Origin: an uncultured bacterium
GTDB taxonomy: Bacteria > CAYUVA01
Length of the DNA stretch: 64,000 nt
Assembly: GCA_964448115.1 (NCBI GenBank)
Contig: CAYUVA010000010.1
Coordinates: 1 to 64,000, forward strand
Direction of reading: 5' to 3'
A model generated the notes under the pieces. It was not told where the DNA came from. It saw only the letters and a program-made list of their open reading frames with translations, and did no database searches. Below are positions 1 through 64,000 of the stretch, one piece after another (within the stretch, counting starts at the first letter, position 1; each line of letters opens with the position of its first letter). A program made the translations under genes and the position numbers.

Positions 1-218
1 ACTACATCAAAATTTTGTTCTATGGATTCGATGTCAATTTATGGGGATTTTCTTCCTTTATAGGGTCATTTTAGTCGCTCAACTGTCAAACTCGGGAAAG
101 CCTAAGCCACACAACGAGAATCCCGCCCAGCCTTGCTTTGTTAGAGATGTTATGTACTGTGGCTCTCATACCACACACATCCTATTGTACCCATCCATTA
201 CTCTAAGCTTTTTCGATA

Positions 219-1061
219 TCAGCTATCGAGTTCCAGGGAAATATCAATGCCTGGCGCGGAATGGGTGAGTTCGCCTATGCTTATTATATCTACGCCGGTT
301 GCAGCTACAGCCTGTACATTGTCCAATGTTATACCCCCAGATGCCTCGATAATAGTTTTTTGTTTTCCAATGCGTACGCAATGCTCCATCTGCTCGAGCG
401 GCATATTATCAAGCATAATGATTTCTGCATCAGCATGCAGGGCTTGTTTGAATTGTGCAACAGTGGTTACCTCGATCTCTATCTTCATGGTGTGGGGGAT
501 ATTCTGCCTTGCCCTTGCGATCATATTTTCGATCTCATCACCCGCTGCCAAATGATTGTCCTTGAGCATAACCGCGTCATACAGCCCCATGCGGTGATTG
601 TGTCCTCCGCCGATGCGAACAGCGTATTTCTGCAGCTCGCGCAAGCCAGGGATGGTTTTCCTTGTATCGCAGATGCGCACCGCATATCCCCTAACCGCTT
701 GTACATATCGATTGGTTAGGGTTGCGATGCCGCAAAGCAGGCTCAAAAAGTTGAGAATGGTGCGCTCACCAGCCAGGATGCTCGCTGCTGACCCCGAAAC
801 CGAGGCGATTTCATCCCCCTGTTTGGCTCTATCTCCGTCCTTGAATCGAATCTTAGTCTCGATAAAAGGATCAATCAAAGCATAGCCATCTGCTATGCAG
901 GACAAGCCGCACAGGATAGCATTTTCTTTGAGGATAAACCTGGCGCTGACCTTCTTGTTCGGCTCTGCGAGGGCGTATATGGAAGCATCGCCGCTACCGA
1001 TATCCTCCCTTAGCGCCGGGTCAAGATATGCGTTCCAGTTAGGCTCGATTATATTTCTCAT
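219..1061 (-). CDS. nadC: Nicotinate-nucleotide pyrophosphorylase (quinolinate phosphoribosyltransferase)
   Basis: Motifs ERTILNFL..LCGIAT, DTRKTIPGLR, HRMGLYDAVMLKDNH, EIEV, IMLDN, EASGGI, VDIISIGELTHS. Confidence 0.97.
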   Translation of the reverse strand: MRNIIEPNWNAYLDPALREDIGSGDASIYALAEPNKKVSARFILKENAILCGLSCIADGYALIDPFIETKIRFKDGDRAKQGDEIASVSGSAASILAGERTILNFLSLLCGIATLTNRYVQAVRGYAVRICDTRKTIPGLRELQKYAVRIGGGHNHRMGLYDAVMLKDNHLAAGDEIENMIARARQNIPHTMKIEIEVTTVAQFKQALHADAEIIMLDNMPLEQMEHCVRIGKQKTIIEASGGITLDNVQAVAATGVDIISIGELTHSAPGIDISLELDS

Positions 1062-1066
1062 AGCGA

Positions 1067-3769
1067 TTATCGCTTTTTCAGCTCATCATCCGGGGCTTCA
1101 TTATCATCCTCCATGACCATCTCCCACTGCCTTATGTTACGCAGGACATGGATTGCTTGCCTTATCTTAGCTTCCTTCTCTCGCTGATATTGGAGCTTCT
1201 GGCGATCTTTTTCCACCAGTTCTGCCGGCGCCTTGTTGACATAACTTTTCTTTGCCAGCTTGTTCTCGAAGAATTCTATCTCCTTCTCGATCTTATCGAG
1301 CTGTTTGTGCAGCCTGCTCAGCTCGGTATCGACATCCACCAATCCTCTAAGCGGCAGGTATATGTCTATGTCCCTAACCACCGTAGTTGCCGAGTATGAC
1401 TGCTTTTTTACATCGCTTCTTATATCGAGCGATTCGAGGCGCACCATCTGGATAATGGCATCCCGATAATTGTTAAGGATCTCAAGGTTGCTCTTGTTTT
1501 TGCTGTTGATGATCAGCGGTGCCTTGATCTGGGGCTTGATATTATTTTCCGTGCGCATGGTCCTGGCTGCCCTTATGACATCTATGACCAGGCTGATCTC
1601 CTCCTCGATCCCAGGATCGATCAATCTCTCATCGACCGAGGGGTATGGTGCTTTCATTAGGAATCCCTCAGCTTCTGGCAAATGCTGCCAGATCTCCTCT
1701 GTTATGAAGGGCATGAAGGGATGCAACACCTTCATTGCGTTATTGAGCATGGTTATGGCGGTATTCAGCGTCTGCATGCGGGCAGGATGCTGGTTCTCCT
1801 TGTAGATTATCGGCTTGATAAACTCAAGGTACCAATCGCAGAACTCGTCCCAGAAGAACTTGTAGATGGTCATAGCGACTTCATTTAGCCGGTAAGCATC
1901 CATGCCCTCTTCCATGTTCTTTAGTATCCTGTTGAACCTGGATAATATCCACCTGTCATAGGGAGTAATATTGTTGACATCCAGTTCCTGTTGCTCAAAT
2001 CCCTCCAGGTTCATCAATAAAAGCCGGGAGGCATTCCAGATCTTGTTGCAGAAGTTGCGTCCTATCTCGATCTTGTCCTCGGAAAAAAGGACATCCTGTC
2101 CTACTGGCGTAATTAACAACAACGAGAAGCGCAGAGCATCGGTTCCATATTTTTCGATCATATCAAGAGGGTCGATGGAATTCTCATAGGACTTGGACAT
2201 CTTTTTTCCAGCAGCATCCCTTACGATGCCGTGGATATAGACATCCCGGTAAGGTATCTCGCCCATGAACTCCAATCCAGCCATGATCATCCGTGCAACC
2301 CAAAAGAAGAGTATCTCGAATGCGGTAACCAGGGTCGAGGTAGGATAAAACTTGCGTAATGTTTTAGTATTTTCAGGCCAGCCCATAGTGGAAAATGGCC
2401 ACAGCCAGGATGAAAACCATGTATCGAGGACATCCTCATCCTGATTTATATCTTGCGAACCGCAGTGCGCGCATCGCTCCGGTGGCTCTACGGCAACCGT
2501 CATCTTTCGGCAGCTATCGCAGTACCAAACCGGTATTCTGTGCCCCCACCAGAGCTGGCGGCTGATGCACCAATCCCTGATATTCTCCATCCAATCGAGA
2601 TATACCTTTGTCCAGCGCGAGGGATAAAATCTTATCCTGCCTTCCTTTACTGCCTTGATAGCAGGCTCTGCGAGCGGCTTCATCTTAACGAACCACTGCT
2701 CGGAGAGATATGGCTCAAGCACCGTCTTGCAGCGGTAGCAGTGTCCCACGGAGTGTCTATACTTCTCGATCTTCTCCAGGTATCCCTGCTTCTCCAGGTC
2801 GCGCAGTATCTCATTGCGAGCCTTGAAGCGATCCATGCCCTTGTAATCGCCGGCGTTTTCGTTCATCCTTCCAGCCTTATCGATAACCACTATGCCTGGC
2901 AGGTTGTGTCTCTGTGCCATCTCGAAGTCATTGGGATCATGGTATGGGGTAACCTTGACGATACCGGTGCCAAACTCGACAGAAACAAAGTCATCCTCGA
3001 TCACCGGGATCTCTTTGTTCATCAGGGGAAGGAGTATTTTCTTGCCCACAAGGTGTTTATAGCGCTCATCTGTGGGATTTATTGCCACTGCTGTATCGCC
3101 GAGCATGGTCTCCGGCCTGGTGGTGGCAACTATGATTGAGTCCTCGCTGCCGACGACAGGATACCGGATGTAGTAAAGTCGAGAACTAAGCTCCTCGTGC
3201 TCCGATTCCTCGTCAGACAAGGCAGTCTGGCAGCGCGGACACCAATTGATTATATAGTTTCCTCGATAGATAAGCCCCTTATTGTAAAGGTGAACGAAGA
3301 CCTCCATTACCGCCCTGGAAAGCCCCTCATCGAGTGTAAACCTCTCCCTTTCCCAGTCGCAGGCACAGCCTAAGCGCTTAAGTTGCTCGATGATGCGACT
3401 GCCGTATTTATCCTTCCATTCCCAGACCTTTTCCAGGAACGCTTCCCTGCCTAGGTCGTGTCTTGAAATGCCCTGTTTTTTAAGCATCCGTTCCACGACA
3501 TTCTGGGTGGCGATGCCGGCATGGTCGGTTCCGGGGAGCCATAAGGTCTCCAAGCCTTTCATGCTCTTATAGCGAATCAGTATATCCTGCACCGTGTTAT
3601 TGAGTGCGTGTCCCATGTGTAAGTAGCCGGTAACATTAGGGGGAGGGATCACTATGCAGTATGGTGGTCTCTTAGAGTTCTCGTCGGCGTGGAAAAGACG
3701 CGCCTTAAGCCAATCATCGTACCATTTGCTCTCGCTTTTCTTGGGATCGTAAACCTTGTCCATGATCAT
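1067..3769 (-). CDS. valS: Valine--tRNA ligase
   Basis: PPPNVTGYLHMGH (HIGH motif), DHAGIATQ, ATTRPET, WCISRQLWWGH, KMSKS, C-terminal coiled coil. Confidence 0.98.
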   Translation of the reverse strand: MIMDKVYDPKKSESKWYDDWLKARLFHADENSKRPPYCIVIPPPNVTGYLHMGHALNNTVQDILIRYKSMKGLETLWLPGTDHAGIATQNVVERMLKKQGISRHDLGREAFLEKVWEWKDKYGSRIIEQLKRLGCACDWERERFTLDEGLSRAVMEVFVHLYNKGLIYRGNYIINWCPRCQTALSDEESEHEELSSRLYYIRYPVVGSEDSIIVATTRPETMLGDTAVAINPTDERYKHLVGKKILLPLMNKEIPVIEDDFVSVEFGTGIVKVTPYHDPNDFEMAQRHNLPGIVVIDKAGRMNENAGDYKGMDRFKARNEILRDLEKQGYLEKIEKYRHSVGHCYRCKTVLEPYLSEQWFVKMKPLAEPAIKAVKEGRIRFYPSRWTKVYLDWMENIRDWCISRQLWWGHRIPVWYCDSCRKMTVAVEPPERCAHCGSQDINQDEDVLDTWFSSWLWPFSTMGWPENTKTLRKFYPTSTLVTAFEILFFWVARMIMAGLEFMGEIPYRDVYIHGIVRDAAGKKMSKSYENSIDPLDMIEKYGTDALRFSLLLITPVGQDVLFSEDKIEIGRNFCNKIWNASRLLLMNLEGFEQQELDVNNITPYDRWILSRFNRILKNMEEGMDAYRLNEVAMTIYKFFWDEFCDWYLEFIKPIIYKENQHPARMQTLNTAITMLNNAMKVLHPFMPFITEEIWQHLPEAEGFLMKAPYPSVDERLIDPGIEEEISLVIDVIRAARTMRTENNIKPQIKAPLIINSKNKSNLEILNNYRDAIIQMVRLESLDIRSDVKKQSYSATTVVRDIDIYLPLRGLVDVDTELSRLHKQLDKIEKEIEFFENKLAKKSYVNKAPAELVEKDRQKLQYQREKEAKIRQAIHVLRNIRQWEMVMEDDNEAPDDELKKR

Positions 3770-3967
3770 TCACAACCTTATTCTTATCGATAAAATCAAG
3801 ACTTATTATACCATAACAATAACAGATTGGTATTATTTTACTACCATAAGCGTTAGCATCTGAAAGCCCTTATGGCTGCTGTTTTTGTTTAAGGTGAGGA
3901 TATGATAGATTATCAATATGTTTGATCGCTGTGAATCATATTCCTCTAAGATGCATAGGAGCAGACT

Positions 3968-6900
3968 ATGAAATGTAGGTGGTGCTTTCTTAGCGCATTG
4001 TTATTGTCGGTCGTAATACTGACATGTTCTAGTGTGCAAGTCCATGCCCTGCAAAAGTACGCAGTGCCTAATAACTATATAATCCCCAACGGCTTGGGAG
4101 TCTATTTTACACCCAGTGGACTGGATTTTATGTCCCAAAAGATCGGTCCGGTGGTCGCAAACCTGGATCTAACCGAGATCATCGAGACCGAGGTTCCTGG
4201 TCCACTAGGCACAACCATCATCGTTAACCAAATCATCCTCGATTATGGCGGGGAGGTCAGCGGCACCATCTCAGCCCTGCCCCCGGCAACCCAGCTAATC
4301 GAGGTGCATATCCCCAAGGCTTATCTGGATGTCTTGATCAAGAATGTGCCCTTGATGGGTGATGTCTCAGGCAATATTCAAGTTACTGTCGATGTCAGCG
4401 GAGAATTAGTGCCAACGGTAAAGGAGCTGGGTGTTGGATTCATCGGCTTGAATTATCAACTGACCACTAGCAACCTGGAGACTCACTTCGAGGGTATTGC
4501 CGGCTGGCTTCTGGAGTTCATCGTAGAGACATTTATGCCCAATTATGTCGAAGAACCGATGCGAGAAGCCTTTGAACAGGGAGTAAACACGGTGTTTGAT
4601 GGCAATCCGCTCTTCGACCTGCACAACCTTTTCGCTACCGTGCTTTCGGATATCCCATTTCTAGTTGACTCGCAGCTTGATGAATTTTTCGCCAATGAAG
4701 CCGGCACCCAGATCCTGGTAGAAGGCGGTTTCATGCCGGTCAATGGTCGCACATCTGATCACCTTCCATTTACATTGCCGAATATCCCTCCTCCGGGGAG
4801 AACTACTATTCCAGGAACTATCAATGAGTTTGATCTGGGTTTCATCATCTCCGATGATCTAATCAACTCCATACTCAATATCTTGCTTGATGCTCATTTC
4901 GTTGACTTTCAGTTGGACGATTCTCACACCGAGCCCCTGGGGATTCCTTTTATTACCGATACAGTGAGCGATACGCTGCCTGAGCTTTACCAAAGATACC
5001 CACAGGATTACATGAAAGCGCTGGTTTCCTCTGCTTCAGATTGTAACATAACCCTTATTTCGGACCTTGTCGGCGAGATGAACATAAATCGAAGCAACCT
5101 GGCGCTTTATGTCATCCACCAGGGAAGAGAGCTTTTGGCTTTCGAGGTCTCGGTCTATGTCAAGTTCGATATCGAACTTTTGTTCGATCCCGAATCGGAG
5201 CTAGCCTCCTTTGATATCAGGGTAAAGAAGGACCAACAGGGCGCGCCTTATGTGGATGTTATTGTTTTGGATATGGGTATCCTAGAGCAAACCACCCAAC
5301 AGCAGGTCAAGGATGCAGTCAAGGATATGCTGGTTGAGGTCGATCAAGCCCTTCCATTCAACGAGATCTTCAGTCCACTGCTAAATACCATGCAGGATCA
5401 GGCATTCTTGGGCATCGATCCCATTACGATCGGTATAGGTAGCGATGGAGTCAACCAGGATTACCTAGTTTTTTACATGAAGCTTGCTGGCGATCTAGTG
5501 ATCGATCCCCTAGCTGTCTCAATACCCCAGCGAATGGTTGCCATATCGGATACCGAGAACAGGAGCATTCTTGGGTTAAATGGCTGGACACAGACCTTCG
5601 GCTTCGACTCTCCATACCCGCTGCACCAAAGCCTGATACCAGAGTGTATGACATACCTTCGAGACAAGGATTACTTCTATATTGCAGGCACCCAGACATC
5701 AAAGGGGAATTGCCTGGTTTCGGTAATAGATCTCGACCATTTCAAAGATATCACCAACTCGCCGGCATCAATGGGGGTGGGAAACCCGGTCTCCATGGTT
5801 CGTATCCCAGGAAGGAATATCCTTTACATACTAGACAAAAGCAGCGATAGCATAATGGTAGCTAGCCTTACAGAAAACATCCCATCGCTTACCACCACGG
5901 TAGCTACCGGCGGAGCAAAGAGCCTCGATATAGTCTATGATTCAGCGCATAACCTGTTTTACATAGCCAACTTCCAGAGCGATAACATCAGCGTATTTTC
6001 AACTGCAAACAACACACCTGCATTTGTAAAAACCATTGATCTGACCGGGCATGGAATAAATGGTCCCATTGCGCTGGAGATCAACCTTTGGGACGAGCTT
6101 CTCTATGTAATCGGAAACAACAGCAACAACCTGGGAGCTATAGATATATCTTCAGCTCCAACAACGATGCCCATGTACCGAGTCGTTGCAACTGGTGTCA
6201 TGCCCGGTGATGTGCTTTATTCTTTTAAGAATAACAGCGTCTATGTAACCAACAGCGGGCAGGATAGCATTTCCCAGTTCAAGGCGGATACGCTCGAGCT
6301 AATGCCGGGATCGCCTGCTACGGTGGGAGACTATCCGGAAAGGATGCTGATCACCCCGATGAATCTTTTATATGTGCACAATAAGACCGACAAATCATTG
6401 TCCATCCTGAACGCCGATGACCTTAGCCCCATCCATATAGGCAAGGTAAACCTAGGCACCGGATGCAGCCAGTTGTATTACCTCTCCGAAGAGCCTGCTG
6501 ATACGGTTGCTCCCGGCATCAATGGAGTCAGCTCGCTGGATGATACCTCAGATACGCAGGGTCCTTATGTGGTCAAGGTATCATCGATAACCGATGACCA
6601 TCTAGTTGCCCAGGTAAGGTTGCGCTACACGGTATCCACCTTGGAAACTAAAGCAAGGCAAGCCTTTGAGACAGAAATGATTCGCTATAGAGGAGATAGC
6701 TTTATAGGGCAGATGCCGGGGCAACCAATTGGAAGCCAAATAGACTATTATGTCCGCGCATGGGATGATAGCGGCAACATCAACCAGGTGGGTCCCTTTA
6801 CTTTTAATGTCCAATACCAGGATGAGCAACCGCCAACTTCAAGAATAACCTCGCCGGGTAATGGAGATTACTTGTCAGCAAAACATATCCAGGTTATAGG

Positions 6901-7438
6901 CTATGCTGATGATGCTCCCGGTGGAAGCGGAGTGGAATCGATCCAGGTAAGCACTGACAATGGTAGAACTTTTACCGATGCAACCGGCACGACAAGCTGG
7001 ATATATACTTGGAACTCCCCTGCGGAAGGCAGATACACGCTGCTTTCTAGGGCGATTGATAATGCAGGAAATGTGGAGATCCCGACCGAGAAGGTCATAG
7101 TAAACATCGACCGCACATCGCCGATTGTCTTATGCCAAGGTTACTGGACAACCGCCCTGGATTCAATCTCCGGTGGCAACCTGGTCATAGTGGCACTCAT
7201 CACGGATGAGGACCTGGCTGGAAATCCTGAGATATTCTTCGATGGGGCGGCTACATCAATATACCTTTATGATGACGGGGGAGTAAACGATATCTCACCA
7301 GCCGGCGATGGATTCTACAGCCTGCACTTACCACAGGTGCAAGGACCGCTACCGCAAGGACACTACCTGCTTTGGGTATTGGCACTGGATCATGGAGGAT
7401 TGTTCGGTGTCATGCCTGCTCTTATTGTGCAGGAATGA
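3968..7438 (+). CDS. Large secreted protein: LBP/BPI-like N-terminal module, YVTN-type beta-propeller, Ig-like domains and a conserved C-terminal domain
   Basis: Signal peptide; SD AGGAG upstream; propeller repeats (FYIANFQSDNISVF, VYVTNSGQDSISQF, LYVHNKTDKSLSIL); Ig-like ends YYVRAWDDSGN and SRAIDNAGNVE; aa ~40-505 resemble LBP/BPI. Confidence 0.8.
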   Translation: MKCRWCFLSALLLSVVILTCSSVQVHALQKYAVPNNYIIPNGLGVYFTPSGLDFMSQKIGPVVANLDLTEIIETEVPGPLGTTIIVNQIILDYGGEVSGTISALPPATQLIEVHIPKAYLDVLIKNVPLMGDVSGNIQVTVDVSGELVPTVKELGVGFIGLNYQLTTSNLETHFEGIAGWLLEFIVETFMPNYVEEPMREAFEQGVNTVFDGNPLFDLHNLFATVLSDIPFLVDSQLDEFFANEAGTQILVEGGFMPVNGRTSDHLPFTLPNIPPPGRTTIPGTINEFDLGFIISDDLINSILNILLDAHFVDFQLDDSHTEPLGIPFITDTVSDTLPELYQRYPQDYMKALVSSASDCNITLISDLVGEMNINRSNLALYVIHQGRELLAFEVSVYVKFDIELLFDPESELASFDIRVKKDQQGAPYVDVIVLDMGILEQTTQQQVKDAVKDMLVEVDQALPFNEIFSPLLNTMQDQAFLGIDPITIGIGSDGVNQDYLVFYMKLAGDLVIDPLAVSIPQRMVAISDTENRSILGLNGWTQTFGFDSPYPLHQSLIPECMTYLRDKDYFYIAGTQTSKGNCLVSVIDLDHFKDITNSPASMGVGNPVSMVRIPGRNILYILDKSSDSIMVASLTENIPSLTTTVATGGAKSLDIVYDSAHNLFYIANFQSDNISVFSTANNTPAFVKTIDLTGHGINGPIALEINLWDELLYVIGNNSNNLGAIDISSAPTTMPMYRVVATGVMPGDVLYSFKNNSVYVTNSGQDSISQFKADTLELMPGSPATVGDYPERMLITPMNLLYVHNKTDKSLSILNADDLSPIHIGKVNLGTGCSQLYYLSEEPADTVAPGINGVSSLDDTSDTQGPYVVKVSSITDDHLVAQVRLRYTVSTLETKARQAFETEMIRYRGDSFIGQMPGQPIGSQIDYYVRAWDDSGNINQVGPFTFNVQYQDEQPPTSRITSPGNGDYLSAKHIQVIGYADDAPGGSGVESIQVSTDNGRTFTDATGTTSWIYTWNSPAEGRYTLLSRAIDNAGNVEIPTEKVIVNIDRTSPIVLCQGYWTTALDSISGGNLVIVALITDEDLAGNPEIFFDGAATSIYLYDDGGVNDISPAGDGFYSLHLPQVQGPLPQGHYLLWVLALDHGGLFGVMPALIVQE

Positions 7439-8187
7439 TCGCCTCAAGGAGGACTCTCTTGCAGAGTCCAATAACTCAGGTCATCGCTATCTTTTGCCTG
7501 AGCAAGCTGCTCTTCTTACTGCCGGTACTTGATTTTGATGCTCATGGCTTGCTCAAGGACTTTCTGCGGCTGACCATGCTTTACCTGGCAGTTGTTTACT
7601 ATATTAGGGGAAACCAGCAGGAGAATACTTACACCAAGTTCAAGCCATTGGATATTTTGGGTCTTGGACCCATAAAGGGAAGTGGACTTGGGAAGTGCCT
7701 TATCATGGGAGTGATACCTCTTCTTCTATATACGGTCGTTTTCATCATGGAATCGAGCAAACCTGTCTTAGCACCGCAGCCTTTGTTTATCATTTCATCA
7801 TTATTATTAGGACAAGGGCTGCTTGAGGAAGCCGCGTTTCGAGGATACATCTTTGGGCATCTAAGGCGCAGATATAGTTTTATCCACGCTTCATTGGCTA
7901 CTAGTATCGTATTTGGCGGGATGCATATAATCCAGATGGATCGCTTTGGACTCGCCATGACCCTGTATTCAATGGTTGCAGGCTTTATCATCTCTGCCTT
8001 TCTCTGTTTGCTCGTGGAGTTGAATGGTGGACTAGTATGGGGAACGATAGTGGTTCATCTAGGATTGGATTCGCATCTTGTGTTTGATTTTTCTGTATTG
8101 GATCAGCCTCAAATGTCCCTGGTCGGTATTGCACCTTATTTAACTATTATTATAGGCATAATTCTTTTTCAGCCCTGGAGGGAATAA
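7435..8187 (+). CDS. CPBP (CAAX/Abi) family intramembrane metalloprotease
   Basis: EEAAFRGY, FGGMH and HLGLD motifs in a multi-TM protein; likely start ATG 7435 overlaps the upstream stop (ATGA). Confidence 0.88.
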   Translation: MIASRRTLLQSPITQVIAIFCLSKLLFLLPVLDFDAHGLLKDFLRLTMLYLAVVYYIRGNQQENTYTKFKPLDILGLGPIKGSGLGKCLIMGVIPLLLYTVVFIMESSKPVLAPQPLFIISSLLLGQGLLEEAAFRGYIFGHLRRRYSFIHASLATSIVFGGMHIIQMDRFGLAMTLYSMVAGFIISAFLCLLVELNGGLVWGTIVVHLGLDSHLVFDFSVLDQPQMSLVGIAPYLTIIIGIILFQPWRE

Positions 8188-8211
8188 TTAAAGAGCCATC
8201 CTCTTTATTTT

Positions 8212-8267
8212 CTTTGCGTCTTTGCGTGAGGTTCTTTTTCTTTTCTAAACTTTGCGCGCCTTTGCGT
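8212..8267. repeat. Short octamer repeat cluster (CTTTGCGT-type)
   Basis: CTTTGCGT at 8212, 8220 and 8260; CTTTGCGC at 8250. Confidence 0.6.
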
Positions 8268-8355
8268 GCATAGCAAATTATATTTGAATGTTGGGTCAGG
8301 TTAGCGCTATTATAAGTCGTATAAAGACAACCGAGATAGAAAACGAGGGCTGAAA

Positions 8356-9327
8356 TTGTTGGACGCTACACATAAACAGAAGGCGAAGGATCTCCTTGGT
8401 AGCCTGCCTGCGCTGGTTGAATTAGTGGTAAGAGACACGGTAGATGGACATCCACTGACATTGCAGCTCATGGAAGTGGCTGAGGAGCTATCCAGGCTAA
8501 TCGATAAAATTGCTGTTAAGAAAGAAGACAGTAGTGCGGAACTTCCCCATCTGGAGCTGCGCAGCGCCTCGTGCAGCGGTATCCTATATGCGGCTGTGCC
8601 GACCGGCTTCGAGTGGGATGTCTTCTGCAGGAGCATAAGATCGGCTGCCAGTGGCGATAGTAAAGATGTGTTTAAGAACCTACAATTGGGTGATCGAAGC
8701 TATGAGCTTGAGACTTACATCAGTGCGCAGTGTCCCCATTGTCCAAGGACGGTTTTAATTCTCAATCAACTCGCATTATCCTTTGATGGCGTAAAGCACT
8801 TGATAATCGATTCGTTAAGCTTTGCGACCAGGACTAATAAAGCCGGGGTATCCTCAGTACCGACCGTGTTTATAGGCGGTACAGCCAGATGGGTCGGCGG
8901 GATCAGTACAGAGGATCTTATCAAGCTGATCTCCACTGAAACCGATGATGAAGCCTGGGGAATGACCCTGGTATCGCAGTTGAATCATGGAGAGCTAGCC
9001 CAGGCACTGAGAACCCTTAAGGAGCACCATGGGGCAAACCGGCGATTGCTCGATCTACTGACCAAGCCAGATATGTCCAATCGAATGACCGCGCTCAGGC
9101 TCATCGAGGTCGCTGCTGAGGAGGCACCGGAGACACTGGAGGGGATCACCATGGAGCTATGTAAACTACTTGAGAACAAGGATGACAATATTCGAGGAGA
9201 TGCGGCTTATGCTCTGGGGTTGATAAAGGATCCCAAGAGCAAGGAATTTTTACAAAGAGCTCTCAATGATCCTAACCGAGATGTCCGCGAGACAGCCGAG
9301 GAGGCGCTGGAGGGAATGAATGTATGA
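8356..9327 (+). CDS. Thioredoxin-fold (AhpF-NTD/PDO-like) protein with C-terminal HEAT repeats
   Basis: CPHCP motif and cis-Pro loop VSSVPTVFIG; HEAT repeats IRGDAAYALGLI and VRETAEEALE; TTG start. Confidence 0.8.
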   Translation: MLDATHKQKAKDLLGSLPALVELVVRDTVDGHPLTLQLMEVAEELSRLIDKIAVKKEDSSAELPHLELRSASCSGILYAAVPTGFEWDVFCRSIRSAASGDSKDVFKNLQLGDRSYELETYISAQCPHCPRTVLILNQLALSFDGVKHLIIDSLSFATRTNKAGVSSVPTVFIGGTARWVGGISTEDLIKLISTETDDEAWGMTLVSQLNHGELAQALRTLKEHHGANRRLLDLLTKPDMSNRMTALRLIEVAAEEAPETLEGITMELCKLLENKDDNIRGDAAYALGLIKDPKSKEFLQRALNDPNRDVRETAEEALEGMNV

Positions 9328-9793
9328 TAACCTCGATTAGCCATAATTTTTGGAAAGTAGCAATCTTGATTTGACATGAGTCTTTATGCATGGTATGTAG
9401 TAAAGATGGAAAATAGGAAAAGGGGTGTTTTCATAGACAATGGGGAGGATCCATCGAATCTCTCTCTACTCAAGCCTCAGAGATATTAGACCCCTCAAAC
9501 TAAGTCTCTTTGACAACCCCTTCAAGCACATAGGGTCCTCCCCCTCTTCAAATATTATATCTTGGTTTTACTCTGCTCCTTTTGACTTTGGAATGTCAGT
9601 GAGAAGACGATGGCTACGAGACGCCGAAAGGACGGGCAAGGAAAAAAGATGGCAATCCCGGTAGGAAAATCAATAGCCTGCTTTTGTTTTTCATCTTACC
9701 TGCCTCATTATTGTATGTAACATCACCAAAACTAATCTCCCTTTTAATGAGAATCAATACCTAATTTCGAGCCTTATTTAAAAAAGTAATCCG

Positions 9794-12082
9794 TCAAGGA
9801 CTGTATGGCTTTAGCTGAGCGCCGTTGTAGAAGTAATAGCTGCGCCCTGGATACTTTGCCGCCACCCTCCGGTTCAACTCGGCGCCACGATCCTGCACAT
9901 AGACTACATCCGTGTCCAGATCCGGGCTGTTTAGGTGAAACACGGACCCGTAAACCGACCAGAACATGCCCTCCTTGATGAAGACCACAGCATTCTTTAT
10001 GCCCTGAGCCTTGACTTGCTCAATGATTGCTGGATTGGTGAAGTTGTAGCCCTTGTACTCGGTGCGCGCCTTGTAGGGAAGATAATCAGCCAGGTTGAAA
10101 GCTATGATGAAATAAACCATCGGCGCAAATGCGACAATGAACGATAGACTTCTCCCTCGCTCAGCATCGCCGCTGAAAAGCCGATTCTTCACCCTCAAGG
10201 CGACATCAGCCAGTCTCTGCGCGCCTATGATGCTAAGTAGAGTAAAGGCAGGCATAGCCTCGTACCAGAAGCGCGGTCCATAGCAGATCCCGTGATACCA
10301 CCAGAAATAATAACCCAAGACAAGGCAGATATAGCTCGCCAGGTGATACCAGTCCCACCTGTTCCTGGTGAACAATACAAACGGAATCAAGAGGTAGCTT
10401 AGGGTCAAGTATGGCTTCCAGCCAAAGAGGTGATGCAGAAGCACCATGAAGTTAAGCTCCACATTGCGCATCCCCTGGCGCACCGAGTGGCTGCCGAACC
10501 ACCCGACATCCCCGAAGCCGAGCCTGTCAACATCGGAGTAAACATGATAACCGAACTTGAGGGGACTGCCCGTGCAGACCGTATTGAAGGTCAACAAAAA
10601 CAATATCGGCGGAATGGCTCCGAGTACAATTAAAAAATAAGGCTTCAACCTTGCTCTATTCCCTTTTAATAGGTCGATTAGTGCATAGAATGCAGCCGGG
10701 GTAGCCATTGCTAGGGCAGTCCACGGTCTTATTATCGCTGCCATGCCGATGGCAAGACCGGCTAGAATGCCGTTCACATTCTTGCCATCCTGGTAAGTTC
10801 GCACAAACAAGTAGATGAATAAAGCCACGAACAGCAGGCACGAGGTATGCGCCATATAGGATCCGCTCATGAACAGGAAAAATGGCGAGCTGGTGGTCAA
10901 TAATCCAGCCAGAAATCCCACCTTGAACGAGTACATCCTGATGCCGATAAGAAAGATGAGTACCACGCTCAGAGCGCCAAACAGCGCTCCCATGGACCAA
11001 GGCTTGCCCAGCCAGACGCCAGGAACCATCACAAGTGAGTGCCCCGGCAGGTACTTGGTGTACCACTTGCCGTTCTTGTTCACTATCATCTCGAAGTCGA
11101 AGGACGCCTTTGGCTCAGGAGAAGGCTGATAGAACCTTCCCTTGGCAAAGACCTTGGCTTGGAACAGGGTCGATATGCTGTCCTGGACATGAGGTATCCG
11201 GTCTAAAACCGCTGATGCGATGTGCAGGTTGATTATGAAGGATGAGATAAAAAGCAAAATAGCCATAGAGGAGACAAGTATCTTGCGCAGTCTTGGCTGC
11301 TTAGCTTTTTCAAGCGCTTTCTCGTAGAGATGAACCGGCTTAACCAGAAGCGGATAGAGATGGTGATACATAAGATACAATGCCAGATAGGCTGCTACAA
11401 CACAAACAATGATAACCAGCGCAAGCCAGTAGGTTGGAATGAGCCGCACCACTATCATGCGCACATTGTACAAAAACGGCGTGCTCCACAGGTTGCTTGA
11501 AAGAGGCGCTCCCTCTTGACCGTTCTCGATGTAGTTCCAGAAGACATCCTCGTGCTTGGGACGGACATGGAACAGGATCCCTCGCTTGGCATCCTTAGCC
11601 CTTACCAGCACGCCTGCATCGAGGCCACGCGACAGCCTCGCCTCTACGACATAATCATCCCAATGGTCATAACCGCCGACGATGAACGCCTTTCCATCGA
11701 CCATGCGCCCACAGAGCAGCGGGTATATCTCGTTGATTGCATTGCGCTTCCACGGCACAGGGTAATGGTCATCCAGTTTGCTTTTCTCCAAGCCGAAGCC
11801 ATCGGAGAAGAGAATCTCGCCGGTATAAAAGTCCTTGACCACGATCCAGTCCCACGCCTGGGGGAAGATCTCGCCATGCACATGTAAGCCGACCTTGCCC
11901 TTCTCGAAGCCTTGTCGGTTGATGGTCAGCGTTGAAAGGAGCTTGCCGTTGACATAGCCCTTTGCCATGTTGCCCACTACCTCGACCTTGACCATGGTTG
12001 GAACCTTGAATGCCCAGTAGAAGGCGATAAGGATGAGAATATTGATGATTACGAAAATGACCAGGTAATCTATTTTTTTCAT
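9794..12082 (-). CDS. GT-C (ArnT/PMT-like, GT39-type) membrane glycosyltransferase with an N-terminal beta-sandwich domain
   Basis: PHVQDS acidic loop, KYLPG, ~12 TM segments, SYMAH, IRP, YGPRFWYE. Confidence 0.78.
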   Translation of the reverse strand: MKKIDYLVIFVIINILILIAFYWAFKVPTMVKVEVVGNMAKGYVNGKLLSTLTINRQGFEKGKVGLHVHGEIFPQAWDWIVVKDFYTGEILFSDGFGLEKSKLDDHYPVPWKRNAINEIYPLLCGRMVDGKAFIVGGYDHWDDYVVEARLSRGLDAGVLVRAKDAKRGILFHVRPKHEDVFWNYIENGQEGAPLSSNLWSTPFLYNVRMIVVRLIPTYWLALVIIVCVVAAYLALYLMYHHLYPLLVKPVHLYEKALEKAKQPRLRKILVSSMAILLFISSFIINLHIASAVLDRIPHVQDSISTLFQAKVFAKGRFYQPSPEPKASFDFEMIVNKNGKWYTKYLPGHSLVMVPGVWLGKPWSMGALFGALSVVLIFLIGIRMYSFKVGFLAGLLTTSSPFFLFMSGSYMAHTSCLLFVALFIYLFVRTYQDGKNVNGILAGLAIGMAAIIRPWTALAMATPAAFYALIDLLKGNRARLKPYFLIVLGAIPPILFLLTFNTVCTGSPLKFGYHVYSDVDRLGFGDVGWFGSHSVRQGMRNVELNFMVLLHHLFGWKPYLTLSYLLIPFVLFTRNRWDWYHLASYICLVLGYYFWWYHGICYGPRFWYEAMPAFTLLSIIGAQRLADVALRVKNRLFSGDAERGRSLSFIVAFAPMVYFIIAFNLADYLPYKARTEYKGYNFTNPAIIEQVKAQGIKNAVVFIKEGMFWSVYGSVFHLNSPDLDTDVVYVQDRGAELNRRVAAKYPGRSYYFYNGAQLKPYSP

Positions 12083-12092
12083 GGCTTATGCA

Positions 12093-13478
12093 CTACTTTC
12101 CTATGCAAAAGCGGGAGAAGATCTCATCGAGGATTTCCTCGCTGGTAACCTCGCCGGTCAGTATGCCAAGCTGATTCAGCGCCTGGCGTAGATCAAATGC
12201 GATGTATTCCAACGAAAGCTCATTATCGATCGCTTCTAGTGCCCGCCCAATCTCGTTTGCTCCTTGTGAGATCGCCCTTCTTTGGCGCAGATCATAGATC
12301 AGCTCCTCCTTGCAGTCAACGGAGAAGTGCTGCTGGGCTTTATTGATAAGCTCTCTCTCTAGCTCATCAATGCCGGTCTCGAACTTTGCCGAGATGTGCA
12401 ATGCATCGGTCAACCCAAGCCTTTTCAAGGTATCATCATCCCACTTGAACGCTAAGTCAGCCTTGTTGAAGAGCACCAGCCTTTTATCGGCACCAGGATT
12501 TGAGGCATCGAGTAGTCCTAGTTGCTCATCGTTGGGTTGCAGCGAGCCATCAAGCAGTACTATGAGCATATCAGCCTCGCTGACAAGCAATGTGGCGCGT
12601 CGCTGCCCCTCCAACTCGATCTCATCACCGGCTCGCCGAAACCCGGCAGTGTCGATCAGGGTGAAAGTATATTCGCCGATGGCTATCTCCTCGCTGATAT
12701 AGTCCCTGGTGGTGCCGGGAATGTCGCTTACGATGGAGCGATCCTTCTTGACCAGGAGGTTGAACAGGCGCGACTTGCCAACATTGGGAATACCCAGGAT
12801 GGGCGTCTTTATACCCTCGAATAATGGCGCCAGGTTCCTCGATGACGATAAAAGCAGCTGCAAACCGTGAAGTAATCCCGTGATCTCACCGCGCAGTTTA
12901 TCCCTGCTTATTACCTCGATATCGTCTTCGGGGAAGTTAAGCGCCGCCTCGATTTCGACCAGAAGCGAGCGCAGTCTTTGGGTATATTCTTTGAGCTTTC
13001 CGCCGGCGGGTGATGCAAGTGCTTTAGCTGCGACCTTAATCCCGGCATCGGAACGGGCTGCGATAAGGTCAGCCACCGCGCTTGCCTGCGAAAGCTCCAT
13101 TCTGCCGTTTAAAAATGCGCGCCTGGTGAACTCGCCAGGTTCAGCCGGCTCTGCACCGAGTGCAAACATGCAATCCAGTATTCTGCGCATCAGCAGCGGA
13201 TTGCCGTGGCAGTAAAGCTCTGCCATATCCTCACCGGTATAGCTTCTTGGCGCTCTGAACATGGCGATGTATGCACGATCTAGCAGACTGTTCGATCCTG
13301 GATCGATGATACTAGCGCCATAGATTCGGCGGTGCTCCAGATTATCGAGAGCGGGCAGTGATGGAGCCAGCCTTCTTATGATATGGAGTGCCTCTGTTCC
13401 GCTGAGCCTGATGATTCCGATGGCGCCTATGCCGACCGGGCTGCTGATGGCTGCTATTGTCTTTGCTTGGTATCGCAT
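12093..13478 (-). CDS. mnmE: tRNA modification GTPase MnmE
   Basis: TIAAIS, PRSYTGED, GEFTRRAFLNG, GIPNVGKS, PGTTRD, DTAG, NKAD, C-terminal FSRFCIGK. Confidence 0.97.
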   Translation of the reverse strand: MRYQAKTIAAISSPVGIGAIGIIRLSGTEALHIIRRLAPSLPALDNLEHRRIYGASIIDPGSNSLLDRAYIAMFRAPRSYTGEDMAELYCHGNPLLMRRILDCMFALGAEPAEPGEFTRRAFLNGRMELSQASAVADLIAARSDAGIKVAAKALASPAGGKLKEYTQRLRSLLVEIEAALNFPEDDIEVISRDKLRGEITGLLHGLQLLLSSSRNLAPLFEGIKTPILGIPNVGKSRLFNLLVKKDRSIVSDIPGTTRDYISEEIAIGEYTFTLIDTAGFRRAGDEIELEGQRRATLLVSEADMLIVLLDGSLQPNDEQLGLLDASNPGADKRLVLFNKADLAFKWDDDTLKRLGLTDALHISAKFETGIDELERELINKAQQHFSVDCKEELIYDLRQRRAISQGANEIGRALEAIDNELSLEYIAFDLRQALNQLGILTGEVTSEEILDEIFSRFCIGK

Positions 13479-13503
13479 GGTAGGTTTGCTTTTACCAAAA
13501 GAG

Positions 13504-13965
13504 TCATCTTCCAGTGCGTAAGCGCCTAAAGAATGCGCTCATAAGCTCGCTGCACTCATCTTGGAGCAGGCCGGGAATAACCTCTATGTTATGATTGAAC
13601 AATCCCGGCTCGAAAAGGGAGAGCTTGGAGTTGAAAGCGCCCCACTTGGGGTCATAAGCGCCAAAGACAAGTCGCTTGATGCGGGCATGGATCATCGCTC
13701 CAGCGCACATGGGACACGGCTCAAGCGTACAGTATAGCTCGCAGCCATCAAGGCGATGGTTGCCCAACTTCTTTGAGGTAGCCTCAATAGCCAGCATCTC
13801 GGCGTGAGCGAGCGGGTTTCTCCTTGTCTCCACCAGGTTGCAGGTCGCAGCCAGCACTTCCCCTTGGAGCGTAATAAGCGCTCCAACAGGTGCTTCACAC
13901 ATCTGCGCACCCCGCTTAGCTTCATGGATAGCCAGCCGCATCCAGTATGTATCGTTTTTTTCCAT
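13504..13965 (-). CDS. tadA: tRNA-specific adenosine-34 deaminase
   Basis: PVGA, AHAE, TLEPCPMCAGAMIHARI, FNH, C-terminal FF..LR. Confidence 0.92.
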   Translation of the reverse strand: MEKNDTYWMRLAIHEAKRGAQMCEAPVGALITLQGEVLAATCNLVETRRNPLAHAEMLAIEATSKKLGNHRLDGCELYCTLEPCPMCAGAMIHARIKRLVFGAYDPKWGAFNSKLSLFEPGLFNHNIEVIPGLLQDECSELMSAFFRRLRTGR

Positions 13966-14154
13966 TAACTAAGAAGATAGCATATACGGGTATTAAGCGT
14001 CTATTGCATAAAAAATTGCGCTGTAGAGTCTGTTTAAGTCATGGGTTATTTCAAGGAGATACTAATTTAAGCCTCGATCATATCGATTGGTTGAGCAAGT
14101 AATTTAAAATGATTGATTATCTTTAGATTGATGGATAAAATAAGAAAAGGAGCA

Positions 14155-14826
14155 ATGATGGTGATAAAAGAACCATTGACATTGGAGAATTTGCTACAGG
14201 AAGCAAAGGTATTTTCAGAGTTGCAAGCTTCTATAAAAGAACGAGAACTATATGGAAAATCTGATGGTAAATCCATAGGTACATTTATCGAGCATAAATT
14301 CCATCAGCATCTGGAGCAAAAATACCAGTATGAAAAAGGCTCCTTTGCTTCTGGAATCGATTTCCCTGAGCTGGAAATAGACATAAAAGTTACTAGCATA
14401 GTCCAGCCGCAATCATCTTGTCCCTACAGAGATGCAAGACAGAAGGTATATGGCTTAGGTTATGGATTGCTGCTTTTTGTCTATCAAAAGACCGATGATC
14501 GTCAAGGCAGATATACGACTCTACAGATCGTCCATCTTATATACATTGATAAAAGTCTAACTGGTGATTATGTAACCACCAGGGGAATTCATAATATTAT
14601 TGAGCATAATGGAAATGAAGAGGATATCGCTGCTTTTCTTCAGGAACGAAACCTTCCCATAGATGACATACAAGCAAAAAAGCTTGCTGATGAGATTCTG
14701 TCCAATCCCCCGAAACAGGGATACTTGACCATTTCCAACGCTTTGCAGTGGCGACTCCAATACGGTCGTGTGATCAAAATTGCAGGGGATATAGATGGTC
14801 TCAGAAGGTTAATTAGTGGTGGTTAG
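14155..14826 (+). CDS. Type II restriction endonuclease, NspV-like (PD-(D/E)xK)
   Basis: DGKSIGTFIE..F, GIDFP, DIKVTS..QPQSSCP, RQKVYGLGY, SNALQWRLQY; adjacent to a MTase; SD AAGGAG at 14147 supports a start at about 14155-14161. Confidence 0.8.
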   Translation: MMVIKEPLTLENLLQEAKVFSELQASIKERELYGKSDGKSIGTFIEHKFHQHLEQKYQYEKGSFASGIDFPELEIDIKVTSIVQPQSSCPYRDARQKVYGLGYGLLLFVYQKTDDRQGRYTTLQIVHLIYIDKSLTGDYVTTRGIHNIIEHNGNEEDIAAFLQERNLPIDDIQAKKLADEILSNPPKQGYLTISNALQWRLQYGRVIKIAGDIDGLRRLISGG

Positions 14827-14827
14827 A

Positions 14828-16363
14828 ATGGATTACAGTAATAGAAAAAAGGAATACGGTGATTTTCAAACTCCATTATCCTTGGCTACTGAAATATGCA
14901 ATTTTCTAAAACAACAAGGACTAAAGCCTGCTAGTATAATAGAACCAACCTGCGGAAAAGGAAATTTTCTGACAGCTTCCATTAGTGCATTTGAGGATGT
15001 GTGTGAAGTTATTGGCTTGGATATTAATTCTGATTATATAGAAAATTTACGAGAAGATCTTTCTAATATAACAAATAAAAGAAATATCAAATTATTTAAT
15101 GAGGATTTCTTTTTATTCGGATGGGCTGATACCATTAAACGATTACCTAATCCCATTTTAGTTATAGGTAATCCACCATGGATTACTAATTCACATCTCA
15201 GTACATTTGGCAGTTCAAATCGACCACAAAAATATAATTTCCTCAATATTAAAGGACTTGATGCTATTACTGGCGCAAGCAATTTTGATATATCTGAAAA
15301 TATGTTAATGCAGCTTATAGAAATATTAAACGGTAGGAAAGCTGTATTGGCAATGATTGTAAAGTACTCTACATCCAGGAAACTATATTGCTTTTGTCGT
15401 AATAAGAGTTTAATGCTGTCAGATTATCGGTTCTATTATTTAGATTCAAGAAATCATTTTGGTGTCTCGGTGGATGCTGGATTATTATATATTGAGTTCT
15501 ATCCCCCCCGCAAAGAGTATTTCTATGAAGTCTATGAATCCTTCTATCAAAGTAAAATTCCTCTCAAGTCGATCGGAACAGAAGACGGCGTTTTAGTTTC
15601 TGAGATCAAAAGTTACCATAAACTCAAGCACTTAATCGCAACCGACTCATATAATTGGCGTTCTGGAATAAAACATGATTGCAGTAAAGTCATGGAGCTT
15701 TATAAAAACGATGCAGGATTCAAAAATAGCTTGGGGGAGATCGTGGAACTGGAGGATGATTTTCTATATCCGATGCTTAAAAGCTCCGATATTGATAAGG
15801 ATAAGCCGGTTTACAAGTATATGCTCGTACCACAAAAAAGGCTTGGAGAAAGCACAAGTTATATCAAAGACAAGGCACCGAAGACTTGGAATTATCTTTG
15901 CGAGCATAAAGGATTACTTGATAAAAGGGCAAGTAATATTTATAAAAAACAACCTGCTTTTTCGGTGTTTGGAGTTGGAGATTATACTTTCCTTCCATGG
16001 AAGGTTGCTGTCTCCGGCTTCTATAAATCATTAAAATTTAAGGCTGTCGGTCCCTATGAATCTAAGCCGGTGGTATTCGATGATACAGTTTATTTCCTTC
16101 CCTTAAGCTCTGGTGAGCTAGCTCAATTAATCGCTCGTGCTTTGAACACAGATGTCGCAAGGGAGTTTTTTAAGTGCTTTTTATTTGGTGATGAAAAAAG
16201 ACCTATTACCGCTAAGTTATTGAAAAGGTTAGATATATTGGCTCTAATTAGGTCCCTCGGTTGGCAGAATGAATTAAATGCAATCCTGGATAAAGAAAGC
16301 AAGGACTCTTTGAGGTTCTGGTTACATCCCAAGATAAAACATCTATCAATCCTGGATTATTGA
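14828..16363 (+). CDS. N6-adenine DNA methyltransferase (gamma order), M.NspV-like
   Basis: GDFQTP, motif I IIEPTCGKGNF, motif IV GNPPW, WRSGIKHD; starts just after the REase stop; AT-rich. Confidence 0.88.
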   Translation: MDYSNRKKEYGDFQTPLSLATEICNFLKQQGLKPASIIEPTCGKGNFLTASISAFEDVCEVIGLDINSDYIENLREDLSNITNKRNIKLFNEDFFLFGWADTIKRLPNPILVIGNPPWITNSHLSTFGSSNRPQKYNFLNIKGLDAITGASNFDISENMLMQLIEILNGRKAVLAMIVKYSTSRKLYCFCRNKSLMLSDYRFYYLDSRNHFGVSVDAGLLYIEFYPPRKEYFYEVYESFYQSKIPLKSIGTEDGVLVSEIKSYHKLKHLIATDSYNWRSGIKHDCSKVMELYKNDAGFKNSLGEIVELEDDFLYPMLKSSDIDKDKPVYKYMLVPQKRLGESTSYIKDKAPKTWNYLCEHKGLLDKRASNIYKKQPAFSVFGVGDYTFLPWKVAVSGFYKSLKFKAVGPYESKPVVFDDTVYFLPLSSGELAQLIARALNTDVAREFFKCFLFGDEKRPITAKLLKRLDILALIRSLGWQNELNAILDKESKDSLRFWLHPKIKHLSILDY

Positions 16364-16376
16364 CCTGAACAGCCTA

Positions 16377-18782
16377 TCATTGAATATATCCCAAGGCGCG
16401 CAAGCCTTCTAGCACCTCCTTGTCCGAGGGGTGGGGAGAGAGTTGAGATACAGGGACTATAGAACCGTCCTCGTAGGTGGGGATGGTATCAATTGGATGT
16501 GAATCCTTGAAGCCTTTGTCTATATACTCCAACATCACTCTGCCTGGGAAATCTTCAGGCAGCGGCATTCCAAGAAGGTACAGGATGGTCGGTGCCAAAT
16601 CGTAAATATCCGGATACTCGGAGGAACCTGTAACGCGAAAATCCGCTCCGCAACCGATTATGATCCCCTTCATATCGTGGTTTCCGCTAATATGAGGGGG
16701 AGCTACAACCTCATTCACGGGCAGATTACCTCCATTCGGGAGATGTAACATACCATCATGTGGCAGATTCGGATTTATATTGACCCGTATTGCTGGAGGA
16801 AACCTATCATCAGTATCTTTGAACCTATTGTGCTCGATACTTATTGACTCGAATAGCGGTCGTCCATCTGTTGTTCTTATTGATAATAGAAGGTCGGATA
16901 TCTCTCGAAGCCTTTGCTCGTATTGAATGTTGCTGAGTGTTTCTTTAGTATTCAGGTTAGTTCGGTTGATATTCAGTACCCTGCTATAGGCGACCTGTCC
17001 ACTGCGCGTGGAATCATAGATAATGCTATCTTCCCAGTTATCCTGCACCATCAACCCGAGAGCCTCGAAGAGCCTATTCAAGTCATGGTAGTAATTCCCC
17101 TCCAGCCAGTACTGTCTCATACCGTGATCAGATACGAGAAGAATGTCAGTATTCTCGCAGGCTACCTCGGCAGCGAAACCGCTGGCATTATCGAGGAAGG
17201 AATAAATCTTGGGGAGCGCGGAGTTGAACATTTGTGTCATCTCTGGCTCCATCTTTATCGGCAGTCCGATGGTCTCCGGCTCAAAATAACGCCATAACAG
17301 GTGTCCACACACATCGGATGAGCGCAAATAATAGGCGCTGAAATCATTTAGTCCCTCTGCCCAGTACCTTCTTGCCGCGCTATAAACGAGGATATCATCA
17401 CGCACCATAGCATTGATAGTCTCTGCGCCTTCTATTTTTACATCCAAGATTTCATCCTTGAGTTTAACTAAGGTTTCATAGTCAGGGAAGGATAGACCTT
17501 CGGGCAATGAATTCCCCTTCTCCCAGGCATCGTTTATGCTGTTGATGAGCATCGCATAATCATCTTCAAGCGTTTCGGGATAAGCGAGATGGTTCATAGA
17601 AATATTTTTTCGCTCCGAGATTAGGAATCCATTGACCTTCTCCGCGGGGTATGAAGCCCACCAGTTTATCACCCCCACGCTCCTTCCCCCCTCGGACAGG
17701 ATATTCCAAAGCGCTTTGCATCTTCTAATCAGGCTGTTAATAGGGATCTTCAGGAAAGGTTGATCTCCAGGTACTGTGAAATCGGTTATGCCGTGAACCT
17801 GGCGACTTTTACCGGTTATCATGGTTGTCCACAGCGCTGGGGAGGTCATTGATTGCTCGGACATATAGTTATTGGCAAAGCCGTGTCGTATCATTGCATC
17901 TAAATTGGGGCATTTACCCATCTTCATCATGGGAGTCAGTATGTACCAGGTCATTCCATCAAGCCCAACCAGCATCACGCGACTATGGTTCGATGTTGGT
18001 GATACCTTGAGATCTCGCTGTGGATGCGGCGGCTCGATCTCCCCCTTAACCCGAATGCGCTTTATCAACCTTAGCTCCCCGAACCAGGTTTCGCCCTCCT
18101 TGAGCATCCTCATCCCGGTGAAATATTCACCCGGCTTGCTGGGAGCATTGATCATCATCTCCAGGAAAGCCTCGCCGCCGCCGGGTTGAACAGTTTGTCC
18201 ACCAGATAATGTGCACCGCTTAAAGAAGATAAACCTATCCTTCCAGCTTCCCAGGCGCACCCCTTCAGGCTCAGACCAAGGCTCGGAGCCAGTGTTCTTG
18301 ATGCGGATTTTTACTAACTTCCTCTGCCCACATTTCAAGACCACTGGGAAATCATCTTCGATGAACTCTGCATCCAAGCCTTTGTGGCTGGTACTTGGCT
18401 CTATTTGGCTTAGTTGTTCAAGGCAATGCTTGATAAGCTCAATGCGCTCAGGATCCTCGGTAAGCTCCAAAGCCCTTTTGTAATTCTTGATAGCAAGCTT
18501 TGCAGCTTTCTTTTCATCTCCGATAAGATGACCGTAATCATGGTAGATTACAGCTATCTTGAATCTAAGGTCGCCCTCGTTGATAGTTCCAGGATTTTTT
18601 TGCAGCGCTTTCTGGTAACATTCTAGCGCCTTTAGCGGATTATTATTAAAGTAAAGCTCATCGCCGCTGATCTCCTGGTCTAAAGCAGAGGGGAATAATC
18701 CGTGGTAAGTAAATCCGATGAATAATGCTGCAATCCCAATCAGGACAGATGCGATGAATACGAGGGTTTTAGCTCTCATCAA
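16377..18782 (-). CDS. Alkaline phosphatase/NPP-superfamily hydrolase with N-terminal TM anchor, TPR and Ig-like (NBR1-like) domain
   Basis: VMLVGLDG, SPALWTTMITG..HGITDF, DVCGH, VSDHG, GNH, DLAPTILYLLG, LRALGY; TPR ALECYQKALQKNP. Confidence 0.82.
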   Translation of the reverse strand: MMRAKTLVFIASVLIGIAALFIGFTYHGLFPSALDQEISGDELYFNNNPLKALECYQKALQKNPGTINEGDLRFKIAVIYHDYGHLIGDEKKAAKLAIKNYKRALELTEDPERIELIKHCLEQLSQIEPSTSHKGLDAEFIEDDFPVVLKCGQRKLVKIRIKNTGSEPWSEPEGVRLGSWKDRFIFFKRCTLSGGQTVQPGGGEAFLEMMINAPSKPGEYFTGMRMLKEGETWFGELRLIKRIRVKGEIEPPHPQRDLKVSPTSNHSRVMLVGLDGMTWYILTPMMKMGKCPNLDAMIRHGFANNYMSEQSMTSPALWTTMITGKSRQVHGITDFTVPGDQPFLKIPINSLIRRCKALWNILSEGGRSVGVINWWASYPAEKVNGFLISERKNISMNHLAYPETLEDDYAMLINSINDAWEKGNSLPEGLSFPDYETLVKLKDEILDVKIEGAETINAMVRDDILVYSAARRYWAEGLNDFSAYYLRSSDVCGHLLWRYFEPETIGLPIKMEPEMTQMFNSALPKIYSFLDNASGFAAEVACENTDILLVSDHGMRQYWLEGNYYHDLNRLFEALGLMVQDNWEDSIIYDSTRSGQVAYSRVLNINRTNLNTKETLSNIQYEQRLREISDLLLSIRTTDGRPLFESISIEHNRFKDTDDRFPPAIRVNINPNLPHDGMLHLPNGGNLPVNEVVAPPHISGNHDMKGIIIGCGADFRVTGSSEYPDIYDLAPTILYLLGMPLPEDFPGRVMLEYIDKGFKDSHPIDTIPTYEDGSIVPVSQLSPHPSDKEVLEGLRALGYIQ

Positions 18783-18859
18783 TAAAAACTTCTTTACAAA
18801 AAGATATCATCTAAATAACAGATCATTTTACGCAATGCAACATAATTGAAAAAATGCTC

Positions 18860-18888
18860 TTGACATTTTCTGATCGACCATTTATATT
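18860..18888 (+). promoter_or_regulatory. Sigma70-type promoter of hppA
   Basis: TTGACA(18860-65), 17-bp spacer, TATATT(18883-88). Confidence 0.7.
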
Positions 18889-18991
18889 GCGCAGACTTGA
18901 GAGGTCAAAGGATGACCGAAGAAGAAGAAAGATGCGAACCAGCTTAAAGTTACAGTTCAATCAACACTAAACGGATGAGAGGTTGTATTCC

Positions 18992-21172
18992 ATGGATATC
19001 GGTAACATCCTGGTAGGTTATGTTCTCTTCTGGTTAGCTCCCATCGGTTCAGTCGCCGCCCTTTACTATGCTTACAAGTTTTTCCAAGAGATGAAGAGTG
19101 AGGATCGCGGAACCGAATCGATGAAGGAGATCGCCGATGCTGTTCGTTCAGGCGCTATCGCCTACATCAAGCAACAGTACACGGTTGTGGCACTATTCTT
19201 CGTTGCTGCTTTCTTATTCCTGTTTTTCCTAGCTTTTGTGCTGGGAGTGCAGAGCAAGTGGGTGCCGTTTGCATTTCTAACCGGGGGCTTTTTCTCAGGC
19301 CTTTGCGGTTATATCGGCTTGAGCACCGCTACACACGCCAGCGATCGAACTACCAATGCTGCCAAGAAAAGCCTTAATGAAGGCTTGAGGGTGGCATTTC
19401 GCTCCGGGGCGGTTATGGGACTTTGCGTGGTTGGATTGGGATTGCTTGACATCTCAATCTGGTACATAGTTTTAAGATGGATAATGGGTTACGATCTCCA
19501 TACTGTAACCGTTACCATGCTCTGCTTCGGTATGGGTGCCTCATCGCAAGCACTGTTCGCTCGTGTCGGCGGTGGTATCTTCACCAAGGCTGCTGATGTT
19601 GGCGCTGATCTGGTCGGCAAGGTAGAGGCTGGTATTCCGGAAGACGATCCTAGGAACCCGGCTACCATTGCTGACAATGTCGGCGATAATGTCGGTGATG
19701 TCGCTGGTATGGGCGCTGATCTTTACGAGTCCTACTGCGGTTCAATCCTGGCTAGCGCGGCTTTGGGTGTCGCTGCTGGATTAGGAGTAAACGGGGTCAT
19801 CCTCCCATTGCTCATCGCCGCTGCCGGTATCGTCTTTAGCATCAAGGGCATATATCTGGTCAGAACCGAGGAGAAGATCTCCATGAAGGAGCTTCTCAAG
19901 GCGCTGGATAGGGGCATCAATGCTAGCGCGATCTACATTGCCATAGCCTGTCTCATCTTAGTGCCGATTATCATTGGCTTCAGCAACATCGGCATCGCCT
20001 TCTCAATCATTGCCGGGCTATTAGTCGGTATCGTTATCGGAAAGGGCACCGAATACTTTACGGCAAACGATTTCAAACCGACCCAACATATTGCCAAGCA
20101 ATCTACAACTGGTCCTGCCACCACAATCATCGCTGGCATAGGTGTCGGAATGATGAGCACTGCTGTCGCTGTCAGCGCTATAGCCATAGGAGTTCTTTGC
20201 GCATTTGCCTTTGCTGGCGGATTTTCTAATACAGAGCTTGGTCTATACGGGATCGGCATCGCTGCGGTAGGGATGCTTTCAACCCTGGGCATTACACTAG
20301 CTACTGATGCTTATGGACCTATTGCGGACAATGCTGGAGGAAATGCTGAGATGACCCACCAAGAGCCGATTGTCCGTGAACGCACCGATGCCCTCGATTC
20401 ACTAGGCAACACCACCGCAGCCACCGGCAAGGGATTTGCCATCGGCTCCGCAGCCTTGACCGCAATGGCGCTGCTTGCAGCTTATATTGAGGAGTTACGC
20501 GCTGGTTTGGTGCGCATCGGAATAACCACAATGGAGCTGGAACGCAGCGGCAAGATCATCGAGGTGGCACAAGCGAAAATAGCTGATTTCATGGCTTTTT
20601 ATAATGTTACCCTGATGAACCCGATCGTGCTGGTCGGACTATTCATCGGAGCCGGGCTACCGTTTGTCTTCGCTTCTATGACCATGAACGCGGTTGGTCG
20701 TGCAGCCAACCTGATGGTGCAGGAGGTGCGCCGACAGTTCAGAGAGAAACCAGGCATCATGGAAGGTACCGAAAAGCCTGATTATGCTAGATGTGTAACC
20801 ATCTCCACCAAGGCTGCCCAGAAAGAGATGATTTTACCCTCACTGATGGCGATCATTATGCCGATACTAGTGGGTGTCATTCTTGGACCAGGCGGCGTTA
20901 TGGGCTTGCTGGTTGGTGCCCTGATGACCGGCTTCGTGCTGGCTATCTTTATGGCAAACGCTGGCGGAGCCTGGGATAACGCCAAGAAGTGGATCGAAAA
21001 AGGTGAGATGGGTGGCAAAGGAAGCGAGGAACACAAGGCGACCGTAATCGGAGATACGGTTGGCGACCCCTTCAAGGATACCTCGGGACCTTCTTTGAAC
21101 ATCCTAATCAAGCTCATGTCGATGGTTAGCGTCGTGGTTGCTGGTTTAGTTGTTGCTTACAGCATCTTCTAA
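18992..21172 (+). CDS. hppA: Membrane-integral K+-dependent pyrophosphatase, probable Na+,H+-translocating subtype
   Basis: [35 protein letters not shown] (Ala = K+-dependent), [13 protein letters not shown] 18992 follows GAGAGG. Confidence 0.96.
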
Positions 21173-21203
21173 ACTCAGAATTACTTTATAGCTTAAAAGA
21201 TCT

Positions 21204-21249
21204 CGCCCGGCTGGATTTTCAACAGGATCCAGCCGGGCGGTTTTTATTT
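21204..21249 (+). terminator. Intrinsic terminator after hppA
   Basis: 13-bp stem CGCCCGGCTGGAT/ATCCAGCCGGGCG followed by GTTTTTATTT. Confidence 0.85.
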
Positions 21250-21288
21250 AGGATGCCCCCCAATTTGCTAAATCTCCAAGGGGTAACT

Positions 21289-23316
21289 TTAGTGGGAAGG
21301 TGGTCTGAATGAATCTTTATCAGAGGAGCCTTTGTCCGATGCCTTGATGATACGGATTACACCGCTATCGCGAAGCTTGCTGATCATCAAACAAGCCTGA
21401 TATCTGGGGATCTCAACTCTCATAATAATATCCATGATGGAGCGCTTGCCATTGATTAACTTTATTATCTCCCATTGCTGACGGGATAGATCGAGCATAT
21501 TTAATGTTGAAAGCCTTGAGCGATTTATCATTGGCACGAAGTCCAAAGAGCCGATCTGGGATATGGTTTTCCGGTAGATCCTGTTTTGCACCGAGTTGAC
21601 CAAGTTCCTGGTATCACGATCAGGCTCGAGCCTATATGCAATCAGGTGAAACTGGATGCCATTTTCGAGATCTTCACTAAGAACCAGGTCATTGCCGTGC
21701 TCGATTAGTGCTTCTTTTAGAGTAATCTTTTTCCTTTTATCTGTCTGGCAGATCCCCATTAACTTCTGTAAAAAGCGATTATAAATATCCTTTACGATTT
21801 TATTATCTTTTTCTTGGAGGAATAGTTCATAAGCATCCTGAAAGGCATCAAGATATAATGCCTCATCGAGCAACTGCTCAAGGTATCTTTCATAATCGAC
21901 AGGAGACTCTAGGGGTGGAGGTCTTTTATAGTATTTTTTAGGCAACTTCTTTACTCTTTTGACCTTCACGCTGCTTTTAATCTCTATTTTTTTGCCATTG
22001 ATATCATTTTCCTTGTTGCCAATAAGCTCATTTTGCAGGTTGCGTATGATTCTAAGAAGCATCGAGCTGGTAACCCTAAGATCCTCGGAGCTTTCGATTA
22101 TTGTCTCCTTATCCTTAGGATGGCTCCTTTCTCGCAGCCTTGCTTCCAATTCCCTGGAGACTAGATAGATTATTCGATATCCATTACTTTTTTCTTTGGT
22201 GAGGGAGTTAATAGCTTCCATTCCCTTCTCCATGGTTGTTTTGCTCAAATCAAGAATGATTATCCCGGAAGTCTCCTTGGGCAATAGGTCTATTCTAAGC
22301 TCTTTGTTTATAATGGAGTTAACGCTCAATCCAGCCTCGGAAAGGTTAAGCCCTAGCTCGTTCAGGGCAGCTCTATCAGTTCCAACCAAGGTCAGCTTCA
22401 AGTCTCTGAGCTTATCTTGAATTATTCGTATTTTCTTGGTCTCGAACTCCTCGGCAGTTGTAGGTCTAACCAGATTTGATTTGCCCTTTTGTAGTTTATC
22501 TTTCTCCTTTTCAAGGAGCTGCTCCAAGGCTTTTATTACCTCTCCACAGCTTTGGTAGCGCTTTTTAATGTTCCTTTCGAGCATCGTATATATAACTTTT
22601 TCCAGTGTTTTATGTATATCGGGAACGAGCTTTCTAAGCGATGGCACTCTAGCGGTAGCAATATTTTCTAGCAGCTCAGCCAGAGTTTCCCCCTTAAATG
22701 GCGGAACGCCTGTCAAAGCCTCGAAGATGGTAACACCAACGGAGAAGATATCTCCCTGGGGTGTATCGATTCCCATGAGCCGTTCTGGTGCGATGTACTG
22801 AGCGGTGCCGGGGACTTGCAGCTCGCCTTTTTCTTGCTCTATCCTGCCGGCTTTTATGGTTGCCATACCGAAATCAGCTATCTTTACATCGAGATTCCTG
22901 GTCAGCAGAATATTGCCCGGTTTGATATCGCGATGGATAACTCCGTATTTATGAGCACAATTAACTCCGTAGAGTATCTGTAAAGCCCACTTGACTACTA
23001 GTTCGATGGACACCGTTTTATTTTGTCTTAAATAACTATAAAGACTGCTTCCATCAACATACTCCATGACAATAAAGGGAGCTCCATCTGATTCGCCATA
23101 GTCGAGAGTGGTTACGATGTTAGGATGGAAGAGCTGACCGGAGGCAACCGCTTCGTTTATTATCATGGCTGTCTCGGGAATATCGGAATTCTTAAAAAGC
23201 GAACTTTTTATAGTTTTTATCGCCACATGGCGGTGGAGCGCAGGATCAAAGCACAGATAAACTATCCCCATTCCACCTCTACCAAGCTCCTTGATAACCT
23301 TGTATCGGCCAATCAT
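21289..23316 (-). CDS. Cytoplasmic Hanks-type Ser/Thr protein kinase with a degenerate receiver-like region and C-terminal helical domains
   Basis: LGRGGMG, VAIK, HRDIKPGN, DFG, GTAQYIAPE; no TM segment; IIILDL segment in the middle. Confidence 0.9.
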   Translation of the reverse strand: MIGRYKVIKELGRGGMGIVYLCFDPALHRHVAIKTIKSSLFKNSDIPETAMIINEAVASGQLFHPNIVTTLDYGESDGAPFIVMEYVDGSSLYSYLRQNKTVSIELVVKWALQILYGVNCAHKYGVIHRDIKPGNILLTRNLDVKIADFGMATIKAGRIEQEKGELQVPGTAQYIAPERLMGIDTPQGDIFSVGVTIFEALTGVPPFKGETLAELLENIATARVPSLRKLVPDIHKTLEKVIYTMLERNIKKRYQSCGEVIKALEQLLEKEKDKLQKGKSNLVRPTTAEEFETKKIRIIQDKLRDLKLTLVGTDRAALNELGLNLSEAGLSVNSIINKELRIDLLPKETSGIIILDLSKTTMEKGMEAINSLTKEKSNGYRIIYLVSRELEARLRERSHPKDKETIIESSEDLRVTSSMLLRIIRNLQNELIGNKENDINGKKIEIKSSVKVKRVKKLPKKYYKRPPPLESPVDYERYLEQLLDEALYLDAFQDAYELFLQEKDNKIVKDIYNRFLQKLMGICQTDKRKKITLKEALIEHGNDLVLSEDLENGIQFHLIAYRLEPDRDTRNLVNSVQNRIYRKTISQIGSLDFVPMINRSRLSTLNMLDLSRQQWEIIKLINGKRSIMDIIMRVEIPRYQACLMISKLRDSGVIRIIKASDKGSSDKDSFRPPSH

Positions 23317-23481
23317 TCCAGTAAAATAAAGAAAGTTGCTCTAGGCTTCCAACTCAATACCTACTTGAAATATACACAGGAATATCTAAAATTGCAACAG
23401 AAACAAATAGATAAAAAAAATTTATTTCCATAAAAAATTCTTGAAAGACCGCATTTCGGATCCGGGTTGCTCGCTTGCCGA

Positions 23482-23510
23482 TTGTATTCTCAGGGCATCG
23501 GTATTATAAT
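23482..23510 (+). promoter_or_regulatory. Candidate sigma70 promoter upstream of the patatin gene
   Basis: TTGTAT, 17-bp spacer, TATAAT(23505-10). Confidence 0.4.
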
Positions 23511-23562
23511 ATGATTATAATGAGCGTTCTTTTAATTAACTCGGCTGGATGAGGAAATCCTT

Positions 23563-25176
23563 ATGACACTTCTTCATTCTGAAAAGATCCTGTTAATCAC
23601 CCGCAAGGGCAAGGTCAATGCGATCACCAAAGCTCTTAAGGAGAAGAAAAATCTTTACATCCGCCCTGGAGACAACGGTTCTCTTGTCATCTCACGCTTC
23701 AGGGAAAGCAAGGAATCAACCGGCTATATCAGGCACTTCAATCTTCACTTCGAGTACACCGCGGTAGATGCAACCAAGAAAATGGAACAGGAATACTTCA
23801 ACCTGGTAGCTATTGATGGCGGAATCTCGCTAGGCCAAAAAGGCTCACCACGCGATCAGGTTGAGATGTTCCGCTTCATCGACCTTTTGCCCAAGTTCGA
23901 CTCCATAAAGCCATATCGAGTTGACCGAATATTAGCCCTTTTGGAGCAATCGGATGACCTGTACCGGGTAACCTTTGAGCTAGGCAAGAGGCAGATCGGC
24001 TCCTTTATCTTGGATCCATTCAAGGGGGATAACTTCTTCGATGCTGTAGAGGGCATACTAAAAGCAAGAAAAACCGGCGCAAAGGCTGCCTTATGTCTCG
24101 CTGGCGGAGGCTTGGAGGGGCTTTTATACGAGCTGGGAGTGGTCAGGGCACTTAACTCATTTTTAGTAAACAAGAAGGTTACCGAGTTGGATATTTACTG
24201 TGGCATAAGCGCTGGCGCTATACTCGGTGGTATCTTGGCTAACAAAATACCCCCTGAGGAGGTGCTAAGAGCATTCGAGGGCGAGTCGGAGATCTTTGAG
24301 AGGGTCAACGCCAAGACAATATATGACCTTTATTTCGATGAGTACCTGTTCAGGCTTATTCGTTTCTGGACTAATGTAATCAGGACTCGCTCTTATACAA
24401 AGCTGTTAAACGAGATATTCAAGAGCGTTCCGGTCGGCTTCGTCAAGGGTGATAAGCTGGAGGCATACTTCGAGCGCCACCTGAACAAGCCCCCATATAC
24501 AAACGATTTCAGGGACTTAGAGTGCGAGCTATATATCGGCGCAACCAACCAGGACACCTCTGAGCATGTCATCTTCGGAGACGAGGGGCGCAAGCATATC
24601 CCGATAACCAAGGCTATCAGGGCATCCACCGCACTGGCTCCATTCTATGCGCCCATACAGATTGACGGTGATTGGTACATCGATGGCGGATATACCCGGG
24701 TGGCAAACTGGAACTTCGCTATCGAAAAAGGCGCCGGATTGGTCATAATAGTCGATCCTTTAATACCACTTCGAGTACCTGATAATAGGGGGTACATAAA
24801 CAGCAAGGGTGGTCTATTTGTCGCGCTTCAGGCGATAAAAGCCATGATGGAAGCGAGAAGGAAGACTTCCCTGGAGCTATCCCAGGAAAAGCATCGCGAT
24901 GTCGATTTCTATCTTTTTCAGCCTCGGCAAAGCACCATGAGGATAATGAGCGGATCGCCCATGAAATATAATATCCGGACCCAGATTGCCCGTCTGGCTT
25001 ACGAGGAGACCGTCGAGCAGATACTGGAGCATTTCGCATTGTACCAAAAAAGCTTCCTGCGATATGGACTAGTCATGACCAAGGATAATGTCATAAAGGA
25101 AAAAGAGAAGGTGCGCATGGGGAAAGAGGCTTTCATCGATATGCTCATGTATCCTATCGACTCGCAATTGACCTAG
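23563..25176 (+). CDS. Patatin-like phospholipase with a ~170-aa N-terminal extension
   Basis: LAGGGLEG, GISAG (GxSxG), ASTALAPFY, YIDGG. Confidence 0.9.
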   Translation: MTLLHSEKILLITRKGKVNAITKALKEKKNLYIRPGDNGSLVISRFRESKESTGYIRHFNLHFEYTAVDATKKMEQEYFNLVAIDGGISLGQKGSPRDQVEMFRFIDLLPKFDSIKPYRVDRILALLEQSDDLYRVTFELGKRQIGSFILDPFKGDNFFDAVEGILKARKTGAKAALCLAGGGLEGLLYELGVVRALNSFLVNKKVTELDIYCGISAGAILGGILANKIPPEEVLRAFEGESEIFERVNAKTIYDLYFDEYLFRLIRFWTNVIRTRSYTKLLNEIFKSVPVGFVKGDKLEAYFERHLNKPPYTNDFRDLECELYIGATNQDTSEHVIFGDEGRKHIPITKAIRASTALAPFYAPIQIDGDWYIDGGYTRVANWNFAIEKGAGLVIIVDPLIPLRVPDNRGYINSKGGLFVALQAIKAMMEARRKTSLELSQEKHRDVDFYLFQPRQSTMRIMSGSPMKYNIRTQIARLAYEETVEQILEHFALYQKSFLRYGLVMTKDNVIKEKEKVRMGKEAFIDMLMYPIDSQLT

Positions 25177-25224
25177 GGTTGCTGGTAACTTTGTTAGCTA
25201 GCAAGCTGTAAATGAAAAAGTTTT

Positions 25225-26859
25225 ATGGATCAACGCACCGCAATCATAATCTTGGTTATCTTGATCCTGGCTCATGCTGTGCTCAACTCGGTATGGCTGC
25301 GCGCTGATGAACAACTAGCTCACACCGATTTTCACTTCCACATCCTAAGCGCCCTTCGGAACTACGATATTATGACCGGCAGCATCTGCCAGAAAACCAC
25401 GGTGCCCAATCAAGGCTACCCTCCACTTGCCTACCTGGCACCACTGCCTTTTATGACCCTATTGGGGCGAACCGATGATGCAGCCTGTTATGCGTCGATA
25501 TTATGGATGGCGATTCTTGTAATCTTTACCTATCTTATCGGAACACGATTAGGGAACCGAGCGGTCGGTCTTGTGGCAGCCTTCTTGGTGAGTACTTACC
25601 CGATGATATTCGGCATGTCTCGTCAATGCTGGCCAGATCTCGCACTGGCAGCCATGGTTACCGTCTCGGTTTATCTTCTTCTAGCCTCCGAGTTGATGAC
25701 CAGAAGGAGCATAGTCATTCTGCTCGGAGTTTTTATGGGGGCTTCGGCACTCTCCAAGATACCCTGGTTCATCTTCGTAGAGCCGCTGCTTATAGTGATC
25801 CTAATCTATGGCTGGATGGTCAAGTCATCGAACCGAGCCGACATACTAGCAAATATCTTCATTAGCCATTCTATTGCCTTTGTGGTCGCGCTGCCCTGGT
25901 ATTTGGGCAATCTTTTTTATGCTTTTCAGTTCGCCAGCGATACAGCAAAAAAAGGTGTAGGCGATGATCCCCAGAGTATTCTCTCCATAAGTGGTCTTTT
26001 GCATTACCTAAAGTTGATGATAGAGACGCAGGTATCACTGTTATATTTTTTAGCATTTATGCTGGCCATCTTATTTTTAGTCATCCGATTCAAGAGCTCA
26101 ATCCATGAAAACGAGCAGGGAGGTTTTCCCTTACTTATCGTAATCTTGTGGGTAGTGGTTCCTTATGTCATTTTCTCGCTATTTACCCATAGGTTTCCCC
26201 GCTATACGCTTCCATACCTGCCCGCGGTCGCTTTGCTCACCAGTCTGGGGTTGAACCTGATACCCTGGCAAAAAATAAGAAATCTGATCATAATGGCGAC
26301 CGCTATCTTGGGGGCATTGCAGTTTGCCTGCTACAGCTTCGACCTCGGCAAGCTCTCCCAGGTTCATCTAAGACTGGAGCCGCTGGGAATCGTTGCCTAT
26401 CACCCAACCGGCTTTCTATGGCAGCGAGCCGCTTATCAACCGCAAGATCAAGGCGCGCATATAGCAACCATCAAGGATATCCTAACCGCTATCTCAAACG
26501 ATTGGAACCAGAAAGCCGAGACCGCAGATGTGCGGATTCTGTTCAACAACTCGCTGGCGAATGCGATTACCTTTAATCATTACCGGGCGCTTCTTTGTAT
26601 CACCAACCTCGAGGTATCGCCCCTGGAGGACTGCAAAGGCTCTCCCATACCGATACTATTCCAAGCTGATTATCTTCTGCTGTCCAACGAGCATGGCTAT
26701 AGCGAACAATTCGGATACCTGGCTGAGAAGCCCCTTAAGGCGATTGAGTTTATCAAGGGCAAGGGCGAACATGCCTTTTATGAGCACTTCGAGCAGCTAC
26801 AAACCTGGCAGTTCGATGATAGCAACATCGAGATCGGCTTGTATAAAAGGAGATTTTAA
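25225..26859 (+). CDS. GT-C (ArnT/PMT-like) membrane glycosyltransferase
   Basis: HTD..H loop, YPPL, WPD, SK, RYTLPYLP; multi-TM. Confidence 0.82.
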   Translation: MDQRTAIIILVILILAHAVLNSVWLRADEQLAHTDFHFHILSALRNYDIMTGSICQKTTVPNQGYPPLAYLAPLPFMTLLGRTDDAACYASILWMAILVIFTYLIGTRLGNRAVGLVAAFLVSTYPMIFGMSRQCWPDLALAAMVTVSVYLLLASELMTRRSIVILLGVFMGASALSKIPWFIFVEPLLIVILIYGWMVKSSNRADILANIFISHSIAFVVALPWYLGNLFYAFQFASDTAKKGVGDDPQSILSISGLLHYLKLMIETQVSLLYFLAFMLAILFLVIRFKSSIHENEQGGFPLLIVILWVVVPYVIFSLFTHRFPRYTLPYLPAVALLTSLGLNLIPWQKIRNLIIMATAILGALQFACYSFDLGKLSQVHLRLEPLGIVAYHPTGFLWQRAAYQPQDQGAHIATIKDILTAISNDWNQKAETADVRILFNNSLANAITFNHYRALLCITNLEVSPLEDCKGSPIPILFQADYLLLSNEHGYSEQFGYLAEKPLKAIEFIKGKGEHAFYEHFEQLQTWQFDDSNIEIGLYKRRF

Positions 26860-26965
26860 CCTCAAATAGATATCTGATCTTAAATATTGAAAAATTGTTC
26901 TAATGTTTATAATATGAGTTATCGAGCATCAGGATGATCGGTCGCTTATTCAATAAGAGGGGTCT

Positions 26966-29254
26966 ATGTTAAAACAATTCAAAGATTATCGTATCCAGAA
27001 GCTCTTGGGCAAGGGCGGTATGGCAGAGGTTTACTTGGCTAGGAGTTCTAGCCTGCAAAAAGCGGTCGCCCTGAAGATACTTCCCTCCTTCGGAGCAGAT
27101 GATCCCCAGTTCATAAGTCGCTTTAAGCATGAGATCAAGGCGCATTCCTCGCTGGATCATCCCAATATCGTCAAGGTCTATGAGGGTGGCGAACACGAGG
27201 GGCAGCTTTATTTTGCCATGGAGTATATAGATGGTTGGACGGTAAGCGAATTCCAGAGAAAGTATGGCAATATCATACCGCCGATAGCTTCTTTCATCTG
27301 CAAGGAGGTGCTAAAAGGACTCAAGCACTCGCATGAAAGCGGGGTCATTCATCGAGATATCAAGCCGGCTAATATCATGATCTCACGCAATGATGGACAG
27401 GTAAAGATAGCTGACTTCGGACTGGTCAAAGCAGAAGACCTGACCATGCTCACCCGCACCGGTGAGATCCTGGGCACACCCTGCTATATGTCTCCCGAAC
27501 AGGCATCAGGGGAACAGGTGGATCATCGCACCGACCTTTATTCACTGGGAGTCATGCTCTATGAGATGCTAAGCGGAGTACAGCCATTTTACGATACCAG
27601 CCTGCAATCTATACTCAGAAAAGCAGCCATGAATGAATACAAGCCGCTGTGGGAGATAGACCTGATTACCCCCTTCGAGTTCCATCCTATCGTGGAGCGG
27701 CTCATGTCAAAGAATCCAAGCGACAGGTATGCCAACGCCGACGAGGCGCTGAAAGCGATCAAGGAGATCTGCGGCATGTTCGGGAATCTCTCCAGCCAGG
27801 ACTACTTTCGCATATTCATCACCAATCCCTCATTCTTCATCAAGCAGATAAACGAGCTGATGTCCAATAAGTACCTGGACTACGCAAAAAGGATCTATGA
27901 GCGAAGCAAGACAAACATCGGATATGCCCTGCTGGAGGTCAACCGGGCACTCAAACTGGATCCTGAGAATAAAGACGCACAAAGCTTCTACAAGAAATTG
28001 ACCAATAAAAGCAATTTTCATCTTGAAGAAAAAACCGTCCCTCATCTTCAGGAGCTGGAGACCAGGATTGTAAAGGAACAGGAAAACTATAATTTACTTC
28101 TCTCGTTGGCTAAGGGACATCAAAACGAGGGGAACCTGACCAAGGCTTTCGTTTACTATAAGCGACTACAACGGCTGAAGCCCGGCGATGATTATGTGAG
28201 CTTACAGCTTAAAAACCTGCTTGGAAAAAAGGGAGTCGCCAGGGTGAAGCCGATTGACTATACACTGGTAATGCCGACCCAGAAATCCAATGCTGATGAT
28301 AAACAAAACCTAAAGCAACAATCGGCATCAAAGCCTGATGAGAAGGCTCCTATAGCTGAAGAGCCGATCCCGGTCGAAGAAGAAGACAAGAAGGCTCCCG
28401 ATGTACGCGTGATTACTCCAGAGAACTTCATGGAGTACAACATCGAGCGCAGCCGAAGGCAGGCGGTAGGCTCTATACTTTTTAAAAAGTACATCATTAT
28501 CGCTCTTATAATAGCCTTCATCGGATTGGGGGGGTACTATGGGTACAAGTATCTACCACGAGACCTTCTCGATGATCTAAAAGAGAAACTTACATCCACA
28601 CAAGAAAAGAAACTTGGAGAGAAACAAAGCTCCATTCCCTTCATGGAACTGTACGATAAGGCACAGACGCAATTCGCTAAAGGCAACTATGACAAGGCAA
28701 TAGAGCTATACCAGGCATTCTTGAATCGATATCTGGATAATCCGATGATCGTTCAGTCAAAGTTCAACATCGCTCGTTCACTCAATTCGATGGGAATGAG
28801 AGAGGAAGCGTTGAATCACCTGAACGAGATCATCCAATTCTACAAAGGCTCATTCATCGAGGTCGATGCTTTGTACGAGAAGGCGATGATACTGATAAAC
28901 CTGGGTAGGAAAAACGAGGCGGAAAGGGTATTCGATTATCTATACCAGAAGATTACCTTGCAGATACCATTCGATAAGCGCTATACCATGATGATGGCTA
29001 ACGCCAATTTGCTAAGCGAGCTTAAGGATTATCGTAAGGCTTTGCTTAGGCTAGATTACCTGGTGGTACATAATCAAAGGCAACGCAAGATACCAGATGT
29101 TTACCTGAAAAAAGGGGAGATTTTACTTGCCTTGGAGGATTATACTGAGGCACGGCGGGCTTTTGAGATGACCAAGCTCGACTCGTCTCCGGGAAGCGCT
29201 GCCTACCAGGCTGCCTCCAGGCATATTCAAAGGCTGAACGAGGAATATAGATAA
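26966..29254 (+). CDS. Membrane-anchored Ser/Thr protein kinase with cytoplasmic and extracytoplasmic TPRs
   Basis: LGKGGMAEVY, HRDIKPAN, DFG, GTPCYMSPEQ, DLYSLG; single TM (YIIIALIIAFIGLGGYYGY); TPR repeats. Confidence 0.93.
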   Translation: MLKQFKDYRIQKLLGKGGMAEVYLARSSSLQKAVALKILPSFGADDPQFISRFKHEIKAHSSLDHPNIVKVYEGGEHEGQLYFAMEYIDGWTVSEFQRKYGNIIPPIASFICKEVLKGLKHSHESGVIHRDIKPANIMISRNDGQVKIADFGLVKAEDLTMLTRTGEILGTPCYMSPEQASGEQVDHRTDLYSLGVMLYEMLSGVQPFYDTSLQSILRKAAMNEYKPLWEIDLITPFEFHPIVERLMSKNPSDRYANADEALKAIKEICGMFGNLSSQDYFRIFITNPSFFIKQINELMSNKYLDYAKRIYERSKTNIGYALLEVNRALKLDPENKDAQSFYKKLTNKSNFHLEEKTVPHLQELETRIVKEQENYNLLLSLAKGHQNEGNLTKAFVYYKRLQRLKPGDDYVSLQLKNLLGKKGVARVKPIDYTLVMPTQKSNADDKQNLKQQSASKPDEKAPIAEEPIPVEEEDKKAPDVRVITPENFMEYNIERSRRQAVGSILFKKYIIIALIIAFIGLGGYYGYKYLPRDLLDDLKEKLTSTQEKKLGEKQSSIPFMELYDKAQTQFAKGNYDKAIELYQAFLNRYLDNPMIVQSKFNIARSLNSMGMREEALNHLNEIIQFYKGSFIEVDALYEKAMILINLGRKNEAERVFDYLYQKITLQIPFDKRYTMMMANANLLSELKDYRKALLRLDYLVVHNQRQRKIPDVYLKKGEILLALEDYTEARRAFEMTKLDSSPGSAAYQAASRHIQRLNEEYR

Positions 29255-29281
29255 CGCCAAAACAGTTCTACTGCCGTCTGT

Positions 29282-31678
29282 TTATGGCATTACTGTAAGG
29301 TATGGCCAGGGGATACTGTGTTGCGCAACCGAATCCTTTGCCGACATACTAATAATCAGAGGCTCGGTAGTCATGCCCCCTGTAAGCTCCAAAGCTAAGC
29401 AGAATACACCATCACCAGCCGCATAATCTCCGTGTGCACCTCTATCGAAGATAACCAGATCAAGCAGCTCATTGGCGTAGCTCAGCTCTACTCCCTCTAG
29501 CTCGTATCCTGGACCAGCTTGAGCAATCGCGAGCAAGTATAAGGTAGTACTCCCCATCTGGGCTTCATTAGCTAATACGAGCCCGCCAAGATAAAGCATT
29601 GGTCGATGGTAGTCTTTTTTATACCTTATCCTGCGAGAGAGCAGGCTCTGATTAGCAGATTGAAGTGCGCTCACTGCGAGATGAATCTGATCGTAGTTCC
29701 CTAGTTCAAGCTCGGATAGGAATGCATAGCTGCGGTTGTGAACATCCAAGCATGATACATTGTGCATATCAGGATAAGAGATGGCTTTATACTGGCTATA
29801 ATAAACCCTGTAATCAGTTATTTCAGTATCGCGCATAGGTTGCCATGCTATTATATGCTCGCCCTGGAGGTCGTAGATTCCTGCATTCAAGGGTGCAAGC
29901 AACGACAATTCTCCGTGTGGCTTTTTACTGTAGGGCTTGAATATGATCATGTTCAGATCGTTTGCCTTTTCAAGTTCCAGGGCTTGAATTATCATGAGCG
30001 GATTTGTGGTGCCCCAGTAATTCTCGGTAACATTTATGTTCCCATTACCCGATATCCTCAGCAGGCTACCATGCCAATCGTTTATTATATTATTTTGACG
30101 TATCTTCGTTTTCTTAAGCGAAAATTCATCCAGAAGGTTAAGGCTTATCTGTGTTCCTGTGTTATTCATCAGAGTATTGCTGATTATATCGCAACCAGTT
30201 TTCTCAAGCATCAAGCCGCTGCCTTTAAACATTGAGTCATTATCTGCTATGGCATTTTCCTTGATTAGCGTGCGATTGATATCGGTCAGGTAAACCGCAG
30301 CTCCGACCTCGGTCATATTCTCCAGGATGAGATTGTTGGTTAGATTCATAAATGGAATCTTCTCGCAGTAGATGGCGCTGCCCCCCTGGCGGGAGCTATT
30401 ATTGATGATCAGGTTTCCGGCAATCGTTACCTCAGTGCCATATAGACATAAGCCTCCGCCGCTGATCATCGTTGAGTTATCAATAATTCTGGAATCGATG
30501 ATGTAAATATTTGAGCTATCATCGTACACACCGCCACCATAACTATGGGCATAATCGGTCATGTTAGCCGAGATATTGCAGTCACTTATAGAGCCAATAG
30601 AATTGGTAAGATGAATGCCACCACCAAGCATCTTGGTACGGTTATTTGAAATATGGTTCCTGGTCAGATGCACCTCGGAGAGATCAATTTCCATGCCACC
30701 TCCTGCCATGCCAGATGTATTGCCTCGAATGATATTATCTTGAAGGTAAACCAAGGCTGAGTCGCCGATAGAGATGCCTCCGCCGAAGCGGGTGGAGCAA
30801 TTGTAGGAGATATTATTATCGCTGACTAAAATATTCAGTGAGCCTAGAAGACAGATTCCGCCACCCTGACGATAACAATCATTGCCAATCACTTCATTTT
30901 CTCGGATCTGGATGGAGCCACCGCGAACGAATATCCCGCCTCCGGAGCCATAGACGCTATAATTGTTGATAATACGATTACCCTCGATCAATCCCTCACA
31001 ATGATAAAGATATAGCGGGCTGCCGCTATCAGTGCTAACATTTCCATAGACCTGGTTGCCCTTGAACAAGATATTTGAGTACTCGGCATAGAGGGCATTA
31101 CCTCCTTCATTGCTGATGTTTTTGTAGATCTGGTTGTTTATTAGATAAGGTTCACCAAAATAAATCCGTAAGGCAGCGCTACTAACGCTTGAACATTGTG
31201 TTATGCTGCATTCCCTTATCATCGGGGATGCTTGATCACAGTAAACACCAGTCTTTGCATACTCGATGATGCAGTATCTACAGATGCTGCCACTTAGGTA
31301 ATTCAGGGCATCATCCACCAGGGCATCCTTGGCGCTATCTTTGAATTGAATACCATTGTAATCGCCGCGCTTGGGTAAGGTCATGTTGGAGGTGAATGTT
31401 ATCCTTTGTTCTGCGCTTCCTATCGCTATAAGCTCGCCAAATACGATCAATGCTGTATTCCTGGCAAAGCGTAGCGTAACACCTGCCTCTATGATAAGGC
31501 TTGCATTTACATCCACGATGAGGTCGCCGGTTACGATATAGGGGCTTTGTGAGGTAGTAAATACCTCAAAACCTTCAATGATACCTTGTACCTCAGTATT
31601 GGCAGATGATATTTCATAGAAGGAAATAATTATTAGGACGGATACCAAGATTATTATCGATTTTGCTATTACCTTCAT
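29282..31678 (-). CDS. Secreted right-handed parallel beta-helix protein with a conserved C-terminal domain
   Basis: Signal peptide; many I..N....GGGI repeats (GGA(I/L/V)-like); N.WGT motif; GDYAAGDG C-terminal domain. Confidence 0.82.
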   Translation of the reverse strand: MKVIAKSIIILVSVLIIISFYEISSANTEVQGIIEGFEVFTTSQSPYIVTGDLIVDVNASLIIEAGVTLRFARNTALIVFGELIAIGSAEQRITFTSNMTLPKRGDYNGIQFKDSAKDALVDDALNYLSGSICRYCIIEYAKTGVYCDQASPMIRECSITQCSSVSSAALRIYFGEPYLINNQIYKNISNEGGNALYAEYSNILFKGNQVYGNVSTDSGSPLYLYHCEGLIEGNRIINNYSVYGSGGGIFVRGGSIQIRENEVIGNDCYRQGGGICLLGSLNILVSDNNISYNCSTRFGGGISIGDSALVYLQDNIIRGNTSGMAGGGMEIDLSEVHLTRNHISNNRTKMLGGGIHLTNSIGSISDCNISANMTDYAHSYGGGVYDDSSNIYIIDSRIIDNSTMISGGGLCLYGTEVTIAGNLIINNSSRQGGSAIYCEKIPFMNLTNNLILENMTEVGAAVYLTDINRTLIKENAIADNDSMFKGSGLMLEKTGCDIISNTLMNNTGTQISLNLLDEFSLKKTKIRQNNIINDWHGSLLRISGNGNINVTENYWGTTNPLMIIQALELEKANDLNMIIFKPYSKKPHGELSLLAPLNAGIYDLQGEHIIAWQPMRDTEITDYRVYYSQYKAISYPDMHNVSCLDVHNRSYAFLSELELGNYDQIHLAVSALQSANQSLLSRRIRYKKDYHRPMLYLGGLVLANEAQMGSTTLYLLAIAQAGPGYELEGVELSYANELLDLVIFDRGAHGDYAAGDGVFCLALELTGGMTTEPLIISMSAKDSVAQHSIPWPYLTVMP

Positions 31679-31791
31679 TTGAAACTCTTACTCGAAGTAT
31701 ATAGCATAAAAAATCTCGAATGATCCACAGATGGATAAGAACTAGCTAACCAAACGAGTAGATAAAGCTATTGAAGCCTACGAATAATAGG

Positions 31792-33216
31792 ATGACAGAG
31801 GATGGTAAGCGCCTGGGCGGCAATATCATTCTGCTCGGCTCAGCGCGAATTATCGGCGCCATATTATCATTCTTCGGCGTTACACTTCTTGCCAGGGTCC
31901 TGGGAGCAAGCGGATTTGGTTTGCTGAACTTCGGGCAGATGATCTTCGATCTTTCATCTATCGCAGCGGTTGTCGGTTTACCCATACTTGCAATCAGGGA
32001 GGTGGCCGGGGACAAAGGGCGCATTAGATCTTTATATGCCAATATCACCGTGATGCAGCTACTATTTGCCATTTTGCTCGCCCTTGTCATTTTGGTCTAT
32101 GCTTTCTTACTTGAAAAAGATGTAGCTACTAGGTGGGTTCTGTTCTGGTTCGCCATCTCGTTGATACCGGTGTCGCTTGATATAAACTGGCTTTTCACCG
32201 GCTTGGAGAGGCTAGATCTTGTCTCAGCGACCATTGTGATACGGATGAGCCTTTATGTGGCGCTTATCCTTTGGTTGATACGCAATCCGAACCATGCCTC
32301 AAGGGCTGCCATGCTCTCCTTTATTAGCCTGGTAATCACGGTTGCTGCTATGCAGATCTATGCACAATACAGGTATAAGATAATAAACTTTGCTGCCAAC
32401 CTTCGCGCTTGTACAGGTATGCTCAAGGATGCCTGGTTCATGGGATTTCATATGCTAATAACTTACCTGTTTTTCAGGTTTGATATCATCGTGATCCGCT
32501 TTTTTCATGGTGATTCCCAGGCGGGTTACTACACGGCAGCCTTCAAGCTTGTATTTTTATTTTACATGTTCCACCAGGTGCTCAATCAAGCCTTTTACCC
32601 ATTGATTAGCAGGTATTATCAGGAGACAAGGGGACGACAGTTCGACAGCATCGTGCAGATGGGAACCAAGTTGGGCGTAATCATAGCCCTACCGCTCTTT
32701 ATTTGCACGTATTTCATAGCACCATGGCTCATTAACTTCGTATTCGGCGCTGAATATCAGCCAAGCATCGCCATTTTTCAGATACTGATAGTAACAACCC
32801 TGCTTAATTTTTCTGGTCTCATATTCGTTTCGCTGCTGAATGCGATGGATAAGCAGCGATTGAACGCCCGCAATGTGGGGATTTCTGTCGCCTTGAACAT
32901 CGTGATAGGTATCATGCTGATTCGATATTATGGTTGCATTGGGGCTGCGATTGCCACTACCATTGCTCACCTGTTGCTATTTGTGCTCAACTTCAATTCA
33001 TTGAGGCATCTTGAGCCTATTCTAAAGGCAATCATCTCTGCGAAGCCGATAATAGCTGCTCTCTGTATGACCGCTATCATCGCAATCTTAACCATATTGC
33101 CCTTATCTATTAGCATTATTATTAGCCTGATAGCCTTCTTTACGATTGTAATCGGGCTGGGTTATATCGAAGCGGGAGTTGTCTTGGGGCTTTTAAGAGG
33201 CAGACATGATACATAA
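31792..33216 (+). CDS. Wzx-type (MOP) oligosaccharide flippase
   Basis: LARVLG..GFG, D.GL....IREVA, FDIIVI, AGYYTAAFKL, GAAIAT; ~14 TM. Confidence 0.9.
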   Translation: MTEDGKRLGGNIILLGSARIIGAILSFFGVTLLARVLGASGFGLLNFGQMIFDLSSIAAVVGLPILAIREVAGDKGRIRSLYANITVMQLLFAILLALVILVYAFLLEKDVATRWVLFWFAISLIPVSLDINWLFTGLERLDLVSATIVIRMSLYVALILWLIRNPNHASRAAMLSFISLVITVAAMQIYAQYRYKIINFAANLRACTGMLKDAWFMGFHMLITYLFFRFDIIVIRFFHGDSQAGYYTAAFKLVFLFYMFHQVLNQAFYPLISRYYQETRGRQFDSIVQMGTKLGVIIALPLFICTYFIAPWLINFVFGAEYQPSIAIFQILIVTTLLNFSGLIFVSLLNAMDKQRLNARNVGISVALNIVIGIMLIRYYGCIGAAIATTIAHLLLFVLNFNSLRHLEPILKAIISAKPIIAALCMTAIIAILTILPLSISIIISLIAFFTIVIGLGYIEAGVVLGLLRGRHDT

Positions 33217-33232
33217 TCTCCACTTCTTTCCT

Positions 33233-33256
33233 CTTTGTGTCTTCGTGTCTTTGTGG
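33233..33256. repeat. Octamer tandem repeat x3
   Basis: CTTTGTGT CTTCGTGT CTTTGTGG, between convergent genes. Confidence 0.55.
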
Positions 33257-33274
33257 TTAAATAACCATAAAGCC

Positions 33275-33697
33275 TTAAGCATCAAATACGCCCTTTGCTT
33301 TTTGTGCTTTTAAGAAAATAAAGATGATTCCCCCGGCGACTAAAGCACCAGCAGCATCAAAGAACATGTCGTTAAAGCTCAGATCCCTGCCGGGGACGAA
33401 GCCTTGATGTATTTCATCAACTACCCCATACAGTATAGCCAGGCTTACACTGAAAATAACCAATCCTAATCGCCCATAGGAAGGCTCTACCCTTGATAGG
33501 AGCCTGAACCATAAGAAAGTGAGCAACCCGAATTCAAGAGAATGTCTTAGCCATTCGGGGAATATGCCTGCAAGATCGGGCAGCTCTCGCGATGAGAATA
33601 TCCAGATTAAAGCCATGTAAATAACTAAAGGCAGTATGTGGTATAATATGGTTGAGCTGGACATGATCCTATATTTGAGATGACCTTTATGCGACAT
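33275..33697 (-). CDS. VanZ family membrane protein
   Basis: IWIFSS, H..EFGLL, YGVVDEIHQGFVPGR, D...D..G. Confidence 0.9.
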   Translation of the reverse strand: MSHKGHLKYRIMSSSTILYHILPLVIYMALIWIFSSRELPDLAGIFPEWLRHSLEFGLLTFLWFRLLSRVEPSYGRLGLVIFSVSLAILYGVVDEIHQGFVPGRDLSFNDMFFDAAGALVAGGIIFIFLKAQKAKGVFDA

Positions 33698-33703
33698 AGC
33701 GAT

Positions 33704-33731
33704 TAAACCTTTTCCATTTCATTGGGTCTAA
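33704..33731 (+). promoter_or_regulatory. Candidate autoregulatory ECF promoter
   Basis: TAAACC, 16-bp spacer, GTCTAA, 46 nt upstream of the ECF sigma gene; matches the generic AAC...GTC ECF pattern. Confidence 0.55.
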
Positions 33732-33777
33732 ATTACTAGAGGAGCTTAAAATGCCCTCTTGAGCAGGATATAACCAA

Positions 33778-34371
33778 ATGCGCTCCGGGACAACATCGGA
33801 ATCCGTAAACTACAAGCAAAGCGAAGATGAGCTTAGGGAAAAGCTGGAAAAAGACCTAAAAAAGGGCTTCGAGATGGTGATAGAGACCTACAAAATGGAG
33901 ATACACAGCTACCTGACCCGGCTTATGCGCAATTACCATGATGCAGAGGACGCCACCCAGGAAACATTCATCAAAGCCTATACGCATATAGAACGCTTCA
34001 AGTGGAATTGTCGCCTGAGAACCTGGCTCTACAGAATCGCAACCAACACAGCCTTTAAGGCGCTAAAAAAAAGCAAGAGATACGACCTGACTCCAGAAGT
34101 AGCCAGTAGGGAGATTTCCAGTGCCGATAATCCCACCTCATCACTCATAAAAGAAGAAGAACTACAATTGGTGCAAGATGCTATAAACAATCTGCCACCG
34201 AGACAGAAAGCGGTGCTTATTATGCGCCTGAACCAGGAGCTTTCCTTCGCTGAGATCGCCCAAGCTCTCTCCATAAGCGAAGGCGCTGCCAAGGCTAACC
34301 ACTTTCAGGCAATAAAAAGCATCCAACGCAGGCTAAAAGCAATCTATAATGACAGGAGCGATCAAACATGA
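33778..34371 (+). CDS. ECF RNA polymerase sigma factor
   Basis: DAEDATQETFIKAY, TWLYRIATN, LPPRQK, SFAEIA. Confidence 0.95.
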   Translation: MRSGTTSESVNYKQSEDELREKLEKDLKKGFEMVIETYKMEIHSYLTRLMRNYHDAEDATQETFIKAYTHIERFKWNCRLRTWLYRIATNTAFKALKKSKRYDLTPEVASREISSADNPTSSLIKEEELQLVQDAINNLPPRQKAVLIMRLNQELSFAEIAQALSISEGAAKANHFQAIKSIQRRLKAIYNDRSDQT

Positions 34372-35012
34372 GATGCACTAAAGTTCAAAAGGCGATAATG
34401 GAATACCAGGAGAGCGACAGGCGGCTGGATGGAGATTCACGCTTGGCAAAACACATTCAGAATTGTCCTGAGTGCAAGGAGTTCGCAAAGGACTACCGCA
34501 AAACGCGAGAGCTTTGCAAACAAGCCAAGCAAGTGGTGCCCATAAGAAGCGAATTCCTCGATTCGTTGAATGATATCGTGGTGGAGAAGACATCGGATAA
34601 GCCAAGCTCGATTAGGAGACCTAAAAGGATATTGGTGCCAGTCTCGATCGCATCGGCGGCAGCGATATTGATGGCTGTTGTGCTATATAGCGGCGTTACC
34701 AGGGATACCAACAAGAACGGTTATGATAATTACATATCACGGATCCTCTCCGTTGAAGATGCTACCCCTTTATATAGAGAGCTGACCAATTACCTGCAAG
34801 AGATGCCCCTAGAAAAAACGACCGAACTGCAATACCTATCGCCGGGAATAGAGCTTAATTCTTTTGATGAAGAGATTATCGATGATGAAGATATTGCTTT
34901 TAATGGGGATAATCTTGATCCCTATATCATGTTGGAGGAGCTGGACAATAACCAGAGGGAAAAGCTCTATCATCAACTTGAATCTATCCTGAAAAATATG
35001 GGCAATGTTTGA
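34368..35012 (+). CDS. Zinc-binding (ZAS) single-TM anti-sigma factor
   Basis: HIQNCPEC (HxxxCxxC), one TM segment, ATGA overlap with the sigma gene. Confidence 0.85.
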   Translation: MRCTKVQKAIMEYQESDRRLDGDSRLAKHIQNCPECKEFAKDYRKTRELCKQAKQVVPIRSEFLDSLNDIVVEKTSDKPSSIRRPKRILVPVSIASAAAILMAVVLYSGVTRDTNKNGYDNYISRILSVEDATPLYRELTNYLQEMPLEKTTELQYLSPGIELNSFDEEIIDDEDIAFNGDNLDPYIMLEELDNNQREKLYHQLESILKNMGNV

Positions 35013-35043
35013 GATTAATTTGAACACATAAAAGGAGTCGAGG

Positions 35044-35604
35044 ATGATACATAGATGGATTTTAATCATTACAGCGGCTTTATTTTTCATCTCGCTTTCT
35101 ACTAGCCTAGCTATGGCAGAGGAACCATGCTGGGGAATGAGAGGAAAAGCAGCCGATCCTGCTCAGAATGCGAAGCTTGAGGAGCTTATGGAGAGGGTGC
35201 TGTTGGTGGAGATAAATATGGAGCTAGGGCTGGATGAGAGAAAGGCTGCCGTAGTATTGCCTGCTGTAAAGGATTATATTGAGGTTCAACGTAAATTTCG
35301 TATGACCCGCCACAGAAATTTAAGGCAACTACGGCGCTTAATGAGCCTCGATGATCCTGATATAGGTAAGCTGGACCAGCTTCTCGATCAACTCTTTGAT
35401 CCATCAAGCAATCTATGCTTAAAGCAGCATGAAGCCTATCTGAGGCTCAAGTCAGTAACCACTCCCCAGCAAAGAGCGGTCATCTTCAAGTGTCTATTCC
35501 GTTTTCAGAAAAAGCTGATGCGGCTGATGCATGGCATAAGGCGCCCCCGCCAGGATGGAAAGCCGCCATCGCCAGGGGATTGTTTGATGGATGAGATTGA
35601 ATGA
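35044..35604 (+). CDS. Periplasmic helical protein, Spy/CpxP/ZraP-like
   Basis: Signal peptide, ELGLDE and TTPQQ (LTxxQ-like) motifs; third gene of the ECF module. Confidence 0.6.
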   Translation: MIHRWILIITAALFFISLSTSLAMAEEPCWGMRGKAADPAQNAKLEELMERVLLVEINMELGLDERKAAVVLPAVKDYIEVQRKFRMTRHRNLRQLRRLMSLDDPDIGKLDQLLDQLFDPSSNLCLKQHEAYLRLKSVTTPQQRAVIFKCLFRFQKKLMRLMHGIRRPRQDGKPPSPGDCLMDEIE

Positions 35605-35621
35605 TAGGCTTTCAGAGCCGA

Positions 35622-36317
35622 TTACTGCCCAGGCAGTATAGGTTCCACAGAGCCTCCACCGAATACGCCGTTTATGGCGAAGCTGCCGCCGATGCCGATC
35701 ACTACATCATCAGAGATCTTAAGCTCGCCCATCGCCTTGAATTTCTCATTGAGCACAAAGTCGATACCGCCGAAGAGCATAATATCGATCTCGCTGTCGT
35801 CATAACCTTCAGCCTCCCATCTTTCATAGCGAAGAGCTAGTCCCCCGTAAGGAGTGATCATCTGCTCGAAGGTCATGCTGGCAATGCCTCCACCGGTTAG
35901 TTCTATGATGCTGGTCTCATCTATGTCTGCGTAGATTATGGTACCGAAAGGCGCCAGGTCAGGTCCGTTCTCGACAGTGAAAATATTATACTTAGCGCCA
36001 CCACCTAGCCCGAAGCCGGTCTCGCTGTCGCCTCCTTCGGGATCTGCGTTTATAATCCCGAACTGTCCCCAGACCTCAAGCTCGGGTGCAATGAAATAGT
36101 GCAACTGCCCGGCGAATTCCATTATATCGACCTCGAAGTCGTAATCACCATAGGGCGTATCGACCTCGAATTCCCAGGTGCCGAAGTCGAAGTAGCCGCT
36201 AGCATACATCTGCCCAGCCTCCCCCCTGGCTGCGGTGGTATATATCCTCGCATCAACTGAGGGAGCGATCATCAAGCTAATAACAAGCAATGAACTCAAA
36301 ATGGTTAGCGACCTCAT
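35622..36317 (-). CDS. Outer-membrane beta-barrel protein
   Basis: Signal peptide; amphipathic strands (FGLGGGAKY, PYGGL, LFGGIDF, IGIGGSF); SD AGGAGG. Confidence 0.7.
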   Translation of the reverse strand: MRSLTILSSLLVISLMIAPSVDARIYTTAARGEAGQMYASGYFDFGTWEFEVDTPYGDYDFEVDIMEFAGQLHYFIAPELEVWGQFGIINADPEGGDSETGFGLGGGAKYNIFTVENGPDLAPFGTIIYADIDETSIIELTGGGIASMTFEQMITPYGGLALRYERWEAEGYDDSEIDIMLFGGIDFVLNEKFKAMGELKISDDVVIGIGGSFAINGVFGGGSVEPILPGQ

Positions 36318-36483
36318 AAACGATTACCTCCTAAAGTTTATTGTTACGAGAGATGAATATTGCAAATAAGCTGCATATTGTCAACTATCCTGTATTTTAC
36401 TCTTGTTATTGCATCTATTGATGCCTACAATGGAGAAGCTGAAGTATTAACTTCGGGTGATAAAGGAAAAATTATAATTTTCA

Positions 36484-38127
36484 ATGCGCTCGCAGGATAA
36501 GGATTTAAGGTCGCTAAAGCTCGATAGCCTGGACAGGATATTTCTCGCACTTTGTATGATGGGCCTTGGATTGTTGTATTTGCATTGGATCAATATCGAG
36601 ATAAATATCTGGGATGAAAGCATCTTTGTACTTATTCTCAAGTACTTGGATAAAGGATTCAAGATCGGAAAGGATATCCAGGAGGTTGAGTGGGGAATCG
36701 GCATTTATTACATCGCTCTTGCAGCCCTCAAGCCCTTTGGCTATACGATAATGTCAGCTCGATTCTTCCATCTGTTTTTCAGGATGCTCAATCTATACCT
36801 TCTGCTTCGACTCGGAAAAGCAATGGGATTGAAAAGAAGAAGTAGATACATATTACTTGTTCTGATTGGGCTGTTCCCGGAGCCTATATACTACGCTGAA
36901 TATCAGGCACTTACCTTTATCGGATGCATACTGCTGATTCGATATGCATTAAAGCAAGACAAGCCTTCGTCTATTATTCTTGGCTGTTATCATGGGATTG
37001 CTTTGGTTATATGGTGGAAGCTGGGGATACAGATGGTCTCGATCACCTTGATTTATTTGCTTTTTAGCGGATTACTGCCCAGGCTAGATGGAAGACATTT
37101 TACTTCAAGCCGATACTTGAAGCCCTTGATAATATGCACGATTATTTCTGTCCTGATTCCGCTCGCACTTAATGCAACTGCTAAATTCAAAAGCTACCAG
37201 GAGCTTGCACCGGCATTCATGTCCCGCGAATCGATGCGCTCCGATGGGGTAGGTGGAATTAAGCATTATTCTCAGGTCATGGCAGAGATTTTCTTGCGTG
37301 TTATTCTTCCATTTAGAAGTCCATATAGACCTCATACAAGTATTGACAATATTCACCAATATATTCGAAGCCACTTTGATATTATTCTTATGCAACTGAT
37401 TTCACTATTTGCTCTAATACTCATGGGATACCTTACTTTATTAAAGAATAGGAGGGTCGATGGTGGGGTGCTGGATCAAGTTGATTACGCATTTTTTGCT
37501 ATGCTCATCGGCAACCTACTGCGATTCCTTCATCAGGCAGACAGGATACATTCCATACAAACCCTGCCTTTTCTATTGCTTGGAGCGATATATCTATTAC
37601 ACCGGATTTCATCAGAAAATGTGGTGCTAGGGATATCATTACCTCTTTTTATTATATTTTGCATGTTGTTCAGTACGCCTGAGGTTCGAGCAGAGTACAA
37701 TCATCTTTGGTTGACTGCCCAGAAATATCGTCCGCTAGTAATTCAGAACGAGACCTTCTGGCTCAATGAACAGCACTATTGGGAATATCGCCAGATTATG
37801 GACATTGTCTCCAGGTTGACAGAGCCGGGGGATGAGATCCTAGCTATTCCTGATATACCCGGAATCTACTATATCACTGATCGCAACTATGCCTCGTGGT
37901 TCTGGGATTTAGAGATACCACTAATGATGCCGGAGTTCTTATCTTATCGATTCTTCGGTGAGATCTATCAAGAAGACTATGACATCATTATACAAAGAGA
38001 GCCTTATGCAAATGAACTGCACCTCTGGGAGAATCATCCTCTACTAATCAAGCTCAAGGAGCATATCGAGGATAATTTCATTTTGATGGAGAAGGTCGGA
38101 GATTATCGTATTTACTTGCGTAGCTAG
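36484..38127 (+). CDS. Polytopic membrane protein, probable GT-C glycosyltransferase
   Basis: WDE acidic motif after TM1, many TMs, C-terminal T.PGD.I...P..PGIYY..DR domain. Confidence 0.62.
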   Translation: MRSQDKDLRSLKLDSLDRIFLALCMMGLGLLYLHWINIEINIWDESIFVLILKYLDKGFKIGKDIQEVEWGIGIYYIALAALKPFGYTIMSARFFHLFFRMLNLYLLLRLGKAMGLKRRSRYILLVLIGLFPEPIYYAEYQALTFIGCILLIRYALKQDKPSSIILGCYHGIALVIWWKLGIQMVSITLIYLLFSGLLPRLDGRHFTSSRYLKPLIICTIISVLIPLALNATAKFKSYQELAPAFMSRESMRSDGVGGIKHYSQVMAEIFLRVILPFRSPYRPHTSIDNIHQYIRSHFDIILMQLISLFALILMGYLTLLKNRRVDGGVLDQVDYAFFAMLIGNLLRFLHQADRIHSIQTLPFLLLGAIYLLHRISSENVVLGISLPLFIIFCMLFSTPEVRAEYNHLWLTAQKYRPLVIQNETFWLNEQHYWEYRQIMDIVSRLTEPGDEILAIPDIPGIYYITDRNYASWFWDLEIPLMMPEFLSYRFFGEIYQEDYDIIIQREPYANELHLWENHPLLIKLKEHIEDNFILMEKVGDYRIYLRS

Positions 38128-38258
38128 CTGCCCAAAAAAGCTTTAATGCCTTGAAAAAAAAAGCAGTTATAACTATAAGTTATGCAGCTATTGATCTTGA
38201 ACCTAAAATGAACTACAGCCAGAATTAGGATAATAAATATCATGAGGTTCTTTTGTGA

Positions 38259-39986
38259 ATGTTTCACCTAGGTGTCTCAGCTTTTTTACACGATTCGAGC
38301 GCTTGTCTCACTCATAATGGGAGGATAGTTGCTTTTGCGCAGGAGGATCGCTTCAACCGGGACAAGCATTCCCCCGTGTTTCCTGTTCAATCGATAAAAT
38401 ATTGCCTGAAGACCGCCGGGATTTCAGTCGATGACCTTGATTGCGTAATCTTTTTCTGCAAGCCCTGGATGGCTCTACGCAGACGAATACCACTTATCTT
38501 AAGATATGCACCAAAGTCAATCAAATGGGGAGATGAGTATAGCCCTAAGTTCTTTGACATGATACGATTTCCCAGAATATTCAAAGGGCACTTTCCGCAT
38601 AAGACAAGTACTGCAAGGTTCTACTTTGTGGATCACCACCAGGCTCACCTGGCGAGTGCATTCTTTGTCTCCCCCTTCGAGGATGCTGCCATTCTAAGCG
38701 CCGATGGCGCCGGTGAGATAGCAACCGCAGTGCTAGCTAGGGGGGAGGGAAATCGCATTTTCACCATCAAAGAGGTTAATATGCCCCACTCCTTGGGATA
38801 TTACTATACATCATGCTGCCAATACCTGGGATTCAGACACTTCGAGTATATCCCCGATGACGCTGAGGGGAAGGTTATGGGGCTTTCCAGCTACGGCGAG
38901 CCTGAATTCATCGATTTCTTCCATAAGCTGATTACGGTTACACCCGATGGCGGATTCCAGATGGATCTTGACTATTTCTGGCATCAATACGGCTGGAAGC
39001 GGTACTTCAGCGACCTTTATGTAAAGGAGCTGGGACCGCCCAGGCTCAAGACAGATCCCCTCGAGCATAGGCACGAGAACATCGCTGCTTCATTGCAGAA
39101 AGGATTGGAGGACAAGGTGTTAGAGCTGCTTCATATCCTTTATGGCAAGGTCGGCTCAAAGAATCTTTGCCTGGCTGGCGGGGTGACGCTCAACTGCGTG
39201 ATGAACGGCAGGATACTGCGCGAATCACCCTTCAGGCGCATATTCATACAGCCGGCAGCCGGCGATTCGGGTACTACGCTGGGGGGATGTCTGTACTATT
39301 ATCACCAAATGAAGAATATGCCCCGTGATTTCATAATGGAGCACGCCTCTTGGGGTCCAGAGTTTAGCGACAGCGATTGCCGCCAGGCACTGGAAGCTAA
39401 AGGTCTAAGATATGAATACTGCGAAAGTATCGCCTCCAGGGTGGCAAAACTGCTCGCCGATGGGAACATAGTCGGCTGGTACCAGGGGAGAAACGAGGTT
39501 GGTCCCAGAGCATTGGGTAATCGAAGCATCCTGGCTGATCCCAGAGATCCTGGGATGAAAGACAAGATAAACTCACGGGTCAAGTTCCGCGAGCCTTTCA
39601 GACCGTTTGCTCCATCAGTGCTCGAGGAGGACCTCGATGAGTATTTCGAGGGGGCTGTGAGATCGCCCTTCATGCTGCTTGTGTTCAAGGTTAAGGCAGA
39701 CAAACAAGAGCTTGTCCCTGCCATTACACATGTCGATGGTACATCGCGAGTGCAATCGGTTGATAAAAATATACAGCCTCTCTATCACCAGATGATAAGC
39801 GAGTTCAAGCGCATTACCGGCATCCCAATGGTGCTCAATACCTCGTTGAATGTGAAGGGGGAGCCGATTGTATGCACTCCCCAGGATGCCATCGAGTGCT
39901 TTTTGAAGACCGGCATGGATGCGCTGTGCCTGGGAAACTATCTAGTTATGAAAAATTCGATGAAAAATGATATTATCAAACTATGA
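38259..39986 (+). CDS. NodU/CmcH-family O-carbamoyltransferase
   Basis: HDSSA, EDRFNR.KH, HH.AHLASAF, EGKVMGL, AGGVTLN, GPRALGNRS, FRPFAP, HVDGTSR, LNTS. Confidence 0.95.
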   Translation: MFHLGVSAFLHDSSACLTHNGRIVAFAQEDRFNRDKHSPVFPVQSIKYCLKTAGISVDDLDCVIFFCKPWMALRRRIPLILRYAPKSIKWGDEYSPKFFDMIRFPRIFKGHFPHKTSTARFYFVDHHQAHLASAFFVSPFEDAAILSADGAGEIATAVLARGEGNRIFTIKEVNMPHSLGYYYTSCCQYLGFRHFEYIPDDAEGKVMGLSSYGEPEFIDFFHKLITVTPDGGFQMDLDYFWHQYGWKRYFSDLYVKELGPPRLKTDPLEHRHENIAASLQKGLEDKVLELLHILYGKVGSKNLCLAGGVTLNCVMNGRILRESPFRRIFIQPAAGDSGTTLGGCLYYYHQMKNMPRDFIMEHASWGPEFSDSDCRQALEAKGLRYEYCESIASRVAKLLADGNIVGWYQGRNEVGPRALGNRSILADPRDPGMKDKINSRVKFREPFRPFAPSVLEEDLDEYFEGAVRSPFMLLVFKVKADKQELVPAITHVDGTSRVQSVDKNIQPLYHQMISEFKRITGIPMVLNTSLNVKGEPIVCTPQDAIECFLKTGMDALCLGNYLVMKNSMKNDIIKL

Positions 39987-40954
39987 GCAGCCCTGAACTT
40001 TCTGTGGTGATTCCATTTTACAACGAGCAAATGAATGTTCCTATCCTTTATGAGCGACTACAGGCTGTGCTTGAGAACCTCCAAAAAAGCTATGAGATCA
40101 TCTTTGTCGATGATGGCAGTACAGATGGTACTGCTCAGGAACTCAAGCAGGTATTTGAGAAAGATCCCCAAATAAAGGTTATTAGATTGCGAAGGAATTT
40201 TGGGCAGACAGCCGCGCTTGCAGCCGGCATCGACCTGGCGCAAGGAGAATTCATAATCACCCTGGATGGAGACCTGCAACATGCGCCCGAGGAGATACCT
40301 CGACTGCTAGAGAAGGCATACCAAGGCTATGATATAGTATCCGGCTGGAGAGAAAAAAGAACCGATAACCTGCTGACCAGGCGCATACCCTCATGGGTAG
40401 CCAACCGCCTGATGGCAATATTGTCAGGGGTTAAGCTGCGCGACTTCGGAACAACCTTCAAGGTTTACCGCAAGGAGGTCATCAAGGAGATAGAGCTTTA
40501 CGGAGAGATGCATCGTTTCATACCTGCATTGGCGAGTTGGATGGGGGTTAGCATCTGCGAGGTTCCGATCTCTAACCCGCAAAGGGCGCATGGAAAGTCA
40601 AATTACAGCCTGAAACGTATCATCAATGTTCTGTTCGATCTCATTACGGTCAAGTTCCTGATCAGCTATGTAGGCAGACCCCTGCAATTTTTCGGAGTGC
40701 TGGGAGGCATATTTTTCACTATCGGCTTTATTATTGCGCTGGCAATTACCATAAAATTCTTCGCATCAGGCTCGCTTGGTTACGGAAATGTTATGTTCGC
40801 AGCAATGATGATGATCATGGGGGTGCAGTTTGTTGCTATCGGACTGACCGGCGAGATGAGCACTCGTATATATCACCGAACCAGCAATAGAAAGATTTAT
40901 GCGGTAAAAGAGACCCTGATGCACGAGGAAGAGGGCATCCGGGAGGGAGAATAG
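39983..40954 (+). CDS. GT2 polyprenol-phosphate glycosyltransferase (ArnC/DPM-like)
   Basis: VVIPFYNE, VDDGSTD, RNFGQTAA, DGDLQ, HRFIP, two C-terminal TMs; ATGA overlap with the carbamoyltransferase. Confidence 0.93.
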   Translation: MSSPELSVVIPFYNEQMNVPILYERLQAVLENLQKSYEIIFVDDGSTDGTAQELKQVFEKDPQIKVIRLRRNFGQTAALAAGIDLAQGEFIITLDGDLQHAPEEIPRLLEKAYQGYDIVSGWREKRTDNLLTRRIPSWVANRLMAILSGVKLRDFGTTFKVYRKEVIKEIELYGEMHRFIPALASWMGVSICEVPISNPQRAHGKSNYSLKRIINVLFDLITVKFLISYVGRPLQFFGVLGGIFFTIGFIIALAITIKFFASGSLGYGNVMFAAMMMIMGVQFVAIGLTGEMSTRIYHRTSNRKIYAVKETLMHEEEGIREGE

Positions 40955-40963
40955 CGCCCGATT

Positions 40964-42037
40964 TTAATCACCATCCTTAATGGGCATAAACTGCCTAAAG
41001 TAAGCTTTATCCACAGCTAGTTGATATGCATCTTGGGGGTGGATGCGCCGAGCATCCAATAGCTCCTTCAATGCTTGATCCAGGGTTTGATTACCCCTGG
41101 CTGCTTCGCTCGATTGCATGTATGAGTGTATCAGGTGGCTTTTAGACTCCCTGATGAGATTCGCCAATGCCGGCGAGCCGATAAGCAGCTCAACTACAGG
41201 TATGCGATTGAATCCATCGGTTGACTTCAGTAGGTGCTGGGATACCACGCCAGCCAAGGTTACAGATAACATGCTTCGTATCTGCTCCTGCTTTTTGGCT
41301 GGAAAGACATCGATAATGCGATCCACGGTCTGGGCGACATTATTCGTATGCAAAGTAGCCATAATAAGTATCCCCATCTCTGCGCCGGTCATTGCAAGTT
41401 CTATGGTCTCCAGATCCCTCAGCTCACCGACAAGAATCACATCAGGGGATTCTCGAAGGGCAGCCCGCAGCGCAGAAGCGAAGCTATTAGCATGGCTTCC
41501 TACCTCCCGCTGGGAGATGACGGAGCTTTTGTTCGTATGCACATACTCTATCGGATCCTCGATGGTTACGATATGACGCCTTGAGGTCTGATTTATGGCA
41601 TCGACAATGGCTGCCAAGGTGGCTGATTTCCCGCTGCCAGTCGGACCGGTAACCAACAGAAGCCCTTTGTCGATGCTAGCAAAATCCGCTAGCGCTCTTG
41701 GCAGATTCAGTTGTTCGATGGTGCGAATATGCTTTGGAATCAGCCTGAAGGAGCCAGCAACGCCAAGGCGCTGATGGTAGTAGTTAACCCTGAACCGACC
41801 CTGACCAGCTAGATGATAAGCAAAGTCCAACTCAAGCTCCTCCTCAAAGCGCTTAATCTGCTTATCGGTGAGAATCTCATATAGAAAATCGGTAGCCTCA
41901 CCGGGAGACAGCCTCCTGAAGTCAAGCGGCACCAGATCCCCCTGAACCCTGATAAACGGGGGCGAACCCGCGGAAATATGGAGATCAGATGCGTTATGTC
42001 TGCAAACTAAACCTAGAAATGTATCTATCAAAGCCAT
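40964..42037 (-). CDS. pilT: Type IV pilus retraction ATPase, PilT family
   Basis: ASDLH, GPTGSGKS, TIEDPIE, LRESPDVILVGELRD, TLHT, ALANLIRE. Confidence 0.9.
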   Translation of the reverse strand: MALIDTFLGLVCRHNASDLHISAGSPPFIRVQGDLVPLDFRRLSPGEATDFLYEILTDKQIKRFEEELELDFAYHLAGQGRFRVNYYHQRLGVAGSFRLIPKHIRTIEQLNLPRALADFASIDKGLLLVTGPTGSGKSATLAAIVDAINQTSRRHIVTIEDPIEYVHTNKSSVISQREVGSHANSFASALRAALRESPDVILVGELRDLETIELAMTGAEMGILIMATLHTNNVAQTVDRIIDVFPAKKQEQIRSMLSVTLAGVVSQHLLKSTDGFNRIPVVELLIGSPALANLIRESKSHLIHSYMQSSEAARGNQTLDQALKELLDARRIHPQDAYQLAVDKAYFRQFMPIKDGD

Positions 42038-42061
42038 AGTATTTCTATTATTCGCTCAGTA

Positions 42062-43225
42062 TTAATCACTTTTATTATCCACGAAATTACGGTTGAGATC
42101 TATTCCTTGGGTCAGCATATAAATCCTGATTATCTGCGAGCTTTGCATCGCATGGCTCAAGACCATAAGCTCATCGATATAGCAATTCAAGTACAAAGAC
42201 CCCTTCCGTGGATGCAAAGCAAGCTCAGTAGGTGAGAAATGCTCATCAGCCAATGAAACGTTAATACAATACAAGCCATCGAGGTACAATCGATATTCAT
42301 TCCCCTGTCGGGTCATGGCTGCGTTGTGCCAGTCATACATGGCTTGTCGGCTGCATCTTCTCGATCTTTTTTTAACATAGGTGTCCCAGCTAAGCGCCGC
42401 AGTAATATTCCCATCCTCATACCCAACCATACAGGTAAGTGTCCTGTTATCATCGGGCTGAGCAAGGTGGAACAGGCATCCCCGCAATTGATCGCCTTCG
42501 ATAGGCAATGGCTTGAACCAAAGCGCGATCGTGCCCCACTCATCCTTTATCCCTGGAGCATAAGACAATCTATCGTCTCCCTCGCCCAGGTAAGGTAGGT
42601 CTTGCCTGCTGCACACTAGCTGCAATCCATCGAACCATAGCTTGCCCTTATTCCCCTGGTCAGCAACGATGCGAAGCCTTATCTTATCGACACCAGGTCC
42701 CGTTTTAGCGGTTGCCGCCACCCGCACCCATTCCCTGGCATAGCTCGGCGGGTAGGCATGAATATCACCCGGCATATCACCCAGGTCGATATAGTAGGTT
42801 GTAAAAGGATAAAAACCATTCTTCAGGTAGCCGGAGACCGTGTACCAACTGTCGGGTTTCACATCGATCGGCTCTGAGATTACTGCATCTGCTCGCCCCA
42901 ACCAGGTATGGTATCCAGCGTTGAGATCGAACAATGCCCCAGTAGATGCAATCTTTAGTTTCTCCCAGCCACTCGTTGTCTCGAAAGATGGATTTGGCGC
43001 CAGGTTCAGACCCTGCTCGATGATCGCACAGCCGCCCATAAAGCCGAGATCGCAAAGGGTCGTATTTTTATGCTCTATAAGCGAACCTACCTGCGCCTCA
43101 ATGCCCCTGTCAAAGCTGGAGTAAAGCAGAACATGATTGAGATCGACATGCTTGCAGGTCAGAGCATGGCAAAAGGTGCTTATGCCAAGGAGCATCAATG
43201 GAGATATTACCTGCAAGTACCTCAT
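42062..43225 (-). CDS. Secreted CBM4/9-like plus LamG-like jelly-roll protein
   Basis: Signal peptide; NLAPNPSFE..W, YTVSGYLK, WFDGLQL; GTIALWFKP, WH, LYLDG, IDEL. Confidence 0.65.
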   Translation of the reverse strand: MRYLQVISPLMLLGISTFCHALTCKHVDLNHVLLYSSFDRGIEAQVGSLIEHKNTTLCDLGFMGGCAIIEQGLNLAPNPSFETTSGWEKLKIASTGALFDLNAGYHTWLGRADAVISEPIDVKPDSWYTVSGYLKNGFYPFTTYYIDLGDMPGDIHAYPPSYAREWVRVAATAKTGPGVDKIRLRIVADQGNKGKLWFDGLQLVCSRQDLPYLGEGDDRLSYAPGIKDEWGTIALWFKPLPIEGDQLRGCLFHLAQPDDNRTLTCMVGYEDGNITAALSWDTYVKKRSRRCSRQAMYDWHNAAMTRQGNEYRLYLDGLYCINVSLADEHFSPTELALHPRKGSLYLNCYIDELMVLSHAMQSSQIIRIYMLTQGIDLNRNFVDNKSD

Positions 43226-43306
43226 ATCATCCTCGTTTTACCATCCAGGTTCCCACAAGGTCGGGATGTCAAGTTATCAACCAGCCACTGCTGATAGGGC
43301 AACCAT

Positions 43307-44359
43307 CTAATCGATACCCAAGACTCTACATCCATCGCTGGTAACTGTAACCAGATCTTCTATCCTGACGCCCCATCTGCCGGGGAAGTAAATTCCAGGT
43401 TCAATGGAAAAGACCATTCCCTCAACCAACTCGGTCTCGGAGTGAGGGCTTAGTCTCGGCGAGTAGTCGTGCACTTCCATTCCCACGCTATGCCCGGTGC
43501 CGTGTCCGAACAGCTCGCCATAGCCTGCATCGTTAATAATATCACGCGCCACCTTGTCAACATCCTTTGCCAGCATACCGGGCTTGATCGACCTGGTGGC
43601 TTCCTGCTTGGCATGTTCAACCAGTTGGTATATCTCATGATAGCGCTCTGGTGGCTCTCCGAGGCTTATGGTTCGCGTGTTGTCCGAGCAATACTGCTTT
43701 AGCACACAACCGAAGTCGCAGACCACCACATCATTCTCATTGATTGTCTTCGAGCTTGCCATGCCATGGGGCAGCGCGCCGCGGTGTCCGCTGGCGATTA
43801 TGGTCTCAAAGGCTCTGCCAGAGGCGCCCATCTTGCGGATGCGATACTCGTACTCGGCAGCGACCTCGTATTCCTTGATGCCCGGCTTAATATATTTTCT
43901 TGTTTCCTGGAACGCCTTTAATGAAAGCCTGATCGCTGCATCTATTCTAGCTATCTCCAAGGGGGACTTGATGGAGCGTAGTTTTTCAATACAGCCCTTT
44001 ACGGGGACTAATCTTCGCTCCGAAAAAAGGTTGGTTAGCTCAAGGTACTGGTTAAAGGGCAGCGTATCCATCTCGAAGCCAAGCCTTCTGATATCCAACC
44101 GCTGGCGATGTTGTTCCAGGGTTGCTGATAAGGACTGCTTTAACTCGATCACCTCGCAATCCTTGATCTCATTGCGCGCATCGGTGATGTGCGTGAAATC
44201 GGTAATGAAGAATACTTCCTTCTCCTTGATCACCATGTACGCGCTGATGCCGGTAAAACCGGTCAGGTATCGTATATTGATAAGATTGGTAACTAAAAAG
44301 GAGTCAACCCGCTCTTGCTGCATCCTTTTTACTATCTTCTCGTGCTTGCTTGTTTCCAT
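43307..44359 (-). CDS. Xaa-Pro aminopeptidase (M24B)
   Basis: NIRYLTGF, LRSIKS, LPHG, DFG..Y.SDNTRT, HGTGHSVG..VHD, EPGIY, GVRIED. Confidence 0.95.
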   Translation of the reverse strand: METSKHEKIVKRMQQERVDSFLVTNLINIRYLTGFTGISAYMVIKEKEVFFITDFTHITDARNEIKDCEVIELKQSLSATLEQHRQRLDIRRLGFEMDTLPFNQYLELTNLFSERRLVPVKGCIEKLRSIKSPLEIARIDAAIRLSLKAFQETRKYIKPGIKEYEVAAEYEYRIRKMGASGRAFETIIASGHRGALPHGMASSKTINENDVVVCDFGCVLKQYCSDNTRTISLGEPPERYHEIYQLVEHAKQEATRSIKPGMLAKDVDKVARDIINDAGYGELFGHGTGHSVGMEVHDYSPRLSPHSETELVEGMVFSIEPGIYFPGRWGVRIEDLVTVTSDGCRVLGID

Positions 44360-44364
44360 AATGG

Positions 44365-44805
44365 CTATTCCTCCTTGAGTAACTGTATCATTGCCTCTAA
44401 TGCCAAGTAGTAGCTCTGTTCCCTGAATCCGCTTATGACCCCATAAGCAAGTGGCGATAAAAGTGAAAACGAGCGGAAGTCCTCCCTGCCGAAGATGTTG
44501 CTCAAATGCACCTCGATAGTCGGCAACCCCGCATCGGCGATCGCATCAGCGATAGCGATGCTCGTGTGCGAATAGGCACCGGCATTGATGATGATGCCAT
44601 CGACCTTGTCGGCTATCTGCTGGATATAGTCGATCAGCGAGCCTTCGGAGTTACTCTGGAAGGAGACGATCTCAAAGCCTTTTTTATTGGCTATACTGGA
44701 GCACTCGTCAATAATGGCTTCAAGTTTAATATCTCCATAAATGGCGGTATTTCGCTTTCCTAATATGTTCAGGTTGGGACCGTTTATGATGGCTATTTTT
44801 TTCAT
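44365..44805 (-). CDS. aroQ: Type II 3-dehydroquinate dehydratase
   Basis: NGPNLNILG.R...YG, QSNSEG, INAGAYSHTS, EVHLSN...RE.FR. Confidence 0.97.
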   Translation of the reverse strand: MKKIAIINGPNLNILGKRNTAIYGDIKLEAIIDECSSIANKKGFEIVSFQSNSEGSLIDYIQQIADKVDGIIINAGAYSHTSIAIADAIADAGLPTIEVHLSNIFGREDFRSFSLLSPLAYGVISGFREQSYYLALEAMIQLLKEE

Positions 44806-44833
44806 AATTGATTCCTTTCATGGCAATATTATC

Positions 44834-44857
44834 ACGCAAGGACGCAGAGACGCAAAG
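44834..44857. repeat. Octamer tandem repeat x3 (reverse orientation)
   Basis: ACGCAAGG ACGCAGAG ACGCAAAG; reverse complement of CTTTGCGT-type units. Confidence 0.55.
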
Positions 44858-44966
44858 AGAAAAGGAGTGTTATGAATAAGGTTTGAAAATTGGCTTTTTT
44901 ATGCTTGTCATTAAGCCACTATTGTTGTAAGCATACCAGGGATTAACCTTCAAGCGGGAGTTGGGA

Positions 44967-46241
44967 ATGGATTCGAGACTCGTAACTTCAGTGTTGATAT
45001 GTATGCTGTTTGTTCTATTCTTCATGCCGAACACCGCACAGGCAGGCGGTTTCGCAACCATCGACAACGGAACCCTTCGCATAGGAATGAAGGCTGTAGT
45101 CGGTCAAAGTGGGGATCTCTCCTCTATATTCTCCAATCCGGGGGCAATAACCGAGCTGAAGGGAACCAGGTTCTATTTCTCCTTTTACCCTACACAGATC
45201 GTTGCAAAGTTCAGGATGTGGGATCCAGAGACCCAAACCTACTCGCAAACCTTCAGACCTACTAAATCTGTGGGTGCGGTCCCCTACATAGCGGTTAGCT
45301 CAGATCTCGGCTTGAAGAAGTGGGTCTTCGGCTTAGCATTATACTTTCCCAATATTTCAGCAGCAGCACTTCCGGAGGATGCGCCGACCAAGTACCATGG
45401 AGTAGAGTCCTATTTCATCAACTGGTACCTGACCCCGGTAGCTTCTTACCGGTTGCACCCAAAGATATCGCTCGGATTCGGGATCAGCCATATATACGCT
45501 ATCCAGTATATGCGAACAAGGGTAGATTTGTATGAGTTAATAGGAGTCGAGGGGGATGGAGAGATCGAAGCCTGGCCAGAGGACGGCGGGTATGTATGGA
45601 ACGGTGGAATCCTTTTCGGTCCCTTCGGTGGATTGCGAATCGGTATGAGCTACCTGAGTCGAGAGATACTCTATATGGAAGGCGAACTAAAAGCCAGGTC
45701 CCTAATCCCGGAGCTTCCCTTGAAGGCTGAAGGAACCTACAAAGAGGAAAAACCGATCCCAGAGAGCTTCCGCATGGGGGTGAACTACATCATAGATCCG
45801 CGCTGGGATGTGGGAGTTGACTGGACGCTGTGGACCTTCAATATCATCAAGACAACCGTTGCCTACATCGATGGCGAGTGGCCGCTTAACATGGTAGAGC
45901 CTATGGTAAAAAAGAAAAACTATGGCAACTCATGGAACATAGCCATTGGCGCTAGGTATGCCATTAGCGACACCTGGCGTTGGATGTGGGGTATCGACAT
46001 CGATCATTCACCTATCCCGGACAAGACTTTCAGCGTGGATAATCCAACCTCATCGTTCTGGGGAGTTGCAACCGGAACATTGATTGAACTATCGGAAAAC
46101 TGGACATTCGGCACCAGCTACTCCATCCAGTGGCAAAAGGAGCGTGATATCAAAGACAGCATTACCGAGCCGCCCACCAATGTCCAGACCAAGGTATATA
46201 ACCACAAGCTCGCTTTCTCATTCAGTTACCACACCAGGTGA
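44967..46241 (+). CDS. OmpP1/FadL-family outer-membrane transporter
   Basis: Signal peptide ending AQA-GGF, hatch motif D.SSIFSNPGA (NPA-like), P.SFRMG, C-terminal FSFSY strand. Confidence 0.85.
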   Translation: MDSRLVTSVLICMLFVLFFMPNTAQAGGFATIDNGTLRIGMKAVVGQSGDLSSIFSNPGAITELKGTRFYFSFYPTQIVAKFRMWDPETQTYSQTFRPTKSVGAVPYIAVSSDLGLKKWVFGLALYFPNISAAALPEDAPTKYHGVESYFINWYLTPVASYRLHPKISLGFGISHIYAIQYMRTRVDLYELIGVEGDGEIEAWPEDGGYVWNGGILFGPFGGLRIGMSYLSREILYMEGELKARSLIPELPLKAEGTYKEEKPIPESFRMGVNYIIDPRWDVGVDWTLWTFNIIKTTVAYIDGEWPLNMVEPMVKKKNYGNSWNIAIGARYAISDTWRWMWGIDIDHSPIPDKTFSVDNPTSSFWGVATGTLIELSENWTFGTSYSIQWQKERDIKDSITEPPTNVQTKVYNHKLAFSFSYHTR

Positions 46242-48973
46242 ACACCTTCGATAAAAGGAACTCTGTATCTTAAAGTCTCATAGTCGAGATGATGGTTGAC
46301 TAGCTCGATGGATAGACGATGCACCCCAGGAGCGATCTCAGCTTTAACATGATAAGGTTGCATCTTATCTGACTGGATCTGTATTTCACCTACCTTCATT
46401 CCATCGATCAAGAGGTTCAGCCGAGGATACTCGCCGTGAACCTCTATTCCACCGGCATCTATGGTGAACCTGACCGGCCATCCCCTATTCTCAATAAGCG
46501 CCGAGACCTCTGAATTGGCGAATATGTAGATGAAATCCCGCACTGCGAAGGAAAACTCCCCCTTGAGCTTACTTGCCGGGATATGATCGCTAAAGACAGG
46601 TACATTCTTAGCACGGCTTGCTTGAATATTCCCTGGTTTGTGCGATAAAAACTCGATAAAATCCACTACCACTGCTGAAGGTTGGATGAGCGGAATATCG
46701 CAGATCTGTGATACAACTGCAATAGTCAATTCTTTGGACCTGCGCTTGTCCAAGCTACCATGCCCAGGAAGCTCGAAGTAATAGGCATTCCAATCCTCAT
46801 CGACAATGGTAGCCCTTCCAATCTCCACATCATCCAGCTTAACTGAGATTATTGGTTGAGCGAGAGGATCGCCTGTCTTCAAGGCATTGATGGCTAGCCA
46901 CCTTTTGTTAACAGCTATTGAAGCATCGATGGACACGACCTCCCCATCAGTGATCTCCCATCCACAAGGGGGAAGCGGCTCCATGAAGGAGGCATACAAC
47001 TGTCCCTGCCGGGGAGCTATAAAATTTACCAACTCGGAAGGAGAAAGCCTGGGATATTTTCTGGCAACATAGTTGAATGCACGGGCTATGACCTGGTTGT
47101 CCGGCTCCCTGCGCAGCCGCATAGCAAGGCTTGGTGGATACAACCTCCCCGCTGATTTGCCTGGGGCGAGTCGATGTTCAAGTTCGATATACGATGAAGG
47201 GAACGCCTTGCCATATAGGGATAATCCACATACGGACACGATGAGCAGTGATATTGCCAGCGGAGGGATAAGATACCAGGGAAAAATTCTTCCAGAGCGC
47301 CTGGAAAATAATATGAGCACGATGATCAGTACGAGAAACCCGATGAATACAGCGCTTGAAATACATTCTCCTGGCTTAGGATTGCATAGCGATACGAAAA
47401 AGCGCGCCAGATCGAAGCCTAGATGTTCAGACAAAAGCTCCAGAAATTTAGCTCGCCCATCAGCGACCGGAAATCTTAAGCCTGGAAATAATATGAAGAA
47501 AAAGGTGATGACACAGGTTAAAATGCATCCCAATCCCAGTAATAACCGCGATACCAGGTCTTTGCTCGTGGCTATGAAATATCCAAGCGGTAAAGACAGC
47601 AAGGGCAACAGGTGGGCGATGAATCTGCCCGGCGGATTATAGCCTCCATACCATATCCAACCGCGACCCATCAAAACCAGGCATAGCACACCGAAAAATG
47701 TGGCTGCTATGATTGAACCTGCCCGGTGTTTGATTTTTATTAGAAAAAATAAGCCGATGAAGGCAAAAATATATATGGGGGATACTATGAACAGCCCGAA
47801 CTCCTGGTCAACGAAGCTGCCCATCAGCCCGACGATGAAGTTAATATTAGGTAAGAACATCCTGCTCAATGCTGGAGATGACAGGTATTTCCCGACAAAA
47901 AATGCTCCTTTGAAGATGATCATATCGAGCAAAACATAAGCGACTGCAAGGATTATCGCCAATAAAAAGCCCCTCGATGTCGCTCTTTTAGCTCTGCGAT
48001 TGAAAACCAGAAAGATCAAAAGCACAATAAAAGCGGTTATAGCAAAGCGCATGCGAAGCAAAACCAATCCGATGAAGGCAAGCGGCATCCAAAGGTAACT
48101 GAACCTCGCATTGCTCGTGATTAGTAAAAGGGCGATGATGGTGATCAGGGCTGCTGCAACCTCCGGGAATACATGGCTTGAGTATATGGATAAAGGAGCA
48201 AAGCAAAATACTAGTACCACTGCTATCTTGGCTTTGATACCAGCTACTGGAAGGCGTGATAACCAATACAAGGCTATACACCCAGCAAGGGCGGTGATTA
48301 TATTGAGTAGCAACACAACGCCAAACCTGCCCCAGAATAGGTATCCTGGAAGGATTAACAGCGTAAAGCCGAGACGCTTGAAGATGGAGGTTGTAAAAAT
48401 GCCCCCAGATACCTCGTAATTATACAGAAAATCCCTGTAATCACGATTCTCTATATTATTTCTCAGGTCAAGGTCTCCATCGTGAATGAGCGAATGTGCG
48501 TTGATAAGGTAAATCGGCTCATCGCCATCGGTGCTTACAGAGGCTGAGGTATATGCCCCGATGAGCGCATAGTAGGTGAATAGGGTGATGAACAGTAAGA
48601 TAATTTCCTTTCTGCCCGTGGCAGCATCTTGGAAAAATCTACCCAGTCCCTGAGACAAAAAGACCAATATGAAAACCAGAACCCAGAACCTCCATAAGCC
48701 TGGCAGCGAATCGATGAATCTATGGTAACTGCATAAAAAAGCTGGTAGCAAGGGTAGAGCTAAAATGATGCAAGAAGACCTTTTTTCGAATAAAAAAGAC
48801 CATAATATGAAAGATAAAAAACCGATTACAACAGCAAACACCAATACCCATTGATCGAAGTGCTCGCCTTGCGGGATGTAACCGAGGACGAAGATGAGCA
48901 AAAAAAGGACCAGGATGCAACCGGTTGATATCAGGCTTCTCGATTTAATCCACATCCTTAATGATGATATCAT
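46226..48973 (-). CDS. Large GT-C-like membrane glycosyltransferase with C-terminal beta-sandwich domains
   Basis: DGDEP.Y...AHSL..DGDLDL.N, FPE, GLFIVSP, W.WYGGY..PGRF. Confidence 0.7.
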   Translation of the reverse strand: MISSLRMWIKSRSLISTGCILVLFLLIFVLGYIPQGEHFDQWVLVFAVVIGFLSFILWSFLFEKRSSCIILALPLLPAFLCSYHRFIDSLPGLWRFWVLVFILVFLSQGLGRFFQDAATGRKEIILLFITLFTYYALIGAYTSASVSTDGDEPIYLINAHSLIHDGDLDLRNNIENRDYRDFLYNYEVSGGIFTTSIFKRLGFTLLILPGYLFWGRFGVVLLLNIITALAGCIALYWLSRLPVAGIKAKIAVVLVFCFAPLSIYSSHVFPEVAAALITIIALLLITSNARFSYLWMPLAFIGLVLLRMRFAITAFIVLLIFLVFNRRAKRATSRGFLLAIILAVAYVLLDMIIFKGAFFVGKYLSSPALSRMFLPNINFIVGLMGSFVDQEFGLFIVSPIYIFAFIGLFFLIKIKHRAGSIIAATFFGVLCLVLMGRGWIWYGGYNPPGRFIAHLLPLLSLPLGYFIATSKDLVSRLLLGLGCILTCVITFFFILFPGLRFPVADGRAKFLELLSEHLGFDLARFFVSLCNPKPGECISSAVFIGFLVLIIVLILFSRRSGRIFPWYLIPPLAISLLIVSVCGLSLYGKAFPSSYIELEHRLAPGKSAGRLYPPSLAMRLRREPDNQVIARAFNYVARKYPRLSPSELVNFIAPRQGQLYASFMEPLPPCGWEITDGEVVSIDASIAVNKRWLAINALKTGDPLAQPIISVKLDDVEIGRATIVDEDWNAYYFELPGHGSLDKRRSKELTIAVVSQICDIPLIQPSAVVVDFIEFLSHKPGNIQASRAKNVPVFSDHIPASKLKGEFSFAVRDFIYIFANSEVSALIENRGWPVRFTIDAGGIEVHGEYPRLNLLIDGMKVGEIQIQSDKMQPYHVKAEIAPGVHRLSIELVNHHLDYETLRYRVPFIEGVHLVW

Positions 48974-49015
48974 ATAAGCTCACTTTTGTTGATCATACTA
49001 GCCGTGAGGTTACAA

Positions 49016-49768
49016 ATGGAAGCGCAAGATACACGGGGCTACGCTCGCGCATTCGTATTCGGCGCCACAGGTTACAGCGGACAGGCAGTGGTGGAGCGGC
49101 TATTGGAGCTTGGGGTAGAAACGATTGCTCATGTAAGGCATGACTCGCCGAAGCTGGATGCCTGGAAGGATTATTTCAAAAGCAAAGGCGCTATTGTGGA
49201 TGCCACCCCCTGGCAGATAGAATCCATGAGCGAGACGCTAGGCTCTTTTGCACCAAAGGCTATGTTCTGCCTGATCGGAACCACCAGCGCCAGGCGCAGA
49301 CAATTAAAGAGGTTAGGCAAAGATCCACGGTCTGCATCCTACGAGGCGGTCGATTTCGGTTTGACCGATCTATTAGTGAAGGCGGCAGTTGCCTCCCAAG
49401 TGGAACCAAGATTTGTCTATCTGTCCGCAGTCGGTACCGGACCCAAGGCGCTTACCGCATACATGAAAGCTCGCTATAAGGCTGAGATGGCTATCATCAA
49501 CAGCGGATTACCATATACCATAATCCGTCCTTCATTCATAGCTGGCAAGGATAGAGAGGGTAGGCGCTCGGAATACCTATTTGCACAGGCGGTGGATAAA
49601 ATGCTAATCATCCCAGCCCGGCTCGGAGCATCGAACCTGGTGGCCAAATACGCATCAGTAGATGGTAAGACGCTTGCAAAAGCGCTGGTTAAGGCTGCAT
49701 TTTCTCCTGAATATGTTGATAAAATACTTCAAGGAACCGAACTTAGGAGCTTATATGAGATAGAGTAA
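49016..49768 (+). CDS. NAD(P)H-binding oxidoreductase (atypical SDR, TIP30/YraR-like)
   Basis: VFGATGYSG, CLIGTT, VDF, FVYLSAVG, Y...RYKAE, IIRPS; SD GAGGT before ATG 49016. Confidence 0.85.
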   Translation: MEAQDTRGYARAFVFGATGYSGQAVVERLLELGVETIAHVRHDSPKLDAWKDYFKSKGAIVDATPWQIESMSETLGSFAPKAMFCLIGTTSARRRQLKRLGKDPRSASYEAVDFGLTDLLVKAAVASQVEPRFVYLSAVGTGPKALTAYMKARYKAEMAIINSGLPYTIIRPSFIAGKDREGRRSEYLFAQAVDKMLIIPARLGASNLVAKYASVDGKTLAKALVKAAFSPEYVDKILQGTELRSLYEIE

Positions 49769-49789
49769 TACTCTCATTTTTATAAAGAA

Positions 49790-51673
49790 TCATAAGTCTT
49801 TTGCAAAAAAATCCTCTGGAATAAGTATCCCCTTGGCGTGAAATTCAGGTAGGAAAGTAGGTATATGCCCCATAGTATGGAACTCGCCGATGACTCGCCC
49901 TCGTTCACCCAAGCCTTCCTGGATGAACTTGAAGATCGGCTTGATCTTGATGCGGTAATGCTCATCCACCTCATCCATGACCTCTACTACCTCGGTAACC
50001 TTTCTTGATCCATCGGGGAAGCGGGCAGTGTGAATGATGATATCTACTGCGCTGATGATCTGTTCACGGATCGCCTTAACAGGTAGATCCATACCCGCCA
50101 TTAGCACCATAGTCTCCAGTCGGCTCAGTGCATCCTGTGAGCTGTTGGAGTGCAGTGTGGTCATGGATCCGTCGTGTCCAGTGTTCATCGCCTGGATCAT
50201 GTCGATCGACTCGCCGCCTCGGCACTCGCCGACTACGATGCGATCCGGTCTCATTCTAAGTGAGTTCCTCACCAGGTCGCGAATGGTGATCTCCCCCTTG
50301 CCTTCTATGTTTGGCGGTCTAGCTTCCAATGATATCCAGTGCTCCTGGTGCAACTGTAATTCGGTTACGATCTCGATGGTAACAATGCGCTCCGAGTTGG
50401 GTATGAAACCTGAGCAGACATTGAGCAGGGTTGTCTTTCCCGATCCAGTACCGCCTGAGATAACCAGGTTTTTTCGTCCCAACACGCAAGCCTTGATAAA
50501 GGCAGCTATCTTGGGGGTGAGGGTTTGGAAAGCAATCAAGTCATGCACTGTGTAGGGATTCTTGGCGAAACGGCGGATGGTTATGCAGGGTCCCTTGACC
50601 GCAATGGGCGGGATGATGGCGTTGACTCGCGAGCCGTCCTTGAGCCTTGCATCGACCATCGGTGAGCTTTCATCTATTCTCCTGCCAATGGGACCCAGGA
50701 TGCGTTCAATGGTTGACATAACCGCATCGTTGGTCGAGAACTTCGATTCTGTAAGGGTGATCTTGCCGTATTTCTCGATATAGATCTGGTCTTTATTGTT
50801 GACCATGACCTCGGTGATCATCTCGTCAGCCAAGTAGTCCTCCAGGGGACCTAGTCCAAGCGCCTCGTCGAAGACCTGCTTTGCCAGGTCGCGCTTGGAG
50901 ACCCAGCGAGGAATCTCGCCAGCCATCTCGGTAATGATGTCGCGGATGAGCTTCTTGGTCTTCTCGCGCAGCTCTTTTTCCTTGGTCTTGTTGAAGTCCA
51001 TCTTGCGCAGATCCATGTACTCCAACAATCGACGATGGATCTCTTTTTTAAGCTCAAGCAGAATCTCGTTTTTCTTGATCTCTTCATCGGAGAGAACCCT
51101 CTTGACTATCTTTTGTGCTAGATCCATCTGGAAGTTTTCATCATAGAAGTCATCCTGGAAGTCGTATTCCTTTTCAGCCCTTTTTAGCTCATAAGCCCCC
51201 AACTGTTTTGCCTTATCCTTTAGAGTACTGCTTTTATCAGTCTTTTTTACAGCAAATGGATCCTCGCGATCGTCAATGGAGAAGTCTTCATCAAGCGAAT
51301 CCTCGATTTGTTCCCTTACCGTATCGAGGTCATAGATTTGGGTCGAGATGCTCTCTTCTGGAGGCTGGTTTTCATCAATTTGGGTTAAGATTATAAGAAA
51401 GTCTCCGATTCGGATCTCGTCGTTCACCTTTATTGCTTGATCGCGTTTATTGGGTATTCGTACATTATTCACCAGGGTGCCGTTTGCGCTGCCAAGGTCT
51501 TGGATATAGAAATTACCGTTTTTTTGCTTGAGCACCGCGTGGTTCCTGGACACGTTGGACTGGAGCAGGGAGATATCGTTGTTCCTCAGGCGCCCAATGG
51601 TAAGTACATCTTTATTAATCTCCTTCTCATGGATGATATTATCAAAGCGGTCTTTTACTATAAGTTTATGCAT
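49790..51673 (-). CDS. FHA domain-CpaF/TadA family secretion ATPase fusion
   Basis: FHA IGR..NDI...SNVSRNHA..DLGSANGT; LGPLE, SPMVDARL, GGTGSGKTT, LRMRPDRIVVGECRG, MNTGHDG. Confidence 0.9.
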   Translation of the reverse strand: MHKLIVKDRFDNIIHEKEINKDVLTIGRLRNNDISLLQSNVSRNHAVLKQKNGNFYIQDLGSANGTLVNNVRIPNKRDQAIKVNDEIRIGDFLIILTQIDENQPPEESISTQIYDLDTVREQIEDSLDEDFSIDDREDPFAVKKTDKSSTLKDKAKQLGAYELKRAEKEYDFQDDFYDENFQMDLAQKIVKRVLSDEEIKKNEILLELKKEIHRRLLEYMDLRKMDFNKTKEKELREKTKKLIRDIITEMAGEIPRWVSKRDLAKQVFDEALGLGPLEDYLADEMITEVMVNNKDQIYIEKYGKITLTESKFSTNDAVMSTIERILGPIGRRIDESSPMVDARLKDGSRVNAIIPPIAVKGPCITIRRFAKNPYTVHDLIAFQTLTPKIAAFIKACVLGRKNLVISGGTGSGKTTLLNVCSGFIPNSERIVTIEIVTELQLHQEHWISLEARPPNIEGKGEITIRDLVRNSLRMRPDRIVVGECRGGESIDMIQAMNTGHDGSMTTLHSNSSQDALSRLETMVLMAGMDLPVKAIREQIISAVDIIIHTARFPDGSRKVTEVVEVMDEVDEHYRIKIKPIFKFIQEGLGERGRVIGEFHTMGHIPTFLPEFHAKGILIPEDFFAKDL

Positions 51674-51985
51674 TTTCGTTTACACCTAATCGGTTTTTTT
51701 GACTTTGCTACACACAGATATTATAGCTCAATTACAGACCTTTTCAATATAGCCGAGTATCCCAAATTTTCGACTTGGATTTTCAACAAGATAATTGCAT
51801 TTTAGCAGTCTATCTTTTATGTGGCGATATTTGCAATAGATCATGTGGCTTCCATAAATCAAAATCCGACTACCATAAAGTCCTAAGCCCCGACCTTATC
51901 CGCAGAGACTGAAGGCACCTAGATACCACTTTATATCCTATCCCGATGAAATCGTGATATCCGGAGAACCACGGTATCCCATCCC

Positions 51986-52009
51986 CTTTGTGCCCTCGTG
52001 CCTTTGTGC
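51986..52009. repeat. Octamer tandem repeat x3
   Basis: CTTTGTGC CCTCGTGC CTTTGTGC. Confidence 0.5.
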
Positions 52010-52061
52010 TTATAAAACCTCAGCCATTCATCCCGTTTTAATTGGTTGCGGCTACGCTGCC

Positions 52062-53024
52062 TTAGTCGCTTTGTTGTTTGATTATCTCGATAAAGGATTC
52101 CTCCAAGGTTTCGCCAAGCGGGGTCAATGACTCGATAGTCCCCTTGGCTGCCCTGACCAGATCGATCGCCTCGCCAGCTTTCTCTCTAGTGTGGATCTGG
52201 ATGGAATACCTCCCCTGCGACAGCATCTTCAGATTATCGCCGAGATGTTTGAGAGCCTCGATCGTGGTTTCATCTACATTGGAGAAGGTGAGTATGTAGA
52301 TATCGGTCATGCGTCTTATGTTTTCAACCGTATCTGTTCTGATCAATCTTGCCTGTGATATGATGGCTACTCGGTCAGCGATCAGCTCGATCTCTGATAA
52401 CTGGTGCGAGCTGATCACGATAGTTCGTCCTAACTCTTTTTCCTTTTTCAGAAGCTCGCGCATCTTGACCTTTGCCATAGGGTCTAATCCGGAGGTCGGT
52501 TCATCGAGCATGAGAAGCTCCGGCTGCCCGATCAGCGCCTGTGCCAGGCAGATCCTCTGCAACATCCCTTTGCTATATCCTTTAAGCCTTTTGTTTTCAT
52601 GCTTTTTAAGATCCAATGATTGAAGCAATTCCTCTATACGATGTTGCCTTTTTTGAGGGGGTACTCTGTCCATTGCGCCGAATAGATGCAACATTGACCT
52701 GCCAGTCAGATGGTTATAAAAGGAGAACTCCTCTGGCATGAATCCGATCCGAGCCAGCCGGTGAACATCTATGCCGTACTCTCCGAAGATCCTGAATTTG
52801 CCACTACTTTGATGGATAAATCCGAGTAGAATGTAAAAAAAAGTTGTCTTTCCTGAACCGTTGGGACCGATGATTCCGAATATCTCACCCCGACGAACCT
52901 CCAGACTCACATCAACTAAAGCAGTTGATTCTGCTCCAAACGCCTGTCGGTAGGTCTTGCAAAGGTTATGAGTAGTTATTATATATTCAATCCCTTTATC
53001 TTCCATTGCGGCTCTGTGCTCCAT
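52062..53024 (-). CDS. ABC-2-type transporter ATP-binding protein
   Basis: GPNGSGKTT, YSKGMLQR, LMLDEPTSGLDP, SSH, C-terminal TLEESF. Confidence 0.93.
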   Translation of the reverse strand: MEHRAAMEDKGIEYIITTHNLCKTYRQAFGAESTALVDVSLEVRRGEIFGIIGPNGSGKTTFFYILLGFIHQSSGKFRIFGEYGIDVHRLARIGFMPEEFSFYNHLTGRSMLHLFGAMDRVPPQKRQHRIEELLQSLDLKKHENKRLKGYSKGMLQRICLAQALIGQPELLMLDEPTSGLDPMAKVKMRELLKKEKELGRTIVISSHQLSEIELIADRVAIISQARLIRTDTVENIRRMTDIYILTFSNVDETTIEALKHLGDNLKMLSQGRYSIQIHTREKAGEAIDLVRAAKGTIESLTPLGETLEESFIEIIKQQSD

Positions 53025-53072
53025 TTATAAGCCATCCTATGGCTCTTTTGAACATATTGCAAGATATTTAGT

Positions 53073-53170
53073 TTGTTAGTTTCTAGTTACTTGTTTCTGG
53101 TTTCTTGTTTCTAGTTAGTTAGCTGGCTCGATTTTTTGGTTAACTAGTTTATTGATTTGCTGGTTTCTGG
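53073..53170. repeat. Degenerate heptamer tandem repeat (TTTCT[A/G/T]G)
   Basis: Six in-register units at 53073-53114 plus two at 53157-53170. Confidence 0.65.
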
Positions 53171-53202
53171 CGTAGATTTTTATGATCGCTACTTGGGCGG
53201 CG

Positions 53203-54015
53203 CTAGGATATAGAAGATTTGAAAAAAAGCCTGCCTGCGTTATTCGATGTTATCCTGGCAACTTGTTCTAGGGACAACTTCCAGAGTTTAGATAATAACT
53301 CGGCCACCTCGATGACATAAGCAGGCTCGTTCCGCTTGCCCCTTCTCGATTGAGGAGCAAGAAATGGCGCATCGGTCTCGATCATAACCCTGTCTCTGGG
53401 GAGCCTCTCTGCAATGTCTCTAATCTCGCCCGACTTTGGATAGGTGATCGAGCCGGTAAAGGAGATGTAAAAGCCGATGTGGATCAACTTTTCTGACATC
53501 TCCTTATTGCCACTGAAACAATGAACCACTCCACGAAGTCCTTTTGCCGCATATCTGCTGAGTATCTCCACCGTCTCTTCTTCGGCTTTCCTTGAGTGTA
53601 TGACCACTGGAAGATCATGCTCGAGCGCAATCTCCAACTGCCGCCTGAATACGGTTACTTGCACCTTGGGCGGGGAGTACTTATAGTGGTAATCAAGTCC
53701 TGTCTCACCTAGGGCAACCACCTTGTCTGGGCCTAGGGCTTCGATGAGCGCTTGTTCCACCTTTTCATCATAGCTGGAGGCATCATGTGGGTGAACTCCA
53801 ACAATGGCGAACACAGGCTCGTATAGAGCAGCCAGCTCAACCGGTGCGGTAAGCTTGGACACCTCGCTGGATACTGAAAATAGGTACTTCACCGTATAAT
53901 CCCCTGCTCGTTCGATGACCCGCTGGCGGTCATGGTCGAAGGCAGGCATGTCAAGGTGACAGTGAGTATCTACGAAGAAGTGTTCTTTATGTTTGTCTCT
54001 ACCTGGTTTAATAAT
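53203..54015 (-). CDS. tatD: TatD family hydrolase; 5' end uncertain (no canonical start upstream of the HxH motif)
   Basis: In-frame FVDTHCHLD lies upstream of the first ATG (53949); also GVHPH, GETGLDY, VIHSR, HCFSG, ETDAPFLAP, NEP. Confidence 0.88.
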   Translation of the reverse strand: MIKPGRDKHKEHFFVDTHCHLDMPAFDHDRQRVIERAGDYTVKYLFSVSSEVSKLTAPVELAALYEPVFAIVGVHPHDASSYDEKVEQALIEALGPDKVVALGETGLDYHYKYSPPKVQVTVFRRQLEIALEHDLPVVIHSRKAEEETVEILSRYAAKGLRGVVHCFSGNKEMSEKLIHIGFYISFTGSITYPKSGEIRDIAERLPRDRVMIETDAPFLAPQSRRGKRNEPAYVIEVAELLSKLWKLSLEQVARITSNNAGRLFFKSSIS

Positions 54016-54044
54016 CGTTTATTGGTTATATGCAGAACTGTCTA

Positions 54045-54446
54045 TCAGCTTATCTCGATCTCTTTGGAGCTTTCCCAAAGCCCATGTATGTTGCAATAGG
54101 CGAGCGCATGAAGTGTTCCAGGCTGGGAGATCTTCATAAATGCAACCGCTGAGTGGCTGGCATATACTGGTCCTTGATTAGCACCCTGGCTCGATTCTCC
54201 GTGGGCGTTGAATTCCACTTTGGCAACATCGTAAGTGAATTTTGCCTCCTTGGGATGAAAGAAAAGGTGTATGTACCGAATGTGGTGCTCGGTTGTGTTT
54301 GGATGGGCGATCTCCTTGCCGAGGCTGATCTTTACCTCGAAGGTTTCGCCTGCCTTGACCTTATCTGGACATTCGATGACTGGCACATGCTTTTCAGCCT
54401 TCCAGTCTCCATGTTGAATACGATCCTTAAAGTCGGTCATTTCCAT
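54045..54446 (-). CDS. Superoxide reductase, neelaredoxin-type (class II SORL)
   Basis: EKHVP, HPNTTEHHI and CNIHGLW iron ligands; SD AAGGAGG. Confidence 0.92.
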   Translation of the reverse strand: MEMTDFKDRIQHGDWKAEKHVPVIECPDKVKAGETFEVKISLGKEIAHPNTTEHHIRYIHLFFHPKEAKFTYDVAKVEFNAHGESSQGANQGPVYASHSAVAFMKISQPGTLHALAYCNIHGLWESSKEIEIS

Positions 54447-54614
54447 TATTCCTCCTTGCTCAATATTTTGTAGCGTTGACCATTGGTTTCTTTAATCCAT
54501 TTTTTTCACAACCCCTATGAATTGAGTTTTATTCCTTTTATCATATTCTTGTCTAAATCTACTCTATGTTTTAAATTCAGTTCAACTTATTTAATACAGG
54601 AAAAAGAAAGAAGC

Positions 54615-55688
54615 ATGGATGAGAAATCTGGCAAGGACAAAATATGCCGATTGACCGGATATTCCAGGGCGGCTGGGTGAGCCTCGAAGGCAAGTCTCTC
54701 TGAGCTGGCGCAGGTTCTGTGTCATATAAAGCCGCGTAAGAATCCGGATGTACTAATCGGCTCCGATTCAGCCGATGATGCCGGTGTCTATCGATTGGCG
54801 CCGGATCTGGCGGTGGTTTATACTGTCGATTTTTTCACGCCAATAGTCGATGATCCCGAAATTTTCGGCATGATAGCTGCTGCCAACTCGCTGAGCGATA
54901 TATATGCAATGGGCGCTGAGCCGATCGCTGCCCTTAACATCGCCTGCTTGCCGACCAAGAAACAGGGGATGCTGGATCTATTCAATCGCATCGTGGCTGG
55001 GGGAGTCTCCAAGCTCGATGAAGCCGGCTGTACGCTTATCGGTGGTCATACTTTAGAGGATGATGACCTGAAGTTCGGATATACGATCATCGGCAGGGTG
55101 CATCCTGATCGCCTGGTAACTAATGCGGATGCAAAGCCGGGAGATCTTTTGATTCTTTCCAAGAAGTTAGGCACTGGTGCTTTAGGCAGCGCCCTTAAGT
55201 CCGGAAAACTAAGCTCAAAGGACCAGACTGAATTCATCGACTCCATGCTTCAGCTTAACAAGGCTGCCTGCCAGGTGATGCAGGGATTCAAGGTAAAGGC
55301 TGCCACCGATGTTACCGGTTACGGGCTTGCTGGACACGCTTTTGAGATGGCAAGGGCTAGCGATGTTAAGATAATCCTTTATCCGATGCAGATACCTTAT
55401 TTCAAGGCTGCTTTCGACTTGCTAAGTCAAGGTAAGTTCATTACCCGGTCCACCAGGCAGACCGCACAGTACCTCAAGGATTTCATCGATGACGCCAGCA
55501 ACATCAAGCAGCCCTATCAAAGCCTTCTTTTCGACCCTCAGACTAGCGGAGGATTGCTTATCTGCATCCAGGAGAAGAGCGCAAAATCATTTATACAGGC
55601 TCTGTACGATAATAGGGTTAGGGCAGCAACTATCGTCGGCAGGGTAATCGAAAGGAAAAAATCAGAAAAATTCATCGGCTTCGAGTAA
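54615..55688 (+). CDS. selD: Selenide, water dikinase containing selenocysteine (UGA at 54678-54680, Sec22)
   Basis: RLTGYSRAAG-TGA-ASK reads in frame into DDAGVY, TVDFFTPIVDDP, NSLSDIYAMG, GGH, ATDVTGYGL, DPQTSGGLL. Confidence 0.95.
54702..54717 (+). promoter_or_regulatory. Candidate bacterial SECIS hairpin
   Basis: GAGCUG-GCG-CAGGUUC stem-loop with a G-led loop 27 nt downstream of the in-frame UGA. Confidence 0.45.
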
Positions 55689-55713
55689 CTCTTCTTTTCA
55701 GGTTTGCTCGGCT

Positions 55714-56625
55714 TCAGTTGTCTATCTTCCTGGCTACTAGCCCGAAGTAATCCTCCAGCTTAACCTCTTCGATGATCTCCATGCCATGATTTATCAGCGC
55801 CCGGCAGATCTGCGAAGCCTTTTCCTTGACTATTCCAGAACAGATTAATACGCCGTTTTCCTTCAGACAATCGATAATCTTTTCTGCACAGTCGATCAAT
55901 ATCTGCACATATAGATTTGCACAGACAATATCAAAGAACCCGGTTTCCTCGAGATCCCTCACATCGCAGCACTCCAATACAGGATTTAATAAGATGCCGT
56001 TCAGCTCCAGGTTCATATATGTATTTTCTATTGCCTCCGAATCGATATCTATCATCTTCACCTTCGAGGCACCTAGCTTCAAAGCTGCAATCCCCAAGAT
56101 GCCGCTGCCACAGCCGATATCGAGCACCCAATCAGCCGGCGAGATAAATTCCTCCAAAAGCTCAAGACAGCAACGAGTCGTCTCGTGGAAGCCGGTGCCG
56201 AAGGCGGTGGCTGGATAGATGATGATAGGTATGCGAGATAAGGGATCTGGGGGTAGCTTTTTACCGGGGATGATGATCAATGTCTTTCCAACGGGCATAG
56301 GAGTAAGGGTTCTTTGCCAGGCAGCGAGATAATCCTCGGCTTTGATCTGATCTATCTCCACCCGTTCCAGCGCAGATCCGCATCTGCGTGCTGCATTATC
56401 AAGCTGATTTATGATCTTATCAGGCTCAGCTTGTTTATTGCCTAGAAGATAAAAGGTCAGCAATAGCCTGTCTTCAGCAATAAAGAGCCTACCGCCCAGC
56501 TCGGTATCCTTATCCTGGAGCTGGAATGAGGTGATGCCGAGTTCTATCAACTCGGCGGTTATAATATCAAAAGCGCCAGGGTCGATCAGAATTCGTATCC
56601 TAGTATGTTTCCTCGAACGGCTCAT
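55714..56625 (-). CDS. prmA: Ribosomal protein L11 methyltransferase
   Basis: P.TAFGTGFHETTRCCL, VLDIGCGSGIL, DID, ANL, SGI; start uncertain and overlaps the upstream gene. Confidence 0.93.
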   Translation of the reverse strand: MSRSRKHTRIRILIDPGAFDIITAELIELGITSFQLQDKDTELGGRLFIAEDRLLLTFYLLGNKQAEPDKIINQLDNAARRCGSALERVEIDQIKAEDYLAAWQRTLTPMPVGKTLIIIPGKKLPPDPLSRIPIIIYPATAFGTGFHETTRCCLELLEEFISPADWVLDIGCGSGILGIAALKLGASKVKMIDIDSEAIENTYMNLELNGILLNPVLECCDVRDLEETGFFDIVCANLYVQILIDCAEKIIDCLKENGVLICSGIVKEKASQICRALINHGMEIIEEVKLEDYFGLVARKIDN

Positions 56626-58267
56626 AAAGCAAAGCAAGAACGGTTTTTACTCCAACGATGCCGTCCGGGATCAATCCTTTTTGTTTTTGTGCCCGTATCA
56701 CCGCTTCCTTGAGCTGCTCATCAAAGATGCCGTCGCAACACTGACCAGGCTCAAGGAAGCCTTGTTTGACCAGCATTTTTCGCAGCGCCACCACCTGTTC
56801 TCCCCGTGCGCCGATGCCAAGCAACTGCCTGATTTTCAGATCCGAACTCTCCAGGTAATATGACTCGCCACTGTAGCGCCGTTTAAGATCATCCGCACCA
56901 AGTTCGATGATCCCGCTTGATGGATTGCATACTACATGCGCTGCATCCCTTTTTCCACGCAGGATAAAATACTCGCTGGTGATCCCCCTATCATCGTACA
57001 AGGAGATGATAATAGGATATCCGATGGTCTCCAGGTCTCGCCTGGTGAACTTGCCGGCAACCAGGTTGAAATTCGCATCCAGCTCGATCTCCATGAGCGA
57101 TTCCAGCTCCAGATCAAAGAGGTACTCGGTAGGATCAACATCGCGGTTTTTTCTGCGTTCATAAAGGTACAATATCCAGCCGAGCAGCCTTCCGGTTGCC
57201 TGACTGCTATCACCGGTCTTGAAATGCTCGTACTCATCCCGGTAGGTCTCCAGGTAAACCGTTGGTGTTGGAGTTAGGGTCGGAATGGCTGTTGGACTGG
57301 GAGTAGGCGTGCTGGTCGGCTGATACCAGGGATTGCCCGGCTCTTTACCGCTTACAGCACTCAGGACGATATAACCTATCGAGAAAACTATCAGAGCGAA
57401 GAATAATCCGATTACTATGTATCTGCCCATGTTCAATGCCTCCAAGTCTTGGGAGGGACTTTTACCCTCCATGGTCATTATAGCCTCTTTTACGATCTTT
57501 TTACAAATATGAGTGGTTCCCATCACATAAGCGCCGAGCAACGCCTTGTCGCAGACCTGGTTTATCAGCCGTGGCACTCCCTTTGAGTAGTTTTGGATCG
57601 CCCGGTAAGCACCCTTGTCGAATGCAGGATAATGACGGGGAGCAGCGACCTTTATGCGATGGTTAATGTAGCGGCGAGCCGATGCGAGATCCAGCCTACC
57701 GAGATGATCCCTGATCGCTATCCTTTGTCTTAGTTGCTCAAGTTCGGGGTGAGCGATGATCCTGTTTAGCTGCGGTTGACCGACCAATACCAGTTGCAGC
57801 AGCTTCTCTTGATCGGTCTCCAGGTTGGACAGCATCCTAAGCTCCTCGAATAACTCAAAGGGGAGATTCTGAGCCTCATCAATGATGAGCACAGCGAGCT
57901 TGCCCTCGCTAGCGCATTGGAGAAGAAAGGTGTTCATCCTGAGCAATAGATCCTGCTTGCTGGCATGCTTGGGAGTTTGTACCCCAAAGTCGGCAAGGAT
58001 GCTTTTTAAAAGCCCCTTCTCATCGAGGTATGGATTGAAGATGATCGCAATCTCCGCCTTGTCATGTAGCTTTTGAGCAAGCGTCCTTATGAGCGTGGTC
58101 TTGCCAGTCCCGATCTCCCCGGTGAGCAGCATGAAGCCCTCTTTGCGTTGGATGCCGTAAAGAAGGTGATTGAATGCTCGCAGGTGCCCGGGACTAAGGT
58201 AGTAGAACCTCGGATCCGGCGTTATGGCAAAGGGACGAGCCTTGAAGCCGAAAAAATTCTCATACAT
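56600..58267 (-). CDS. ExeA/GspA-family AAA ATPase with TM segment and C-terminal peptidoglycan-binding domain
   Basis: MY..FFG....PF..TPDP, TGEIGTGKTT, IIDEAQNL, LVGQP, GVPRLIN; PG-binding ...DGIVG..T. Confidence 0.9.
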   Translation of the reverse strand: MYENFFGFKARPFAITPDPRFYYLSPGHLRAFNHLLYGIQRKEGFMLLTGEIGTGKTTLIRTLAQKLHDKAEIAIIFNPYLDEKGLLKSILADFGVQTPKHASKQDLLLRMNTFLLQCASEGKLAVLIIDEAQNLPFELFEELRMLSNLETDQEKLLQLVLVGQPQLNRIIAHPELEQLRQRIAIRDHLGRLDLASARRYINHRIKVAAPRHYPAFDKGAYRAIQNYSKGVPRLINQVCDKALLGAYVMGTTHICKKIVKEAIMTMEGKSPSQDLEALNMGRYIVIGLFFALIVFSIGYIVLSAVSGKEPGNPWYQPTSTPTPSPTAIPTLTPTPTVYLETYRDEYEHFKTGDSSQATGRLLGWILYLYERRKNRDVDPTEYLFDLELESLMEIELDANFNLVAGKFTRRDLETIGYPIIISLYDDRGITSEYFILRGKRDAAHVVCNPSSGIIELGADDLKRRYSGESYYLESSDLKIRQLLGIGARGEQVVALRKMLVKQGFLEPGQCCDGIFDEQLKEAVIRAQKQKGLIPDGIVGVKTVLALLYEPFEETY

Positions 58268-58334
58268 GATGGGGCGAAGATTAGTTCCTTCCTATATAAA
58301 TAAAGATTGTAGTCCCTAATATAATTGGACAGGC

Positions 58335-58946
58335 TCATATCAGGTGTAGCCAGTCGCCCAAGAGGAACTGCATCCTGCCGATGAGAAGCGAGATGCGAGC
58401 CATGACCGTATAACCAAAGGAAGCGCCGAACGAGATCATCAAAAAATAAATCCCAATCTTAGCCAAAACCCCGAATGCTCCCCTGTGCGCCTTGGAGAAG
58501 AAGAAATAAAATAAGCCAGTCAATACGCCGATTACCAAGACCAGGTGATTAAGAAAGCTCACTTCGGGACCGGTAACGATGGTGCCCTTTAGCTGCATTA
58601 ACACATTCGACTGGATATAAACGACAAAGTAGATCCCTGAGCCGGTGCCGATCATGAATGCCAGCGGCCAGCGACTCATCCAGCCCAACTTGGCAGAGAG
58701 CCTAAAGAGCATCATAATCCCCAGAAAAAATGGGATCAATAAAAGGAAATTGTGTGCAAAGTCCTCGGTTAAGGGGACAAAGAGCTTCCTGATGAAGATC
58801 TCATGCCAGTACCTGCCGAACCAGTAGCCAGCGGATACGCCGACGAAAAGATGCTCGCCTATCTTGTAAAAAGGATTGTCTTTATACAGAAAACTGAATA
58901 TGGATAATGTAAGTATCGCAGCCAACCATATGCCAAACGTTTCCAT
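58335..58946 (-). CDS. Uncharacterised polytopic membrane protein (GlmL-like operon)
   Basis: ~6 TMs; SFLYKDNP, EHLFVG.SAGY, FGASFG..VMARISLLIGR. Confidence 0.8.
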   Translation of the reverse strand: METFGIWLAAILTLSIFSFLYKDNPFYKIGEHLFVGVSAGYWFGRYWHEIFIRKLFVPLTEDFAHNFLLLIPFFLGIMMLFRLSAKLGWMSRWPLAFMIGTGSGIYFVVYIQSNVLMQLKGTIVTGPEVSFLNHLVLVIGVLTGLFYFFFSKAHRGAFGVLAKIGIYFLMISFGASFGYTVMARISLLIGRMQFLLGDWLHLI

Positions 58947-58960
58947 GCCCCATTTAACTC

Positions 58961-59836
58961 CTATTTCTTCTTTCGTCTCTCAAGGAAAAAGGCGATGTTG
59001 CCGATAACTATGAATATAATAATAACCAGGTGTGCAATCGATTGCGCATCCATCCCCTTGGTCGCTGTTCCGAAGAATGTTTGCAGGTTGGGATACATAT
59101 CCGAGTAGTTCTCCCTTAGCAGCGTCTCGTACTCGGCAGCCCCTTTCAATCCACCGAGCAGACCCTCAAGCTGCCCGGTCTTGTAGTATGGGTAAAGCTG
59201 GGGTGCGCTGACTGCGGTACAGCCCCCTATAATCGGGCGGCCGAACTGATCGCCGGCGATCTGTACCCACTCCGGGATGCCGGGGGAACCAGCCGAGAGA
59301 TCGACTACAAGATCGAAGTTTCGTAAGTTCTTGATCCCCTTGAAGGCAGGTATCTCTGACAGGGGTGTCTGATGGGTGTCAGCCTGGAAGGCTTCAACGA
59401 TGTCCTTCCCGATACGTTGAATTACCACCTGGTTTCCAGCCATGAATCCGAGGGCTACATAATCGGTGCCATAACGCAAACCTGGGAAATAACTCTTCGA
59501 TTCCAGCATCGCCTCCTCAGCCAGGGAAGCTCCCGCCGGCCATAGCGCCATGCTTACAATCCGGTGCTCCTTTGCCAGGCAGTGCAGAAAAACTGCCAGG
59601 TTCATCGGATAGATCTCCGGGCGAGTTGAGGGATCATAGTCATGGGCAATAAGTATCAATGAGCCTTTGGGTAGTTTGTCTATGTAATTGAAGGCATCCT
59701 TAACTGCCGGGGATACCTTGATTGCGAAACCTATTGGGTAAATCAGCGGAAGGGCAACTGCTAGACCGATAGCCAAAAATACCCACCTGCGATCCAGGCT
59801 GCTGATGAACTCAAGAAGCGTCCTCTTCTCCGCCAT
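58961..59836 (-). CDS. Uncharacterised TM-domain-TM protein (GlmL-like operon)
   Basis: N- and C-terminal TMs flank an alpha/beta domain (DYDPS, PYY..GQL.GLLGGLKGAAEYE, MDAQS.AH). Confidence 0.8.
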   Translation of the reverse strand: MAEKRTLLEFISSLDRRWVFLAIGLAVALPLIYPIGFAIKVSPAVKDAFNYIDKLPKGSLILIAHDYDPSTRPEIYPMNLAVFLHCLAKEHRIVSMALWPAGASLAEEAMLESKSYFPGLRYGTDYVALGFMAGNQVVIQRIGKDIVEAFQADTHQTPLSEIPAFKGIKNLRNFDLVVDLSAGSPGIPEWVQIAGDQFGRPIIGGCTAVSAPQLYPYYKTGQLEGLLGGLKGAAEYETLLRENYSDMYPNLQTFFGTATKGMDAQSIAHLVIIIFIVIGNIAFFLERRKKK

Positions 59837-59838
59837 GC

Positions 59839-60459
59839 CTACTCACCCCCCAGGTAGGATCTCTCGATACCCAGGATTATGCGAAGCGCGGTCGATGCCA
59901 ATCCGAGAGCAATACCGATCATGATAGCACGCTGTCCGGCTGTGTTTGGATAATCCATGATCCAATTGGTTATATCAGGCATCTTGCTCCATATATATTC
60001 TCCAAGCGGAACCCTGCCGAGCATGACGAAAAATGCTGCCGCCAGAAGCAATGAAGCCTCCACAGTGCGGGCACGGAAGGCGCGAAACGCCGCCGAGGCG
60101 ACAAAGAACGCCAGAATGGAGAACATGGTGGCTGCCAGCGGCGTATAAAGGTTCTCGTAGCCAAAGAAAAAGGGCGTTCCCTCATCGATACCCCAAATCA
60201 AGGCAGAGATAGCCATAAAGGCAAATCCAAGAATGGTGAAGAAATTGTAGAACCAGTTGGGCGACTTCCTCGATATCCTAATTATGCACACCCGAAGAAG
60301 GCTCATGATCCCCAAGAACATGGCGAACATGGCTATTATCGAAAACCAGTCCTGGAAGGTGTCCTGCAAAGTGCCAAAGGGGCGGTGGGGTATGAACTGA
60401 GCTACTATCATAGTGATCCCAGCCAGACCAGCTAAGAATATAGGGATCTGATATTTCAA
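59839..60459 (-). CDS. Uncharacterised polytopic membrane protein (GlmL-like operon)
   Basis: TTG start behind SD AGGAGG; ~6 TMs; ATMFSILAFFVASAAFRAFR, AGQRAIMIG, LRIILGIER. Confidence 0.8.
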   Translation of the reverse strand: MKYQIPIFLAGLAGITMIVAQFIPHRPFGTLQDTFQDWFSIIAMFAMFLGIMSLLRVCIIRISRKSPNWFYNFFTILGFAFMAISALIWGIDEGTPFFFGYENLYTPLAATMFSILAFFVASAAFRAFRARTVEASLLLAAAFFVMLGRVPLGEYIWSKMPDITNWIMDYPNTAGQRAIMIGIALGLASTALRIILGIERSYLGGE

Positions 60460-60474
60460 GGTTTACCTCCTGGC

Positions 60475-61851
60475 TTAATTCCCCTGGAATAACGATACAT
60501 AAAGATCAACAATGCTTTTCAGGCTATCGATAAAGCCCTGGTAAGCGCTGAATCCCTCCAGGGAGAGATGGCTTTGGAAGAAACCGCTTACCGACTGCAT
60601 GGACAAGAACTCATGGAATAATCCGGGTATAGAGCCGATGATTATGGCAGCCATGATCAAGAACTTAGCCCAATCCTGCCCCTTGAGGCTTCCCAGCAGG
60701 CGCGGCTCCTTGGATAGATATGCGCTGGCAGCGAAAAGCTCCTCGCCGATTAGCGTATAGTCGCAGGCAGCTACGAAAAAGGGGAGTTGCGAGGCTTCCG
60801 CGGTGCCTGCGATCTGAATAGCCCCCACAGAGTTGCCGGTCTCTGCCAGGATGAGCGACTCGGCATAGAATCTGCCCAGAAAGAAATTGGCCGCCGGCTT
60901 GTCGCGAACCATTATACCATCGACCCCGGCTGCGTAGCCGAACTGATCATCGGTCAGGTAGCGAACCTGGTTCTCATCGTAGGCGTCCGGTCTCCCCACA
61001 TCGAGGTAAGCCTCCTTGACCACCTCCTGGGCTGCGGTCATCACCACGGATCGAGCGCAGGGGACCATAATATTGGTCTCATACTCCGCTGCCTTCCTGG
61101 CAACATGTGAGAGGATGGTGATGCTGGCGATGGTCTGCACATCGTCCAGGTCCATGATGCCGGGCACATAAAGAACCGACTTACCCATCTCGGTAGCCCG
61201 TCCGATCGCCTCATCGACAGCTTGCAACCCGGCTATGGGGCGAATATAAAGCTCCTTGCCTTTTTTTGCCTGGCTTATGTTGTACAGGATGAAAAATGAG
61301 AAAAGTATGGCGGTGATAAAAAGCGCGATCCTACCCTTGTGAAACCACTGTCCCTTGCTTATGGCCCCGGAGAAGTCCTGCGAAAGCGACTCCTGGTCGT
61401 TGAAGAGAGCCTTGATCTTGTAATAATACTTTTCATGGTTCTCGACATTGGAATCTACCGCCGACCTGGCGCCACCGGAGGCGGTGATTACGGTCTCAAA
61501 GGGACCGTCTATCGATTTAGAGCGCAGGATCTCGAAACGCTCCGGTACGAATATTTCTCCCTCAGCAGGGTGATATTCCCAGGTAATGGTGATCGAGTTT
61601 CCGGCATCATTAGGTGAGTCTTTTGCGGTTACCCTTGTTGGGGTAGCAAGCTTGAGCTTCGGTGGTACATGCTCTGTAGCTTCGGTTATAAGCGATACCT
61701 GTATATCCCAAGCAGTCCCATCCAAAGGCTTTGCAGCCTGCGGAATTGCTTCCGGCTGAGTATTCTCGCCCGCTGCTTCCAAGACTTGTGCCCACACTAG
61801 CGCTGCCACCAGGATGATCAAGCATAATTGTTTATTAAATGACATGGACAA
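60475..61851 (-). CDS. Fibronectin-III plus DUF6754-like membrane protein (GlmL-like operon)
   Basis: Signal peptide; FN3 (D.PNDAG.SI.ITW..YYYKIKA); TM; IRPIAGL.A.DEAIGRATEMG...LIGEELFAASAYL domain. The DUF number is from memory. Confidence 0.78.
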   Translation of the reverse strand: MSMSFNKQLCLIILVAALVWAQVLEAAGENTQPEAIPQAAKPLDGTAWDIQVSLITEATEHVPPKLKLATPTRVTAKDSPNDAGNSITITWEYHPAEGEIFVPERFEILRSKSIDGPFETVITASGGARSAVDSNVENHEKYYYKIKALFNDQESLSQDFSGAISKGQWFHKGRIALFITAILFSFFILYNISQAKKGKELYIRPIAGLQAVDEAIGRATEMGKSVLYVPGIMDLDDVQTIASITILSHVARKAAEYETNIMVPCARSVVMTAAQEVVKEAYLDVGRPDAYDENQVRYLTDDQFGYAAGVDGIMVRDKPAANFFLGRFYAESLILAETGNSVGAIQIAGTAEASQLPFFVAACDYTLIGEELFAASAYLSKEPRLLGSLKGQDWAKFLIMAAIIIGSIPGLFHEFLSMQSVSGFFQSHLSLEGFSAYQGFIDSLKSIVDLYVSLFQGN

Positions 61852-61856
61852 TATCC

Positions 61857-62984
61857 CTACATAGTTTCGATCAGCTCCACATTGGCGCGGGGTAGGAGGT
61901 GTTCGGTGCCATCTTCCAGCCTGAGCTTCACCACCCGAGCCTTGGACTCCGATTCTAGCACGGTCAGCTCCGGGGGCAGCTCTATGACCTCGCCGACATA
62001 TCCGAAGTAGGGCTGGCGGATGATGCGAACCATGCTCCCCACCTGCATCCCTGCTGATTCGGTCTCCACGGACTCCGGGAAATCGCCATCTTGTTCGGCA
62101 GGGATGACTATGACCGGTCTAATCACCCCGGCTCGTATCTGGGTGGCTCCGTTGATGCTGGCTAGTTGTCCTTGCTTCTTGGATAGAAGCTCGAAGGTCG
62201 CCTTTGCCATGTCTATCCTTCCAAAGCCCTCGGTCAAAATGAGGGTGATGCCCTTATCCTCCCTACCGGTGATGGCTACTCCCAGGTCGTAACCGAGGAA
62301 ATCGCGCAGTGTCTTGTCATCCAAGCCGCCGACAACAACGCCCACGGCTCCGACCTCTATAGCCTTTGTTATCGCCTGGTAGTCGATGAAGGAGCCGCCA
62401 ACGATAACCTTTCCCTTACAGTCTGCCGTGATCATGCTGGCGGTAAGCTCCTGGGTTCTATCTTCGGTGAGCACCATTACCTCTCCGCACGCCTCTCCGC
62501 CGATGCCGAAGATGCCCTGGATGAAGGAGCAGGGGGACTCGATAACAACACCTTCTTTGGGCAAGATCTCCTTCACCGTGCCATCGATGAAGGCATCTAT
62601 CTGCACCGGGATAGGAGGCTCACGAAAGAGCACCTGCCCGGTAACGCTGGAGATGTTCTCTATGGTGCCGTCGCAGGGAGCATGAGCATAAGACTTGAAC
62701 AATCCGAATATTCCCTTTGTTTCAGCGACCACATCCCCCTTCTTAGCCGACTCGCCTACTTGCTTTGTCATGTAGGAGGAAATATCGCCGGGGAGGATCT
62801 TGAGCTGATTGGCTACATTGAGCGGATAGACGGCACCGGGCAGATCGGTTCGAGCTACTATGGTATCATGTTTAACCCGTTGTCCTTGTTTGACCAGCAC
62901 CTCTCCCTGCAAGGGGAGTCGCCTCTCCTTGCGTAGGATCATCCTCTCCTTGACCATCAGTCCTGGTGTATATGCAACTGCCAT
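61857..62984 (-). CDS. Uncharacterised soluble protein with barrel-sandwich hybrid motifs and a C-terminal KOW-like motif
   Basis: VLVKQGQRV....VA; K.VGE..KKGD.VA...APCDGTI; QGIFGIGGE; VGSMVRII..PYFG..GEV. Confidence 0.8.
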   Translation of the reverse strand: MAVAYTPGLMVKERMILRKERRLPLQGEVLVKQGQRVKHDTIVARTDLPGAVYPLNVANQLKILPGDISSYMTKQVGESAKKGDVVAETKGIFGLFKSYAHAPCDGTIENISSVTGQVLFREPPIPVQIDAFIDGTVKEILPKEGVVIESPCSFIQGIFGIGGEACGEVMVLTEDRTQELTASMITADCKGKVIVGGSFIDYQAITKAIEVGAVGVVVGGLDDKTLRDFLGYDLGVAITGREDKGITLILTEGFGRIDMAKATFELLSKKQGQLASINGATQIRAGVIRPVIVIPAEQDGDFPESVETESAGMQVGSMVRIIRQPYFGYVGEVIELPPELTVLESESKARVVKLRLEDGTEHLLPRANVELIETM

Positions 62985-63001
62985 GTATAGCTCCTTCGTG
63001 T

Positions 63002-64000
63002 TTACTTTAGGTATTGTTCCAGGTCAGGGTATGCCTTCAGCGCCTTGAACCATTCCCTGAGGTGTTTGACCCTCATCGTCGCCTCCTTGGAGATATCGAA
63101 CGGTCGCCCCCTGGCATCGAAGATTATGCCGACCACACCGCCCTCCACCAGAGCCTTGTGCGTCTTTCCCTTGCCGCTACCGCAGTCGAAACCTTTGCTA
63201 GGCTCAATGTTCACCTCTGCGTACTCGCCGACCGGCAACTCAATGAGCCTCATTTCGCCGAATTTCATGCTAAAGGTCTCGGTAGCGCCTGCTTTGGGTG
63301 TGAAGTGCACCTTCATCACATCCTTTCCCGGCTTGGTGGTGCCGGTCGGGCTGATGCAGGTGCCGAGCCTTATCAGGCAGTCCTTCTCGAACACCTCGGC
63401 AGCAGCGCGGGGATGTACTGTGGAGAGCACACCGAGCTGGGGCATCATGAAGATGCTATCCACTGCCAGGCGGGTGATACCCTCAGGCTGGAAGGCATCG
63501 ATCAGCATCATGGCAGCCTGGTTGCGTCTCGGCGCATGAGACAGCGCGCCGCCGCTGCCAACCAACAGATCCAGCGCCATCATGTCAACCAGGGTCTCAC
63601 CGGAGCCGGTCTGGTCAAAGGCATCAGAGATGGTTCTTTGCTTCTGCACCCCGCGCAATGACACGGCAAAGCTCTTGTGCTGCACAAAGGCAAGGCGAAG
63701 CGCCTCCTTGGCAATAGCCTGCTCCACGACCAGCTCCTCCATGAGCTGCGGGATGGTTGTGGGGCGGATCATCTTGTTTTTAACTCTATTTCTAAGATCC
63801 CGCTCATCCATGTCAAAGGGCACCCAGCGCATCACATTATCCAAGCCAGCCTCGGCGAATACATTGGAGATGCTGTAGCTCATGCCCAAGTTGGCGCTGA
63901 CCGTTCGGTTGAAGGTTCCCTGAAATACCGAGAAGATGTCGGTGGTGGCTCCGCCGATATCGACCCCGACCACCTGTATGTTCTCCATCTTGGCTATGGT
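63002..64000 (-). CDS. Glutamate mutase L (GlmL/MutL)-like ASKHA ATPase, 5'-truncated at the window edge
   Basis: VDIGGATTDIFS (phosphate-2), RTVSANLGMSYS, LVGSGGALSHAP; reading frame open to position 64000. Confidence 0.8.
   Translation of the reverse strand, partial: TIAKMENIQVVGVDIGGATTDIFSVFQGTFNRTVSANLGMSYSISNVFAEAGLDNVMRWVPFDMDERDLRNRVKNKMIRPTTIPQLMEELVVEQAIAKEALRLAFVQHKSFAVSLRGVQKQRTISDAFDQTGSGETLVDMMALDLLVGSGGALSHAPRRNQAAMMLIDAFQPEGITRLAVDSIFMMPQLGVLSTVHPRAAAEVFEKDCLIRLGTCISPTGTTKPGKDVMKVHFTPKAGATETFSMKFGEMRLIELPVGEYAEVNIEPSKGFDCGSGKGKTHKALVEGGVVGIIFDARGRPFDISKEATMRVKHLREWFKALKAYPDLEQYLK

Follow-up and report, generated by a model that had tools for sequence, protein, structure and literature searches.

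A BPI-like double TULIP module in a tagged beta-propeller protein of an uncultured two-membrane bacterium

Double TULIP proteins are already known in bacteria, and the existence of one more is not new in itself. DUF4403 was described in 2019 as a full-length BPI-like pseudodimer (PMC6791001), and the bacterial protein A0A2D5ZNG0 was given in 2023 as matching human BPI at a TM-score of 0.81 (accessible part of PMC10584675). TipA of Bdellovibrio, a secreted bacterial double TULIP, has been crystallised; the available text of its preprint reports that it holds lipids and binds bilayers, and that double TULIPs are also found fused to beta-rich and other domains (10.1101/2025.09.09.675085). These three cases contradict the view, held in the original prediction on this DNA, that bacterial TULIPs are single-barrel and remote. 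Among the eukaryotic members, BPI and LBP bind LPS via conserved cationic residues (86-102) at the tip of the N-terminal barrel and share a disulfide in the N-domain (PMC4620459, as far as its text was accessible), and the role of the cationic tip is given likewise in the accessible sections of PMC10353861. BPI has a pI of about 10, and that of LBP is close to neutral (same sections of PMC4620459 and PMC10353861). In simulations, the anchor of CETP on lipoproteins is formed by W105/W106/W162 (available part of PMC13223356).

Gene, protein layout and host

We analysed a window of 64,000 nucleotides (positions 1 to 64,000 of contig CAYUVA010000010.1, assembly GCA_964448115.1), to which all coordinates refer unless another contig is named. 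A gene on its forward strand (3968..7438, +) encodes P0001, a protein of 1156 aa in which a signal peptide is followed by a double TULIP, a beta-propeller, two Ig-like domains and a C-terminal tag domain. The likely cleavable type I signal peptide (aa 1-27, 3968..4048, +) was read by eye from its basic start, hydrophobic core and V-H-A end, in agreement with the secreted-type start that had been proposed. It contains a Cys at aa 20 that is not retained in the other three copies whose N-termini were compared; a signal-peptide-like start is visible by eye in all four TULIP-propeller proteins. The double TULIP of BPI/LBP/CETP type (aa ~39-509, 4082..5494, +) precedes a propeller (aa ~520-841, 5525..6490, +) of the lactonase/YVTN type by profile (PF10282, E 1.8e-10; 3hfq, E 1.8e-5), the profile family being the seven-bladed lactonase propeller. 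A domain of about 110 aa (aa 843-951, 6494..6820, +), aligned in P0001, P0003 and P0004, is presumed to be Ig-like. It is followed by a Big_7 Ig domain (aa 956-1025, 6833..7042, +) identified by a Pfam match, at the position of which the other three copies have a Pro/Thr linker.

The last ~109 aa (aa 1048-1156, 7109..7435, +) form a tag domain common to 161 ORFs of the host genome, lying at most 15 aa from the end in 142 of them and present on all four TULIP-propeller proteins. A signal-like start was assigned to 141 of the tagged ORFs by a crude rule, which 751 of 1716 background ORFs satisfy as well. Pfam gave no family match for this domain or for aa 843-951. The original prediction of a propeller on an Ig stalk therefore holds for the propeller and the Ig-like domains, but the stalk amounts to only two small domains and ends in a genome-specific tag that was not mentioned. 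The window encodes a second tagged protein (29282-31678, -), with a pectin-lyase/NosD-like repeat body and a weak choice-of-anchor X match. Elsewhere in the genome, FadL-family barrel genes and tagged genes occur at C39 29392-32310, C36 23715-26687, C22 36189-41573 and C5 106651-112694. Three of the genome's 10 FadL-family barrel genes directly adjoin a tagged gene on the same strand and a fourth is divergent from one, an adjacency that might point to a barrel as partner of the tag. A role of these barrels as PorV-type tag shuttles was considered and is unsupported, the best match reaching 34 bits against a cut-off of 90.

The host genome (3.98 Mb, 94% complete) is that of a two-membrane cell with LPS genes: it carries LpxC and LpxB, together with six secretins and four Omp85 proteins within 4 Mb. 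None of the comparison genomes is nearer to it than the same domain. Genes that resemble valS and nadC, judging by eye from their translations, are oriented divergently to the P0001 gene, whose GC content is in the same range as that of its flanks. The stop codon of the P0001 gene overlaps (ATGA) the start of a gene for an Rce1/CPBP-family membrane protease (7435..8187, +), and the genome has only one other PF02517 match. The best NCBIfam matches of this protease are the sorting proteases MrtJ and MrtS, both far under cut-off, and its gene does not adjoin the two paralogues of P0001. A promoter scan gave 4 sites, fewer than the 8.3 found in shuffled sequences. None of the three host TULIP copies is adjoined by a FadL or lipase gene, and we found no widely conserved neighbour across lineages within about 1.5 kb of the TULIP genes. 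Further along the window, a pair of low-GC genes (0.36; 14113-16363, +), inserted after a deaminase-like gene, appears to encode a restriction endonuclease and a DNA methyltransferase; Pfam gave no match for the pair at 1e-5. In the span 21289-29254, a patatin phospholipase and a GT-C glycosyltransferase are encoded between two Ser/Thr kinases, one containing TPRs and the other a weak receiver domain. An ExeA-like AAA/peptidoglycan-binding gene (56600-58267) lies next to a run of membrane and hypothetical genes around a DUF6754 gene and a gene of the MutL (GlmL-type) family (58335-63988, -).

Homology, predicted fold and spread of the module

The module sequence alone matches LBP_BPI_CETP_C (PF02886) at E 0.016, with 15.1 bits against a cut-off of 23; PF01273 was not matched by the window protein, and a PDB search with the module sequence found nothing. 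Paralogue P0003 exceeds the PF02886 cut-off, and PF02886 and PF01273 are matched (E 0.01) by 23 and 6, respectively, of 43 family members. Profiles reach much further. A 6-row profile, which has the window protein, its paralogues, P0004 and P0005 among its rows, matches BPI at E 2.9e-9 and LBP at 1.7e-7. Larger profiles, grown with loci from other genomes, match BPI at 6e-22 and LBP at 5e-16 (22 rows), then BPI residues 1-422 at 4e-20 and LBP residues 5-465 of 467 at 2e-19 (43 rows). A profile of only three full-length fused proteins gives E 9e-5 for LBP and 0.14 for BPI. The 39 rows outside the clade of the window protein recover it at E 7e-21 over nearly its whole length. Unlike BPI and LBP, CETP was not found by sequence profile. 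An Atlas feature search returned Myxococcota clusters (0.95 and 0.93), a Bacteroidota cluster (0.94) with PF02886 on 57% of its members, and eukaryotic LBP/BPI clusters (0.90 and 0.88). These profile searches show the module to be related to BPI and LBP across both barrels. The original prediction, which had quoted five segments (aa 42-55, 289-316, 330-345, 390-396 and 496-506) and proposed profile and structure comparisons as checks, is borne out in its central claim of a complete two-barrel LBP/BPI/CETP-type module, by these BPI and LBP matches and by the predicted two-barrel fold.

The fold is predicted to be a boomerang with an overall shape closest to CETP, the two TULIP barrels of the model being joined head to head by a central beta-sheet. 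The TM-score of the model is 0.66 with CETP (rmsd 3.9 over 425 residues), against 0.53-0.57 with BPI and 0.38-0.41 with LBP, a preference that hangs on the predicted hinge angle. It supersedes an earlier, mediocre model from 6 rows (pLDDT 64.5) that ranked BPI first. By DSSP of the model, the N-terminal barrel (aa ~49-210, 4112..4597, +) consists of a helix, four long strands and a helix. Several strands of the C-terminal barrel (aa ~296-476, 4853..5395, +) have one strongly non-polar face, e.g., 9 of 10 residues within aa 387-407. Both barrels and the central sheet are full length throughout the family, and non-polar inward faces are retained. The module is predicted to hold lipids in hydrophobic pockets.

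The layout of TULIP, propeller, Ig-like domains and tag is known from four proteins. Three are the host copies, P0001 and two paralogues encoded on C48 and C70 (18-29% identity); the fourth, P0004, is a metagenomic protein of 1126 aa from a library of 1.84 billion representatives. A single-sequence search of that library returned four proteins, namely the query, a paralogue, P0004 and P0005, the latter a stand-alone protein of 512 aa whose cluster mate is labelled Gemmatimonadota. P0005 and P0006 are stand-alone forms that lack a stalk. Single-sequence searches gave no match at E 0.01 among 7998 candidates and none in 60 other genomes. Word-indexed searches by profile contributed a further TULIP-like protein (P0007, E 6e-4) and two propeller-only matches, and two metagenome scans yielded 6 and 419 pattern matches with no locus confirmed. 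We found no propeller-TULIP fusion in the fetched loci of other genomes, which end about 1.5 kb from the match; 13 of 82 ORF rows, those of the three host copies included, ran off the end of the locus. In a 43-row tree of bacterial sequences, the four fused modules form one clade (99/97) with long branches, that of the window copy measuring 1.7 changes per column.

The module itself is more widespread. The 43-row profile detected it in 23 of 400 other bacterial genomes, six of which had contributed rows to the profile, in 18 families; this profile did not find the family in the remaining 377. The 6-row profile, which holds no member from the phylum of G262, matched all 17 genomes of that phylum, 1-8 times each. 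All searched genomes of two other small phyla were also positive (6/6 and 5/5), partly by construction, as the profiles included members from one and two of them. Among the 82 ORF rows, which include duplicates and cut ORFs, 41 terminate at the TULIP, many after an N-terminal stalk of several hundred residues, and 20 have a C-terminal Cys-hydrophobic-Arg tail of MYXO-CTERM type by pattern; the MYXO-CTERM model matched one of four tails tested, under its cut-off. In the two stalks read, those of L013 and L028, a lipoprotein-like Cys and a linker rich in Asp stand at the start. Because of these stalks, lipoprotein-like starts and tails, the common design of the family would appear to be a tethered double TULIP, with the genome-specific tag probably standing where other members have anchors.

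Within the G262 phylum, the expansion (L012, L013, L028, L035-L062) has the BPI-like module mostly as the terminal domain of proteins of ~1000 aa; the genes are paired in tandem at L040 and L047, and a single frame of G099:C31 encodes two modules. At L013 (G103), a TULIP gene is immediately followed by one for a YVTN beta-propeller lipoprotein (224-1357, -). All 17 genomes of the phylum have a single orthologue of this lipoprotein gene, but it adjoins a listed TULIP gene in only one of them and lies about 17 kb away in one more, and we rejected it as a split form of the fusion.

Tip, charge and proposed function

The window module is acidic, with 18 K+R against 69 D+E (5 against 22 in the N-terminal barrel, aa 40-212), and the computed pI of the window protein is about 4. 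The difference from BPI and LBP is clearest at the tip. Tip loop 1 (aa 78-81, 4199..4210, +), lysine-rich in BPI, is uncharged here, and tip loop 2 (aa 127-131, 4346..4360, +), which aligns with the polycationic LPS-binding stretch of BPI/LBP, is hydrophobic. The two tip segments hold 0 and 1 basic residues: there is none in the first hairpin, and in the 21-aa counterpart of the cationic stretch a hydrophobic turn is surrounded by 1 Lys and 2 Asp. Among the residues of the non-polar tip loops is a Trp at aa 180, for which no equivalence to the three CETP tryptophans is implied. The N-terminal barrel has no Cys, and the sole Cys of the mature module is C359. Hence, the cationic tip cluster of BPI/LBP and the conserved N-domain disulfide (C135-C175 in BPI) are both absent. 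Each of the 43 bacterial modules in the alignment carries a net negative charge (-23 to -77), which predicts that the bacterial members of the family do not bind LPS the way BPI does. The acidity of the module (-10.5 per 100 aa) is partly a general trait of the organism's tagged proteins, whose median is -6.4. The module can therefore be classed as a BPI-like double TULIP, but two features that define the LPS-binding subfamily are missing from it.

Since the tip does not have the cationic residues that grab endotoxin, the protein is likely an exported lipid scavenger. The reading that we prefer, with a probability of roughly one half, is an exported, envelope-tethered carrier that loads lipids from outside, like CETP and PLTP rather than the LPS-binding BPI and LBP. 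The protein would leave by Sec export via its signal peptide. The tag would then keep it at the surface or bound to other exported proteins, while the propeller might select the target or serve as a spacer. The non-polar barrel tip would then dip into an outside lipid surface; the surface hydrophobic cluster of PLTP is, we presume, at the barrel tip too. The cargo, taken from membranes, vesicles or debris, could be phospholipid, fatty acid or neutral lipid; it would be loaded into the barrel pockets and handed over to the cell's own outer membrane, possibly via FadL-type barrels. FadL-family matches are somewhat enriched in genomes with the TULIP, being present in 17 of 18 (median 3.5), whereas 12 of 18 negative genomes have them (median 1.5); this comparison is confounded by negatives that may include one-membrane cells, by non-independent kin and by barrel substrates that are not established. 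The host carries a gene for a FabF-type ketoacyl synthase and is therefore probably independent of foreign fatty acids, so that an argument for lipid uptake from fatty-acid auxotrophy was dropped. General lipid binding and surface display of the window protein are plausible.

Other readings account for part of these data. The layout, with its propeller, Ig domains, Pro/Thr linkers and tag, resembles that of an adhesin, and several very diverged paralogues per genome (18-29% identity in the host, 1-8 matches per genome in one phylum) would suit a lipid-recognising adhesin or contact sensor. Its tip would bind lipid surfaces or particles, and lipids in the pockets would be structural plugs without net transfer, as the plug phospholipids of CETP are described in the available part of PMC13223356. 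The full-length barrels and central sheet kept family-wide and the stalkless stand-alone forms (P0005, P0006) speak against this reading, which we consider unlikely. We find it quite unlikely that the module handles housekeeping traffic of the cell's own lipids within the envelope, in the periplasm or outer membrane, as proposed for YceB and DUF4403. Its presence in every searched genome of three small phyla (17/17, 6/6 and 5/5, the last two partly by construction) and the inner-to-outer membrane traffic proposed for other bacterial TULIPs (PMC6791001) fit such a role, and a protein with an acidic surface would not adhere to the LPS of its own cell. However, the family was not found in 377 of the 400 sampled bacteria, the tag is common to about 160 large proteins mostly with signal-like starts, and the three host loci read show no linkage to Mla or Lpt genes. 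Relatives have tails of the MYXO-CTERM type, a surface-sorting tag (PMC11980579).

The LPS capture of the original prediction, by the mechanism of BPI/LBP, is unsupported because the cationic tip and the conserved disulfide (PMC4620459) are absent. Action against other bacteria by LPS capture or membrane damage, like that of BPI or of TipA in predation, is likewise improbable given the missing tip and disulfide and a pI of about 4, against about 10 in BPI and near neutrality in LBP; the host itself also carries lipid A genes. Retention of the fold for a non-lipid hydrophobic ligand, or merely as a rigid rod, is barely credible: single-barrel TULIPs bind hormones and carotenoids, as titles of PDB entries state, and the branch leading to the window copy is long (1.7 changes per column), but the non-polar inward faces are retained and the solved structures of BPI, CETP and TipA hold lipids. 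As an annotation, the finding makes predicted lipid carriers of an unnamed protein of 1156 aa and its two paralogues, and it provides a working profile for a large bacterial family that had no name.

The relevance of the module to the origin of the BPI/LBP fold is plausible. The full-length HMM link and the presence in several deep lineages would suit a bacterial family that is old and lies close to the root of the eukaryotic one, the present tree being of bacterial sequences only. We tentatively consider a broader scenario possible, with odds clearly against it, in which the acidic tethered family is the bacterial sister or source of eukaryotic LBP/BPI/PLTP/CETP. It would be an old surface lipid-scavenger of deep-branching two-membrane bacteria, the cationic tip would be a later eukaryotic addition, and the family would here have been rebuilt as a tagged propeller-TULIP device whose propeller selects the target or gates the barrel. 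The plain HMM link to BPI/LBP over the full length is tighter than those published for DUF4403, YceB and P47; the origin of the fold therefore becomes testable by an ordinary tree once eukaryotic sequences are added.

Comparison with known double TULIPs

Human BPI (1BP1/1EWF), mouse LBP (4M4D) and human CETP (2OBD) combine PF01273 and PF02886 and are 11-15% identical to the window module, which differs from them in its acidity, its uncharged tip loops, the lack of the N-barrel disulfide and its scores under the Pfam cut-offs. They are free secreted proteins, whereas the window module is fused to a propeller, Ig-like domains and a tag. Among bacterial proteins, YceB, P47 and OrfX2/OrfX3 share the TULIP fold. 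DUF4403, a predicted exported pseudodimer of about 460 aa, is like the window module a full-length bacterial double TULIP. It occurs mostly as lipid-anchored single modules with a weak link to BPI (HHsearch 63% over 167 residues, PMC6791001), and its Pfam model matched none of 22 members of our family at E 1 and none of 43 at E 0.01. A0A2D5ZNG0, a passing example that clusters with BPI in the accessible part of PMC10584675, where no analysis of family, charge or architecture accompanies it, is possibly a member of the family assembled here.

TipA, which is secreted, resembles the window module in being a bacterial, BPI-like double TULIP. TipA-type proteins have a dimerisation hairpin and helix and a separate adaptor gene, TipB; no small beta-sandwich (TipB-like) gene was found beside the three host copies. 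TipA was absent among the PDB matches listed, and kinship is still possible. The beta-rich domains of Fig. EV2 in the TipA preprint may include a TULIP-propeller fusion. We found neither such a fusion nor this acidic family in the literature searched, most subscription papers lying outside it. The succession of signal peptide, double TULIP, beta-propeller, Ig-like domains and tag looks new, and this layout, together with the loss of the LPS-binding tip, sets the window protein apart from the known double TULIPs.

Follow-up and report, generated by a model that had tools for sequence, protein, structure and literature searches.

A Conserved Eight-Gene Operon with Six Genes at 58335-64000

The window, i.e., the whole stretch of DNA that was analyzed, comprises 64,000 nt from an uncultured bacterium. 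An earlier note had described six co-oriented genes at 58335-64000, and all six open reading frames were found there on the minus strand (Table 1). Recalculation from the ORF coordinates reproduced the spacers of 17, 5, 15, 2, and 14 nt, and Shine-Dalgarno-like purine runs (AAGGAG, GAAGGAG, CCAGGAGG, and TAGGAG) precede at least four of the starts. The protein features named in the note were also recovered, i.e., the motifs DIGGATTD and GSGG and a long C-terminal extension of about 120 aa in the ATPase, an FN3 domain in the 458-aa protein (PDB profile matches to titin Fn3 and others, and a match of the model), the polytopic character of the 206-aa and 203-aa proteins, and the TM-domain-TM layout of the 291-aa protein. 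The view of a six-gene operon had to be extended, because two further co-oriented small genes, a and b, lie upstream, and thus the operon contains eight genes. The products of both are membrane-associated, and that of a has a two-helix membrane hairpin. Beyond a and b a divergent glycosyltransferase gene is found at the upstream end of the operon (contig G000:C10). In the window the operon is surrounded by ExeA-like, T2SS-C-like, and glycosyltransferase genes. In the following, L denotes the ATPase, S its 375-aa partner, and cassette the four genes for membrane subunits.

Table 1. Genes of the operon, with positions in the window or, for a and b, on the continuing contig.
Gene	Position	Strand	Remarks
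L, long-form GlmL/MutL-family (PF13941) putative ATPase	63002-64819, window part 63002-64000	minus	605 aa, C-terminal 332 aa in window
S, soluble partner, 375 aa	61857-62984	minus	three modelled domains
Cassette subunit 1, DUF6754 (PF20539) protein, 458 aa	60475-61851	minus	Pfam match
Cassette subunit 2, 206 aa, about 6 TM helices	59839-60459	minus	hydropathy
Cassette subunit 3, 291 aa, TM-domain-TM	58961-59836	minus	hydropathy
Cassette subunit 4, 203 aa, polytopic, about 5-6 TM helices	58335-58946	minus	hydropathy
b, 129 aa, small gene upstream of L	contig C10 64812-65201	minus	
a, 161 aa, small gene upstream of L	contig C10 65167-65652	minus	

L Is Distinct from the Mutase-Linked GlmL Proteins

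The Pfam model PF13941 (MutL) matched the full L protein over profile positions 1-450 of 450 (3e-129, 432 bits), and the fragment encoded in the window was matched with 1.1e-42. The NCBIfam GlmL/MutL models NF040745, NF040744, and TIGR01319 were compared only with the 332-aa fragment and gave 60.3, 47.1, and 36 bits, the respective cut-offs being 475 (GlmL), 600, and 204 bits. Weak matches were also seen for Hydantoinase_A (27 bits, E 3.3e-6) and Hydant_A_N. The motifs DCGSTTTK, VDIGGATTD, and GSGG vary little or not at all in the alignment, and the residues of the phosphate-1, phosphate-2, and adenosine motifs are common to L and the four mutase-linked members in the alignment. L is a putative ASKHA-type ATPase, and ATP hydrolysis is assumed from these motifs. 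A sequence-profile search of the PDB yielded no solved structure that matched L.

Over the whole profile L is homologous to the GlmL/MutL proteins that act as accessory factors of glutamate mutase and ornithine aminomutase, but the forms linked to mutases make up a short subfamily of their own, distinct from L. An accessory protein of this kind would be expected to have about 450-490 aa without extra domains and to adjoin mutase genes (glmS/glmE, oraS/oraE, or kamDE), whereas L has 605 aa and was never found beside a mutase in the loci examined. The short forms have 449-490 aa and are only 26-32% identical to L, and three of the four that were examined adjoin GlmS/GlmE or OraS/OraE genes. The C-terminal extension was present in 34 of 34 aligned long forms and in none of the four short forms, and an internal insert also differentiates the two groups. 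Lastly, DUF6754, the domain whose distribution L tracks (see below), is absent from 10 of the 11 genomes that hold short forms. In the earlier note a B12-mutase operon immediately upstream that co-varies with the GlmL-like gene had been named as an argument against a role of L at the membrane. None lies there on the continuing contig, and no B12 mutase was detected in the operon, its flanks, or about 10 kb upstream. GlmE (PF06368) was not found in the 94%-complete genome of the window, which has 47 matches to B12-binding domains.

The Partner Protein S

S was modelled with three domains, namely a barrel-sandwich hybrid resembling RnfC and NqrA (about 49-123), a swivelling beta/beta/alpha domain (about 151-295), and a C-terminal KOW/SH3-like domain (about 311-374). 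The barrel model matched RnfC and NqrA with Z values of 7.8 and 7.7 (64-65 residues aligned), and the C-terminal model resembled NdhS, PsaE, and PetP with Z about 7; these values lie in the range that the tool calls common. The Pfam family RnfC_N scored 19.1 bits with S, below its cut-off of 25.6, and 33.5 bits with a Bacillota paralogue. The likeness to Na+-NQR and RNF concerns the N-terminal domain of S, whereas the rest of NqrA/RnfC and all other subunits of these complexes (RnfD/G/E/A, NqrB-F) are missing.

The swivelling domain gave the highest values, with Z 9.4 (106 residues aligned) and 9.2, at an rmsd of 2.6, for the phosphohistidine domains of PTS enzyme I and rifampin phosphotransferase. 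An assignment as a PTS enzyme I/PEP-utilising phosphotransfer domain was rejected, because the fold is similar but the conserved phospho-accepting histidine is missing. In 37 aligned S sequences no column held an invariant or near-invariant histidine, and neither cofactor-binding motifs nor conserved cysteines or histidines were seen. A search of the ESM Atlas with S returned only hypothetical clusters of its own kind.

L-like and S-like parts are fused in single ORFs of 953-1047 aa in five of the fetched genomes (six when judged by frame length), and one fusion ORF is directly followed by a cassette. From these fusions we infer that L and S act together.

The Membrane Cassette

Subunit 1 contains DUF6754 (PF20539) at residues 166-413, above the gathering score (8.8e-126, 418.7 bits). 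It begins with a signal or N-terminal helix, followed by an outer FN3 domain (about 70-164; model match with Z 13.1, rmsd 2.3, 95 residues aligned), a TM helix (171-195), the conserved alpha/beta domain (about 196-392), and a second TM helix (about 394-417). Lys/Arg residues flank the conserved domain on both sides, and the domain is predicted to be cytoplasmic and Rossmann-like. In the VIA-wide structure search with the whole model the list was filled by FN3 matches. The top Foldseek match was to LNS2, a domain that binds phosphatidic acid (E 5.5e-7, at an rmsd of 26), and the rows for LNS2, SIS, and a ligase, with rmsd values of 15-26, are hints only. The named clusters of the ESM Atlas gave no usable match to the cytoplasmic domain, and in a profile search of 1.84 billion representatives the best 150 matches listed were all strong members of the family itself. 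A HAD-like DxD motif was considered and rejected, because the Asp after strand 1 lies outside the conserved columns.

The outer head of subunit 1 is variable. Among 50 long forms that were scanned, 16 had a BamB-like beta-propeller, 3 had fn3, and 31 gave no match, and the Bacillota forms (about 260-280 aa) have no outer head at all. Subunit 2 has an invariant R-x-F-R motif after TM4. By the positive-inside rule, applied at both ends, the domain of subunit 3 (about 215 aa) should lie on the outer side, and a DUF6754 protein of 1434 aa carries repeats of it in its outer extension. No Pfam family was found for subunits 2, 3, and 4, only scattered sub-threshold matches (36-37 members each), and in Pfam and PDB profile searches they resembled no known transporter. 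The two polytopic subunits have no detectable relation to one another (hhalign probability 0.7%). PDB sequence-profile searches with S and the cassette proteins revealed nothing beyond FN3, a weak KOW, and TIM-like stretches. Prediction of complexes of DUF6754 196-392 with S, L 478-604, and b 38-128 gave 0.00 in two runs, which were made without controls and carry no weight for or against binding.

Conservation, Copy Number, and Co-occurrence

Taken with the continuing contig, the window contains a conserved system of eight genes in one complete copy, and the arrangement is more than chance, because it is conserved in other genomes. The cassette order 1-2-3-4 is kept in all 20 loci around DUF6754 matches from 11 other genomes, often in two to three tandem sets. 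The genome of the window itself has a second cassette (C13:51355-54996), which is preceded by an acetate/butyrate-kinase-like gene. Eighty loci centered on L homologues (63-75% identical) were also compared. S was present in 66 of the 74 loci with at least 1.2 kb downstream, b in 56 of 80, and a in 22 of 80; the DUF6754 gene was found in 43 of 80, or 26 of the 40 with full flanks. When the ORFs of 100 loci were clustered, every other family was confined to 17 loci at most, and no recurrent mutase family was seen.

A phylogenetic profile was drawn up for 201 genomes near the lineage of the window. DUF6754 occurs in 52 of them, about a quarter. S was found in 51 of these 52 genomes versus 0 of the 149 others, and the long L in 50 of 52 versus 1 of 149. 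The exceptions were G016 and G069 without detectable L, the latter also without S. The co-occurrence in other genomes that the earlier note had named as a test is thus very tight. Together with the separate mutase-linked subfamily, it gives good support, as a functional link only, to the proposal that a membrane complex recruited a GlmL-like ATPase, and the interpretation in the earlier note is supported in part.

The system has two parts, a cytoplasmic or membrane-tethered module of L, S, a, and b and the membrane cassette, and their copy numbers differ. The former is present in one, rarely two, copies per genome, and diverged cassettes in 1-10. DUF6754 matches numbered 1-7 per genome in the 201-genome sample, and 4-10 in five further genomes whose L/S genes have no cassette nearby. 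The chromosome of G190 has L, S, and the cassettes at scattered sites. The earlier note missed both the separable, multi-copy four-gene cassette and the single ATPase module that would serve several cassettes. When the paralogous cassettes within a genome were compared, identity was 45-63% for the DUF6754 domain, versus 34-49% for the other three subunits. This domain is thus the most constrained part, as one would expect of paralogues that all have to match a single partner.

DUF6754 is a large family; clustering at 90% identity gives more than 8000 clusters, and 2278 representative ones are found at 50%. It occurs in many, mostly uncultured phyla, including Zixibacteria, Marinimicrobia/Neomarinimicrobiota, Ignavibacteria, Latescibacterota, Cloacimonadota, Fermentibacteria, Gemmatimonadetes, Planctomycetota, and some Bacillota. 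The earlier note knew of no functional study, and our literature searches likewise turned up nothing on the gene set or on a membrane system of DUF6754 and a GlmL-type ATPase.

Genes Neighbouring the Cassettes

Of 13 loci from small Bacillota genomes whose flanks were readable, 6 have amide-bond hydrolases (Amidohydro_3/1, DUF885, gamma-glutamyltranspeptidase, and M20) next to the cassettes. None of the 15 hydrolase N-termini that were inspected had a signal-like hydrophobic stretch. In G042 four of about nine Amidohydro_3 genes directly abut one of its ten cassettes; G041 and G042 are related, and thus their loci are not independent. The Bacillota genomes also have 10-25 matches to ordinary ABC importer permeases, and the system would thus not be a mere substitute for ABC importers. 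Outside the Bacillota the neighbours are heterogeneous housekeeping genes, and no recurrent catabolic partner was seen. A V-type ATPase operon encloses one cassette, and another follows NiFe-hydrogenase genes. One group of loci has upstream genes for a CdsA-like protein (17 loci), a BamD/YfiO-like TPR lipoprotein, an RlpA-like DPBB protein, and a lipid kinase.

A Possible Uptake System with a Shared ATPase

The reading that we prefer, tentatively and with a probability of roughly 0.45, is that several membrane uptake modules of a non-ABC class, each specific for its substrate, are powered by a common L/S ATPase module. The fixed cassette, its linkage and co-occurrence with L/S, the many cassettes per ATPase, the L/S fusions, the constraint and topology of the DUF6754 domain, the nucleotide-binding residues kept in L, and, as a hint to the cargo, the hydrolases in the Bacillota were counted in its favor. 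By analogy with known importers, L/S would be the shared ATP-driven energising module and would dock in each cassette on the highly conserved cytoplasmic alpha/beta domain of subunit 1. Subunits 2 and 4 would form the membrane pathway, and cargo would be bound by the outward domain of subunit 3 together with the variable FN3/beta-propeller head of subunit 1. Each cassette would thus be a substrate-specific uptake module of a new non-ABC class of ATP-driven transporter, and in the Bacillota the cargo may be peptide-like or other amide compounds. A more specific version is doubtful, namely a new primary active transporter in which L, with its putative actin/Hsp70 fold, and S, in place of an ABC, P-type, or rotary ATPase, power interchangeable four-subunit modules, in its boldest form as an Hsp70-type ratchet that pulls peptide-like or polymeric cargo.

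Several observations were counted against uptake. FN3/BamB-like heads are typical of protein or polymer contacts, not of small-solute binding. The heterogeneous neighbours outside the Bacillota and the lack of likeness between the membrane subunits and known transporters were also noted on this side, as were the two DUF6754 genomes in which L, or L and S, went undetected, the scattered genes of G190, the ordinary ABC importer permeases of the Bacillota, and the relatedness of G041 and G042.

The heads speak for an envelope machine similar to MacB, LolCDE, or FtsEX, in which ATP hydrolysis by L/S would be transmitted through the cassette to work outside the membrane, where envelope polymers, lipids, or surface proteins would be exported, inserted, or remodelled. 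The outward, in one protein repeated, domain of subunit 3, the CdsA-like, lipoprotein, RlpA-like, and lipid-kinase neighbours, the surroundings of the operon in the window, and the LNS2 match, with its rmsd of 26, point in the same direction. Nevertheless, this explanation is unlikely, as the headless Bacillota forms, which flank cytoplasmic hydrolases, are the most multiplied, the envelope neighbours are lineage-specific, not general, and up to ten diverged paralogues per genome better fit many cargos than one task. The same hydrolases and the acetate/butyrate-kinase-like gene would also agree with L/S as a shared ATP-dependent cytoplasmic enzyme or trap, hydantoinase- or kinase-like, that acts on compounds imported by the cassettes as ion-driven carriers or channels. 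The hydantoinase matches of L and the phosphohistidine-swivel fold of S are consistent with this, but it appears rather improbable, because S lacks an invariant histidine, a single enzyme would have to be shared by as many as ten diverged carriers, the membrane-associated a and b accompany L/S, and the constraint on the DUF6754 cytoplasmic domain suggests a common protein partner.

The remaining two explanations fare worse. An ion pump or redox-coupled bioenergetic complex is suggested by the resemblance of S to RnfC, NqrA, NdhS, PsaE, and PetP and by the cassettes next to V-type ATPase and NiFe-hydrogenase genes. It is very unlikely, since these Z values are common ones, S shows none of the cofactor motifs or conserved Cys/His residues, the other RNF/NQR families are not in the operon, and neither the multiplicity nor the variable outer heads would be expected. 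That L is an ordinary reactivating chaperone of B12 mutases with coincidental membrane-gene neighbours would agree with the full-length PF13941 match and the many B12-binding domains, but it has hardly any probability left, as a mutase is absent from operon and flanks, GlmE was not found, the mutase-linked forms are a distinct subfamily, and the phylogenetic profile contradicts it.

If the uptake reading is true, an important family of membrane machines has so far escaped notice, a further type of ATPase is added to the short list of those that energise membrane transport, and the reconstruction of nutrient uptake or envelope work changes for these phyla. The annotation "GlmL/MutL" in these genomes is in itself no evidence for glutamate or ornithine fermentation.

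Comparison with Known Systems

In group-II ECF transporters and in ABC sugar importers that share MsiK or MsmK, one ATPase module serves several membrane or specificity modules. The present system is similar in that it has one putative energising module and scattered, diverged membrane modules beside catabolic genes, and in that conservation is highest where contact with the shared module is expected. It differs in its ATPase, which is putatively of the actin/Hsp70/sugar-kinase kind, and in its four-subunit membrane module; none of the Pfam families for the ABC ATPase (ABC_tran), the permease, EcfT, or the S-component was found in the eight proteins. Hsp70-driven translocation motors are known from mtHsp70 at TIM23 and BiP at Sec61/Sec63. 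The proposed likeness is an actin-fold ATPase that would drive the passage of a polymer at a membrane channel, but these motors are eukaryotic, depend on J-domains, and have polypeptide substrates. The diol and glycerol dehydratase reactivases DdrAB/GdrAB and EutA are Hsp70-like ATPases with a swivelling domain. Likened by description only, they would share with L/S the combination of an ASKHA-type ATPase and a swivelling beta/beta/alpha domain, to which the fusion of L and S in some genomes was added as a similarity, and they differ in that the partner of L/S is a membrane module and not a B12 enzyme.

The operon and its genomic surroundings

An earlier note had described a six-gene operon in the window. 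The six ORFs were found on the minus strand with spacers of 17, 5, 15, 2 and 14 nt, as had been stated, and purine-rich Shine-Dalgarno-like runs precede most of the starts. When contig C10, whose positions 1-64000 make up the window, was followed further, two small co-oriented genes, 'a' and 'b', were found ahead of the ATPase gene, bringing the operon to eight genes. They are followed by L, a long-form ATPase of the GlmL/MutL family (PF13941), by its soluble partner S, and by a cassette of four membrane genes that starts with a DUF6754 gene. The coordinates are listed in the table. The retrieved upstream sequence bears out that no B12 mutase lies 5' of the operon; ahead of 'a' the strand switches, and a GT4 glycosyltransferase gene, a T2SS-C-like gene and others are found. 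A profile search of the source genome, G000, revealed a single PF13941 gene, and GlmE (PF06368) was not found in this genome, which is 94% complete. The B12-binding domain PF02310 had 47 matches in G000, none of them at the operon locus. They lie mostly in frames of about 450-530 aa (e.g., C29:51268, C8:54796, C34:37585) and seem to represent, for a genome of 4 Mb, a very large complement of B12-dependent radical-SAM-type enzymes.

The ExeA-like protein encoded 67 nt downstream of the operon scored 305 bits against the PEP-CTERM-system ATPase model TIGR03015 (cut-off 324.5). It is probably not part of the system, because a homologue adjoins the system in only one of 80 other loci. Translation table 11 breaks the nearby selD gene into two ORFs (54483-54680 and 54795-55688). 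Because the sole interruption of its frame is a TGA inside the motif AAG-U-ASK, the product is very likely a selenocysteine-containing SelD. A 133-aa ORF (54045-54446, minus strand) has the look of a superoxide reductase of the neelaredoxin type, judging the translation by eye.

Table. Features of the operon, its surroundings and related loci. Positions refer to contig C10 unless a contig or fetched locus is named.
Feature	Position	Strand	Length	Remarks
'a'	65167-65652	-	161 aa	Ahead of L, beyond window; one long hydrophobic hairpin
'b'	64812-65201	-	129 aa	Ahead of L, beyond window
L ATPase	63002-64000+ in window; gene to 64819	-	605 aa	ORF and contig continuation past window edge
S	61857-62984	-	375 aa	ORF
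DUF6754 protein	60475-61851	-	458 aa	ORF, Pfam
206-aa membrane protein	59839-60459	-	206 aa	ORF
291-aa membrane protein	58961-59836	-	291 aa	ORF
203-aa membrane protein	58335-58946	-	203 aa	ORF
ExeA-like protein	56600-58267	-	555 aa	AAA_22 and C-terminal PG_binding_1
selD (selenide, water dikinase)	54615-55688	+		One frame, single TGA at 54678-54680
Second cassette of G000	C13:51355-56344 (L109:7355-12344)		483, 239, 280, 208 aa	Without adjoining L/S
L-S fusions	L135:8083-10959; L136:5555-8698; L137:8451-11312; L138:8878-11925; L139:8049-10988			Fetched loci

Conservation of gene order and co-occurrence

The order of the cassette genes was identical in all 20 loci around DUF6754 matches, which came from 11 other genomes and often carried two or three sets in tandem. 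Linkage was analyzed around 80 homologues of L, taken from named MAGs and SAGs that span many phyla. Of the 74 loci with enough room downstream of L, 66 had S there, and a DUF6754 gene was near L in 43/80 loci (26/40 with full flanks); 'b' was present in 56 and 'a' in 22 of the 80 loci. Clustering of the ORFs of 100 loci yielded eight recurrent families, i.e., L (78 loci), S (66), the cassette genes (46-53 each), 'b' (48) and 'a' (23). No further family occurred in more than 17 of these loci; the 17-locus family was CdsA-like, and a 16-locus cluster that overlaps the cassette genes on the opposite strand was taken for a putative shadow ORF.

The phylogenetic profile comprised 201 genomes, related to G000 at the level of the same domain only, and the results are given as counts without a test statistic, since the genomes are not independent. 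DUF6754 was present in 52 genomes. S was found in 51 of them (absent in G069) and in none of the other 149. Long L was found in 50 of the 52 (absent in G016 and G069), including one copy truncated where its contig stops and one divergent copy (193 bits), and in a single genome without DUF6754 (G100, 85% complete). The genes thus do co-occur in other genomes, and this conserved co-occurrence supports the functional link in the earlier proposal that the ATPase was recruited to a membrane complex; the mechanism is treated below as a hypothesis.

Physical linkage is not universal. Five genomes with L/S and no nearby cassette had 4-10 DUF6754 genes elsewhere. In the single-contig genome G190, L (C1:97727), S (C1:443066) and the cassettes (about 1.97, 3.58 and 3.68 Mb) are all unlinked and all kept, and G016, a member of the same family, has S and three cassettes and no detectable L. 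The second cassette of G000 is preceded, at a distance of 270 nt, by a 358-aa acetate/butyrate-kinase-like (ASKHA) gene.

The long L proteins are a subfamily separate from the mutase-linked forms

L covered the whole Pfam MutL profile (432 bits). When 34 long forms were aligned with four mutase-linked short forms, the motifs DxGxTxxK, SSAGGGL, DxGGATTD and GSGG proved common to both, and about 120 additional C-terminal residues were present in the long forms only. Short-form MutL (frames of 447-503 aa) occurred in 11 genomes of the profile, ten of them without DUF6754. Of four short-form control loci, one was flanked by GlmS/GlmE, two followed OraS/OraE, and one lay between luciferase-like monooxygenases. 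From the profile and the control loci, long and short forms are therefore two subfamilies that differ in their gene company. A sequence search with the L family matched no solved structure.

Fused forms suggest that L and S work together

The model of S, built from a 37-sequence alignment (pLDDT 86), contains three domains. The first is predicted to be a barrel-sandwich hybrid and resembles the N-terminal parts of RnfC (Z 7.8) and NqrA (Z 7.7). The second would have a swivelling beta/beta/alpha fold; it resembles the phosphohistidine domain of PTS enzyme I (Z 9.4, rmsd 2.6, 106 aligned residues) as well as rifampin phosphotransferase (Z 9.2) and, with Z 8.6, RraA. The third would be KOW/SH3-like (Z about 8). 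These values barely exceed the range common for the search tool, and they describe the fold rather than a function. Phosphohistidine chemistry is unlikely, because no histidine is conserved among the 37 sequences.

In six genomes, frames of 953-1047 aa matched the profiles of L and of S at once. The five fetched fusions come from genomes that also retain separate L and S genes. In each, one ORF encodes first the L part (profile positions about 6-576) and then two hybrid barrels followed by the swivel domain; the KOW domain is missing. In genome G128 a full cassette starts 162 nt downstream of the fusion (locus L136).

Predicted architecture of the membrane subunits

The 458-aa protein matched Pfam DUF6754 with 418 bits. 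Its model (pLDDT 78.5) predicts, from N to C, a helix, an FN3 domain (Z 13.1, also matched by PDB profiles) and, bracketed by two TM helices, an alpha/beta domain that is Rossmann-like and about 200 aa long. The alpha/beta domain can be placed in the cytoplasm, because Lys/Arg clusters flank it on both sides. The 291-aa protein has a TM-domain-TM layout, and its domain should face outward, because both termini are basic. In a planctomycete MAG, a 1434-aa DUF6754 protein (L058:13052-17356) has an N-terminal extension with several copies or pieces of this outward domain, which fits a location of both on the same membrane side.

The DUF6754 subunit varies strongly in its outer part. The members listed span 282 to 1272 aa, and among these matches the conserved domain is always C-terminal. 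Among 50 long members, hand-picked from the best 150 matches, 16 had BamB-like PQQ beta-propellers, three had fn3 domains, and 31 had no Pfam match.

For the 206-, 291- and 203-aa proteins no Pfam family was found with 36-37 members each scanned (E up to 1), and profile searches of the PDB gave no match. The 291-aa protein has more than 4000 homologues, every one annotated as 'hypothetical'. To our knowledge, no membrane machine employs an ATPase of the GlmL/MutL family. The system was rated as outside the known kinds, because S and three of the four membrane subunits have neither a family nor a solved relative and the ATPase family has no known membrane machine. DUF6754 is already a Pfam entry. 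No paper on the system was found in the searched literature, which was that accessible without subscription; the paper drawn on was PMC4682846.

Copy number, gene neighbours and possible function

DUF6754 was present in 1-7 copies per genome in the 201-genome sample, and in up to ten copies in a Bacillota genome of 1.7 Mb. L and S occurred once per genome, or twice in those Bacillota and in genomes with a fusion paralogue. The paralogous cassettes of a genome are old. Within seven genomes, only some of which had enough copies of each subunit, the mean pairwise identity of paralogues was 45-63% for the DUF6754 domain; the three remaining subunits reached 35-40%, 34-45% and 36-49%. In a quick FastTree tree of 43 DUF6754 domains with a midpoint root, the topology scatters the paralogues of one genome over clades common to other phyla.

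One conserved ATPase module is combined with many diverged membrane modules, and conservation is highest at a possible docking face; this pattern follows the same logic as importers with a common ATPase. L would hydrolyze ATP, L/S would dock on the DUF6754 domain, and the cassette may perform transport, with a direction and a cargo that the gene neighbours may hint at. Possible analogies are ECF/MsiK-type shared ATPases, DdrAB reactivases and Hsp70 import motors.

The one hint of function comes from three small Bacillota genomes, two of them related, in which the cassettes lack any outer head. Flanks were readable at 13 loci, and at six of these Amidohydro_3/1, DUF885, gamma-glutamyltranspeptidase or M20 genes directly adjoin the cassettes, which amounts to about four distinct contexts because of the relatedness. 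In genome G042, four of about nine Amidohydro_3 genes touch one of its ten cassettes, and the L/S genes there adjoin S58, C26 and M42 peptidase genes. No signal-like hydrophobic stretch was found in 15 N-termini of the neighbouring enzymes. Because genes for cytoplasmic hydrolases adjoin the membrane module, uptake of the substrates of these enzymes is suggested for the Bacillota cassettes; candidate cargos would be dipeptides, N-acyl or gamma-glutamyl amino acids, and cyclic amides. The alternative that the system performs work on the envelope is kept alive by the beta-propeller and FN3 heads of the DUF6754 subunit, by envelope and lipid genes as neighbours in one lineage, and by the mixed neighbours outside the Bacillota, which include DnaK, a V-type ATPase operon, NiFe hydrogenase, ABC sugar/peptide binding proteins, proline dehydrogenase and peptidase M1. 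In the V-type ATPase case (locus L023, G004:C18), the cassette (7616-11117) lies inside the operon: genes for subunits c and C/AC39 precede it, and the gene for subunit F comes after it.
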